From Nemertoderma westbladi (taxonomy: Eukaryota > Animalia > Xenacoelomorpha), in contig JAUCBJ010008008.1 of assembly GCA_032718475.1 (NCBI GenBank), forward strand, positions 1 to 56,698: DNA of 56,698 nt, given 5' to 3'. Both the position numbers and the translations under genes were made by a program. The notes under the pieces were generated by a model. It was given only the letters and a program-made list of their open reading frames with translations, was not told the DNA's origin and ran no database searches. This document shows positions 1 through 56,698 of the stretch, in pieces. The first letter of the stretch is position 1. The number at the start of each line of letters is the position of its first letter.

Positions 1-74
1 CTAGCCATGCATCGTGAGGTTAGGCTATGCGAAGTTGAATATTTTGTTATCTGAAAAATTGCAAAATTAAATTT

Positions 75-330
75 AGTTACTGGTGAAAAATAGTAGAAGT
101 TACCTGATGCTAAGTGTAGACACTCGAACACCTGTAAAATAAAGGTTAGTGAATATAAAAATTGCGATTTGAAAAATAGTAGAAGTTACCTGTAGACACC
201 TCTAGCGTCTGTAAAATAAAGGTTGCTGAATATGAAAATACTGGTTGCTGAAAAATAACGATTTGAAAAATAGTAGAAGTTACCTGATGCTAAGTGTAGA
301 CACCCGAACACCTGTAAAATAAAGGCTTAT
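75..330. repeat. Degenerate ~90-bp tandem repeat (3 units)
   Basis: gaaaaatagtagaagttacctg...ctgtaaaataaagg recurs at ~85, ~173 and ~265. Confidence 0.8.
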
Positions 331-563
331 GATTGGATGCAGTACTAGAGTTGGGTGACTAATAACGCCTCTAGCGGAAGATGCGGGAACTTGAGAAGTT
401 GCAGTGGTTACGGATGAAATGCTGACATCTGATTGGTTGAAATAATAACGACCACTGGTAAAGGTTGAAATGGTGGCTTCTGATTGGCTGCAGTACTAGA
501 AAATGGATGGTAATGATGGTAATGATGGGCTACGGGTGACCATGACGCAGTGTACAAGTATAT

Positions 564-784
564 CCGGAAGACAACGCCTGATAGAATGTTGCTGAGTTCA
601 ACATTAGGTATCGACCAAAAAACAAACCAGATACTGATAATTATGATCCAAGCAAGGAATTAAAATCTATATTGAAAATATGACGCTCTTCCTTGCTTGG
701 ATCATAATTATCAGTATCGAGTTTGTTTTTAGGTCGATACCCAATGCTGGAATCAGTATCATTTTATGTGGCGTCGTTTTCCGA
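564..784. repeat. Long inverted repeat / hairpin (MITE-like)
   Basis: Perfect 30-bp arms at 630-659 and 689-718 (gatactgataattatgatccaagcaaggaa); pairing extends with mismatches to ~95 bp per arm; 29-nt loop. Confidence 0.85.
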
Positions 785-1429
785 CCAACGAATATACAAC
801 GAGTAAGATAATGTAGAAATTATTAAGGAGATAACACAATGTCAGAGTGAGAACAAAAAAAAAAATTAGATATGGTATCAATATATTACCATGAAGATTA
901 CTAGAAGTGATGAATTTTATTAAAAACATTCACTTATATATATATAAATTTGTGATGTGGCATAGTCAACGAAGAAGAGATGGTACGTGTCATAATCATC
1001 GACGAATAAGAAAAGAGATGGAGTGCAACGTGGATGAATGGTTGTCTGAATAGGAAATACGTGAAAGAATATGAATCATAGGGTTGTGTGTATAATAATC
1101 AATAATTATTATAATAAAAACGTGCAGTATATAATGTTAGTGGTGGTAGCCTTTCAATATGACACAGATGCTGCGGGATTGGTTAGGTTGAGTAACTACT
1201 ATGCAAATGTTGTTTGTATACGTGTAGCCGGGACGTGGATTGGTGACAGCCGTGGTGGAGTTGGCAATCAATATAATATCTGATGTAGTTGGTGGCCACG
1301 TTGTCGGTATATACAGTATACAGTGGTTGGTTGGTTGGTTGCGTGAATAGGAAATAACTATGGAAATGTTCGTATACGTGTAGCTGGAAACGTGGAGGAT
1401 TGGTAGGTTGCTCGGTTGAATGGATTGGT

Positions 1430-1795
1430 GACAGCCGTGGTAGAGTTGGTAATCGATTCGATATAATAGGGTAGTGTGGGGCTAGCCACGCGATGAGAGG
1501 TTTGGGTACGCGAAGATGAATATGCTATGGTTGGTTGATGCAACGACACGAACCAATACTCGCGGGTGGTAACAGCTGTAGGAGTAAGGAGGGCATCGTG
1601 AGGTTAGGCTACGCGTAGGTGATAGGCAGCGATTGGCTGAAGGCAACGACGCGAATCAATATTGATGGTGACAGATGGTCATTAAACACCTCGATTTAGC
1701 ACCGGAATTTGGCATTTTTTAATTGCCTCCGAGATGTGGCCCGTAGCCCAGGCTAGGGAGGAGTTATTGGAGGGCTATGCTTCTCCTACTACTAC
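1430..1795 (+). mobile_element. Unclassified dispersed repeat ending in (CTA)n; an inverted copy lies at 56167-56520
   Basis: Reverse-complement similarity to 56167-56520; both copies end at ...agggctatgcttctcctactact. Confidence 0.7.
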
Positions 1796-1849
1796 TGCCA
1801 GAGATGCGGCTGAAGGTGGAGAAAAAGGTTTGCTTTTGCTCACAGGTGA

Positions 1850-3522
1850 TTAATTGTATTGCACTGAAGGCTTTTCCTCGCAAATAATTAATGGCTTAAC
1901 CGTGTTTGCAAAGATTTCCTCGGCATCAATGTACTCTTTGATGTGCTGCAGCAACCATTCTAAATCATCTACCGCGCCCTTGTTTCTCCTAATAATTTGT
2001 AGTGCAGTTGCCTTTGGTAGTTCAGCAATCACATCGGTAATTACTACTCTTTGATATTTTACACTCATTGTCAATGCCCGAGAATGTGTCCTGCCATGGT
2101 CATATATTTCTCTTATGGTCCTTTTACTATGAAACGTAATTGTTCGATGTGTGCTGCAATTATTTGCGTTTTGTTGCCAAATCGCTCTTCCAGCAATCTC
2201 AATACCACTGTGTAATTTAGTCCATTAACTGACAACCCACCGATCGCTTTAAGAGCATCTCCCTTCAAGTTTTGCTGTAAGTATTGAAATTTATTGACAT
2301 CTGGCACTTGGGCATCGTCTACGCTGTTCAAGAACGCATCATGCCATCCTGAATATTCTAAGGTTTCCGTCAAAACACGGTGGTTTAAGTTTTGGTAATA
2401 TTAGCAAGCATTTTACTTTCAGTTTGAGACTGTATCATAGTTAAATGGGTTGAATCGAAATTTGGTACATTCATTGTATGATCAGTTATGTTTTGTGGGG
2501 GTATTAAATTTTGACTGTGTTCGACTTCAATTAATTCTCGTAACTGAGAAATTCCATTGTCAATTTTTACTTGATACTCATCTGATGATTGTAAATCGTC
2601 TTTCAGTTCTGTGTCCGTGAACAACGCTCCTAGGTCGCAATCCATTGTGAGATTCCGATCACGCAAGTTGACGAGTTTATCGATCGTTGTTTGTCGTTTG
2701 CTTAGGGTATCCTGTTCCGCAATCAAATGCACAGTTCTTGAGATATGACAGCGAATCACCTTTCGTCTTCCTTTCAACAACGTTATTTGGGTTGACTCGG
2801 TCGTCCATGTTCATCTGTTGTGAATCGCCAGACATTGATGACCTATAAAATTTACGGACGCAGCAGAAACGTTGTTTGGACTTGGACCACCGGTAAATTC
2901 TAAGCTACCAGTGTTGAATTAACTAAACAGCTAGTTTAATATAGACGTGTTGTTTGGAGATTATTGTATAACTTCCGATTTTCTTTCCAAGATTGTGTAA
3001 CTGTTTTAAACTTCATTATTGACTTACCATTAATATTTTCTTCATTGTTTTGAAGGCTTCCTTGCGATTTTTATCGGGCGCCATGTCATGAAGGAATCAT
3101 GCAATTTGTGTTGTTGTCTCCAATAATCACCATATATTACGTATAATATAATAAATAATCCTAAATATCCTAAAATACAAATATAACTTTCTGCACAAAT
3201 TACTCACAGTGACTCACAACCGTGAGTCTGTGCCAATATTGAAGACTTATCCGGCTCACAATTCCGGGTTTTCTCAAACTAAAATTTCTACATATCATTA
3301 AGCTGAATAGCACTGCTGATATACTGTATTTATCGCCTGACTTTGTGTTACATCAAATTGTACTGTATCTCATAAATTATTGTACTGAACACCGGAATTG
3401 TTTGCTTTTAACTAATTATTGAAACAATAAAGACGATAAATATATTACATAAATTGCACATACATAATAAAAACGGATATTGCCAATGAAGCCTACTCAA
3501 ATTCCGATTACAATTTATGACA
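1850..3522 (-). mobile_element. Decayed Bel/Pao LTR retrotransposon 5' part: LTR 3084-3522, PBS 3071-3083, frameshifted gag
   Basis: LTR bounded by TGTCATGA...TTATGACA; TGGCGCCCGATAA follows the LTR CA immediately on the - strand; DUF1759-like gag peptide (W.DAF.NSVD...NKFQYLQQNLKGDALKAIGGL...NY...L.LLEERFGNK) split over ORFs 1850-2074, 2113-2373 and 2385-2780. Confidence 0.8.
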
Positions 3523-3559
3523 ACATATATATTAAGTTACAACATATAATTATATTATA

Positions 3560-4230
3560 ATGCTGTGTCGGCTTGTCAACAAAATTGCGCCGCCACAACT
3601 CCCTATCTCCCATGACATTTGCTAGATCATCCCCATCTTCAAGACCAGTGTTCATTAAGAGGCGTCTCAAGAAAGTGATGGGCTGTTCACCATGCTTATT
3701 CACTCCATGAGGTCGCCAAAGCACAATATTATGCACTGACTGGTCCTTACAGCGAAAGCAATATCCTGCAATGCGGAGGCGGTTCCGTTCAAGTGTCAAA
3801 CTGGGGGGTGATAGGTGATGTGTTCATTACTTGACACAATGAACCCGGCACAGCATTCTTGTGAAAGTGCCATCCAGTGATTTGGTATCCTCTGCAGTTA
3901 GAGCCCAGCATGGCTGGATAAGAGTACTGGTACTCCCATAAATAATCGAATCTTGAGGGTACGTTTTATTATATGGGAATTACAAATCCTGGACAGACTA
4001 TTCAATGCTGCCCATACGTATCCGAAGGGAATACTTTTATTGTGAAGACGTATCTGACTTTCGTATCCATGATCCCGAGTAGCAGAAGTCATCCACGTGC
4101 TCAAGCAAGCTATCCTTAGGGCTTATGCCCTTACGATCATACATTTATTGAGGGCTGTTAAGGTTCACTGTTATTATGTTGATCTTTTTGGAGTTTACAA
4201 AAAGTCCAACATGTTCGTGGGGCCTTCGCG
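3560..4230 (-). mobile_element. RTE-clade LINE 3' fragment, decayed
   Basis: Peptides RLRIAGYCFR...DRELWR and WAALNSLSRI...KIRLF match the ORF at 35333-36388. Confidence 0.85.
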
Positions 4231-5974
4231 CAGCACGAGGCTCAGTTATGAGATACAGATTAATATTGAGCGATTCCACTGTATCACAATCTCTGTATTT
4301 AAGAAATTTAAACAACCACCAATAAAGCAAATAGAGGGGGGATAAAGCCCCCCCCCCCCCCCCTCCCCCTTCAACCTCCTCCCTCTTAATCTGCCCCACC
4401 CCAACCCAAAGGCGCACCGAGGATTGATGAAAAGCAGGTATTAACAGGGAATTGGTGTTTTAAAAGTAATATGTTCATAAATTTATTATTAATATAACAC
4501 AAAATACAACTGGAAGCGATTCACATATACAAACAGCACAAATTTCTAGCAAAAATAATTAAAGATCGCATATTATTTATTTACTTAACCAACAAAGAAA
4601 TCAATAAACTCATGTTATTGGTAACATGTTAAACTCATAAAGTAATATATTAAATATTTTAGGCGTGGAGGCGACCTAATTTGTAAGACATATAAAACTT
4701 ACCTTATGCCGATAGTATTGATATTGAGATATTAATAATTTATCACGTCAACAACTCAACGAAATTGTCAACGAAAGAATCATGATTAAGTACTCGGCCA
4801 ATCATTTTGTAAGCTAAACACATTAACCAAGCTGGCTTATTAGTCTGATTCATTACAATGCTGCCGTTGAGGAGTAGAGGTGAGGTGTGGTTGGACTGGT
4901 TCCCCCTTCCACGCTAGACTGGGCATGCATCATGCCAAGGAAACAGGGAGCTACAGCTGGAGACGGGGCATTTTAATAAGTTAATTACGTTTAGAATAAT
5001 TAAAAACACATTTTTTAAAGCAAATCTCTTGAACTAATTAAAAACTATAATGGAAAGGGGTATGGGGAATGCAGGAATATAATTTGTAAGTATTATGATT
5101 TAAATCTTATACTAGAAAATAATTAATATCCTTAAGAGGCAGGTTGAAAATGCTGTTTTTACCCTAATCAACTTAATTAACTAATTAAATGCTATTATCT
5201 TAGCTTATCGAAGGCCACACGGAAATTCTACATGGAAAATTTCTAATCTTTTGCCAAACTACATGTGTACCAAGTTTGGATAGATTTCATTAACATTTGG
5301 CTGAGTTATTAACGTTTAAAATTGAACACAACAGAACGACAGACACACCGATTGAGTTAGTGGTACCTGTATGCTAAGCTCGCTTACTTTCGTGGCTCGC
5401 CCCACACCGTTTCAGTTTCCCTGAGCTTACAGTAGTTTCCAACTGTACAGACAATATACTGTACCAGTACAGTGTACACCATATCCCAGAATTGTGCAGT
5501 AGTGTTGTAATTTAGGTACACGCCCCACCATCTCATCCCATGATACGGGTGGATACAGGTGGTACTGCATCGTAAAGCTCGGCGCTTGTCATGTGTCGTC
5601 TCCAGCGGATGCTTAGTGCTTCCCTAAGTAGTCTTGTGTAACTAGACCTTATATATTTAAGGCAGTGATTTTTTATGTCAATTTATTTGACTTTTTTTGT
5701 CACTTTTTTTTACGAATTATGCATAATGACTTTTGTTGTCCATTTAATGACTTTTATTGTCACTTTTTATGTATGTATTTCTTCAAACTGTCAGACTGCT
5801 GATTTCTGGACTGTCAGACAGTTGATTTCACTATGCCTGTGCCAAAACATTCCATGATTCCATGATTTATAGACTATGAGATAGATTTCCATATGCGCCT
5901 GTGGTAAAAAGACTCTATATTTAATAGTTTGTGGTTGTTGTCGATAATCGATTACCACATGACGTAGCAAAAAA

Positions 5975-6645
5975 CTCATTTTATAGCCAAAAACAATTAC
6001 CAATTGATGGAAAGGAGCAGGTTAAGGCCGAGTTTTCTAACCAAAACAATAAACAGTCACTTTACCAAATCAGGGAAAGGAGCAGGTTACAGAGACGGGA
6101 TTTTCTAACCAAAACAATAAACGATCATTTAACTAATTGAGGGAAAGGAGCAGGTTACAGAGACGGGATTTTCTAACCAAAACAATAAACGATAACATTA
6201 CCAATTGAGAGAAAGGAGCAGGTTACAGAGGCGGGATTTTCTAACCAAAACAATAAACGATAACATTACCAATTGAGGGAAAGGAGCAGGTTACAGAGGA
6301 GGGATTTTCTAACCAAAACAATAAACGATAACATTACCAATTGAGGGAAAGGAGCAGGTTACAGAGGCGGGATTTCCTAACCAAAACAATAAACGATCAC
6401 TTAAACTAATTGAGGGAAAGGAGCAGGTTACAGAGGCGGGATTTTCTAACCAAAACAATAAACAGTCACTTTACCAAATCAGGGAAAGGAGCAGGTTACA
6501 GAGACGGGATTTTCTAACCAAAACAATAAACGATCATTTAACTAATTGAGGGAAAGGAGCAGGTTACAGAGACGGGATTTTCTAACCAAAACAATAAACG
6601 ATCATTTAACTAATTGAGGGAAAGGGGCAGGTTACAGAGGCGGGC
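5975..6645. repeat. 68-bp minisatellite, ~10 copies
   Basis: Unit gagggaaaggagcaggttacagagacgggattttctaaccaaaacaataaacgatcatttaactaatt. Confidence 0.95.
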
Positions 6646-7164
6646 CTTCTGTGCTGTTGGAAGTAGTGGAGCCGCTATCCGTAACACTACTCAGACAGTA
6701 GTCATGATCCATTATTGATTATAAAACTAATACAGTAAGGCCTAAATTATGTGAAAGGTATATCCACATTTTCCACAATCATGCAATCCAGTTTCGCCTA
6801 TCAATTATTTAAAATTTATTAGCACAACCGGTAGGCCTACCATTACCGTATTTAAATGGTAGGCTACACAGTAGGCCTATAGCAGTACCGGTGCCGGTAC
6901 CGGTACTAAAATACAGAAATACCTGCTTTATACCTACATCTGTACATACAATACAGCAAAATAGTGCTATATATATACTAACCGGTACTGATAGCCTGAG
7001 AGAACAGCAGTAGAGAAACCGGTAGCATGGAACCTAACATTAGACTTTTGGATGACATAAAAAATAAAAAAAAATTGACAAAAAAAGGATAAAAATGGAC
7101 AATAAAAATTATTGCGTATATTTACAAATAAAAACAATGTTCCACATTTATAAAATAGAAAGTA

Positions 7165-7320
7165 GGTTATGTAGCTCAGTTGGTTGAGCGCCGGCCTGCC
7201 CTGCAAGGTTCGAGCCCTGCCAGGTTCCACACACCATGACGTCGATAAAATGAGAACAAGTTGAATTAGTGGGATTGAAAGAGGAACCTTGGGTCGCCAG
7301 ACGCTTCAACAAACTCATAC
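7165..7320 (+). mobile_element. tRNA-derived SINE head / tRNA pseudogene
   Basis: Pol III A box tagctcagttgg (7172-7183) and B box gttcgagcc (7208-7216); no proper acceptor or anticodon stem; the 3' boundary is approximate. Confidence 0.55.
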
Positions 7321-7974
7321 TACTTTCTCTCGGTTATTCCGAATAGAAATTCATATTTTCATACATATTTTGAACCGATCCTGCAACTGCAACATACCTT
7401 TCCAAATATACCAACGAACCAATTTACAGTAAGTTTGAATAATAACTGCATAGCTAATGGTACAGTATATGGTGCAATCGAAGCCAAGGATACATTTTTT
7501 AATACTTGGACCAAAAGCTAAAAATTGTATGCAAAAATAAAAATGCTGAGACAATCTAGCAAAAAGCTTCGCTCTTTTTCAAATTTCTTGAATTTATTGT
7601 AATTTGTATAAAAATTTGGATATGAATCGGCACTGAATTATGACCCTAGGCCTACATTATATAAGGCACGTTGTTTGAAATTCCATAAGTTTGCCCCTCC
7701 CCAAGAAAAATCCTGGCGGCGCCCCTGTTAGTTGATGGGTCTAGTCCTGGACTGGTATTACTTCAGTTATTCCCGTCCTTCAATGATTACGAGTAATTAC
7801 TATCCCTAACCTAATCATGGTGGAGTGTTTCCGCTATTGCTTCTGTGCTTGAAACTCGTTCAGACCAGTCCGGGATGCTCAGATATTGTTGTTGCTGTCT
7901 TGCTGCCTGCGCTGCTGACAGTAAAGGTAACAATATTATTTAGAACTCATTTGTTTACTTTTTATTTATATAAG

Positions 7975-8848
7975 GAAATACGAAATCCCGGTTGACGTTG
8001 TAAAGAGGGGGGAACTGTTACACGAGGTCGTCGATTTGGTTGATGTCAATGGGCAAAGCGTTACAGATGCCACCCTTGAGTTCAGCCTACAGTTTATCCC
8101 ATCGTCAGCTCTGGGTCGCGATTTTGAGGTACCCAATCTCTACTTCCCATTACGTCATGGTTGTCGGGTGACAATGTTCCAAGATGTTTGCAATAAGAAA
8201 GGATATCCGGATACCAGGGCCATCCAGACAGGCAATGGTCCTTATATGGCATTGAGTTTGTGGGATGAGGTAGCCAAGGCATTGCGTAATGCAAAGCGTG
8301 TAATATGCATAACAGGATGGTCGGTTTATTCCCAACTTCAATTACAAAGGGGTCGGGGTCAACCGCAGGAAACTTTAGGGCATATTCTCAAGGAGAGAGC
8401 CTCGAATGGTGTTAAATGTTACCTGTTGTTGTGGAGTGAGAAAACGAGCTCTTCAATCACGGCTGGATTGATGGACACATGTGATGTAGAAACAAAGGAC
8501 TTCTTCAAAGGCACCACTGTGGAAGTGGTACTAGCAGGTCGATTTAAAGAAGAACGAAGGCCAATTAGTCACTTGTTGAGAAAAATACAGAGCCACATGA
8601 TCTCAACCTGTTACTCGCATCACCAGAAGGCGATTGTTTGCGATACAGATGGTTTGAGTGGGGGTGGTCGAAGACGATTGATCGGTTTTCTTGGTGGTAT
8701 GGATTTGACGAAGGGTCGGTATGATAACCCAAGCCACCCGCTATTTAAAACGCTACAAACAACTCACAGTGGTGATTTCCGTCAGAGATGCGCAGCTGTT
8801 AGCTCGAAATGCGGACCGAGGGAACCCTGGCATGAAGTGCATAGCAAG
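7975..8848 (+). CDS. PLD: Phospholipase D (plant-type C2-PLD-like), first visible exon: end of C2 domain and first HKD motif
   Basis: Acceptor ag 7973-74, donor AAG|gtaggt; IPV...L.D.NG...LEFSLQFIP, VPNLYFPLRHGCRVTMFQD, ITGWSV, HHQKAIVCD (HxKxxxxD), GGMDLTKGRYD, GPREPWHEVHSK. Confidence 0.9.
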
Positions 8849-8894
8849 GTAGGTGAAATTTGTGCGTAATGTGATTTAGTGATTCCATGGTTAA

Positions 8895-9722
8895 CCCTAC
8901 CATCCTATCAGTACCGGGCTATAAAATGTTGTACAAATGCCAGAGGGAAGGGGGTCATATTGACCCCCCCCCCCCCCCCCCTCAGCCCAAGTGTGTAAAC
9001 AATTTTCAAAATAATTGAAATTTATTATTTACAGCGAATCTTTTTTCAATACAGGTTTTCTGGGACGCTGAATCCATTGGAAAATATTTAAAAATGATCT
9101 GATTTCTATAAAATGGCAGTTTTAGTCTTCTACGTAGGCAAAAAATAAAAAAAAAAACTTTTCTCTCTTTTCAGTTTGAAGACAAATTTTTTAATTCACT
9201 TATACAATACAATTCTATGAATTTAAATTTTCAGGACCTTCATAAATCCGTATAACACAAGAAACAAGATGATACCATCTATTGACCAATTTGCTTATTT
9301 TGAAAAATTCGGTGCTGGCACAAAAATTTTCATCCACCGGTGAAGAATAGAACTGTGAAAACTCTTATCCTTTTTACTTATTCAAATGAATTCAGAACCC
9401 TCACAAACCCGTATAACGCAATAAACAAGGTGACACAATCAATTGATATATTTGATGGTTTTCAAAATTTGGTACTAGCACGAAATTTTGAGATTTCTAG
9501 TTAGATAATTATTTATTCCATTGAATTTAGAGCCCTCATAAACCTCTGAATATTGCGAGAAATAAGTTGTCATAATCAATTTAACGATTGAATGGATTTT
9601 CAAAATAAAATTAAAAAATAAATTTCCAGATTCCCAACTGCGTTTGTTTCAGAGTTATAACAAAAAAACCAAGATGGTTCATATTGACCCCCCCCCCCCC
9701 CTCCCACAGGGGTTTAATAAGG
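8895..9722. mobile_element. piggyBac-like non-autonomous element (TTAA-flanked) in PLD intron
   Basis: TTAA|CCCT... and ...AAGG|TTAA ends; subterminal gtcatattgacccccc motif near both ends; TIRs are imperfect. Confidence 0.5.
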
Positions 9723-9859
9723 TTAACATTAAATTTTATCAAGTACTCAGCTGTTACTTGCGTCGAGGAGACGCGTGTAATGGAGACTGTTGAATATTGA
9801 TGCATCAAATGTGAACTCCCCACCACCCCGTCACAACTGCATAGCGCCCATGACTTTGA

Positions 9860-10310
9860 GAGATTTTCCGCATCAACAAAGGCAGTGTTCTTTAAGAGGT
9901 ATCTCAAGAATGTCATGGGCTGCCACCATGCTTATTTTCTTCATGGAGGCTTCCAATAATGCATAGGTAAATATTTTTTCAATGTGAAAAAATATTATTG
10001 AAAAAATTGCTTTGTTCAAGTTGATACTTGAACAAAGCAAATTTTGGGGGAACCAATGAGACACCTCCAATGTTATATAGTGTCTGTTTGGTGATGTGTG
10101 CAATGTACTTCACACAGTGAACCCGACGTAGCATTCTTGTGAATGTGCCATCCAGACATTTGGTATCCTCAGCAGTTAGAGCCCAGCATGGACTCCCGTA
10201 GAGGAGTACTGGAACTACTGCTGCTCTAAATAATCAGACCTTTAGTTTCCGACGTATTCTGTATGATTTCCAAATCCTGGAAAGTCCAATCAATGCTGCC
10301 ATTCCCTTAT
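9860..10310 (-). mobile_element. RTE LINE fragment, decayed
   Basis: Reverse-complement similarity to 35880-36300. Confidence 0.75.
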
Positions 10311-10459
10311 CCTTAATCCAAAATCCAAATTTAATGCTGAAATTCCTGAAAAAAGTATTGAACAGTGAACCAAAATAGAAAGTATTGAACGGTAAGCTTA
10401 ACTTCAGTAATACACATTTACCGTATATAATAATTGTGTTTCATAAAATCATATGACAG

Positions 10460-10626
10460 ATAGAGGGGCGAATTGTACATGATCTTTTACTCAACTTCAA
10501 AGAGCGTTTGAAAAAACAAGGCAAGAGAAAAGCCACATATCTAGAAGAGTTATCATCGGATAACTTTGAGGTTGATTGTGTTGTAGATGATAACCCATCC
10601 AATATGTGGAATGTTCAATTGTTCAG
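10460..10626 (+). CDS. PLD: Phospholipase D exon (not in the supplied ORF track)
   Basis: cag|ATA GAG GGG... translates IEGRIVHDLLLNFKERLKKQG...WNVQLFR; donor AG|gttaga; phases match both neighbouring exons. Confidence 0.9.
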
Positions 10627-10883
10627 GTTAGAAATAAATATAAAGTATACTACAGAAAAAAACTAATTTGACAACGGTACTTTATTAGAAGTTGATTGCA
10701 GGCATAATATTGAAAGTTGTATTCAACCTTTTACAACACATTTTTACCATATATATATCTTGGTTAACGACCTAGTTTTAGGTTAGCACGTCTCATTACG
10801 ATTCTAATTGATTTTGACACATATCATACAACAACGCTAGCCCTATAGAGCGTTCAGGTGCTAACAATATTCAATTCCCCAAG

Positions 10884-11129
10884 GTCAATCAACAGCGATT
10901 CGGCTTATTTTAAAGAAAACTTAACATACGGACTTACTAAAAAATTGGGAAAGGACACAGATGAGTCCATTTATAAGGCCTATATCCACCACATACGACG
11001 GGCCAACAAGTTTATCTACATTGAGAATCAATACTTTGTCGGGAGTGCACACGTTTGGGAAAAACGGGGAACAAAGGCTATACATTTGATTCCTTTGGAA
11101 ATAGTGAACAAAATTATTAGAAAGATCAA
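10884..11129 (+). CDS. PLD: Phospholipase D exon
   Basis: RSINSDSA...[27 protein letters not shown]...[10 protein letters not shown]; donor AA|gtaagt. Confidence 0.92.
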
Positions 11130-11379
11130 GTAAGTAATTGTATCCTTCATAAAGAGTTCAGTTATGGAATTGTGTATTTTTATTGGTTATATATATGAGC
11201 CACATTGAAACAATACATGAGGACAGGCATTATTATTGGCTCCCTGTTGTAGGACTACATAGAGGAACTGCTTAATGATGACGCAGTGCTACCAAACACA
11301 TCATATCACACATCATGAGTCATACACAGTGCTCTCTAACATATAGTAGTTACACCCCGTAGCCTTGAAGAATTACACT

Positions 11380-11730
11380 TACAGTAAGAAAGTTGCTAAT
11401 ATCGGCAGGCTGCATTGAGGCTGTGCCCGCATCTTCACGGCCAGTTTACTTTCAAAAGCGTCTTAAGGAAGTTATACGTTGTCCTGTCCAATTTATTTCA
11501 ATTCCAACTTATTTACTCCATGTGACGGCCAAAGCACAAGATTGTGCATTGGCTGTTTCGCATGGTGATGGCGAAAGCAATGTCCTACAAAGCGGGGGCA
11601 GATCCATTCAAGTATCAAGCTTGGGGGGGGGACTAATGAGACACTACAAATGTTGTATCGTATAGTGTCTGATCGGAGTGATGCTCATTGTACTTAATAC
11701 AATGAACCTAGTGTAGCATTTTTTAAGAAG
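11380..11730 (-). mobile_element. RTE LINE fragment, decayed
   Basis: The + strand ORF 11393-11665 matches the antisense frame of the RTE copy (36072-36323 -). Confidence 0.75.
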
Positions 11731-11900
11731 ATACTCCATGAGAACTGACACTAAATCGACTCATTCCAGTTCACAAGAAAGTTAACCTCTCATATGTTGG
11801 TTTATATTGTGGGCTTAGTCCGATTTTAATAGAAATGACAGTATATATATATATATAGTAGGCATAAAGGTAACATCAATTAATTTCATGTTAATTGCAG

Positions 11901-12104
11901 GGATAACGAAGATTTCACTGTTTACATTGTTATACCCATGTTCCCTGAAGGCGATCCAGCTGGGAATGCAACACAAGAAATCCTCCAATGGCAATGCAGG
12001 ACAATGGGCATGATGTATAAACGATTGGCAGAATTTTTGAGGAATTTAGATAGACCACATAGGGAGCTAACCGAATATCTACGTTTCTTCTGTCTAGCAA
12101 ACAG
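11901..12104 (+). CDS. PLD: Phospholipase D exon
   Basis: cag|G GAT...FTVYIVIPMFPEGDP...QEILQWQCRTMGMMY...YLRFFCLANR; donor AG|gtataa. Confidence 0.92.
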
Positions 12105-12411
12105 GTATAAAATATATTTTCTTTCCATGCAAATATTTTAGTAGATGATTTATTTATTTTTAACGGTGAATATTGGCCCATTCTCATGTTAGATATTATA
12201 GATATTTACATTAATTTAATCACAATTAACAAGTAATGTATGAACAATATTAACCTACCATAATTTCACAAGCTAAATTCGAGCCAATAATGCTTCTGTT
12301 TTTTTTCTGGAAGGGTGTAGTGTTACGGCCAATAATGTGGCGGTGTGGGAAGGGGAGGTATTGCAATAATTGTGTGTGCCTGCTGCCCAGTGCCAATATA
12401 CCAATATTGGT

Positions 12412-13057
12412 GGATAGTTCTAAATTAGGAAAACACTAGTAAAACGGTAAAACACTAGGAAAACATAGCAAAAGTACTGTAAAACACCCGGAAAACAGTG
12501 AAAATATTGATCAGCAGGGAATTTAACACATGTACTTCTCTGAATTGACAATCCTAAATGTACTCCTCGCATAGCTCCCCTTAAGTAATCACCGTAAAAC
12601 ATAGGGAAAACACTATAAAAACACTATAAACCTTCCGGAAAACAGTGAAAAAATTTATGGCAGCATTAAATTTTACCTATTTTACCTGCAACCAAAGAAC
12701 TGTAACCAATCAGCACACGGTGCAGTATCAGGCCTGGCAACAAGCTTTCTGGGCAGTATTAGACCCTGTCAATTTATTTTTTTGCAGCATATAGGTAAAA
12801 TTTAATGCTGATAAATTTTTTCACTGTTTTCCGGAAGGTTTATAGTGTTTTTATAGTGTTTTCCCTATGTTTTACGGTGATTACTTAAGGGGTGCTATGC
12901 GAGGAGTACATTTAGGATTGTCAATTCAGAGAAGTACATGTGTTAAATTCCCTGCTGATCAATATTTTCACTGTTTTGCGGGTGTTTTACAGTACTTTTC
13001 CTATGTTTTCCTAGTGTTTTACTGTTTTACTAGTGTTTTCCTAATTTAGAATCATCC
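12412..13057. mobile_element. Mutator-like foldback MITE
   Basis: ~280-bp near-identical TIRs starting GGAT, with internal aaaacact subrepeats; 9-bp TSD aatattggt (12403-12411 and 13058-13066). Confidence 0.9.
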
Positions 13058-13599
13058 AATATTGGTGAAGGTGAAGCTGAAATTCAATATCTTGAGTCCA
13101 TAATCCAGGAATAGATATCATGTGGCTGGTGGAGTAAGAGGTACTAGTCACAGAGACGATGTGATTCTAGGTTCACATTGTTTTTGTGCTCGAGACAGAA
13201 GGTGGCAGAAGAATATCTGACAAATTGGACGAGAGCTGATATGCTGACCTGAAGGTTATCTTGTTTAACCAAGTATTTTTAGCAACTTACTATTTGATGG
13301 GTGCTGTGGACTGTCATAAGAAATAACCTGTGTAGAAGCTTTTTGAATACAGAACATATCTTACATATGTTCTGCTGGCGCAGGTGAGGCGTTAACCTGA
13401 GGGGTGGCTGGTATATCAATACAGTGTTCAGGTACCTCTTTCAGTATGGGTTATGGTAATGCATATCACTCTACTGTGGGGTTGAAAACAGTGCTGTACA
13501 ACACATTTGTTCTTTTTACAGTCAGAAAGTTGGTCTATTTACTGCAGCATTTATAAATGAATCAATGTTGGTAGCTGCCTCCTCTTAACTGTTGATTGG

Positions 13600-13710
13600 A
13601 AGTCCGGGATTCGGATTCGGGGGAATTTGGAAAGGCATGGGCTGCCTTGAATAAGCTTTCCAGGATTTGGAAGTCACAGAGAATTAATCGGAAACTTAAG
13701 GTCCGATCAT
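13600..13710 (+). mobile_element. RTE LINE fragment (probably the same copy as 17175-17537, split by later insertions)
   Basis: ggaaaggcatgggctgccttgaat...aaacttaaggtccgat matches 35873-35951. Confidence 0.75.
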
Positions 13711-13949
13711 GTCCTACTTAAATACGGCCTGCCAAATGGCTGCAAGGCCAAAAAATTAGTGGGTCGATTTTTCAACGTTGTCGTGGCAATATATATATAT
13801 ATTTGTATAAAGACAATCAAGTTGTTGTATATTATCTGAAATTTTATGGAGATTTCAAACATGCAACCGGTTTTTGTTACATCTTTCTTAGTTTTCGAAA
13901 TGATTTACGAAAACCAATGGGTACCCAAAAAGTGGGTTCACCATGAAAG

Positions 13950-16900
13950 TTTCAATAATCCAGAACCCAGAGAGGTAGCGTGCGGTGGAGAGTGCGGTGC
14001 GGGTCGCCTCGAAGGCAGCCTGGTGCTGGGGGAGCCACAACCAAGTGGAGTAGTTGGAGTTCAGGCTGCGGAGGGGCTCCACCAGTTGGGTGATTTCGGC
14101 GGGGGAGTTGCCGAGTTGCTGAGCCAGGCCGAGGAAGGATTGGAGTTCTTTCCGACATGTCGGGATGGGGAAGTGGCGAAGGTTGTTCGTGAGCGGATAT
14201 ATCTTTTTACAGAACACAGCAGAACACAGCAGAACACAATAGAATACAGGCGGAACATAGGCGAACACAGCTGTAATTAAAATCTACACCAAAGAATAAC
14301 ACACTTGGGAAAGTACCGGATTTAATCATACAACTGTAAGATGTCAATTACATAATTAAATTAAATGGCGGTTTTCCATATCCTCCAAAATAAATTACTT
14401 CTCAACATCCTGTAACCATGGAGAGTTGGTTAGTTCTACAGCAGTACAGTACCGGTAGCTGAGTAGGCCTACATCAGTACATTGGTAATATACTCTACAC
14501 TGTGCCCGGTAATTGCTGGTAAATGCCTACATCTGTCTGCCTGTACAATGTACAGTCTGTCAGTCTGTACATGTCTCTACAGCACTAGGCCTACTGCAGT
14601 ACTGGAACAGGATGACAGGCAGACTGCTGGACTAGTAACAGGTACAGGCCTAACCGAACAGCTGATCGGGCAACTCTGATCAGGTAATTTATTTTTGAGG
14701 ATATGGAAAACCGCCATTTAATTTAAATATGTAATTGACATCTTACAGTTGTATGATTAAGTCCGGTACTTTCCCAAGTGTGTTGTTTTTTGATGTAGAT
14801 TTTAATTACAGCTGTGTTTGCCTATGTTCTGCCTGTATTCTATTGTGTTCTGCTGTGTTCTACTGTGTTCTGCTGTGTTCTGTAAAAAGATATATCCGCT
14901 CACGAACGACCTTCGCCACTTCCCCATCCCGACATGTCGGAAAGAACTCCAATCCTTCCTTGGCCTGGCTCAGCAACTCGGCAACCTTCTCAGCCCATCC
15001 AGGACTGAGAAGAATTGCGCAGATGGCGGAATCCGAGAGACAACCTGGAACGGGGCTGGGGAGAAGTAGGCAGGTCGGATGGTGTGCCTGTTGAGTTGCC
15101 AGAGGTCCACCATGATGCGAACTGAGTTGGGGTCCTTCTTCCGGGTGACAACCATGGGACTGAGCCACGCGCTCGGGTCGTTCTCGTCGTCTGCGGGCTC
15201 AAGGATCCACATGGTGACTTGGTCACGGAGTTCCCGGTCGAAGGCTTCCTCCAAATTGGCGGGGATGGCGCGGTTCGCATATGAGAAAGTTGGAGAGGCG
15301 TCCTTGCAGAGTTTGATTGTTATTGGGCTGCCTCTCATTACCCGACAGATCCCCAACAGTGGACGAAGGAACCAGGCCGCGAGTTTATCCCATGTGGTGC
15401 TGGTGGTTGTAGCTGCTGGTGCAGTAGCCTGGGCTGGTGGTGGGGCGGTCGGGATGGCAACCGGTTCGGGCGGGGTCGGCTGTGCTGGCCGGGCCGCAAT
15501 GGTGGAGCACTGTAGGTGGTGCGGCATACCTCCTCTCAGGATCGGGCTCGACAGGATCCCGAGGAGGAAACACGCCTTGCGGGACAGCAGTGGTTGTTGG
15601 AGGCCGTCTAGCACCCAGACCTCGGTGGTGCATGCTGTGCGGAGCGCCAGGCACTGGAAGGTGGCCTTGAAGATCCCTTTGAATGACCAGCCAGTCCTAT
15701 TGCCATTAGCGAGTTTGGGGGCCTGCGGGGCAGGGACTGGTTGCCGTAGGTTGGCCAACCGCCCCCCGAAGGAGAGGAATGTACAGAGCGGGATTCCAGT
15801 TATGTTGGTTCCGGAGTCGGGGAGGAACTGGAGCTCGCGGATGCTGAAGGAGGTGTTGGCAGCAACCTGGAACCCGACTGTGATGGTCTCCAGCGGCTCC
15901 AGCTGCTCCATCGCTGACAAGAGTGGGGCATCAGTCAGTTCGGCGCCGGCGAGGAGGGACCAAACCTCGGCGAGGTTGGTCGAAGAGAAGTCGGAGTCTG
16001 GGTTGATGTGGTTAGGTGCCCATCCCTGCCCAGATGTCATGTTGGTGTTTGGTCGGCAGGGACACATCTGGTCGTAGTGTCCCATGTTGCCATAGTGATG
16101 GCAGGTCGCATCGAGACTGGGATACCGTTTACCGATGGGGTGGGGCGGATAACCGCACTGGGGGCAGCGGGTACTGGAAGTAGTGCCGCGGGGACGGCCC
16201 GAGCGCCCTCATTCGGGTTGCCGGGGGCGCAGTGCGTTGGCCCGAGCTGCAGCCAATGCGGGTGCGGTGTTCGCGAAGGAGGCGGCGTCTTTCCAGGCGG
16301 CCCACACGGCCTGCGCTAGTTGCAGTGCGTTGGTGAGGGAACTTCTGGCTGGGAGGCGGAGAAGGTGTTTGGTGACCTCCTGGTCGTGGAATCCAGCAAT
16401 GAACTGATCCAGGAGGTGATCTTTTGTATGGGCATCGGCAGTGGGAAGCGCTGCGAAACCGCATTTGGTGGCGATGTCGCGGAGGTGCACCAGGAATGTT
16501 TCGGGTGGTTCCTCTGGGAGGCAGTTTTGGCGGGCAAGTTCCTGGCGTAAGACTCGCTTGTTTGTCCCCCCGTAGATGTGAGTGCCGAGCTTCCTGAGTA
16601 CTGTATTGGGATCGGAGTTCTCGGCAGTTGTTAGACCAAGTCCCTTTACAACGGAATTCGTGCTCCACGAGAAGGCCGTTGTCAGGGCGGCGCGTCATTG
16701 CCGGTTGGTGGCGGTGAGGAGTCGCTCGGAGGCTTGTGGGTCTGGAGGGACGGAGGTGTCTGTCACACGGAGGTTGCCCAGGCCGGACGTGACGGGGAAG
16801 GCCTCCCACTCGTCCTTCTACAGGTCCCAGGTCGATCGCTCTGAGTTGATATCGAATGGTGGGGGTGCACTGCGGAGGATAAAAGTGAGAGGGTCGCTGT

Positions 16901-17174
16901 TGTCGGCGGGCACGGGCAGGTGCGTATCCATGTTCAGACAAGTACTGCATTAGGATCAGAAGATAGCAGTGGCACATAGAGGTTTTAGGCAGTCAGGTGT
17001 GGCAGTTTGGGCAGTGAGTGTCACGGTAGGTTCGAGAACCAAAGCTGAGCCATGACTAGCTGTATGATACCGGTCGTCCGTATATTAAGTATCCGTCAGT
17101 ATACTGGTATATCCATAATGCATACAAGATAAAACAAGACAAGGGGCGAGCCATCGAGGCAAGTCTACTACACA
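13950..17174 (-). mobile_element. Decayed, rearranged Ty3/Gypsy retrotransposon (gag, protease, partial RT)
   Basis: Gag LRDIATKCGF...DQFIAGFHD...LL; decayed CCHC knuckles; protease FLPDSGT; RT WLSPMVVTRKKD..VRIMVDLWQLN...FFSVLD; RT thumb PTCRKELQSFLGLAQQL...W...HQAAFE; possible short LTR 17054-17174 followed by TGGCTCAGC; frameshifts; no YxDD segment. Confidence 0.85.
14195..14897. mobile_element. Foldback (Mutator-like) MITE inserted in the Gypsy RT
   Basis: ~200-bp TIRs starting GGATATATCTTTTTACAGAACACAGC, with agaacacagc subrepeats. Confidence 0.8.
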
Positions 17175-17537
17175 GTGTCAAGTGCAATGCACACATCTCC
17201 AACCATACACTATAAAACATTGGAGGTGTCTCATTGGTTCCCCCAAGCTTGACACTAGAACAAAATCGCCTCCGCTTTGCAGGACATTGCTTTCGCCGTG
17301 AGGACCAGCCAGTGCATAATCTTGTACTTTGGCAGCCTCATGGAGTGAATAAGCATGGTGGACAGCCCATGACTTTCTTGAGACGCATCTTAAAGGACAC
17401 TGGTCTTAAAGATGCGGATGATCTAGCAAATGTCATGGGTGATAGGGAGTTGTGGTGGTGCAATTTTGTTGACAAGCCGGCACAGCATTCTTAAAAATGC
17501 AGCTGCAATGCAGCATGCCGATCCTAGTAGTAGTAGT
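17175..17537 (+). mobile_element. RTE LINE 3' end with (TAG)n tail
   Basis: Near-identical to 36069-36418; ORF 17234-17494. Confidence 0.9.
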
Positions 17538-17799
17538 TGGAAAGGGCGCTCTTTGGGGTATTAACAGTAGTCATGGACAGGACAGAGTTAATTCATTCTT
17601 CCGACATAGGATGTGATAGATGTAGAACTTCCAACCTCTGGGGCCTGTTTCGGTGTAATTTCAGTTTCCCTTTTCATCCTGAAACCTTTTCCTCTCAGAT
17701 GAGTGTTCAACTATTAGCGAGTAGGAAGTCTTGTTCTCGTTTCAATTTCGGTAGACAAGGATTCCGTGCATCACCCACTACATAATATGTCATTATGTA

Positions 17800-20440
17800 G
17801 TACTAGTCCGGCAATCGCCAGGTCCTCCCCATAACTATAATGAACAGTCGTCTTCCGCTCCGCCTACGTATAGCTGTACTGGTGGCTCGAAATTACTGGA
17901 AATCGCCACAGCGTTAGCCACCATCCGGATGAAATGGACCCAACCTTTAATTTTAATGGGCGACTTCAATGCTCGCATCGATGGAACTGAATCGATACGA
18001 GGTGATACATTGGTTAGCGTTCTCCTTGGCGCCGAAATGCGCTTTGTGTAAATGACCCGGTTGTGCCGACGTAGTACTGTTGGAATGGGCAAAGCACAAT
18101 AGATTTAGTATTTATTGATAAAGTATTTAGTGATTCCATTAGATATTCTACAAACAACAAACACAAAACACCAACGAATATGTTTAACAGTCCCCTGGGG
18201 CAGCCAGACAATACGACAACTCCGGACCACAGCTGTAACGATATTAGACACAGATAAACTGGGAGAATCACTGGATCCAGCTAAATTCGAAACTGCTCTC
18301 AACCATGGAGCCGACTCAGTGTGCGCTTATATATCCACCACCATTACCAACTCCGCTGCCACACAGAAACCCAGAAAATCGAAACAGTGGTTTGATAAAG
18401 AATGTTATGCCGCACGGCAGAACCTACAGCTAATATTCCGAGAGATGCAGAAAAGCCAATCAATGGAATCCAGACTGCATTACAATGATAAGAAACGTGA
18501 ATACAAAAATTTGTTAAACAATAAGCGGAATCTATTTAAGACTCGTAAGGAACACGAGTTAATTGAAACCTGCGAGCGGGACAAATCAGTGTTCTGGAAC
18601 ATTCTAAAAGGTAGATCTCAAACAAAACCGGCAGCCAACCAAGTAACAGAGGAATCATGGGTGAATTATTTTACAAGTTTACTAACCGTGAAACAAGAGC
18701 CTAAACTTCCGGATATACCAGAAAATCCCGATAACATATTAGATGCCCCAATCGAAGAGGACGAAGTTGCAAATGCAGTAAAACATCAGAAGAACAGGAA
18801 AGCGGCCGGACCAGACGGCATCACTTATGAGTCCCTTAAGTGCGGTATGCCTCTCCTATTACCATATGTACTCGCTCTGTTCCAGTTGTGTTTCACAACG
18901 GCCAGCTGCCCTGTGATCTGGCTGTCCGCCTATCTTATACCTCTGTATAAAGGCAAAGGGGCAAAGTCCGATCCCAGCCACTACCGAGGTATTGCACTTC
19001 TGTCATGTTTATTTAAAACTTACACCGCCATTATTAGTGCAAGACTGTATAAATGGGCTAAGACTCATAATTTATTCCCTCCAGAACAGTATGGTTACCG
19101 CGAAGGGCGATCGACAATCATGGCAGAAAAGCAGCTATATAACCGCATTAACTCCGCATTTGCGCCATCTGGCGGGCATTTATACTGTGTATTTGTCGAC
19201 TTCAAAAAAGCATTCGACTCGGTGAATAGGGAGATCCTCTGCAAGAAACTCTCGGCTAAAGGTGACAGCAAGCGGTTCATCCAGGTTATCTGGGCGCTGA
19301 TTGCTGTGAACTTCGTGTGTCTGTGTATCGGTATGTTCATTCTAGAACCGCTGAGACAATCAGTAGGTGTGGTCCAAGGGGACAAACTCTCTCCGCTACT
19401 TTTCTGTCTATTTGTCGCCGACTTACCTGCTGCAATAGCTTGCTGGGTAGTTATGTATGCTGACGATCTCGTAATCACTGGAGATTCCATTGCAACTATA
19501 CAAGAAGGCCTAGATAGATTAGCTGATTACTGCACGCTGAATGAACTGACAGTAAATATAGGAAAAACCAAAGCTGTTAAGTTCTGTAATGGCGGCCGGC
19601 TATGCAACACTGACACACTAACCTATAATGGTAGCCCAATAGAATTCAAAACAAAGTTCGAATACCTCGGTGTGATTTTATCCACGAAAAACTGGGCCAG
19701 AAGGCACTACGCACACTTATACAACAAAGGTGTCGCCTGCAGCATGCATCTATAGCCATACTTACTGCAGTTTCCATGACAACAGCAAAACAACTATGGC
19801 AGTCCTTCGTCTTCCCTTCATTCTTCTACGGATGCTGCATCTTTACCTCCCAAACTAATGTAGCTCAACTAGATCACGTGACTCGAACCCGAGCCTTCTT
19901 TTGGAAACTGTGGTTTGGCGTCGGCAAGTTTGCATCATCGTCTGCCATTCTGCGCGTGGTAGATGACCCCACCAGCGCGCAAATCGACCCAGGTCAACTG
20001 ACGGGCTACCGACGCCGCACCGCCGGACAACTAATTTCCAATGGCTTCCACCACAAACTCTGCAATTCCTCCAATTGTTGGCGAGCTGCTGATTATTGCA
20101 TCTGCCGCTTCTGCGGTGCATTAGCCCACAATACTGACCACTATCAGCACTGCCAGCATGTTCCGCAGAACTGTTCCCCTCTAAGAAACGCGATGTTTTT
20201 AGATAGTCTGCCTGCTCCGATCCACACGCACACGACGCAAAATAAATATATACTCTTTTAATTATGTATGCATGTTTTGTAGATATATTGTTTATCCCGT
20301 TTTAAATTATTTTACTCCAAATGTTGGAATATAATACAATTACATTCATAATATGTCATTATTATTGGAATTTAATTTCATTTTAATTAAATTATTTTAA
20401 GTTTTTAATCGTCAAGCTTGAAGTAATAAATCTTTCAGGA
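17800..20440 (+). mobile_element. LINE (CR1/L2/Daphne-group-like), 5'-truncated, ORF2 disrupted
   Basis: APE endonuclease remnants (ILMGDFNARI at ~17950; GQSTIDLVFI at ~18087), RT ORF 18115-19755, C-terminal ORF 19776-20261, AT-rich 3' UTR with aataaa at ~20425. Confidence 0.85.
18115..19755 (+). CDS. Non-LTR reverse transcriptase (ORF2 fragment)
   Basis: KAAGPDGI, YRGIALL, QYGYREGRST, FVDFKKAFDSV, GVVQGDKLSPLLF, MYADDLV, FEYLGV. Confidence 0.9.
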   Translation: MIKYLVIPLDILQTTNTKHQRICLTVPWGSQTIRQLRTTAVTILDTDKLGESLDPAKFETALNHGADSVCAYISTTITNSAATQKPRKSKQWFDKECYAARQNLQLIFREMQKSQSMESRLHYNDKKREYKNLLNNKRNLFKTRKEHELIETCERDKSVFWNILKGRSQTKPAANQVTEESWVNYFTSLLTVKQEPKLPDIPENPDNILDAPIEEDEVANAVKHQKNRKAAGPDGITYESLKCGMPLLLPYVLALFQLCFTTASCPVIWLSAYLIPLYKGKGAKSDPSHYRGIALLSCLFKTYTAIISARLYKWAKTHNLFPPEQYGYREGRSTIMAEKQLYNRINSAFAPSGGHLYCVFVDFKKAFDSVNREILCKKLSAKGDSKRFIQVIWALIAVNFVCLCIGMFILEPLRQSVGVVQGDKLSPLLFCLFVADLPAAIACWVVMYADDLVITGDSIATIQEGLDRLADYCTLNELTVNIGKTKAVKFCNGGRLCNTDTLTYNGSPIEFKTKFEYLGVILSTKNWARRHYAHLYNKGVACSMHL

Positions 20441-20693
20441 GCAACTGGTCTTACAGACAAAAAAAACGGAAAATAAATTAGCAATTGAGAACAGTAGTTG
20501 GATGCGAGCCTGTTTATAAGCTAATTAGCTAATGCCATCGAGGTTGTTGGCAGTTTTAGTCGTAAGTTTCTTACATCTTGGTTCATAATAAAATAAATTG
20601 AACAATTAAATAATTAAATCAGTACAATTATTATTATAATTACATTGCTTTATTAAAAAATTAAAAACATTATTAAATTGTTATGTTTAAAAG

Positions 20694-21243
20694 GGAGGCG
20701 GATTTACCAAAGGAAATCTGTGAGGGTTCGACTGAGTTGGAGAAGAAACTGCAGAGGACCCGTCGGCACCCGATCTACGTTCACTCAAAGATGATGATAG
20801 TGGACGACGAAGTGGTTATCATTGGTTCCGCAAACATCAACCAGCGGTCGATGAGTGGCGCACGTGATACCGAGATCGCGATAGGGGCCTACCAGCCGGG
20901 ACACGTAGATGATGGAGCCACGGCACCTCGTGGAGTGGTCCACGGATTCCGAATGTCATTGTTCGCCGAACATTTAGGAACAGAGTTCGTGAACAACATA
21001 GATCGTTTCCTTGAGCCCAGCGGCATTGATTGCATCAAAACCATTAATGAGATGGCAGAACGCAACTGGGAGTTGTATATACAGGATGAACCCAACGACC
21101 TACCAGGACACCTAATTCCCTACCCGTTGCAAATAACCCAGAAGGGACGTTTGGAGTATATACAAGGAATGAAACACTTCCCGGATACTTTAGGAAACAT
21201 TAAAGGAACCGTTACGAATTTACCCGATGATCTTACGTCTTGA
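20694..21243 (+). CDS. PLD: Phospholipase D terminal exon with second HKD motif
   Basis: aag|G GAG; [61 protein letters not shown]...LPDDLTS*; aataaa at 21269-21274. Confidence 0.95.
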
Positions 21244-21988
21244 TTTTTAATGTAGATGTTATTAGTGAAATAAAGGTTTATTAAACACAATTATCACAGT
21301 TCGAAAGAAATGCGAAATGTTAACTATGCCAGTCCGCCACTATATGAGTTGAAGTAAAAGCGTAATTGATTTATGAATACAATTTCCATCAATCGTACGT
21401 AATAAGTAATACAATAGGCCTGGCTATGTAATTTAACACGACACCATATTCAATATTCAAATACATTATCTTCTAGAATAATAATATAGTCTCTAAATAC
21501 AAAAGCTCGCCACCTAAAAAATTTCCACAAATCTTAATGAGATTTCATGAAATTTGAATCATAGACAGTTTGACCTATTAATTAATTAGTGGGTTGTAGG
21601 AATTTATATTTGCGCTTGAAATCTTTAGTTACAAAGAAATGTATACTACACTGCTCGCAGTACTGTCTACGAACCGCCGAAAAGGTTAACTTTCTCAACA
21701 ATTCAAATAACTAAAGAGTACTAAAATATATTTCTTTTACAAATAGCTGAGGTATGAGTCTTTGAAATTAGTCAGATTTAGCATTTGCAGTAGCTAGAAG
21801 GTTATAAAATCGTCAAACATTATAAATAATTAATTTTAGAAAAATAATCTTCTGGGGTGTATGGCAGGTTAATGAGTTAAATAGCTTCGGGCTTATTTAA
21901 AATAATTTCTAACAAACTTTCGAAAGTTCATATCTCAGTTATTCCGCAACAAAATTAAAATATAATTAAAACATTGGAATCCCTTTAA

Positions 21989-24974
21989 GGGGGGGGGGGG
22001 GGGTATAATAATTGGGGTCAAAAAATATAAAAAAAATTTTATACCCGTTTCTTGTAGCAAATTTTATGGAGATTTCAAATCTGTAAACAGTTTATTTCTA
22101 GCTTGTCTAGTTTTCGAGTTATGGCTCATTATATAGACACGCATCCTGAAAATTATTTGAAAAAAATGACAAAAATTAACAAAATTTCCGGCTTGTTGCA
22201 CTGAAATCATTGTATTGGCTAATAAGTTATTACAGGTTGGAATGTATTTTGCGGGAAGTTTAAAACGAGAATTTGCACATTGTTATGTTTTAGTTACTAA
22301 CTGTATGCTGTATTGGTGTTTCAATCAATGCAATCAGCAGTTTTGACGGACACAGACTATAGAGCGTCCTCCATCTTCGAATCGAAAATTGTACATACAT
22401 CGTTGACGATATAATTTTTATAATACAGTATGCCACGAATAACTCAACAATGGAAAGCAGGATTTCGAGGAACCAAGAAACAAGATACCGGTACATTGAA
22501 CCTCGCGCATATGAAATCGATTTCAGTACCGGTACCGGTCCGGTAGTGCCAAAAGATCGAGAACCGTCGCTAATAGCATCGAATCTGAATGTCCTACCCT
22601 CAGATGGAAAGTTGGAGGGATATAACGTTGTAGCAACGCAAATAATAAAGAAACTGATAATGGAGAAACATGATGATAAGCAATGTGACGGTACAGTAGT
22701 GATAAATGAGTCACATCGTGGTTATAGTACCAATTTTGAGGGGAAATGTTCACGTTGTGATTGGCAATATTCTACTTTCACGAGCGACCAAGTTTCTCGA
22801 ACTGAACCTCGTCCTGGAAGAAAAACAGCGGATGTGAATCTTCGTGCAGTACTGGCTTGGCTTTGTGTTGGTGGGACCCATGGTGATGCAGAGACGTTTT
22901 CTAGAATAATGTCACTACCATCTCCTGTTGCGAAGAGAGCCTGGCAATTTCATGTCAACGAAATCTCGAAGGTCACGGAATCACTTGCACGAGGAAATGC
23001 AAAAAATTGTGCAATGAAAGAGATTGACAGGGAAATATGTATATCTTTTGACGGTACATGGATGAAAAGAGGCCATCAATCACTTTATGGTGCCGCGTTT
23101 ATCATATCCGAAAATACAGGACATGTCATTGATTTCGATGTTTGTTCAAAATACTGTAATATTTGTAGCCGCAACAAAGAAGAAGATGGCAATGCTGATC
23201 ATGAGTGTAATATAAATTATTCAGGGTCCAGTTCAGGTATGGAACCTCATTTAGCTGTTAAACTATTCAATAGATCCCTATCAAATAATGGTGTCATATA
23301 TCAATCAATGGTATCGGATGGCGACAGCAGCGTTATGAAGAACATATTGGAGTCCGATCCTTACAGAGAGCAGAATGTAACAGTGCAGAAGAAAGAGTGC
23401 CTGAACCACGTTGCGAAGCGTCTATATACAGGTCTTTCCAATGCTCGCAAAACTCATAAACTTGGAGGCAAGGGAGGGTTGACTGATAGTCGATGTCACC
23501 AATTGCAGTCATATTACCGAAATACGATCGTGAAGAATATAGCAGATGTTGATATAGATAAACTCTCAGAGACTGAAAAATCAGTGCTCATAAGCACGAT
23601 TCGAAGTGAAATCGTGGCTGCAACACATCACTATTGTGATTATGGAGATAATGTTGAGAAACAACATGAGTTATGCCCTGAAAATAAGTGGTGTAAATTC
23701 AAAAACAATGCTATAAGTTACAAAAATGTAACATTTATAAAAGAGGCAAACATGAAGTTTATTTTACCTGTTTATGAACGCCTAACAACGAGCGAAATTC
23801 TGGAACGCTGTATCCCTGGCCTCACACAAAATCCGAACGAATCTCTGCATTCACGGCTATGGACTCGTCTATCTAAAGAAACGTTTGTGGGTCTAAGTAC
23901 ACTCATGTTTCATGTTTCGTATACTGTTTTAGTTCACAATCGGGGGTGTTCAGCAGAACAGATAATTTTGAAGAAGCTTGGCCTTGAGGAAGATGATGGT
24001 GACCTTGCAGAACGAGCAAAGAAGGTCAACCTAAAACGTAAACAGAAAAGTACTGAACACAAACCATCAAAGAAATGGCAAGCACCCGATCATAAGTCAT
24101 ATAAATCTGGGGCCTTTTAATTAACTTTTTAAATTTCATTTTAAATTTTTAAATTTAATTTTAATTAATGAATATTAATATAGTGCCTACTTTGAATTAT
24201 TATTTTTTATTGATTTCAGTTTTTTGTTCAAATTTTGTCAAAAAAATTCACACCCTTTAACATGTCTTTTATATGAAATAATATGACCTTAAGATTAACA
24301 TGCGATAATAATACAATTTTTGGAATCTACATAAAATTTGGAACTAGATGAAAAAAATTTTATTAGAATTCACTGAGTTTATCTCATTTAATCGAAATTT
24401 CAAAAATTTAACTTCATAATAAAATAAACAAACTTGAACTTTAAACCTGTTTTTCTCCAATTAGCATTTTTCAAACGAAAAATGCTAAGGCTCTGTCAAA
24501 AATGGCCCAAATGTGCTGATTTTTTGCATGATCGATGATTGTGGGGTCCTTTACAAAATGCATTGACAAAATTTTGATATTTTTTTAAAAACTCAATTTT
24601 TTCGAAAAATTGGGCCAAATTTTTGAAATTTTGGTCATTTTTTGGACCAAAAATGTCCCTTTTGGTGCTTTTTGCTCTTCTCGACAAGATATCAAAATTT
24701 TGTCAATGCAAATCGTTTGGGACGTCCTACTGACTTTCTCACGTGAGTTTTGAAGTATTTGGATAATTTGGCTAGAAGCCTTAGCATTTTTTTTCATTTT
24801 TTGCCTTTTTGGCAAAATTTTGGTGAAAAAATAAAATTTTTGAAAAATTTTGAATTTTTCCAAAATTTTAATTCCTTAGTCACAAAACTCAAAATAAAAC
24901 TCCTAGCAAAAAAATAATTTTAGATGCATCTATAGAGCGTCCAAAATTTATGGTCTATTATTATACCCCCCCCC
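21989..24974 (+). mobile_element. Apparently complete DNA transposon, Kolobok-like (TTAA TSD, GG...CC termini)
   Basis: TTAA|G(n)TATAATAAT ... ATTATTATAC(n)|TTAA enclosing one intact transposase ORF. Confidence 0.8.
22450..24120 (+). CDS. DDE transposase (556 aa)
   Basis: ISFDGTWMKRGHQSLYG, NYSGSSSGME, VSDGDSS, ECLNHVAKR, TQNPNESLHS; N-terminal CxxC. Confidence 0.9.
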   Translation: MESRISRNQETRYRYIEPRAYEIDFSTGTGPVVPKDREPSLIASNLNVLPSDGKLEGYNVVATQIIKKLIMEKHDDKQCDGTVVINESHRGYSTNFEGKCSRCDWQYSTFTSDQVSRTEPRPGRKTADVNLRAVLAWLCVGGTHGDAETFSRIMSLPSPVAKRAWQFHVNEISKVTESLARGNAKNCAMKEIDREICISFDGTWMKRGHQSLYGAAFIISENTGHVIDFDVCSKYCNICSRNKEEDGNADHECNINYSGSSSGMEPHLAVKLFNRSLSNNGVIYQSMVSDGDSSVMKNILESDPYREQNVTVQKKECLNHVAKRLYTGLSNARKTHKLGGKGGLTDSRCHQLQSYYRNTIVKNIADVDIDKLSETEKSVLISTIRSEIVAATHHYCDYGDNVEKQHELCPENKWCKFKNNAISYKNVTFIKEANMKFILPVYERLTTSEILERCIPGLTQNPNESLHSRLWTRLSKETFVGLSTLMFHVSYTVLVHNRGCSAEQIILKKLGLEEDDGDLAERAKKVNLKRKQKSTEHKPSKKWQAPDHKSYKSGAF

Positions 24975-25867
24975 TTAACATAACCTTTCTTACATCCATA
25001 GAACCACTCAGAGAAGATTAACTAACTGCAGCACAGCGACTGACTGCTGCTATAACGACTCCTTTTTCAAATTCTTGTAGATTACAATTTAAAAAGACTA
25101 ATAACATTTTTTGAAAATTTGACTGAATTAAACAATATTTTCTAGAAGATTCGTGGTGTATGGAGGTAGAAGGGGGCCCCAAACCCCAGCGCCGGTCCCC
25201 ATGCTCTGTCCAGAATACAATACATTCAGCAACAACAACAACGCGAATAGGCCTATTGTCAAACAACAATAATGCCCAATGATCCGCATTGTTAATTAAT
25301 AGCCGCAGGATGAAAGCACTCACTTATGTTTATACACGTGCAATACTTACAGTAGATAACGTTGATCTACTTTATGCCCTCGGCCTATTATAAAATACGT
25401 GAGGCGTATTGATAAACGTATGAGTGGAAGTGATACCAGGATGGAAGTTGTCTGCTGCAATCAGGTACCGCAGGTATATTAATCTGCGATGATCTCTAAA
25501 ACTGATGCCTCTGTAGCACAAATTATCGGCTTATTCAACGGATAGTAATTTGCATATAGGCCTATCGATAATATGTTGGGATTTATAAATTTTTGAATAG
25601 TTTTAGATTTTAGATTTTTGAATGCATTTTTTATTCAATGATGATGTTATTCGTATTTGAGTATAAATTTTGGGGTATTTATATTTTTTATTCTAATTTC
25701 TAAATATATTAATAAATATGTAAAAACAAAAGAACCTAACGTCATTTGTTTATATGTTTTTTTTTATTTTGTTTTGTTTTTGCTGTGCGGCCGTAATCTA
25801 ATGTGCAGCAATATTTTATATTTCACAGTAGGACAGAACAACAACACAACCAGAAGTCCCCCACCCG

Positions 25868-25904
25868 GAGTGATAAGGGTGGGTGGCACCCACCCTTATC
25901 ACTC
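25868..25904. repeat. Perfect 18-bp-arm palindrome
   Basis: gagtgataagggtgggtg-g-cacccacccttatcactc. Confidence 0.9.
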
Positions 25905-26749
25905 ATCGTTGGTTGAATTCCGATGTTTAAAATAATATATTTTTGATTTATGCTATATAGAATTTATGTTAAAATTTCATAATAGATTAGATAGGAAATA
26001 TACAGGCAACATTTTTAAGCTTTATTTTTACATTTAAATTCAGAAAGATGACCTTGTACATGGTGTTCGATATTATAAATGAGGAAATTTATTTGCACGT
26101 GAAAGTCACATTAATTTCTTATAAAGTTGAATATTCAACTCAATTTTTAAATAGTTTATTGTCAGACGTCATTTCAAAATCGGAACGGTTTTTAATGAGA
26201 AAACCATAGCAGCAAGATATAATAATGGATTTGGGGGGCAAGCAATTATCGTGTTGGAAATGACTATTGATCGTTACAATGAACTAGAAGACTGCCAGGG
26301 ATCGATCCTAAGATGTGATTGGTCACCACAGTCGGAGCACGGGAATTCATATCCCAAGGTGCAACTGTATACGTCTTATTTACTAGCACTTTCGCACTGC
26401 GAATTATTATTTTAATTTATGCTGTATGTAGATATTTGGACAAAGTTCGATTCGTTTTGCCAACAAACGCAAGACCATTCAATTGTAGATAATCTTTAGT
26501 TTTTGTTGTTTCAAAGCAAACGTTTTTCATTGGTGGGAAGCGGAATGCTTTTGGACAGAGAAGGAGGAGCTTATACTTTGTTACTTACAATAATTAAGCT
26601 AAGTTGTTTAATATAAGCCAACTTGATTATAATTTAATTCATTTAATCATTGAATTATTTTAATTAATTTGATCTAAAGATATTTTGATTAATGTTGTAA
26701 AGCAACTATTTCAAATGAAAATTAAAAAACATGATAAATAGAATAATTA

Positions 26750-26995
26750 ACTACTACTACTACTGCATTGCAGCTGCATTTTTAACAAATCTGTGCCGGC
26801 TTGTCAACAAAATTGCACCGCCACAACTCCCTATCACCCATGACATTTGCTAGATCATCCACATCTTCAAGGCCAGTGTCCTTTAATATACGTAGCAAGA
26901 AAGTCATGGGCTGTCCACCATGCTTATTCACTCCATGAGGCTGCCAAAGTACAAGATTATGCACTGGCTGGTCGGTCCTCTTGGTGAAAGCAATA
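26750..26995 (-). mobile_element. RTE LINE 3' fragment with (TAG)n tail, ~180 bp upstream of the PTF1A start
   Basis: ORF 26782-26964 is near-identical to the RTE C-terminus. Confidence 0.9.
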
Positions 26996-27175
26996 ATTAA
27001 AATAAATTATAAATAATAATTAAAAACTAGTATATATGATCGTTTGATGTTTATTGTTACTTGTCACAAATAACCATAACTGTTTAAGTATATAGCAGTT
27101 ATTATAAAATTATTATTTGTTAGACTGAAGTTAATATAACAACCTGAATATTTAAACAACTTTCATATTTAAACA

Positions 27176-27462
27176 ATGATAATAGAAACCTTGGCAACTA
27201 AGAAAATCGGCATGGAAGTCGATGACTTCGGCAGCGGTCGGATCTGCATAGACGACATTGACGATGAGGAGTTGGCGGCTCAGCAGTTCTTCCTGATGGC
27301 GGATTCCGAGATCCCTGGCGACGGGGAACCGCGACGGAATCGAAAACCCGGGAGGAAACCGTCGCGGAAGTTTACTCCGAAACAGATGCAGCAGCGCCAC
27401 GCGGCCAACATGAGGGAGAGGAAGAGAATGCAGCACATTAACGTCGCATTCGAGAGATTAAG
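27176..27462 (+). CDS. PTF1A: PTF1A/Fer1 bHLH transcription factor, exon 1
   Basis: QRHAANMRERKRMQHINVAFERLR basic region and helix 1; donor AG|gtaaga; the start could alternatively be the Met at 27212. Confidence 0.88.
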
Positions 27463-28722
27463 GTAAGAGAATGCAGCACATTAACGTCGCATTCAATAGA
27501 TTGAGATAAGAGAATGCATCATATTAACGTCGCGTTCGAGAGATTGAGGTAAGATAATGCAGCATAATAACGTCGCGTTTGAGAGATTGAGCTAAGAGAA
27601 TGCAGCATATTAACGTCGCGTTCAAAGATATTGAGGTAAGAGAATGTAGCATATTAACGTCGCGTTCGAGAGATTGCGGTAAGATAATGCAGCATAATAA
27701 CGTCGCGTTTGAGAGATTGAGCTAAGAGAATGCAGCATATTAACGTCGCGTTCAAAGATATTGAGGTAAGAGAATGTAGCACATTAACGTCGCAATCGAG
27801 AGATTGAGGTAAGAGAATGCAGCACATTAACGTCGTGTTCGAGAGATTGAGGTAAGAGAATGCAGCTCATTAACGTCGCGTTCGAGAGATTGAGGTAAGA
27901 TATTGCAGCATATTAACGTCGGGTTCGAGAGATTGGGGAAAGAGAATGCAGCATATTAACGTCGCGTTCCAGAGATTGAGGTAAGAGAATGCAGCATATT
28001 AACGTCGCGTTCGACAGATTGAGGTAAGAGAATGCAGCACATTAACGTCGCGTTCGAGAGATTGAGGTAAGAAAATGCAGCACATTAACTTCGCGTTCAA
28101 GGGATTGAGGTAAGAGAATGCAGCATATTAACGTCGCGTTCGAGAGATTGAGGTAAGATAATGCAGCATATTAACGTCGCGTTTGAGAGATTGAGCTAAG
28201 AGAATGCAGCATATTAACGTCGCGTTCAAAGATATTGAGGTAAGAGAATGCAGCATATTATCGTCGCGTTCGAGAGATTGAGGTAAGAGAATGCAGCATA
28301 TTAACGTCGCGTTCAAAGATATTAAGGTAAGAGAATGCAGCATATTAACGTCGCGTTCGAGAGATTGAGGTAAGAGAATGCAGCACATTAAATTCGCGTT
28401 CGAGAGATTGAGGTAAGAAAAGGCAGCACATTAAAGTTGCGTTAGATATTGAGGTAAGATAATGCAGCATATTAACGTCGCGTTTGACAGATTGAGGTCA
28501 GCGAATGCAGCACATTAACTTCGCGTTCGTGAGATTGAGACAGGATAATGCAGCACATTAACTTCGCGTTCGAGAGATTGAGTCAAGAGAATGCAGCACA
28601 TTAACTTCGCGTTCGAGAGATTGAGGCAAGAGAATGCAGCACATCAACGTCGCGTTCGAGAGATTGAGGTAAGAGAATGCAGCACATTACAGTTGCTTTG
28701 AGAGATTGAGGTAAGATAATGC
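27422..28722 (+). repeat. 43-bp minisatellite (~30 copies) derived from the PTF1A exon1/intron1 junction
   Basis: Unit aagagaatgcagcacattaacgtcgcgttcgagagattgaggt; the first unit is the coding sequence itself. Confidence 0.95.
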
Positions 28723-29534
28723 AATTTGTTTCACATAGAAATGGAAACGCATGGTCTCAATTATAAACGACAACAACATACAAATAATATATTTTCGATG
28801 TATATACCCGATACAGGAGGGGGAAACTAGACCCAAATACCATCTCAACGAATTAATATTATTACGTCTCAATGTTAAATTACCTATTTAAGGAAAGGAG
28901 CAGGTTATAGTGGCGCGATATTCCAGCCAAAACAATAAACGAAATTCAGTAGAAAAGGTCAAAAAATTTAATATTTGGGAGTAAGTAATCAGCTGTTATT
29001 TGCGTCGATTTTTCCCTGGAGAGAGATACATTTTTGATTGCGTCGAAAGTCCCCCCCCCCCCCCCCCCCCATCTTCAATACCCTGGGGATGCATTGCCCC
29101 AGCCTCTACAACACTGCACTTCAACAGCCAAGTGAATGACAAATTCATTTCATTATCACAAATAGTGCATCTTAACACTAGCTTACGGTTCATGAAAGTG
29201 AATGGTTGAGGTTGACTTACAATTTTCCTCTCACTGATCCATCGAGCAAGACAATTCTAAATGAAATATTAGCTACAGGTTAAACTACCTACGAATGAAC
29301 TACATCAACAGAAGGTGTATTGTAAAGTTCTTTCCACTGCCAAACCTGTAAAATTATTCAGTATGTTAGTATTTTGATGTAGGAAGCAATAATAAAGATA
29401 TCAACAACCTGCTGGTAAATGATCTCACAAGACAATAATTGTGGTGGATGTGTGTTGTTAGGTCCACTTGTTCTAACATTATTTATAAGTAATCTTACAG
29501 AATATTATATCCATTTATATAAATATATTTACAG

Positions 29535-29701
29535 AACAAGGATACCAACTTTACCATATGAAAAGCGTCTATCTAAGGTTGAAACACTTCGACTGGCCAT
29601 CGGCTACATAAGTTTCTTAGCAGATCTGATAACCTCGACGGGTTCGGAGGATGAACTTTACGAGAACGAGAGAAAGAAAATTATTATCACCAACAGAAGA
29701 G
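29535..29701 (+). CDS. PTF1A: PTF1A/Fer1 exon 2
   Basis: cag|A ACA...[31 protein letters not shown]...[10 protein letters not shown]; donor G|gtttgt. Confidence 0.92.
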
Positions 29702-30231
29702 GTTTGTAAGGCAAACTTATTTAGGGCGGTATTACACTATAAACCCATCGGTATATAAGTTTAAGGCTTTACTATGGCGCAAAACTTAGCTTAAACTTAA
29801 AAGACCAAGCTTTGTATCTGAGTAAAGCATTTGCCGTAAGGGAGTGATTGCTAGCTAGATTATAGTTAATGTGCAATTCAACAATAACATATATGTATGC
29901 TTGTTGTCGATTAATAATAATAATAATAATAATTATGTTAAATATGTTAAAGTTGGAAAATAATGCGTTAAAATAAAGTCATACTCGTTTGAGAAAATAT
30001 AATAATGTGAAATGTTACAAGTTGTGAGCTTAATTTATGTATTGCCAAATATTTTTTGGAATATAAAAAAAATTGATATATTAAAATTATGTACTGTACT
30101 GAATGTGATGTATTTTGCACTTTGTATTTTGTCTCTGGGCAATTTTGTTCTTCGTTAATTTTTTTTGTTCTTCATGAATTGGAAAAACTTATCAGGTCTA
30201 CCTGATCATTTTGGTAATTGTATTTATCCAG

Positions 30232-30410
30232 GTCCAGACGAATACAAGTGTTACCCGCCAATAACCGGACATAGTCTGTCGTGGTCCGAAGCGGGTCTGT
30301 CTGCACTTCCAACCCACTACCCCAACACCCCACTAACCGCCGAGGTTTGGGTACCTGCAGAAATGCCACAGACGCCTCTACCGGTGGGAAGAGAAATAAT
30401 ATCAAACTGA
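30232..30410 (+). CDS. PTF1A: PTF1A/Fer1 exon 3
   Basis: PPITGHSLSW and AEVWVP correspond to the PTF1A C1 (HSLSW) and C2 (VWTP) RBPJ-binding motifs; the spliced CDS is 633 nt and in frame. Confidence 0.9.
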
Positions 30411-33009
30411 GCTGCAGTGAAAAATCTTTCAAAAGTTTGGAAACTAACTATTCCAAAAGTGCTATAGGTGTCTCTAATATATACATTACAACTCCGTTTA
30501 AAAGGACATTCGAACAAACAAACATTTAATTGTCATATTTATACTTTATTATATAAAATTTTATTAATCATTTGGTGCCGTTCTTTAGTGTATAAAGTAT
30601 AGTAGTTAACTAATAGTAGTTAATTAGTACATTCTTAGGCGTGCAGGCTCACATACTTTGCTCTGAAGATACTACGTGTCTAACTTTATTTGCGTGAGCG
30701 TACAATAACCTGTACCGTAATTAAGACGTCACTAAGTAATCTTTTTTTTAGCTAAAAAATTGATTTTTTTTTGTGCAACGAAAAATTTGTAATTTTTGAA
30801 ATTTAGTGACAGAACCACCCTGATCTGTATGCAGACAGGACCACCTGGTATGTATACAGACAGAACTACCTGATCTGTATAAAGAGAGAACCACCATATT
30901 GCATGAGCTAGCTTTCACTCGACACCTTTCCATTTCTCGAATAATGCTCCGGAAAGTGACTTAATAAATTCAGTAACCCCAACCCAATAATTTTTAAAGA
31001 AATATGAAGCCTGAAGTTTGAAACATAAATAGCAAAGGCAATAATTGTATTTTTGATTTTCATCGTTAACTAGGCCTCTTTCTGCCTTTGAAAAGAGATT
31101 CTCATTCCACCATCAAGCATTTACAAATATTGTCCCTGTCATAGCCACTAATTGGTTCACATATTACTATGGCATAGTTTCAATGGCACAGAATCTATTA
31201 TCCTTATAACAATTTCTTAGTGGTTATTTTCTTTCCTTTAGCACTAAACTTTTTGGCTGTACTTTACAACGCAGCTTGGCATCGATTGAGCGCCATGCTG
31301 CTGGGAGAGTCAGTATAGTGCTGCATATACCATTAAGGATAGGGTTAGTAGTGTGTGAGGTCGAACAGATTAAACACAAACACCTCCCACCATAAGATGT
31401 TTGACTCGCTTGTTGTATATAAGTAACGTGGGTCCGTATTAGTGGAATCGACTACATTCAGGTTTGTGACCTGGATTAAGAAGATTACTTAATAAAGAAG
31501 TTATGTGGAGCATAGAGAGAAAGTGTAAATGAAGTTATTCGCTTTCAACTCGACTGGGAATTATGATATTAAATACCAATAACCTTTGTTGAGCGTTTAC
31601 GATAGAGGCATTCACGATATATTGCATTCCATTTGCATCGCAGTACACAAACAGGCAATTTATGCCTGTTTGTATACTGCAAACTTGCTCGCAATATATA
31701 CTGTAATATGGACTTTGTAATAATAAACAAGTTCCCTTGTATATTCGAATAATACAGAAGCGTTAACTACTGAATACTTACAAGCACTCACGTAGAAACT
31801 GTACAGTACAAGATGTATGTAGGATACTGTACAAGGATAGGAATTACTGACACAAATTATTATTGATTATTCAATGTAGGCTTTAGTTATTGTGTAAGCT
31901 TATAGAATGAAGCAACAATTATCATAAGGGTGTTTGTATTTATTGCCTTGGAATCTTGCATTGAAAATTTTATATCTAAAAAAAATGTAAAATTTTAATA
32001 AAATTTCGCCCGATAAGTGAAAACCTGGTATTCTTCACGTGGGCTATGATACAGAGGACCTTATTCTATGAAAAATAAAAACAAAACAAAACAAAAAATG
32101 TATTTATATACATTTTATATAATATTCTATACTTGTTTTGGAACAAACTGCATTCTAAACACTAAACACTGAAATTAACTAATTTATATTAATGGCATTG
32201 TGGGTAGAATTCGGCTTTCAGGAACTGAGATACGCTACATGAGCTAAATCCTACAAACTACTTTACGTACAAAGGTAAACTAAAGACTCACCTGTTTACC
32301 CACCCACCTACAAAATAGACTCATTTTTAGCCGATCGTTTTTTAAAAACATTGTTTTTACTTTTTTAATTATGTACTCTACGCGGTTTTCTTTTTATTTA
32401 AATTGACTAACCTAGCTCTGATTAGCGCCATAGAATACTACCGGTAATGTTGGCGCTATACAAATGATTAAATATTATTATTATTATTTGATTTGAGTTT
32501 TAATTAATAACATAAAATACTTTCTGCTACAATGAAATTAATTCCTCTGTATTAATAATGTACTTTAAATAATTGTCTAACATGTTCATTCCACCCACAC
32601 GAAGCACCGATTTACTAGGCCTCGCCTTCACACAAAACATCTAATTAGTTTCGCGGCATTCCAAGCAGAAAGCCGGCCCTCCTTTCTGGTCAATAAAGTT
32701 CGTTGGTCCCGAGTTATAGCAGCATGACAGCGCCACAATTACGCGAACACTTACAATCTACGCATATAAATTACTCGCTGCCCCTCGTACGACGCACAGA
32801 TCAATAGCCCGTATCGATTACTCTTTCTGTAACTTCGCTAAGGAATTTGACTGCGGTCCGGGTTTACTAACATGAGGAATGCTCCCCAATGATCAACCTG
32901 TTGATAGAGAATTATATAGAAACATTGATTGGCTTGTCCTTGGAGTCCGGCATTGCAATCATCATTCCGACTTCCGAGATCGCGATATTGATAAATACAA
33001 ATTTTGCAT

Positions 33010-33155
33010 TCATTTGAGCAGGGAAGGGGGGCGGGGCTACTGAATTCAGCAGGGAAAGGGGGGGGGGCTATTGAATTGAGCAGGGAAGGGGGGGGGGGGG
33101 GGTGGCTATTGAATTGAGCAGGGAAGGAGGGGGGGGGGGGGGGGGGGTCTATTGA
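33010..33155. repeat. Four-copy G-tract tandem repeat
   Basis: agcagggaagG(n)ctattgaattg repeated with a lengthening G run. Confidence 0.8.
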
Positions 33156-34349
33156 CGGAAAAAATCCATAATGTCGAAATACTGTGTGGTTTGAATAAAA
33201 ATAAGTATATGTACTCTAAAGTATATACTTCAAGGATAAGTAGAGTAAAGAGAAAAGTAAGTGTCTTAAGTATTGAGTAAAGTATAGAGTAAAGGTAAAG
33301 TAAAGTAAAGTTTAGTAGCAGTAATATTTAAATAGCAGTTTAAATAGCAGTAATATTGACAGCGACGGTTTTTAACCGTCATCGCTGTCAATATTACTGC
33401 TATTGTTATATTAGACTGACTGTGCTTATCAGATATTACGAACAACATTAACTATAAACTCAGTTATTTTAACGGCCTTCGGCCTTTCAATTCCATCAAT
33501 AGCCTTTCAGCACTCACTGGTCTACACTCAATGTAGCCAACTGAAGCACAATTAACAGAGTAGCGGTTATATATATTACATGGGATACACATTCCTACCT
33601 AGGTTTGGTCTACCAGTGAATGCGCGATAATTGATGGTGAACCTATTATTGGTTGATCTATCCTCTGGCCAATCCCATTTTCCCCTGGCCCTATCCTAGC
33701 TTCCCCTGAGATGAGCTAATGTGCTGGCATCTCTCTCTCTAGCCAGCAATGTATATTAACTTGGTGTCTTCGGTATGCGATATTATATTGGTAATATCGC
33801 ATATCCAATTATGATTCGTAAATCATACCTTTCCCGCTGGGTGGTGCAGCGAATTGGATCCGCTAACATTTAGTATTCCATGAATCAGCACACTCAATTT
33901 AGCTTAAAACCGTTGGATGCCAGCCATTACCCAAATTTGCCTGTGCCATCACTTTCTAGGCAAATTTTCAGGATTTGGAATCAGACTACTATTAAACATA
34001 AAACTTGCAAATGTCTGATGGCAAAATTATTGTCAGTGTTTCTATGTTAACGCCATAAACAAATAGACGAATGAGTTTCTTAGTAAACTAATAATTGTTG
34101 ATAATGCGATGACTTCAGTATTGATGCACCGATACCGGTGAAACATGTGATGTTAAGGCCACGAAATTGTTCTATAACATTAAATAATAATTCTATAATC
34201 TCGAATATGTTCTAGAATAATTAATTACTGTTCTAGATTGTATTAAATTTTACTCAAGAGTCAGTTGTTAGCTCTCTACTACTCTACTGGTAATAGAATT
34301 GCACGAACTAAGTACTACATTACAGTTATACATTCTGGGAGGTATAACT

Positions 34350-34886
34350 TTAGTTTTGTATGAACCCAAGTTGCTTAGATAACGTTATATACCAAGACTC
34401 TTCTTGTTTTGGTGCCGGCTTGTCTTCTGTATAGTAACTAAGCAACATGAGAAGTGTTGGAACTGCTATTAGTATGGCGATCTCTATTGAGTAATTCATC
34501 GCGTTCCTAAGAACCATGCCGTTCCGCCCTACGGTAGACAGAATTTCCATGTTGTGTTGGTCCTGTCTACGTGGTTCCTTGATCTCTCCGATGTTGAGTT
34601 TAGGTTTCTCCCCTATGGTGTCGGCGACTGGAACCGGGTACTTATTCTTAAATCGACGTTCCAGAAATTTGTTAATGAATAAAGTTGGATTCCAGAAACT
34701 ATTCCGCAATTCCGAGTGAGTGGTTGCTGCCTTCGAGGACCGTGCTGTACTCAGTGCTGTATGCTTCCCGCGTTTGGGACTGCTGGTAGAGTCTGTCTGC
34801 GCTGAACCCATTGGCTCGGTGTCGGCTAATAATTTGTCCATTTCTTCCCACACACAGCCCCCACGGTCAGCAAATGGGGATTTCAT
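34350..34886 (-). CDS. Hypothetical 178-aa protein with a C-terminal hydrophobic segment
   Basis: Uninterrupted ATG-to-stop ORF, GC-richer than its flanks; IEIAILIAVPTLLMLLSYY; no recognised family. Confidence 0.4.
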   Translation of the reverse strand: MKSPFADRGGCVWEEMDKLLADTEPMGSAQTDSTSSPKRGKHTALSTARSSKAATTHSELRNSFWNPTLFINKFLERRFKNKYPVPVADTIGEKPKLNIGEIKEPRRQDQHNMEILSTVGRNGMVLRNAMNYSIEIAILIAVPTLLMLLSYYTEDKPAPKQEESWYITLSKQLGFIQN

Positions 34887-35482
34887 AATTACTAATTAAT
34901 CGATTATTACCAATAAAACGTATTAACTGAAAATTGTTACAAATTTTTTATCTATAGTTGAACGATTCAAGAATGCAGTGTACAGATTATAATAATACCT
35001 ACATATTGTCAGGCCGATAGAAATTCACCCACCAATATTATCTTACGTTTTATTCTAGAATTATTTCTATAATTATATTCTAGTATTTTATAACGTAAGT
35101 AATAAACAATAGAAAACTATGTACTCTAGTAGACTTTAAACGATGCCCAATAGCTACTTTGTACTTTATATAGAATACTCTGATACTAGCTATTATAATT
35201 ATTATGAGCCTGTTACCAATTACAGTACTAGCTAGTATCTAACTACTATACACCATGACCCGTAATATAGTGTCATTTTTTGACCCCCCCCCCAAAAAAA
35301 AAAAAAATTTCTACAAATCTTTATCATAATGCTTGAAATTTGAAACACAACTAGTTCAACTCACCGTGGTTGTTACCATGAAGCCGGAATTTTCGATTTC
35401 GCCTTTAAATTTTATTTATAAGCGTTTTAAAAAAGTGTCTTTTGCGAAATCGCACCCTCTGTATCATTGCCATTCTTCACTT

Positions 35483-36427
35483 ATTATTGTGGTTGACTAT
35501 GTTCTACGCATGTCCTTAGATCATCATAATGATGATGGGGTGATGATAACTCCACCTACTGGCTCCAGAAGTCGAGGAAATCCTGCCAAGTACCTAACTG
35601 ATCTAGACTTTGCTGATGACTTAGGAGTACTCTCAGAATCATTAGAGGGAGCCCAACGGCTCCTCAGCTCATTAGAACATGCTGCTTCTAGTGTTGGTCT
35701 TTTTATTAACTCCAGAAAGACCAAAATTTTGACAGTTAACTTTGAAAGTCCTCAACAAGTCTCTGATCGGATGAGCATAATCTCAAAGGATGGTATGCTT
35801 GAGCATGTGGACGGCTTCTGTTACCTGGGATCATGGATCCGGAAGTCAGGTGAGGACCTTCGAATACGTAAGGGAAAGGCATGGGCAGCCTTGAATAGGC
35901 TTTCCAGGATTTGGAAGTCACCGAGAATTAATCGGAAACTTAAGGTCCGATTATTTAGAGCAGCAGTAGTTCCAGTACTCCTCTACGGGAGTCCATGTTG
36001 GGCTCTAACTGCTGAGGACACCAAATCTCTGGATCGCACATTCACAAAAATGCTACGCCGGGTTCATTGTGTCAAGTACAATGCACACAGCTCCAACCAG
36101 ACACTATATAACATTGGAGGTGTCTCATTGGTTCCCCCAAGCTTGACACTAGAACAAAATCGCCTCCGCTTTGCAGGACATTGCTTTCGCCGTGAGGACC
36201 AGCCAGTGCATAATCTTGTACTTTGGCAGCCTCATGGAGTGAATAAGCATGGTGGACAGCCCATGACTTTCTTGAGACGCATCTTAAAGGACACTGGCCT
36301 TGAAGATGCGGATGATCTAGCAAATGTCATGGGTGATAGGGAGTTGTGGCGGTGCAATTTTGTTGACAAGCCGGCACAGCATTCTTAAAAATGCAGCTGC
36401 AATGCAGCATGCCGATCCCTACTACTA
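35483..36427 (+). mobile_element. 5'-truncated RTE LINE with 12-bp TSD
   Basis: LDFADDL, FCYLGS, KVRLFRAAVVPVLLYGS..W, RLRFAGHCFR; (CTA)n tail; TSD cattcttcactt at 35471-35482 and 36428-36439. Confidence 0.93.
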
Positions 36428-36769
36428 CATTCTTCACTTTAGTCGTAATTTTTTCACATCAATAGAAAGCTTGTGTTTTAAGGATTCCAAATATGTAACA
36501 ATGTCTGAATTTCGTTGAGAAACAGCTGAGAAATAGGCATTCAAAGATTGCAAGAATTATAATTCACTGCAGGCCATTTATTCTATTTAATAACGTCACC
36601 TTCAAGGCAGAACCCCCTAAGTCGATTTTTGTAGTTCTGAGATAATCGATAAAAACTGTTTATTTTTTAGAGAGATGCCTCAGTTTACTTGTTATTGTGT
36701 TTTTTGATAACTAAATATATATAGAATTCATATAATTAAACTTTCAATTTGATTTAGAATTACCTTTGA

Positions 36770-36960
36770 AATATATTGCGGTTTTTTTGTAAAAATTCTG
36801 ACTTATGGTGTTTTGCCAAAACAAAGGGGAACACCGTTTTCTGGTATTATCCCGTAACTATACGATAGTTGCGGGGTATTGCCTAGAAAATAAGGTATCC
36901 TCAATTTGGCAAAACACCATAAGTACGAATTTTTACAAAAAACACGCATAATATATCAAA
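36770..36960. repeat. Internal inverted repeat
   Basis: ttttgtaaaaattc.gacttatggtgttttgccaaa pairs with tttggcaaaacaccataagtacgaatttttacaaaa. Confidence 0.8.
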
Positions 36961-37677
36961 TAATAGCCAAGGCGTATCGTACGTCCTTTATAATTTAGTG
37001 CGTAGTGCGAACGTAATACATGTGCGCATTTGTTATTAGCTAATACGTGCTATCTAACATGTCAACTAGCACATGATCAGGTGTTAGTATTACCTGTAAA
37101 CGCAATAATACCAAATAATCACATACAATATAGCTAACACACTTGCGCACATGTTGGAAATTTTTGAATTCAAAATCAAAGGGCTCCATAAGTTTTTGAT
37201 ATTTTGGTATTAATTGCTTCTAAAATAAGTACGGGACTGTAGTTAGAATCATGTATCAATACAAATTGAACAAAATGTAGCCAAATGCAGAACTATAAGA
37301 ACAAAATTTATATTCAAGAAAGCGGAACTCTAAGTACAAAATATAGCCATGGGTGGTACTCTACAGTAAGAACAAAGTCTAGCTACAGGGTTACAGCTAC
37401 GTTAAAGTAAAGTTCACTTACAGTACGTCATGACGAATAGTTAAAGACCTGTTTTTTCTACAGTACGTGTCAACATTTTGAGCAACTCTATCAGCAACTT
37501 AGTAAGCATTTCAGGTTGCGATCAAGTTGCTCTATGTAAACGCGAACTTTGTTGCTGTTAAAGATGCCTCATATAACGGAGACTAAAAGTTAATGTTGCT
37601 CAAATTAAGTTGCTAGTTGCTGACCAAATTGTCCAAAACGTCCGGCAACCTAGAGTAACTTATAGCAACTTGGACAA

Positions 37678-38280
37678 AAACATTAAATGAGGGATAGATA
37701 TTTATCAGCGCCACAAACATTAAATGAGGGATAGATATTTATCAGCGCCACAAACATTAATGTGGGACAAACATTAATCAGGGTGACAAACATTAATGTG
37801 GGACATAAACATTGATGTAGGACACAAACATTAATGTGGGACATAAACATTAATGAGGACACAAACATTAATGAGGGACACAAACATTAATGAGGGACAC
37901 AAACATTAATGAGGGACACAAATATTAATGAGGGACACAAACATTAATGAGCGACACAAACATTAATGAGGGACACAAACAATAAACGAGGGACAGATAT
38001 CAATCAAGGGCACAAACATTAATGAGGGACACAAACATTAATGAGGGACACTAACATTAATGAGGTACACAAACATTAATGAGGTTCACAAACATTAATG
38101 AGGGACACAAACATTAATGAGGTACACAAACATTAATGAGGGACACAAACATTAATGAGGTACACAAACATTACTGAGGGACACAAACATTAATGAGATA
38201 CACAAACATTAATGAGGGACACAAACAATAAATCGAGGGACAGATATCAATCAAGGGCACAAACATTAATCATGGGCACT
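37678..38280. repeat. 19-bp minisatellite (inverted copies at ~38870-38945)
   Basis: Unit caaacattaatgagggaca. Confidence 0.92.
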
Positions 38281-39534
38281 ATCGCCCTTCGCACTTAGTA
38301 TGATTCCTGTTACCACCCATACACATACAATATATTACAGTATTACAATTCTCATTACTCTCAAGCAATAAAATAACAACAATAAATAATAACATATTAA
38401 TCTGACCAAACCAATAAACTACGTTATTGCCAATTGAAGGAAAGGATCAGGTTGCAGAGATGGTTTTTCTAACCAAAACAATAAACGATGTTGTTACTAA
38501 AAAGGGAAGGAGTAGGAGTAAAAAATGAACATGAGGGGGAGACAGGAATGGGGGAGGGGGGGGGGGGGGAGGGGGTAACATGAATGGTGGTGGTAGGAGG
38601 TAAATTGAAAATATGGGGGTATACCAGCCGGGGGGGGGGGGGGGGGGTAGCAGAAAACAGGCAGCTGAACAACGTAACCGAACGTTGCTTTCAATTAATT
38701 TCCATCTAATTAGGAAGATGGAATGTATACAAAACGGCGGTACTTTGATCGATGCTCACGTTCCCATGGTAGTATTTTTTCCAGTTAATCACTTAATATC
38801 TAATCGTCTGATGGCAAGCATCACCATCGCTCATATTAATATCCATTGGCAACTATGGACCCCTGCCCTATTAATGTTTTGTGTCCCTCATTAATGTTTG
38901 CGTCCCTCAATAATGTTTGTGTCCCTAATTAATATTTGTGTCCTGGCCGCAATACAAACCAGTATATAAATGATAAATTACGGGGTTTTGCCAGGCTATT
39001 GTTTCTGATTTAAGGGGTTTTACAGGTTGTTATTTCTGATTTAAGGGGTTTTGCCAGGTGGACTGAATTTCATATACTTGAATTTACGGTGTTTTGCAAG
39101 CCAATTATTGACTTGGGGGGTTCTGCCTCGAAGTGGGCATAAGTTACGGGGAACTGTCTTTGGCTTATAACTCAAAAATGGCTGGTAGAAAAGCTTCGGG
39201 GTTCTGCCAGACGAAAAAGCCGATATCGAATTACCCAAAAAGTCAAAAACATGAAAATCGAAAAAAATCGACTTAGGGGGTTCTGCCTTGAAGGTGACGA
39301 TAAATACACAATATTCTGGAACAATTTGTTTATGTATGATTAGCTAGGCAATATAGATATTGTATAGGCATACCGCTGTTGCCAACCAACTCATAAAATA
39401 AATATCACGTTCTAGAATTTTGTGTATTTATTAAATAGAATAAATGGCTTGCAGCGAACAATAATTCTTGCAATCTTGGAACGCCTATTTCTCAGCTGTT
39501 TCTCAATGAAATTCAGATATTGCTACATATTTGG

Positions 39535-40628
39535 TGTACGCGCTTTTGAAGACCTTTAGCAGTTTAACCTGCCAAAATTTATATGTCTTTTGGTTTATAA
39601 ATAGACTTTAGAAATTGACAAATATTTAATACCAATAAACACAACATTAGCAGAAGCCAGCCTAGTGCGCGTCCATTCACCCGCTGGATATACCCGGGAG
39701 ACTGGATTCTGAGGGCTTAGATTGTTATTGCAGTGTAAGCTTACTGTATTATTCGATTGATCGTTAATAAATAATTTCTGACCAATATTATTCACTTTCG
39801 GGAAATATTAACAGTTCCTTTAGGACGTGGCGCTCTATCTAGGTAAACAGAGATATGACTTATACTAAACACAACGGTAAGTCGGTAAGGCTTATGATTC
39901 ACGTATGAGGCGCATTCTTTAGGAAATGCTTAGTTATCAGCCACAATCATGCACACTACCGGTAACGCACAATACTGCTCACTAATTTGCCGACCGTCAA
40001 TGAATTTTATCATATATAAAGAGAACAGCAACTGACTCATGTAGTGCTTATCAAATAGCATTAAATTCACTACAAACCACAATAATATAAGTCGCAATCG
40101 CTATATGTAACCCGTCTCTCTAACCTGTAGTGTATCAAGAAAATTGGGAAATTTGGGTTCTTTATAGATGTTCTCCAAATAATATTTAACCAAATGATAC
40201 AAAATATGACAACAGTAAATAGCAGTATAATAATGTATGTTGAACCGATAATGTAAGACTGAACTGGACTGTTAAGACTGATAACAGTTATACGCTCTAT
40301 AATCTAAGCCTAAGTAAGACTGAACACTCCTAGCATGATCTGCCAAATATCTCCACATCGACAGAAAAAATCGCTCTGATTGGCTGTTAAGCTAAACAAA
40401 GAACCATGTGTCCAATGGCCGTTTCCATGTCAGCAACCAGCTGTTAGATGTCGTAATCTGAATCATCAAGGCTAAGCTGTGCCAGGGTATTTGACGCATT
40501 GCGGGTTTTTTGCCTTACCATGTCCACCAAAGCACACATATAGAAGAATGACTTTTATGTCCGTTAAAACACCTATAACGGTACCTTGCGGGCGAGGGGG
40601 ACTGAGTATATCCGCAAAAGCTTTTACA
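39535..40628 (-). repeat. 3' LTR (1094 bp)
   Basis: Direct repeat of 53341-54436 with about 10 differences seen by eye. Confidence 0.97.
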
Positions 40629-40706
40629 CCGCTCCCAGAAAATGGGATTCAAGTTTATAAATATACAAAAATCACAGTTTCTAATATATGTAAATACTCT
40701 AAACAG

Positions 40707-43700
40707 TTAGTCTTTCTTGCGCGGACGGCGTTTACGCAGTTTTTTAAAGCTAGCCAGAGTCTTTTTCTCTTTGGGGCGAGCCACTTTACAAGGAGGGCTA
40801 TAACTCCTTGGTGAAGGGTGCAATATGATTGCATCAGAGGGTGTAGGATTATGGTCGGTGTATCCGCCAGTCGAAGTACCGGGTTGATTGACATCAACGT
40901 CGGGGGAGAGGGGTCTAACGGCTTTGAGAGCTCGTTTTAAGACAGCCGCTCTTGCGGGTCCTTTACGAGTGGTCTGAACGAGAGCCGTGGGTGGACCATA
41001 GGCAGTCAGAAACCTCCTGGGTTTAATGGTTCTTTCCAACTCGCGTTCGCGGGCTCGGTATTCGTAAGGCCGTCGATATACTTCCTGTAACTCGGGGTGT
41101 GAGTTAACAAATAAGTCTCCATAGTCCGGATCCTGACGGATATAATTGATTAAGTTATAGGAATGAAGGTCGCTAGGATTAACACTCCTAAGAAATTTGC
41201 GTACGAACTTGGTTGAAATACATTCTCCGACGCGCTTCAGTAGTTCGTAACTCGATATGCGTGATTTCTGTTCGACAGAAGCGAATAGATAAGGATGGAA
41301 CGCATAAACTCCTTCGTAAGCGCGTCCAGGATAATAGCGATGGCGCGAATCACAATGTAGATCAGCGTTCGCTTCCCAAGCTCTGATGTAACGTAGTGTG
41401 ATCATTTCATCTACGCTTTCCAAATCGTGATTAAAAGGGCAATCGAAACTGGCGTGTCCCTTTAGTTGACAATGGTGACATTGAGTCATAAATTGAGGGC
41501 AAACCGCAAAAATATGCAAGTTATTGAGTCTGCAATATGCGCAATAAATTTCCATCGTCGGTTGTTCTTGGAAATAGGAACAGCGGACGTTTGTGTCCAT
41601 GGGCGTAACATGGTCTCTCGATGCGCATAACCGACAACGTTGCCTAGAAACATAGTTGGCATGTCGATAATCGTACGCAGTGAGACACTGTGGACCTTGA
41701 TACCATTCTATGATGTAATCGTTGTCGCTGTTCCGGGGCGCGATAGGCTGAATCTCCTCAGATTCTAGACATATTGGTTCGTCTTCCAAGTGCATAGCTG
41801 AGGTGGGCGTGTCTGTCTCTTCAAGTGGACCTATTGTCTGAATTTCCACGACAGAATAACCTGTGGGGATTCGAGGTCTTTGTATAACAGAGGAGTGCAA
41901 GTTCGATATACAAATCTCTTTGAAAATGGCGAATCCAGCGCTATCCAACTTCTCTGCAGCTGAGTTTCTTAGGCTGAGCTTGGTCAAAGCGCGGTCTTTA
42001 AATTGGCTATCCACGTTGCGGAACGGGGTTAAAAATCGCCGGAAACATTCGAAGCGGATGAATTTATTATGTTCATCTAGCTTAGCGAGTTTGGTCCCAA
42101 GTATTAATGGATGGGCGCGTATAGTACGACTGCACACATCGGCTAGCCAACCGGCAAGTGCGGTGTTTTCAAAGATCGTGTATATAGCTAAGGAGGGACG
42201 GAGTGGAACACTCATGAAGCTATACACGGCGCCAGGTGCGGTCAATGGTCCATCAAAGTATAATCGAGAATAATGGTCTCCGTATACTTGTTGATAGTTA
42301 ATGGGATTTCCGACTTTGAAATTCCATCCGTATTCCTGAAAGGCAAGATGTCCGATGGAAGTTCGTTGCACCTTTGTAATGTTGCTAGACGTATTAGCAT
42401 ACATGGTGCGGAAGAAACCTCGACCTTCTGCCCAGGGAGCAATCAGCTGAGTATCAACGAAAGGGTATGGAATGTTCTCCATATTCCGAAAGTCGTTTTG
42501 GAGATCTCCATAAACAGCTGAGCCGATTTTAAGGATTCTTTCGTTGAACAACATCTCGAGTACGGGCTGGGGTAACATCGATCCATCGATACCCATGGCC
42601 GGTTTGCGTTCGGTGTCAATGACGTAACGCTGCGCGAGTTCGAATTGTCCATGTCGGAGATTCTTTTGTGTTTCGGTGAGAGTTTCAAAGGAATAATCAA
42701 TCACGTCGGAACACGCTCGAGTAAACACGTGAGTAGAACCAGCTAATCCGCGTATGTGGATCATGCGCGTAGTTCCTATTTCTCCGACCGGAACGCTACC
42801 TTCGTTATCGTAGGTGACAACTCCATACATCTCAATAATATTAAGAGTTTCATTCCACTCCTTGGTGGCGTTCTCTAGGGTCATCCCTACTGGATGCCAC
42901 AAGGTGGCGCATTGGTTAGCGTCAGGGAGATCACTATACTTCATGTGCCGAGTGGTATACGTCTCCACATTTCCATATCTTTGTATTTTCTCTTCTTCAA
43001 ATAATACATCTAGATTCCAATGGACTAATCGAGTTTTAATAAATCCATCGAGATTATAAGGAGGTTCTATATCCTTCTCGATTCGAGAAATGTTATATGG
43101 TTTTCTAAATGAGTTTACCTTTACTAACTGATCCAGATGTTTCTGCAATTGTTCGAGCTCGACAATGTCTAGAGGATTTATTAGTGGTAGAAACTTTAAA
43201 TTATGCGTCGGGTCTTCTGGTTTTACCATATAATATTGAGTCAGATTAACGTAATAAGGGTGGTCTTTAATCCCATAAAACGAGTTCTGTAAAGGTCTAG
43301 CGCGTATGTTGACATCGTGTACCATACGACGGACAAGATCCGCTCGATTGTCCGGAGGTTCAACGAGTATACCGTCAACACGAGCGGCCTCGATCGGCGG
43401 ACGCTGTAACATAGGGGCGTCAGCGATAAGATTTTGCGATCCTGTACTGATATCAACCGGTTGAGGTTGTATCGTCGCGAAGAGTTTGTCTCCGAAATGG
43501 GGAATCATCGAGGGATGACGGACGGTTTTAGAGTAGAGATCCGTCATAAGGATTTGAGCTTCAGGTTGGGCTAAAGCGGCTTCTTCTCTCTCGTCCATTT
43601 TCGTGTGTTTCTCCTCGAGTAGATTTTCTTCCGCTTGTCTCTGTAAGCGTTCATCTAAAAATTCTTGTAGAGAATACGTGCGTCCAAGCTCGATGTCCTC

Positions 43701-44960
43701 CTCGAGGTTTTGGATTTCTCTATCGAACTGTGGCAAGGCCAACTCCTTCACCGATTGGACTTGTTGTTGTAATTTACGTTTCTCTAAACAATCTTGTGTT
43801 CCCTTTCCGATTTTCTGTCGAATGGCGTCTAAAGCGTTTCTTATAACGCTCTCTTCGACTTCCGTGGCGGGTTGCATCGGGTTTAATCCTGGACGATTGT
43901 AAGGATCAAATGGCGATATGAGCTGCCCGCGTCCCAATCCGGCTAAGTAGGATGGGCGAATGTCTAACGAACCCACTACCGGAGCACCACCGATTAATTG
44001 TTCGGGTAACACTAAGTCTTTGAACAGGGAATATAGTTCGGGAGGATCAGTGATACTGTTAGGATCAAGAGTTTGAGGTCTCACTAGGGAATGAGGAGGC
44101 CTGACCGAGTATTCCGGAACTCTGATCATGGGTTTATTCAGTGATCGTTTAAGACGAGCGATCGTAGGTGGTACGTCGAACAGGTTTCGCTCGAAACTCC
44201 CGTAAGTGTAACGCGTAAAGCTGTGTTTAGCGCAACGTCTCCGCGGATGTTTATGTCTTTCAGTTTGTTGGTTGGGTCTAGGGCATTCGTCACAATAATA
44301 CCAAAGACGTACGTCCTGCAGAGGAAACGCGGGTGATCGTTCTCCAGTTTTGCAGTATTCTTCCATTTGTTCAAAACTATCCGGGATAACAGGTAGTGGA
44401 CGATCGGCGGTAAGATACATCATAGTGAAATAGAGCCGTTTGAGTTCTACCACAGGGTCATGATGTATACCTTGAGGATATCGAGTCTCTAGGTTCTGCT
44501 GACTGGCGACGTTGAGATAGGTTTCTCTCAAAAATTCTAGGTATTCGTTGAAGTCGATGCGTTTATCCGGTTCTTCAACGTTTTCTCTTTCCAGTCTATT
44601 ACGAATAGAATTTTCGTGATCTATTCTCGGTTTATCGTTACGACTCCGCTGGGTATGGTATTTAAATAGAACCATTTCCCTCTCTGTATCTACATCGTCC
44701 GTATCATGTAAATCGATAGGATGGCCGGTAGTTAAGAAGTCCATATACGTACCATTACGATTCGTATAGCGAGCGGTGAATTTTCGATAATCCAATTCAC
44801 GCGCAAGTTGCTCTTGGGACATCGGCGGTTCGATATAACGACCATCGTCCTCTGTAATGGTTGGATCGGCTTCACCGCGTATTAAGCTATCCACAAATGC
44901 TTGTAAAGGTAGAGTATATCGCTCCCTAATACCAAGATCATCTTCTATCAACTCCGTCAT
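40707..44960 (-). CDS. 1417-aa retrotransposon cargo protein: DEDDy 3'-5' exonuclease-like domain (WRN/EXD/Mut-7 type) plus CCHC zinc knuckles
   Basis: VVTYDNE (ExoI), LPQPVLEMLFNERILKIGSAVYGDL (ExoII), FVDTQ, SIGHLAFQEYG, PLRPSLAIY (ExoIII-like); CRLCASRDH, CAYCRLNNLHIFAVC, CHHCQLKGHASFDC; basic C-terminus. The ORF itself is certain; the domain call is by eye. Confidence 0.75.
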   Translation of the reverse strand: MTELIEDDLGIRERYTLPLQAFVDSLIRGEADPTITEDDGRYIEPPMSQEQLARELDYRKFTARYTNRNGTYMDFLTTGHPIDLHDTDDVDTEREMVLFKYHTQRSRNDKPRIDHENSIRNRLERENVEEPDKRIDFNEYLEFLRETYLNVASQQNLETRYPQGIHHDPVVELKRLYFTMMYLTADRPLPVIPDSFEQMEEYCKTGERSPAFPLQDVRLWYYCDECPRPNQQTERHKHPRRRCAKHSFTRYTYGSFERNLFDVPPTIARLKRSLNKPMIRVPEYSVRPPHSLVRPQTLDPNSITDPPELYSLFKDLVLPEQLIGGAPVVGSLDIRPSYLAGLGRGQLISPFDPYNRPGLNPMQPATEVEESVIRNALDAIRQKIGKGTQDCLEKRKLQQQVQSVKELALPQFDREIQNLEEDIELGRTYSLQEFLDERLQRQAEENLLEEKHTKMDEREEAALAQPEAQILMTDLYSKTVRHPSMIPHFGDKLFATIQPQPVDISTGSQNLIADAPMLQRPPIEAARVDGILVEPPDNRADLVRRMVHDVNIRARPLQNSFYGIKDHPYYVNLTQYYMVKPEDPTHNLKFLPLINPLDIVELEQLQKHLDQLVKVNSFRKPYNISRIEKDIEPPYNLDGFIKTRLVHWNLDVLFEEEKIQRYGNVETYTTRHMKYSDLPDANQCATLWHPVGMTLENATKEWNETLNIIEMYGVVTYDNEGSVPVGEIGTTRMIHIRGLAGSTHVFTRACSDVIDYSFETLTETQKNLRHGQFELAQRYVIDTERKPAMGIDGSMLPQPVLEMLFNERILKIGSAVYGDLQNDFRNMENIPYPFVDTQLIAPWAEGRGFFRTMYANTSSNITKVQRTSIGHLAFQEYGWNFKVGNPINYQQVYGDHYSRLYFDGPLTAPGAVYSFMSVPLRPSLAIYTIFENTALAGWLADVCSRTIRAHPLILGTKLAKLDEHNKFIRFECFRRFLTPFRNVDSQFKDRALTKLSLRNSAAEKLDSAGFAIFKEICISNLHSSVIQRPRIPTGYSVVEIQTIGPLEETDTPTSAMHLEDEPICLESEEIQPIAPRNSDNDYIIEWYQGPQCLTAYDYRHANYVSRQRCRLCASRDHVTPMDTNVRCSYFQEQPTMEIYCAYCRLNNLHIFAVCPQFMTQCHHCQLKGHASFDCPFNHDLESVDEMITLRYIRAWEANADLHCDSRHRYYPGRAYEGVYAFHPYLFASVEQKSRISSYELLKRVGECISTKFVRKFLRSVNPSDLHSYNLINYIRQDPDYGDLFVNSHPELQEVYRRPYEYRARERELERTIKPRRFLTAYGPPTALVQTTRKGPARAAVLKRALKAVRPLSPDVDVNQPGTSTGGYTDHNPTPSDAIILHPSPRSYSPPCKVARPKEKKTLASFKKLRKRRPRKKD

Positions 44961-46424
44961 ATCTGCTATCTGAGTTTATTAATATCAAAATGAGTTTATG
45001 TTTAGGCGAGCGGGCGTCGCTGCCTACTTCTCTTTGCCCCCGGACAGTGGGATTCTCAGCGCCGATGTACCGTCGTCGCGGTGTTTACGCCAACATGTAG
45101 CAACAGCACGACAACGATAACCGGCACAAGTCACTCCACTGTCCGTCCCAAAGGCTTGGATCCACTTAGGTTCTTTCTATAGGAGAGTTGGGCTACTTTT
45201 ACAATTGCGACTAGCTACTGTAAACATACTTTAGCAGTAACATTCACCTATAAACGCACAAATTCCACACAACTGTCACCAATTGTACACATACAGGCCA
45301 TTTGTCCGTTAGTCAGTGCCTTCCAGAATGTCACGTTATTACTGTGTATCCTTGGATACTAACAGTGTGCTATGTATTCTCTATGCTATGCAATGGGACA
45401 AGCTTTCTATTGTTCTCTTAACTTGCTTCTAATTCTAGCGTGGGTGTTGCTATGGTGACATTATGGAATGCTAGCGGTAGAATTAGGGTAATTCTCATGC
45501 ATACAGATCTGGGATGCTATTTAATAGTAATTCTTTAATTGTCAATATCCTCTTTATGCATGATTTTATTAATTTTATCGGCTATTGACTATATGTTGGA
45601 GATTCTCGCACTCTAATACACTCAATAGGATGAATCTCCGCTCCCATGATCTATTAATTAATGGAATTTTGGGAATGTTATAAATTGCACAAAATGACAA
45701 TTTATGAAATTCATTTAAAATATGAATTTAAATTTATTCCCGTGAATTTTATTATGTGATGTTAAAATTGACACAATTTTTATTCCAGAACTTGTCTGGG
45801 GACGATAACCACTGATTCTAGAGTTTGTCTTTCAAGTATATCGGTGGGTGCCGCGATATCTTAATCGACTAGAATTACAGATGGTCAAAAGGTTTAACAG
45901 ATTTATTTGCGTTTCACGCTACTGTTAGAGGGACATCACGCTACTATATGTATTATTATATATGGTATGAGAGCAATATCGCACGAAGCAATGTCAGTGT
46001 GAAGAGGCAAGTCGTTTCCAAGGTCTACCCAGAGCTTGGTTTAGCCGAGACACGAGGATCTGAACTTTGCATTCCTAATACTCTGCCTACCAATAATACT
46101 TAAGTATAGTAGGAGCTTTATTGTACTTTAATAAGTACGGACATTTCATCTTACTGTAGTCACGTATTTATAATATGATACGGACAGTAAGGAAAGAGAA
46201 AAAATAATTATTTCTCGCCGTCGCACTAAATATATATTATAAGTAATTACGTACGTAATAAACACTAATATATTGCACTAATCTACTAAATAATCACTAA
46301 AAGAACATTCTACTAAATAAAATTAAAGAAAACGATTATAATAAAATTACATAATAATACATACATAAATATAAAATAAAAACAAATATAAAATGATATA
46401 GTCACACGCCCACTCCATATGTTA

Positions 46425-49400
46425 TTACGTTATGGAGTCCCTAGATATTTGTCGGATTAGGGAAGTGGTCGTAGGAAGAGTATCTCGCTTTCCATAGTTT
46501 CCGGACAGTTTTTGGTCTCTTTCCAGTAAACATAAACGACTAGCTGGGCGATTGAGTTGTTGTGTTACTTTCTCCGCTCCCTTGGCCTGTCTAATCTCCG
46601 CCGGGGTAAGATGAGGAGGCCATTCTTCTTCTTCTTTACTTAAGAAGTCAGATCCACCTAACCAGCCTGGAGTATCTATCAGTTCTTGAGGAGTTGCTCC
46701 TCTGGAAGCGATGTCGGCTGGATTAATCGTCCCAAGGCAATGTCTCCATTGATCTACGTTGGAGTTAATATCGTCATTATCTGAGGAGTATGGTGTTCCC
46801 TCAGTTGGATCGTCTACATCACTGCTCTCCACTTCCCATTCCTTTACTTGGTATACCTGTTGTTGAGGTAATCTCTCTTTGAGAGTTCTACGGGAAGGGC
46901 CAGTGAAGTACCAACCTACTCTAGTTCTTACCGCATAGGTTTGTAGTGGCTGCGGTTGAGCAGGCCGTTTCTCCAATGTCTCGAGCGCCTCATGCGCGTT
47001 TTGGCCGATGAGTATTTGCACTCCAGGATAATCTGTCTGGAATCGAGGTATCTTAAGATGTTGGATGCTCTCATCCTCGTCCCAATTATAAAGGTCTGCT
47101 TGAGTAGTAGCGAAGTTCTTTATAGCCACCATTTTTACCGACCTTATACCTTGTGCTCCTAATTTATCCTGGGGGGTGGACAACACACCTACATAGTAGT
47201 CTGCCGTTAGGGTAGATTTCCAAACCTGCATAATTCCTGACATATTCAATTTAGTCCGGAATTTGGGTTGTCCAGCAAAGATATCTTCGGCTAGTTCTTG
47301 ATCGATGAATGTTCCTGTGCTGCCGGAGTCAAGGAGGGCGTTCACTATGTAACTTTTGTTAGGACCGTGAACTCTTACCTGCACTACAGGAAATTCTCTG
47401 ATTCCTACGTTGGAAGTTGGAGCTTTCCAAGATGGTTGTCTGGCAAAAGTAGTTGGGGGGAACTCATTGTCGGTGTCCTTTTCATAAGTAAGTGCTCGAT
47501 ACACTGAGGTATTTATTAGGTAACAGGATTCGTTGGCGTCGGAGAATTCGTCAGTATAGAATCCTTCCATCTCAGACTCTTGATCAGTGTCATTTACATC
47601 ACTGAATTGGACATGTAGTTCGGGCTCACTTACCTGACTCGGGTTGTCTCGTTCGAACTCACTGTGTAACAAGATGTGATGTTTCGCGCCACACTTTGCA
47701 CACTTTACGTCGGAGTAACAGGTTCGCCGTTGGTGTCCTGGTCTGAGGCAATTATAGCATAACCGCTTATCCCACACGACTGCACGTCTGTCTACAAGGG
47801 ATTTCTTTAGAAATTCAGCACACGCACTCAAACGGTGGGTCCCGTCGCACAGCGCACAGTTAGGTTTTATGTTACTCACTTTACCTTGGGTAACCTGATG
47901 CACTCTCGTTCTTTCTTCGGGCTTTCTTCCGTGCATTCTGTTAGGAGACTGAGGAGGGGTCTTGGCAACCTGTTCTCTCCTATCGTTGGTTCGAGCCTTG
48001 TATTTACTTACGTCTTTTGAGGTTTTGTTAACGTAGTAAAATTTGTCAGTGTCTTTCCCGCTGTCCTCTTCTTGAGAAGCTTGGCTTTCGCCGTCGTCAG
48101 TGTAACACACCGGTGTGACTCTTCTCCTAGAAACGGGTTTCTCACTTACCTTATTTTCCGATGTTTTTTCTCTGGACTGCTTGATGAGTTGTAGTTTTAC
48201 TTCACCATCTAAGAAGGACATGAGATCAGCCATGGTAGGGCTTCGTCGTTGCTGCTCATTCATATACAACACTTTCTTGTCCCAGCGTGTACATACTCCA
48301 CCCTTTGGTAAAGTAGAGACTACTGCTCCAATAACCATGGAACTCTGATATTCATGAGACTTACCTAACCAGTCCAATTGTCTACAGATCTCCTGAATCT
48401 CATCGGAAAACTCTATAATCCCGCTACTAAGGAAGTTTCGGGGGGCTACTAATTTTGCATACAAATACTTAGCTATGTTATCCTTGTTACCATACCTGAT
48501 GTTTAATGTATCCCAAACTTGTCTTAATCCTTCTGGATGTCCAATAAACTTTAACGCCATTAACTTGGGAGGTCCTTCCAAGCACTTGATGAGGAACCTA
48601 AGTTTCTCTCCGTTAGATAGTACAGAGTTCTGTATGCTGTCTTTGTAATATTCATTGAAAGGTAACCATTTCATCTCATCTCCATTGAATTTGACGATCT
48701 CTCCCACTTTGACCGCTTGGCGGGCTTCTGTTCTAGCCATCTGACGCGTAAAGCTTTCTTGGGCCATCGTGTTATTTAATATCGAATTATCGGTATATAA
48801 ATTTCTCGGGTCATTATCAGGTCTATAGGGAATATCATTAACAACAGGTTTATAATCACCCTTAATAGGGTTTGCTATAGGAGTTTCTACTTCACTAGCA
48901 GTATAGATGCGTGTAGGCTCCACACCTTGCGCATGTAATACTTCAGACCTAACAGTTTGACACAATGTTACAGGGGGTATTGGTATACCCTTTTGTATAT
49001 TGACTAATTTGTCGCGTTCTAGCGCGATACTTTGCTGCACTTCTTGCAATTCGGCCCTACCTTCCCTTACTGTTCCCTTAAGTTGGTGGACAGTCTCCTG
49101 CATCTGTCCGAGCAGGAGATTCATCCCCCGCCGTCCCTCCTCTACCCACTCGACCGCCGAAGCGGGAGTCGCCAACATTGTAGCGGGCTGACGCGGGACG
49201 ACGGGAGACAAATCTTTGATTTCTCTCTCAGCTTCCAGGACAGGGATATTCTCATGGACTGTTCTACCGGGTACAGGCAGTGTAGTACTGTGTAAAGGGA
49301 ATTTAGAGTTAAGCTCTGGAAGTACAGGGGTCTCTAGCACAGCAGTGACTTTGGGAACGACAGGCCTAATTATTTCAGGCTCATCAACTATAGTAGGGAG

Positions 49401-51062
49401 TTTTTTGACCTTAATAATTTGGTCTGTAGGTTCTATACTACTTAAGTCTGTGCTAGCTAGTTGTCTTCTAACAGCTGGGGGCAAATCAGGCAATTTGTGA
49501 CGGTGAGATGTTTTTCTACGCCTGCTTAGAAGAGATCTATTTCCTCCGCCTTCAGGATCGGTGGTTTCGCTTTCCTCCGATGATGTGTATCCCTGGCGTT
49601 TGGGAGTAGATCTTCTCATCATCTGCATGTGACTAGCAGTTAACTGTTTATTTATGTTGTCTTGCGTCTCTTGCAGATTTTCCAACTCTAGTTGGGTAGT
49701 CTCCTCAGACGCTCTCCGTTCTGCTTCTGCCACCGCTGCTTTTCTTTCTGCTTCTGCTTCTGCCGCCGTTGCCTCTCTTTTTGCTTCTGCTTCTGCCGCC
49801 TTTGCTTTTCTTTTTGCTTCTGCTTCTGCCGCCGTTGCCTTTCTTTCTGCTTCTGCTTCTGCTGCCGTTACTGCTGCTGCCTTTCGGTCCTCTATCCGTT
49901 TTTTCTTTACTTGTTCTTCTTGTACTCTAGCGAGGCGGAGTTTTTCATCAAATTTAGCTTGGTTAGCAGCTAACATTTCCGCATCGATTGAGTCCAACAC
50001 AAGCTTGGTTCCTTCACTATTGGGGCGAAGTCCAGCCAGTCGTCTCCTCAACTCTTCATCACCCAAGAAGCGTTGATAGTCTGACAGATAGATGTCTATG
50101 GCGTCTCTCGAGGGCGACTTCTCTGCTGCTGTCTCTTCGCTTTCCACTTGAGAAAGGGTGGCATCGGTTGGTTCTTCATAGGTTGGTCTCTCAGCCAGCT
50201 GGGGTTTCCACTGGGCCGTTTCGTGAACTTTGAGACCTACCCGCTGGAACCAAGTCTTGACAGCAACCTGCAGCGACGTGTCCTGTCTTCTTTTGGAAGT
50301 TTCCTCAAAGGCTGATAGGATTAGTCTAATGCGTAGGGTTCTTTCGCGTACTTGATAAAGCAGCTCTTCCTGCTCTTGAGGTCCTTGAGGTTGTCGAAAC
50401 AATTGTTCTTCCAATCGCTCTAAGGAGCCGAAGAATCCCTGCACATATCCTGCTGCCGACCTCTTCCAAACAGCTGGATCCATCCTATCTTTAGCCACTC
50501 CCATCCTGTGTATATCTTCCCAAGTAGCTTCGGACAAATCTAACGGGAGTCCGGGTCCGGGAAAGTTCCATTGTGACTCGACAATAGACATCAATTCTTC
50601 CCTGGCGTATCTCGCATAACTATCTTGGGTCGCTCGCTTACTTCTCGCCCAATCGACTTGGTGTTCCTCCACCGCAATCAATATAGTAGTTAGCACTGCG
50701 GCAGGAAGGGTGAGAAGGGGATCCGAGTAGGCTGTAGCCGCCATCTGCACTCCGCATTCGCGGGTCAGCTCTACAGTATCCGAACTACTGGAGCTATCGG
50801 ATCGCTGGGAACAAGTTTCTTGACTAGGATGTTGCTGCTGTTGGACAGCTGCTTCCTGGTTCCGTTTGACTTGGGCCCGAGTGCCGATGATAGACCTACG
50901 GTGTTGGATTAGCTTAGGGTCTGATACTACTACTGGAGGGATGACCTTTCTTTCAGTAGGAGGTGAGCTGAACTCCTTTCTTAATCGCTCCACACTCCTA
51001 TCTGTGTCACAGATGGTTGTATCGATTAGACTGTCTGACAGGTTTTGCTGGGTGTCAGACAT
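46425..51062 (-). CDS. Bel/Pao Gag-protease polyprotein (1545 aa) fused to an RNase H C-terminal remnant; RT and integrase absent
   Basis: DUF1759-like KFNGD...W..F...EKLRFL...LEG; three knuckles CALCDGTHRLSAC, CYNCLRPGHQRRTC, CAKCGAKHHILLH; protease ALLDSGS, ILIGQN, AVRTRVGW; WRHCLGTINPADIASRG...WLGGSDFL. Confidence 0.92.
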   Translation of the reverse strand: MSDTQQNLSDSLIDTTICDTDRSVERLRKEFSSPPTERKVIPPVVVSDPKLIQHRRSIIGTRAQVKRNQEAAVQQQQHPSQETCSQRSDSSSSSDTVELTRECGVQMAATAYSDPLLTLPAAVLTTILIAVEEHQVDWARSKRATQDSYARYAREELMSIVESQWNFPGPGLPLDLSEATWEDIHRMGVAKDRMDPAVWKRSAAGYVQGFFGSLERLEEQLFRQPQGPQEQEELLYQVRERTLRIRLILSAFEETSKRRQDTSLQVAVKTWFQRVGLKVHETAQWKPQLAERPTYEEPTDATLSQVESEETAAEKSPSRDAIDIYLSDYQRFLGDEELRRRLAGLRPNSEGTKLVLDSIDAEMLAANQAKFDEKLRLARVQEEQVKKKRIEDRKAAAVTAAEAEAERKATAAEAEAKRKAKAAEAEAKREATAAEAEAERKAAVAEAERRASEETTQLELENLQETQDNINKQLTASHMQMMRRSTPKRQGYTSSEESETTDPEGGGNRSLLSRRRKTSHRHKLPDLPPAVRRQLASTDLSSIEPTDQIIKVKKLPTIVDEPEIIRPVVPKVTAVLETPVLPELNSKFPLHSTTLPVPGRTVHENIPVLEAEREIKDLSPVVPRQPATMLATPASAVEWVEEGRRGMNLLLGQMQETVHQLKGTVREGRAELQEVQQSIALERDKLVNIQKGIPIPPVTLCQTVRSEVLHAQGVEPTRIYTASEVETPIANPIKGDYKPVVNDIPYRPDNDPRNLYTDNSILNNTMAQESFTRQMARTEARQAVKVGEIVKFNGDEMKWLPFNEYYKDSIQNSVLSNGEKLRFLIKCLEGPPKLMALKFIGHPEGLRQVWDTLNIRYGNKDNIAKYLYAKLVAPRNFLSSGIIEFSDEIQEICRQLDWLGKSHEYQSSMVIGAVVSTLPKGGVCTRWDKKVLYMNEQQRRSPTMADLMSFLDGEVKLQLIKQSREKTSENKVSEKPVSRRRVTPVCYTDDGESQASQEEDSGKDTDKFYYVNKTSKDVSKYKARTNDRREQVAKTPPQSPNRMHGRKPEERTRVHQVTQGKVSNIKPNCALCDGTHRLSACAEFLKKSLVDRRAVVWDKRLCYNCLRPGHQRRTCYSDVKCAKCGAKHHILLHSEFERDNPSQVSEPELHVQFSDVNDTDQESEMEGFYTDEFSDANESCYLINTSVYRALTYEKDTDNEFPPTTFARQPSWKAPTSNVGIREFPVVQVRVHGPNKSYIVNALLDSGSTGTFIDQELAEDIFAGQPKFRTKLNMSGIMQVWKSTLTADYYVGVLSTPQDKLGAQGIRSVKMVAIKNFATTQADLYNWDEDESIQHLKIPRFQTDYPGVQILIGQNAHEALETLEKRPAQPQPLQTYAVRTRVGWYFTGPSRRTLKERLPQQQVYQVKEWEVESSDVDDPTEGTPYSSDNDDINSNVDQWRHCLGTINPADIASRGATPQELIDTPGWLGGSDFLSKEEEEWPPHLTPAEIRQAKGAEKVTQQLNRPASRLCLLERDQKLSGNYGKRDTLPTTTSLIRQISRDSIT

Positions 51063-52404
51063 GTTTAGCTATACGGTTGAATGCCTACTGCTATAGTTAC
51101 AGTTAAAGCAAGTCTAGTAATTCAGTATGACCGTTAGCCTAGTACCGTTAATTTATTACAGTATATTATAATACCGGTATACACTTATAATATATATAAG
51201 TATTGTAAACTAGTTTTGTCACAGAGTACCGGTATATAATTTTAGCACAAATATATATAAATATATAATAGGCCTATCGTGAATACCGGTATGCAGCTTA
51301 CACTTATAGTATATATAAGTATAATTATGAACTAGAATTAATTACAGAATACCGGTATGATTTCAGCCCAAATTTATAGAAATAAATATAATAAGCCTAT
51401 GGTAAATACCGGTATGTCAATTATTTTAGAATAATTGAATTTCTGAATATTTTAGGGTTACTTGGTTACTTTAACTTACTTTATTACCGTTATTTAAACA
51501 GTAGTCCAACTGATATTGAGACCTAGTTGTTGTATGGCAGGCCTACTATTTATAAATCGTTTGAGTTGATTTATAATATTTATATACCCGTTTAAAATGG
51601 GTTTTGTCAATATTTGAAATAAATGTTATTATTTCTGGGGGAAGTCACTACACAGAAGCTGTGCGCTCTCAGTGAAGTGCTACTTATGGGACACTAAAAC
51701 AGATAATTCTAATTTACCTAAGTTACTTAATACTACAAATTACGTACGATACGGGTGAGATTAATTCTCTAATTAAAACATAACAAATATTACGTACGAA
51801 ATTTTTAGGGTAATTTTACAGGAAGTCTACAAACCAGCCTAACAAAGGGTTAGAATTCTGGTTATTACAACGGACAGGGTACTACGGTATTTGAAAATAA
51901 TAAGTAGTAATAAATATGTTGCGCTGTCCAGATAGGAAAAATACCACCGTCTGACGACCTATAGCCGTATCGCTATAGGTACTACGTTATGTATCACGGA
52001 GTGTTTCTACCTAGAAGTTAATTACCGCGGACTACCAGATCCAACGTGCCTATTAACCACTTTACAACACAAATATACTGCCTACACACTAATTACCTTC
52101 GGAAAGCACTGTACACTAAACCCTAAATTAGGTACAAGTACTGGTACAACAAATAATCAGTAGTTAAATATACTTGAACAGTTAAAAGAACCACGGCATC
52201 TGCTGGAGTGACCGGAGCACAAAGTCACCAGTCTTTACCTACGCCAAGCAGCCCGTGTAGTACCGGGGTTAATTTAACTATAACGGTATGTGTAACAAGC
52301 ACAATTACTGTAGGAATAAACTTGGGGACATGAATGTTGCGAATAATCGCATAAACTCTGAATAATAAATATTACGCTACCCGTACAGAATACTCAAACA
52401 AAAT

Positions 52405-52935
52405 ACAAACCAAACGCTGGCAGACTACCACCAAGCCTAAATAAACTACAGTATTGTGCAGATTCCGAAATGGTTAGTTAGTATGCGTTCTAACACGGTA
52501 GCACGACTTATTCTTTAAGAGGGGATTGACCTTACAGCTATGGCTGCCCCAACTTACTAACTGGCACTTTATCAGACAAACTCTACACACGCAGCAATCT
52601 CTTCAGACCTAATAATAGCTAGACAACAATCCAGCCTACAAAATATCTGAGTAATAACTATTACGGTACCTGAACAGACCACACAAACAAACACAGGCCA
52701 AAACGCTGGCAGAATACTGTCAAGTCTAAATAAACTACAGTATGTGCAGATTCCAAAATGGTTAGTTAGTATGCGTTCTAACACGGTAGTACGACTTATT
52801 CTTTAAGAGGGGATTGACCTTACAGCCCTGGCTGCCCTAACTTACTAACTGGCACTTTATCGGACAAACTCCACACACGCCGCAATCTCTCCAGACTCAA
52901 CAACAGTCAGACAACAGTCCAGCCTACAATTATCT
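52405..52935. repeat. ~290-bp tandem duplication in the retrotransposon 5' UTR
   Basis: aaacgctggcaga...ccagcctacaa occurs twice (~52410 and ~52700). Confidence 0.9.
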
Positions 52936-53112
52936 GAACAATCTGAGCAGACTTACACGTCTTCAGCTCAATATTAACTTACATGTAAATAAAACCGACA
53001 GAAATAAGTAAAATCTCAATAAAAAACCAGGGCGGCCGTTCCCTGATTAAGTACTAAGACCTACCGGTATACAATAATCAAAATCGAATAATACTAATGT
53101 ACTTATACTGGA

Positions 53113-53280
53113 AGTACCGGTTAGGACAGTTGGGCCTACAGACCTACAGCAGTACCGGTTCAGGCAATTAGGCCTACGGACCTACAGCAGTACCGGTTCA
53201 AGCAGTTGGGCCTACGGACCTGCAGCAGTACCGATTCTGGCAGTTGGGCCTACGGACCTACAGCAGTACCGGTTCAGGTT
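53113..53280. repeat. 38-bp tandem repeat (~4.5 copies) next to the 5' LTR
   Basis: Unit cagttgggcctacggacctacagcagtaccggttcagg. Confidence 0.9.
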
Positions 53281-53340
53281 TACCGGTCGACCGGTACTTT
53301 CAACTTTATTGCTTACTGCAATAAAGACAATAACTGTTAT

Positions 53341-54436
53341 TGTACGCGCTTTTGAAGACCTTTAGCAGTTTAACCTGCCAAAATTTATATGTATTTTGGT
53401 TTATAAATAGACTTTAGAAAATGACAAGTATTTAATACCAATAAACACAACATTAGCCGAAGCCAGCCTAGTGCGCGTCCATTCACCCGCTGGATATACC
53501 CGGGAGACTGGATTCGGATGGGGCTTAGATTGTTATTGCAGTGTAAGCTTACTGTATTATTCGATTGATCGTTAATAAATAATTTCTGACCAATATTATT
53601 CACTTTCGGGAAATATTAACAGTTCCTTTAGGACGTGGCGCTCTATCTAGGTAAACAGAGATATGACTTATACTAAACACAACGGTAAGTCGGTAAGGCT
53701 TATGATTCACGTATGAGGCGCATTCTTTAGGAAATGCTTAGTTATCAGCCACAATCATGCACACTACCGGTAACGCACAATACTGCTCACTAATTTGCCG
53801 ACCGTCAATGAATTTTATCATATATAAAGAGAACAGCAACTGACTCATGTAGTGCTTATCAAATAGCATTAAATTCACTACAAACCACAATAATATAAGT
53901 CGCAATCGCTATATGTAACCCGTCTCTCTAACCTGTAGTGTATCAAGAAAATTGGGAAATTTGGGTTCTTTATAGATGTTCTCCAAATAATATTCAACCA
54001 AATGATACAAAATATGACAACAGTAAATAGCAGTATAATAATGTATGTTGAACCGATAATGTAAGACTGAACTGGACTGTTAAAACTGATAACAGTTATA
54101 CGCTCTATAATCTAAGCCTAAGTAAGACTGAACACTCCTAGCATGATCTGCCAAATATCTCCACATCGACAGAAAAAATCGCTCTGATTGGCTGTTAAGC
54201 TAAACAAAGAACCATGTGTCCAATGGCCGTTTCCATGTCAGCAACCAGCTGTTAGATGTCGTAATCTGAATCATCAAGGCTAAGCTGTGCCAGGGTATTT
54301 GACGCATTGCGGGTTTTTTGCCTTACCATGTCCACCAAAGCACACATATAGAAGAATGACTTTTATGTCCGTTAAAACACCTATAACGGTACCTTGCGGG
54401 CGAGGGGGACTGAGTATATCCGCTAAAGCTTTTACA
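53341..54436 (-). repeat. 5' LTR (1096 bp)
   Basis: Direct repeat of 39535-40628; CCAAT and TCAGT initiator-like motifs on the - strand around 54060-54195. Confidence 0.97.
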
Positions 54437-56166
54437 TTTGGAATCCTTTCAACGCAAGCTTTCTATTGATGTGAAAAAATTACGACTAAAGTGAAGAATG
54501 GCAATGATACAGAGGGTCCGATTTCGCAAAAGACACTTTTTTAAAACGCTTATAAATAAAATTTAAAGGCGAAATCGAAAATTCAGGCTTCATGGTAACA
54601 ACCACGGTGAACTAGTTGTGTTTCAAATTTCAAACAATATGATAAAGATTTGTAGAAAAATTTGGGGGGGGGGGGTGGGTCCGTGTCATCAGAAAATGAC
54701 ACTATATTACGGGTCATGGTGTAAATGAGTTTGGACTTGAAGACACAAAATAAAGTTTTTTTCAAAACCTTTTTTGAAATATATTTAATACAGGCTTATA
54801 ACATTCTTAAATGTTACATCGTACAATATCATGCTGTGAGAAGCAGTCTTTCTGACGGGCACATTGGCACATGTAATTATACTAGAGAATCAGGAATCAG
54901 TGCACAAAACGTTTCGTTGGAATTCTTCGAAGTGGTGTCATCACGGAACGGAACGATGTTACGAAAGTAAGCGAACTTACCACTATCTAAACCTGTGTGT
55001 CTGTCGAAAATTGTTCCTTATACTTATTACCATATTTGTATTATTTTTGTCTGCACCAAACATTTTCCCACCACGAGAACTCTACCACTACCTGAAGACT
55101 ATTTATAATGTTACTTAGCAACGGAGTGTATATCTGAAAATATAAAACAATGGGAAATTTAAAAAACTAAAATAGTTGGTAGACCTATACAACGGGTTGG
55201 GGCGGCTAATCTGTTACGGCACCCAACTATCTGGCAACCTTTATACACTTGCCTAACCGAAACACGTTTTTAGCCTGACAAAATTATATAATTGTTTAAT
55301 TTGAACTACAAACCGAAAGAAAATAATTGTATCTAATTTAATTTATGTACGTAATTTGCACTCTGCCTGGCCATACAGTATATCATTTTCTTAATCGTTG
55401 TGTTTATATCTACTTATATGTCGGTATGTTTATACTTTACTTCGTTTGTCAAATAAATAATTCCAATTCCAACCCATCAATGTACTTGATATATTGGTGG
55501 TAAATTCGGATCCCATAACGCTACGACCACTATATATGCATGAGCCGATTGAGGTTAAATAGAAAATCCAGTTACCCCGGCAACCGTGCTAAACAGATGT
55601 TAAAATTTATAAAATGTTAATTTGAAGCCTAAGGAGAAGGTGTTGGGACCAGCCGAACCCCTACCCCCACTTTTTAGTAGTTCTGCATCCGAATTTGATA
55701 GTTCTATTTTGCAGTTACCATGCCAACCGCTGAAAAAATATGTTTTGACACAAAATAACTCATTTTGGACATAGACGTCGCAATAAAATATTACGAAACT
55801 GGGTATTTGTTTTCTGGACCACTAGTTGGAACTTTTAGTGAAACTAAAAACATTCCAGAAATATCTAGTTACCATGGTAACTGAAGTTTATTAAAGTCTA
55901 TATAATTCAAGTCAATATCTATATATAACTCTATTTGTATCAAAACTATATTAGATATAAACTTCGGGTTTCAGATACAGATACAGATACCATGACAACG
56001 TGGCTAAACAGATGTTCAAAATTATAAAATGATATTTTAAAGAATAAGGTTAAGCAACACTTATACACGGCACGTGTTGTATTACCTCTTGGGACCAACA
56101 CCTATCCCCACTATAGCACTTATTCTGCATGCGAATTACATTGTTCTAATTTCCAGTTTCCATGAC

Positions 56167-56520
56167 AGTAGTAGGAGAAGCATAGCCCTCACGCAACTCC
56201 TCCCTAGCCTGGGCTACGGGCCAGATCTCGGAGGGCTATTAAAAATGCCAAATTCCGGTGCTAAATTGCGGTGTTTAATGACCATCTGTCACCATCAATA
56301 TTGATTCGCGTCGTTGCCTTCAACCAATCGTTGCTTATCACCTACGCGTAGCCTAACCTCGCGATGCCTGCCTTACTCGACAACTGTTACCACTCGCGAG
56401 TATTGATTCGCGTCGTTGCATCAACCAACCATCGCATATTCATCTTCGCGTAACCTAACTTCTCATCGCATGGCTAGCCCCCACTACGCTATTATATCGA
56501 ATCGATTGCCAACTCACCAC
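56167..56520 (-). mobile_element. Second copy (inverted) of the unclassified repeat at 1430-1795
   Basis: agtagtaggagaagcatagccctc...ctccctagcctgggctacgggcc...gaccatctgtcaccatcaatattgattcgcgtcgttgcc. Confidence 0.7.
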
Positions 56521-56698
56521 CACCTAATTATTCAATATCGATTTATTCATCATAACTGGTCGCAGATGTTTACAAATAGCTTGTGGTAGTATCAATTATA
56601 AATTATTGTTCATTGAATTCTATACTATAGCATATGCCACCAACGAGATCCAATTATTCTAATGATTTCGATAGCATAAAATGCATATTAATTAATAC

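Follow-up and report, generated by a model that had tools for sequence, protein, structure and literature searches.

What would a retrotransposon use a large nuclease-like gene for, when that gene sits where env belongs and the element carries no Pol? The locus that raises this question lies on the minus strand of the 56,698-nt stretch of DNA analysed here (the window) and is a Bel/Pao-type LTR retrotransposon of 14.9 kb, with a gag-protease gene and a separate 1417-aa ORF2. The element is recently inserted and high-copy. Its 5′ LTR (53341..54436, 1096 bp) and 3′ LTR (39535..40628, 1094 bp), both TG...CA, are identical at 1086 of 1094 aligned columns (99%), with 8 substitutions and one 2-bp gap, and the same 5-mer stands on both flanks as a target-site duplication (39530..39534 and 54437..54441). 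Reading from the 5′ LTR, a 2.3-kb leader (51063..53340) with tandem repeats of 38 bp (4.4 copies), 288 bp (two) and 123 bp (two) is followed by ORF1 (46425..51062, 1545 aa), an AT-rich spacer of 1464 bp (44961..46424), ORF2 (40707..44960) and a short polypurine tract, 7 of 8 nucleotides being purines, that abuts the 3′ LTR (40629..40636), all on the minus strand. The spacer holds 10 AATAAA/ATTAAA hexamers and no ATG-started ORF of 100 aa; it would house the ORF2 promoter or splice acceptor. Neither an Rfam match nor a tRNA gene was found within the window.

ORF1 encodes a DUF1759 Gag domain (residues 792-920; Pfam E = 3e-12), three Cys/His knuckles (residues 1069-1133, from motif positions) and an aspartic protease with LLDSG at residue 1243 (Pfam Asp_protease_2, E = 0.003). 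DUF1759 and a third Gag knuckle typify Bel/Pao elements, and a short C-terminal stub of ORF1 resembles, and presumably corresponds to, the last part of the RNase H region in Bel/Pao. Pfam finds only DUF1759 and the protease in ORF1; reverse transcriptase (RT), the RNase H core and integrase are absent from this copy, bearing out the proposal in the first-pass annotation of a Bel/Pao element that had lost RT and integrase. The copy is therefore a non-autonomous derivative that cannot be placed by RT phylogeny. Compared with the ICTV description of Belpaoviridae (PMC8742986), the element shares the order of Gag, knuckles and protease, LTRs of 0.2–1.2 kb that run from TG to CA and are flanked by a target duplication, and a short polypurine tract (about 10 nt in the family). 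It differs in having no RT-RNase H-integrase order, no 18-nt site at which the 3′ end of tRNA-Arg or tRNA-Gly could pair as primer (no TGG occurs in the first 120 nt past the 5′ LTR), a size above the 4.2–10 kb of the family, and an enzyme cargo at the env position. As to whether Pol was lost family-wide, the 15 joints and 24 loose ends listed include none at the junction (84 and 3367 further ones exist).

ORF2 is an intact frame on the same strand as ORF1, with no stop and no intron required, as the ORF listing confirms. The suggestion that it is not an envelope is supported by a crude test for a membrane helix or signal peptide, which found neither: 19-residue hydropathy means peak at 1.21, and the N terminus is acidic. 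The motifs first pointed out in the sequence were all located, at 42821-42801 (VVTYDNE), 42575-42501 (LP..GDL), 42461-42447 (FVDTQ), 42359-42342 (SIGHLA) and 42188-42168 (AIYTIFE), as were three Cys/His knuckles (residues 1109-1174, 41439..41636; the Pfam zf-CCHC_3 match, E = 0.0007, does not reach the cut-off) and a predicted NLS-like basic C-terminal tail (40710..40745). A coiled-coil-like region is also present by composition; however, the main E/K/R/Q-rich stretch (residues 351-470, 43551..43910) precedes the predicted nuclease domain, and only a shorter one (residues 1301-1350) follows the knuckles.

Is the remaining domain, at residues ~700-945 (42126..42863), a nuclease of the DEDDy type? 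Profile, profile-profile and language-model evidence all point to this fold. ESM features score the domain 0.92, with 25 of 30 matches being PF01612; NCBIfam RNase D matches residues 798-843 (E = 0.001); a custom RNase D profile gives 14.4 bits, and 200 shuffles never exceed 5.7; and a pair-profile compared with 40 family members reaches 92.5% (E = 4.9e-7), whereas 60 column shuffles reach at most 1.35%. These similarities lie below curated cut-offs, and Pfam PF01612 itself gives no match on ORF2. The DEDDy fold and the zinc knuckles that had been proposed are supported. In small profiles containing no animal sequences, bacterial RNase D outscored standalone WRN-like exonucleases; the bacterial profile of standalone WRN-like enzymes scored ORF2 at -2.2 bits, a non-detection (profile-profile 0.5-8%).

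The putative site residues are D718, E720, D819, Y927 and E931, in a domain with two insertions relative to the family. In 69 of 72 alignment settings D819 (ExoII) coincides with the Asp of the family, and it also falls on the E. coli RNase D Asp. At ExoI, D718/E720 match the D-x-E that is invariant in alignment A4; the register varies with settings, and 276 of 1000 shuffles are as good when this stretch alone is compared with the homolog P0002, which is not significant. With hhalign and ORF2 alone, ExoI and ExoIII are misplaced, and all five residues fall in register in 2 of 72 settings with family members versus 7 of 270 with random ones. ExoIII departs from Tyr-x3-Asp: Tyr927 is kept and Glu931 replaces Asp, which is invariant or nearly so in the 23 bacterial rows of alignment A4. 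Judged from these residues, ORF2 is a predicted D-E-D-E variant and not a canonical DEDDy member. Structure prediction from the single sequence gives pLDDT 29. A guided model (pLDDT 55) aligns 176 residues to RNase D (Z 13.1, rmsd 3.8), a circular result, as RNase D guided the model, and Foldseek found no match to it at E≤0.001. The exonuclease domains of EXD1, EXD2, Nibbler/Mut-7, WRN and Egalitarian belong to the same fold family and score Z 11–12 against the guided model, which, being built on RNase D sequences, cannot rank them; at the sequence level ORF2 matches none of them.

Only one distant homolog of ORF2, P0002, was found (29% identity, E = 9e-7). It has the same domain order, keeps the knuckles (E = 1e-4 versus HIV NC; none of 1000 shuffles equals their likeness to those of ORF2) and a basic tail, carries the same Glu at the fourth acid and, in all 18 pairwise settings, matches D819, Y927 and E931. 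Since this Glu is present in so distant a homolog, it is a family trait rather than decay; with the other acids kept, the earlier idea that the altered last acid marks a pseudo-nuclease becomes less likely. ORF2 is a predicted RNase D-like 3′-5′ exoribonuclease with zinc knuckles. The second of the two matches, P0003, was a repeat-driven match to a trypanosomatid protein and was dropped. No new homolog came from length-limited searches of a 5.8-billion set (3088, 1111 and 7989 candidates; one returned P0002 only), or from JGI metagenomes, IMG/VR or phages; plasmids gave a single E = 6 knuckle match, and PDB sequences gave none. The first Atlas match of P0002, a lead only, is a Euglenozoa cluster with PF01612 and zf-CCHC (0.86).

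Could ORF2 simply be a captured host gene carried as a neutral passenger? The first-pass annotation took the open 4.2 kb as a sign of selection. Because the LTRs are so alike, openness of one copy is weak evidence: by a rough estimate, a neutral ORF of this age would lack stops with P~0.48 and gaps with P~0.14, so chance alone could have left so young a copy intact. Selection shows instead in variation across the family. Of the 40 variant sites listed for the nuclease domain from four public runs, 35 are synonymous where a fraction of 0.29 would be expected (p~1e-14), as are 18 of 22 across ORF2; the variant tables give 40 of 157 and 40 of 3158 sites, those with the best support. None of the five replacements in the domain falls on the five site residues, and no gaps are listed. 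ORF2 is covered family-wide in 4 of 4 runs, in copies down to 80% identity. As the synonymous excess indicates selection, and as the homolog searches of the sets named above matched no cellular protein, the passenger explanation is highly improbable.

If ORF2 is selected, what does it do? We tentatively favor the possibility that it shortens or breaks down the small-RNA guides of the host, or the precursors of these, and thereby eases silencing of the element; small RNAs were chosen as substrate by analogy, as part of the same tentative reading. The analogy is with TbRND, the RNase D of Trypanosoma brucei, a cellular enzyme that has an RNase D-type exonuclease followed directly by four CCHC fingers; these strengthen both the binding of RNA and its cleavage, and guide RNAs are depleted when the enzyme is overexpressed (PMC7797062). 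ORF2, in contrast, has ~160 residues between the domain and its three knuckles, and Glu as the fourth acid; the similarity may be convergent. By this analogy the ORF2 knuckles would grip single-stranded RNA and present the 3′ end to the nuclease, the Glu would still bind metal, the basic tail would bring the protein into the nucleus, and Pol would be supplied by an autonomous partner outside the examined sequence. ORF2 may act in trans, in which case a derivative lacking the nuclease domain could still amplify; a deletion joint at 41786-44591 removes this domain and occurs in 3 of 4 runs, at a depth of 2918 in run X5. Several points count against counter-silencing. A trans-acting suppressor is a shared good, difficult to maintain under strong selection. 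Mature piRNAs are 2′-O-methylated, which blocks such enzymes. The Glu at the fourth site and the fragile ExoI placement weigh against it as well.

Primer-trimming and RNA-adaptor roles are close rivals of counter-silencing. In the latter, which we regard as possible though rather unlikely, ORF2 has little or no catalytic activity and serves as an RNA adaptor or decoy in the manner of EXD1 or Egalitarian: its nuclease fold and knuckles bind RNA of the element, and its coiled-coil-like arm connects that RNA to export, to transport or to a shield against nuclear decay. Such a role would fit the Glu at ExoIII, the two insertions and the ~680 N-terminal residues without a recognised fold, and action in cis would account for the strong selection; EXD1 and Maelstrom are described as inactive, RNA-binding derivatives (PMC5408684). 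However, four acids and the Tyr are kept in two proteins at 29% identity, the nuclease-deleted derivative has amplified, and D-E-D-E sites occur in RNase H enzymes, a different family with the same fold (PMC13492167).

The other close rival arises from the missing tRNA site. Neither this absence nor what lies in its place was remarked on earlier: the 11 nt that directly adjoin the 5′ LTR (53330..53340, minus strand) complement LTR positions 338-348 at 11 of 11 positions. The latter stretch, a candidate self-primer (54089..54099, minus strand), recurs exactly in the 3′ LTR (40281..40291, minus strand), and the window's three exact matches to the 11-mer are the primer position and these two LTR sites. 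By chance, such a complement occurred in 30 of 20000 simulated LTRs, for 10 of 12702 internal 11-mers and for 1 of 15 internal 5-1-5 palindromes. In folded RNA starting at LTR 338, the 11-mer is paired in both MFE and centroid structures. Tf1 and Tj1 are described as self-priming through 5′ mRNA complementarity (PMC4600332), and Tf1/sushi elements likewise have no tRNA site and an LTR-flush sequence that complements a stretch within the LTR; in these papers the mechanism is described for chromoviruses and some plant copia lineages, and no Bel/Pao case was found there (PMC4600332, PMC6317226). The resemblance suggests candidate Tf1-type self-priming here. If true, a self-priming Bel/Pao element falls outside the ICTV family description. 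Given that RNase D trims structured RNA, ORF2 might then mature the primer, trimming the RNA 3′ end to the 11-bp duplex or other element ends, a role of low probability in our view. Against it, pairing beyond the 11-mer is unremarkable (rank 309 of 1000; extended stem not significant), the near-palindromic motif could be a repeated protein site, and ORF2 and Gag are separate proteins, with nothing to suggest that ORF2 is packaged. The Tf1 primer, moreover, is made by the element's own RNase H.

A DNA-acting exonuclease that proofreads or trims the cDNA of so long an element is improbable. Single-stranded DNA can be a substrate of DEDDy enzymes (PMC5408684), this element exceeds the ICTV size range even without Pol (PMC8742986), and 40-kb Terminons also bear DEDDy ORFs (PMC6431247); on the other hand, the knuckles resemble RNA-binding nucleocapsid/AIR2 fingers, and RNase D is the best sequence match. 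It is also conceivable, but doubtful, that a Bel/Pao lineage swapped tRNA priming for self-priming plus an exonuclease of the D-E-D-E kind, tethered to knuckles, that would produce the primer or eliminate the small-RNA guides of the host; Pol-less members would give Gag and the enzyme and a partner Pol, forming a two-part retroelement.

How new is such cargo? The first-pass annotation knew of no Bel/Pao family that carries it, and we found no case in the literature, in a search that was weak on the slash-spelled name; however, DEDDy ORF3 cargo has been known since 2017 in gypsy-like LTR elements of bdelloid rotifers (PMC5408684), and also in their Terminons (PMC6431247). Like ORF2, the Juno, Vesta and Terminon genes are RNase D-like, lie at the env position, have no membrane helix and show an altered acidic tetrad, which by published description is DEED rather than D-E-D-E (PMC5408684, PMC6431247). 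Juno and Vesta are not Bel/Pao and have full pol, unlike the Pol-less element here (PMC5408684), and ORF2, at 1417 aa, is set apart from the rotifer ORFs by its basic tail, its extended N-terminal arm and its three knuckles. What DEDDy cargo does has been in question since 2017, and retrotransposon-encoded protein suppressors of small-RNA silencing in animals are mostly hypothetical; ORF2 offers a compact, assayable domain. The rotifer study confined its tests of variation to env-like and GDSL ORFs, where most of it proved neutral (PMC5408684), whereas ORF2 is under selection, the first such signal found for DEDDy cargo, in a different LTR lineage than the rotifer cases.

The Bel/Pao-type element occupies 39535-54436 on the minus strand as a complete insertion flanked by a 5-bp target duplication. 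Its two LTRs, 1094 and 1096 bp long, begin with TG, end in CA and agree at 1086 of 1094 aligned positions. It splits an older repeat, another copy of which lies near 36428-36593. ORF1 (46425-51062, minus strand) encodes DUF1759 (E=3e-12), then a set of three knuckles, then a protease; ~50 residues further on comes a stub that we take for the tail of a Bel/Pao RNase H region. An AT-rich spacer of 1464 bp separates ORF1 from ORF2 (40707-44960, minus strand; 1417 aa), and no reverse transcriptase, RNase H core or integrase was found in the element. The N-terminal arm of ORF2 holds an extra Cys/His cluster (44211-44303, minus strand; residues about 220-250) with no family match. Bel/Pao elements are metazoan (PMC8742986).

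A Pfam search of ORF2 gave no exonuclease match. Four other tests agree in pointing to an exonuclease, as the first-pass annotation had proposed in assigning ORF2 a DEDDy nuclease domain. PF01612 appears in 25 of the 30 ESM-feature matches of residues 690-970, with a best such score of 0.92; by the tool's own documentation, 4-10 of every 100 shuffled proteins also attain 0.9. The NCBIfam RNase D model matches residues 798-843 at E=0.001, falling far short of its curated cut-off. ORF2 scores 14.4 bits against a profile built from 17 RNase D domains of proteobacteria (200 shuffles, ≤5.7), and a profile of 23 standalone exonucleases does not detect it, these 40 sequences being picked among the 76 matches listed. 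Finally, a pair profile of ORF2 and its distant homolog P0002 matches all 40 at 92.5% (E=4.9e-7; 60 column shuffles, ≤1.35%). The ExoII residue D819 is firm, being in register in 69 of 72 alignment settings. Insertions part ExoI (D718, E720) and ExoIII (Y927, E931) from ExoII, and how they align varies with the settings: 2 of 72 in one series and 7 of 270 in another put all five residues in register. Unguided AlphaFold prediction of the domain was unsuccessful. Guidance by one chosen alignment with all five residues in register gave a model with pLDDT 55 (core 70-90, insertions <50) that aligns 176 residues with RNase D at rmsd 3.8 (Z 13.1) and also matches Nibbler (Z 12.0), Trypanosoma brucei RNase D (TbRND; 11.8), Egalitarian (11.7), WRN (11.2) and EXD1 (11.1); since the input alignment was selected for its in-register site, model and matches indicate compatibility only.

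P0002, a 648-aa metagenome protein, is a singleton on a 9449-bp contig and one of two matches to ORF2 at E≤0.001 among 1.84 billion representatives; the other, P0003, was rejected as a repeat artefact. P0002 and ORF2 share the order nuclease, linker, three knuckles and basic tail. Their knuckle similarity scores 66 (0 of 1000 shuffles as good), and the three family motifs all align cleanly in P0002. Because P0002 has Tyr-x3-Glu-Asn exactly as in ORF2, the Glu at the fourth acidic site is, judged from these sequences, an old family trait. Its presence at 29% identity (171 columns) tells against the earlier reading of an altered last acidic residue as the sign of a pseudo-nuclease. Since RNase H enzymes have D-E-D-E sites (available text of PMC13492167), activity of the predicted ORF2 nuclease is plausible; that ORF2 instead serves as an inactive RNA adaptor seems to us unlikely. 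P0002 may be a sign that mobile D-E-D-E exonucleases form a wider family.

How strong is the case for selection? Whole or partial ORF2 occurs in six public runs from four studies (organism A, three; organism B, one), one of which may be the source sample. Across 39400-52300, all 30 bins are covered in each of four runs compared, with copy identity from <90% to >99%. One run (X1) alone yields 116,445 contigs matching the element; in another (X3), some single contigs reach depths of 5,000-14,000 and others lie near 28. From contig numbers and depth, which is no copy number, we infer a many-copy family. Among the best-supported 40 of 3158 variant sites, 22 fall in ORF2, 18 of them synonymous (0.34 expected, p=5e-6), and 12 in ORF1, 3 of them synonymous; the ORF1 sites lie mostly outside its conserved domains, and neutrality of Gag does not follow. 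Within the nuclease domain, synonymous changes account for 35 of the best-supported 40 of 157 sites, against an expected fraction of 0.29 (p=1e-14), and pN/pS is roughly 0.06; the five replacements all miss the five site residues, and the variants listed include no gaps in the domain. Sites were ranked by support and not by codon effect, and deep shared sites bias these counts toward old selected differences. Selection had earlier been argued from an open frame in a single copy; that intactness is weak evidence, and the synonymous excess among family variants now carries the claim. We consider it very improbable that ORF2 is a passenger.

A derivative deleted for 41786-44591, which loses residues 124-1059 out of frame, occurs in three of four runs (depth 2918 in X5); therefore the nuclease domain is not required in cis. 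A second out-of-frame deletion (40868-43606) occurs only in X1. Our best reading, a tentative one, is that ORF2 would be an active 3′-5′ exoribonuclease tethered through its knuckles, with a mode of action like that of TbRND (accessible part of PMC7797062), acting in trans, probably in the nucleus, on host small-RNA guides or precursors. Proofreading of cDNA by ORF2 is improbable. Much surer than any substrate is that ORF2 is a functional, selected accessory with a DEDDy fold, which we regard as very likely.

DEDDy ORFs are on record in the rotifer retroelements Juno, Vesta and Terminons (portions seen of PMC5408684, PMC6431247, PMC5718144 and PMC6338049), and PMC5408684 already brought up possible roles in RNA 3′ processing and silencing. 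The word "exonuclease" is absent from the available text of PMC554778, PMC3118150 and PMC12440569. In keeping with the first-pass annotation, we found no case of DEDDy cargo in Bel/Pao in the main texts of a mostly open-access literature. Some nematode Cer elements, also Bel/Pao, reportedly carry an RNase D-like domain; if so, the novelty of ORF2 falls further. The cargo is real, selected and unusual, and priming is a second oddity of the element.

No TGG, as in a tRNA-type primer site, occurs in the 120 nt past the 5′ LTR. A deliberate search found that the first 11 nt after this LTR (53330-53340, flush with it) complement LTR positions 338-348 (54089-54099 and 40281-40291) without a mismatch, with a chance probability of about 0.1-0.2% (30 of 20000; 10 of 12702). 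Such a partner exists for 1 of 15 internal palindromes of the same type. In RNA beginning at LTR position 338, the 11-nt pair forms in both the MFE and centroid folds (z=-2.5, 20 shuffles); pairing around the site is unremarkable. The arrangement resembles Tf1/Tj1 self-priming, in which LTR-flush sequence complements a stretch in the LTR (available text of PMC4600332). Self-priming is on record for chromoviruses and some plant copia elements (PMC6317226, seen in part), and a mostly open-access literature search found no case in Bel/Pao. Trimming of the primer or of other ends by ORF2 is an unlikely alternative to action on host small RNAs.

Elsewhere in the window, a 556-aa ORF (22450-24120, plus strand) encodes a transposase domain of the Mutator-like type (PF20700, E=1e-55). 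Pieces bearing phospholipase D motifs at 8174-8869 (plus, weak) and 20683-21243 (plus, PLD_C E=1e-24) are probably exons of a host gene broken up by repeats. Non-LTR reverse transcriptase fragments lie on the plus strand at 18445-19755 (RVT_1 E=2e-32) and 35378-36388 (RVT_1 E=2e-5), with related pieces spread across the window. The GC-rich stretch 14107-17000 (about 60% at 15001-17000) has overlapping ORFs on both strands with no Pfam match, and adjoins inverted repeats (14107-14985). Tandem arrays occupy 5924-6717 (68 bp), 27379-28786 (43 bp) and 37672-38327 (19 bp); since copies of the 68-bp unit also appear near 28879 and 38426, adjoining the 43- and 19-bp arrays, the three suggest one repeat-bearing element family.

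Follow-up and report, generated by a model that had tools for sequence, protein, structure and literature searches.

We analysed a 56,698-nucleotide (nt) stretch of DNA from Nemertoderma westbladi (GenBank assembly GCA_032718475.1, contig JAUCBJ010008008.1; hereafter referred to as the window) and found on its reverse strand a Bel/Pao-type LTR element of 14,902 bp (14.9 kb; positions 39535–54436). We consider it likely that this element inserted recently and belongs to an amplified Bel/Pao lineage, whose members share two in-frame deletions in pol, probably rely on their own Gag and protease to package their RNA, and borrow RT and integrase from rarer, undeleted relatives. Behind the shortened pol, the element carries a second large gene, ORF2, which is under purifying selection and is a candidate exonuclease gene.

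In the orientation of the element, a 5′ LTR of 1,096 bp (53341–54436) is followed by a non-coding leader of 2.3 kb with tandem repeats of 38, 288 and 123 nt (51069–53329), ORF1 (1,545 amino acids), a 1.45-kb spacer with no open reading frame of more than 50 codons on the element's strand, ORF2 (1,417 amino acids), a purine-rich tract that directly abuts the 3′ LTR and would act as the plus-strand primer (40629–40637), and a 3′ LTR of 1,094 bp (TG..CA; 39535–40628). In a pairwise comparison, the LTRs are 99.09% identical (K2P distance 0.0073), with eight mismatches and one 2-nt indel. The element is flanked by the TSD TTTGG (39530–39534 on the left and 54437–54441 on the right), and the inverted paralogue of the target repeat at 36428–36593 reads through with a single TTTGG. 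A preliminary description of this DNA had given the LTRs as ~99% identical and the TSD as perfect, and both statements hold. On the basis of the LTR identity and the TSD, the insertion is a recent and real transposition. An empty-site joint (39528–54436) in the public sequencing runs X1, X3 and X5 was rejected as an insertion polymorphism because the target sequence is repetitive and the window contains a paralogue of it. TG..CA LTRs, a 5-bp TSD and a purine-rich tract are typical of Bel/Pao elements, and all three are present here; by its Gag, its ORF order and its LTR features, the element is assigned to Bel/Pao (Belpaoviridae).

The rest of the window contains several further repeats and genes. 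Non-LTR RT fragments lie at 18109–20261 and 35330–36388. The second of them belongs to a repeat that is present several times in the window; the Bel/Pao element is inserted where this repeat carries on in inverted orientation. Two large phospholipase D exons on the forward strand (7931–8869 and 20677–21243) have several mobile elements between them; the second matches PLD_C and PLDc, and the first, which has no Pfam match, seems on inspection to belong to the same gene. A Mutator-like transposase is open for 585 amino acids on the forward strand (22363–24120; PF20700, E = 1.5e-55). A GC-rich, broken gypsy-like fragment with gag, protease and the start of RT was recognized by eye at 14107–16992 and is adjoined by long inverted repeats (14107–14398 and 14684–14985), and tandem arrays occupy 27379–28786 (43 nt), 37706–38327 (19 nt) and 5924–6717 (68 nt). 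Rfam returned no matches, and no tRNA genes were found in the window.

ORF1 comprises 1,547 codons from stop to stop (46425–51068) and 1,545 codons from the first ATG at 51062 (46425–51062), the length reported in the preliminary description. The ORF call, profile and Pfam comparisons characterize it as a Gag–protease with two Pol remnants. Its Gag has a long N-terminal extension with an 11-residue repeat, also described previously, which corresponds to 4.6 tandem copies of a 33-nt unit (49719–49869); joints in other copies suggest that the number of units varies among copies. The extension is followed by a DUF1759 Gag domain (48303–48689; residues 794 to 922, Pfam E = 3e-12), three Bel/Pao-type Gag zinc knuckles (47664–47858; residues 1071 to 1135) and an aspartic protease region (46899–47384), in which a weak Pfam aspartyl protease match, the sequence LLDSGS at residue 1245 and the catalytic D1247 are present. 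The RNase H tail, WRHCLGTINPADIASRG, begins 50 residues past GWYFTGP (residues 1385 to 1391), the last motif of the protease region, in agreement with the ~50 residues noted before. It was also thought to be directly followed by a stop, which is not the case: 64 more codons follow, with a conserved end-of-Pol motif (46524–46556; residues 1505 to 1515). The retained C-terminal end of RNase H occupies 46567–46757 (residues ~1435 to 1500, profile E = 2e-18). Just as the preliminary description had found no YVDD, no RT-type YxDD occurs in any of the six frames of the element, the sole match being YTDD at residue 989, within Gag. The RT YxDD, RNase H core and integrase DDE that characterize an autonomous Bel/Pao element are missing from this one. 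Homologues of ORF1 numbered 19 among 7,624 candidates (21–47% identity), 18 of which have Peptidase_A17 (PF05380), and the nearest relatives carry Peptidase_A17 and DUF5641. No shorter protein relative of the ORF1 junction region was found among 2,924 candidates.

Comparison of ORF1 with these homologues delimits what was lost. The Pol profile was built from the Pol halves of 16 of the 19 homologues, with the truncated P0010 and P0017 and the RT-less P0012 left out. The Pol remnants of ORF1 map in the Bel/Pao single-ORF order PR–RT–RH–IN, and the tail of the protein forms three separate profile blocks: the protease up to residue 1412, profile positions 712 to 774 at residues 1435 to 1497, and the end of Pol at residues 1501 to 1519. 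The distance between the GW and NPAD motifs is 64 residues in ORF1, as compared with 568–614 in the 12 relatives in which both motifs were found, and the distance from NPAD to the end motif is 58 residues, as compared with 514–572 in 15 relatives. These motif distances and the contig ends described below place an in-frame loss of ~520 residues (RT and most of RNase H) at 46757–46770 (junction 1) and an in-frame loss of ~490 residues (the integrase region) at 46562–46567 (junction 2). The end-of-Pol motif scores 19.3 bits, the next-best site in ORF1 scores 7.9, and none of 20,000 shuffled sequences scored as high; because this motif is kept, the integrase must have been lost by a second in-frame deletion. 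Judged by its protein blocks, ORF1 therefore has two in-frame deletions rather than one. The single in-frame RT deletion near 46770 of the preliminary description is retained as the RT loss at 46757–46770, and the integrase deletion at 46562–46567 had been overlooked. The RNase H tail and the end of Pol are probably leftovers between two successive deletions.

The deletions recur in contigs from public sequencing data. The data comprise eight runs from four studies, seven of which contain part of ORF1; the window itself may derive from one of the runs compared, X4 may consist of RNA reads, and the depths given here are contig depths, not copy numbers. All 30 bins of the element had coverage in four of four runs, and ~3,980 sites varied. 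For the stretch 46470–46930, contigs came from three of four runs (none from X6), and 24 of 1,194 pieces and 18 of 94 loose ends were listed. Among the listed pieces, two span junction 1 with at least 31 letters on each side, X5 record 20 (depth 1,085; 20 differences in 154, 13%) and X4 record 15 (15 differences in 130, 12%); three others also cross it, with a shorter side of fewer than 31 letters. Junction 2 is spanned by X5 record 17 (depth 960; 17 differences in 153, 11%) and, marginally, with 30–31 letters on its short side, by X3 record 1 (depth 4,671; 14 differences in 106, 13%). Of 40 differences in the tail stretch, 19 are synonymous (30% expected, p = 0.017), a weak signal of selection, and 8 of 15 are so in the RNase H remnant. 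Both counts come from the best-supported 40 of 149 differences, which, like the other best-supported differences used below, are not a random sample. A deep X5 variant is a stop at codon 1444, in the tail.

The runs with contigs crossing the junctions represent three studies, and the crossing contigs are 11–13% diverged from this copy, whereas its own LTRs differ by 0.7%; the deletions are therefore far older than the insertion. Since diverged contigs cross both junctions, they mark an amplified lineage and not the decay of one copy, and, artefacts in the bridging contigs aside, post-insertion decay of a single complete copy is scarcely credible as an explanation. The preliminary description had proposed a non-autonomous lineage and a search for other copies with the same junction (~46770). 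Run on read contigs, this search found junction 1 in contigs of both X5 and X4, and the deep contigs across both junctions support the proposal and exclude the possibility, raised at the same time, of a deletion unique to this copy. A very improbable alternative is that segmental duplication or recombination, in place of retrotransposition, multiplied the copies, and that their ORFs are decaying. Across ORF1, 3 of 12 differences are synonymous, with no signal of selection (among the best-supported 40 of 3,981), as decay would predict. However, the exact LTR ends, the purine-rich tract and a TSD within a repeat whose paralogue represents the empty target argue against duplication, as do two open ORFs of more than 1,400 codons and the selection on ORF2, in which 14 of 18 differences are synonymous (30% expected, p = 5e-5; among the best-supported 40 of 3,981).

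Other listed contigs (X3, X4 and X5) stop matching the element at 46756–46757 and 46768–46770, and at 46562 and 46567, and continue for 53–285 letters past the junctions. These departure sites coincide with the junctions predicted from proteins alone. As contigs leave on both sides of both junctions, undeleted relatives probably exist, and from the position of the departing contigs we infer that they encode RT or integrase and belong to helpers. Among the pieces listed, those leaving at junction 1 have depths of 10–30, whereas one piece leaving at junction 2 has a depth of 839 in X5, and X4 pieces leaving there are as deep as the bridging ones. Given this deep departure in X5, a simple picture of a rare helper and a common parasite is incomplete; the piece hints at an abundant intermediate without RT only.

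ORF2 (40707–44960; 1,417 residues from the first ATG) has a basic C terminus and contains a predicted DEDDy (RNase D-like) 3′–5′ exonuclease domain (residues ~715 to 950; 42126–42833). The candidate catalytic residues are D723 and E725 in Exo I, D824 in Exo II, and Y932 and E936 in Exo III (Y932...E936), of which the Exo II region was scored by profile; the residues of Exo I and Exo III come from an alignment and visual inspection. The final acidic position holds E936, not D, and is also E in P0022, the one relative that ORF2 has among 1.84 billion representatives (E = 5e-6). P0022, a 648-residue protein on a 9,449-bp ENA contig, has an exonuclease-like domain with the same Y..xE variant of Exo III and then zinc knuckles, and matches PF01612 weakly (E = 0.2); it shares 29% identity with ORF2 over 171 residues, after which both proteins have knuckles. 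In ORF2, these form a Cys/His zinc-knuckle cluster in the same order as in P0022 (residues ~1115 to 1180; 41436–41633).

A profile of seven bacterial RNase D/PolA domains scores residues 803 to 848 of ORF2 at 14.6 bits and P0022 at 13.5 bits, as compared with at most 2.0 bits in 200 shuffles and 0.2 bits for six other retroelement proteins. When metagenomes were scanned blind with an alignment of just ORF2 and P0022, 2 of 272 stretches were retained, both of which match PF01612 (E = 1e-5 and 0.05); one of the two matches the WRN exonuclease (E = 1.5e-7), and its alignment to ORF2 has a probability of 91% across 30 columns. The metagenome loci L001 and L002 contain WRN-like exonuclease pieces that are split into short frames, as by introns. 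Direct searches gave no such match: Pfam returned nothing significant for ORF2, PDB sequence searches returned knuckle and coiled-coil matches and no exonuclease, and ORF2 was missed by a profile of 16 stand-alone WRN-like exonucleases, out of 24 loci tried. A search of longer proteins with the ORF2–P0022 alignment found only P0022 among 7,992, a tblastn search with the bridging exonuclease found nothing in plasmids and phages, and a genome scan with A3 retained 0 of 60 stretches. Both predicted structure models (AlphaFold) have a pLDDT of ~30. On these comparisons, it is likely that ORF2 has an exonuclease fold, and the chance that the putative enzyme is catalytically active seems a little short of even. 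The exonuclease domain and the knuckles account for all but ~1,000 residues of ORF2. A reading of ORF2 as env was rejected, as the protein has no transmembrane segment and its highest 19-residue hydropathy is 1.2. Deep derivatives without most of ORF2 also occur, with joints at 41786–44591 (depth 2,918, X5) and 40868–43606, and represent shorter sub-families.

A primer-binding site complementary to a tRNA is typical of Bel/Pao elements. Here, no such site was found: the first 300 nt of the leader contain no tRNA-type TGG. The preliminary description had noted neither this non-tRNA primer site nor the probable exonuclease nature of the ORF2 cargo. The 11 nt at the primer-binding-site position (53330–53340), which begin at leader position 1, are instead the exact complement (11/11 nt) of LTR positions 338–348, and the candidate self-primer lies at 54089–54099 in the 5′ LTR and at 40281–40291 in the 3′ LTR. 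The self-primer of Tf1 is likewise 11 nt long. This 11-nt complement appeared in 26 of 20,000 shuffled LTRs (55 when offsets of 1–5 were allowed), and 11-nt matches were reached at 6 of 2,200 leader offsets. If transcription is assumed to start at LTR position 338, the probability of pairing between the 5′ end and the site is ~0.9 for two leader lengths, and pairing is absent for a third. The 11-mer is a near-palindrome with an initiator-like TCAGT just downstream, and a longer leader–LTR duplex (45 nt) is no stronger than those of other leader windows. We lean slightly towards the view that the element is primed by its own 5′ end, in the manner of Tf1, rather than by a tRNA. A deep, diverged X3 contig (depth 8,226; 53159–53330) lacks the leader repeats of 38 nt and meets the element again at 53330, on the border of the 11-nt site.

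These features most likely fit together as follows. The RNA of the element would be translated into Gag–protease, which would assemble into particles; we infer from the intact motifs that the element makes its own particle. RT and integrase would be provided by co-expressed, undeleted relatives that recognize the same LTR ends, and reverse transcription would be primed by the element's own 5′ end. ORF2 would be produced from a separate or spliced message, as are the ORF3s of rotifer elements, and, as a likely DEDDy exonuclease with RNA-binding knuckles, would be a trans-acting accessory directed at RNA 3′ ends, either those of the element RNA or those of host silencing RNAs. Reciprocity between helper and element is possible in this scheme, and not required by it.

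Other divisions of labour can be considered. In a reciprocal two-component system, an idea already raised in the preliminary description, an RT-bearing helper without ORF2, or with too little Gag, would depend on this lineage for exonuclease and particles. The purifying selection on ORF2 in deep copies is compatible with such a system, as is a precedent proposed for wheat Cereba/Quinta; moreover, the deep derivatives that skip most of ORF2 (41786–44591) imply that copies can do without it in cis, so that a function in trans is conceivable. However, ORF2 sits behind the retained end of Pol, its expected place in a complete element, so that in the simplest history the complete ancestor already carried it, and we regard reciprocity as unlikely. 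A three-tier family, in which a rare complete master gives RT, an abundant RT-less lineage gives integrase, and the doubly deleted lineage gives neither, is an appreciable possibility but not one that we favour. It would explain why, among the pieces listed, departures at the RT junction are shallow (10–30) and one at the integrase junction is deep (839), but none of the 24 of 1,194 pieces listed links the states of both junctions, and the deletion in the deep variant could be another, shorter one. Quite improbable is the fullest combination, a self-priming Bel/Pao consortium in which the master supplies RT, the RT-less lineage integrase, and the doubly deleted lineage particles together with a captured anti-piRNA exonuclease that degrades host silencing RNAs. 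We prefer the reading of a Gag-keeping lineage that takes RT and integrase from rarer, undeleted relatives.

The individual parts of the element have precedents elsewhere. TR-GAG elements of plants (Chaparro 2015, PMC4350172) are derived from copia and gypsy, are smaller than 4 kb, have one ORF and keep Gag, and they are mobile although RT and integrase are absent; the GAG/PROT-only families of sugar beet (PMC13570524) are likewise mobile, non-autonomous LTR elements without RT and integrase. The present element resembles both in that it keeps Gag (and protease) without RT or integrase and shows mobility. It falls outside the definition of TR-GAG in size, ORF and Gag, being a Bel/Pao element of an animal, 14.9 kb long, with a second gene of 1,417 codons. 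As a Gag-keeping non-autonomous element, it also resembles RLG_Quinta of einkorn wheat (PMC11302176), which is proposed to return Gag to the autonomous RLG_Cereba. Those two families are centromeric gypsy elements, recognized as partners by a shared primer-binding site, LTR termini and the promoter half of the LTR, and, unlike for this element, no nuclease cargo was found described for them in the passages of that paper. An 11-member Bel/Pao cluster (P0012 and P0023–P0032; three named Armadillidium vulgare) encodes Gag–protease with a long coiled coil and no RT or integrase, with a weak end-of-Pol match in 10 of 11 members; known from proteins alone, it has the appearance of a crustacean family that became Pol-less convergently.

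Cargo genes and self-priming have their own parallels. In the retrovirus-like bdelloid rotifer clades Juno and Vesta (Rodriguez 2017, PMC5408684), a DEDDy exonuclease ORF3 with the motif DEED lies behind a complete pol and is expressed from a separate or spliced message; that study detected no selection on its sequenced ORF3s. In the present element, too, the gene behind pol is predicted to encode an RNase D-like exonuclease whose DEDD motif is altered, here apparently to D-E-D-E as compared with DEED. TelKA2n (PMC5408684) is non-autonomous and keeps its ORF3 without most of pol, and in this retention of cargo it resembles our element, but its cargo is env-like and its gag truncated. The Bel/Pao elements Anakin and roo (PMC7642597, PMC13524379), of which defective LTR-bearing copies are common, also carry an added gene; theirs is an env-like ORF for a membrane glycoprotein, unlike ORF2 with its lack of a transmembrane segment. 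In Tf1/Sushi, Tj1, Tcn1 and TAR (PMC4600332, PMC6317226), which are gypsy chromoviruses and some plant copia elements, the primer-binding site pairs with the 5′ LTR and not with a tRNA; the same complementarity to the element's own LTR is seen here on a Bel/Pao backbone. Within titles, abstract openings and passages of openly available papers, we found neither an exonuclease cargo nor self-priming in Bel/Pao. Each part thus has a published precedent, in TR-GAG and Quinta, in the bdelloid DEDDy ORF3s and in Tf1, all of them gypsy or copia cases, and none was found for Bel/Pao or for the combination, although Repbase-type records may hold such a family.

For non-autonomous LTR families that keep Gag, good descriptions exist from plants, and few from animals. 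In the family reported here, two datable junctions sort the copies into classes, so that a single good assembly can show in which order genes were lost and how labour is divided. The element further offers a testable case for the role of exonuclease cargo in retrotransposons, with a signal of selection in ORF2 where the rotifer ORF3s sequenced showed none, and for the question of whether tRNA-free self-priming has arisen in Bel/Pao too.
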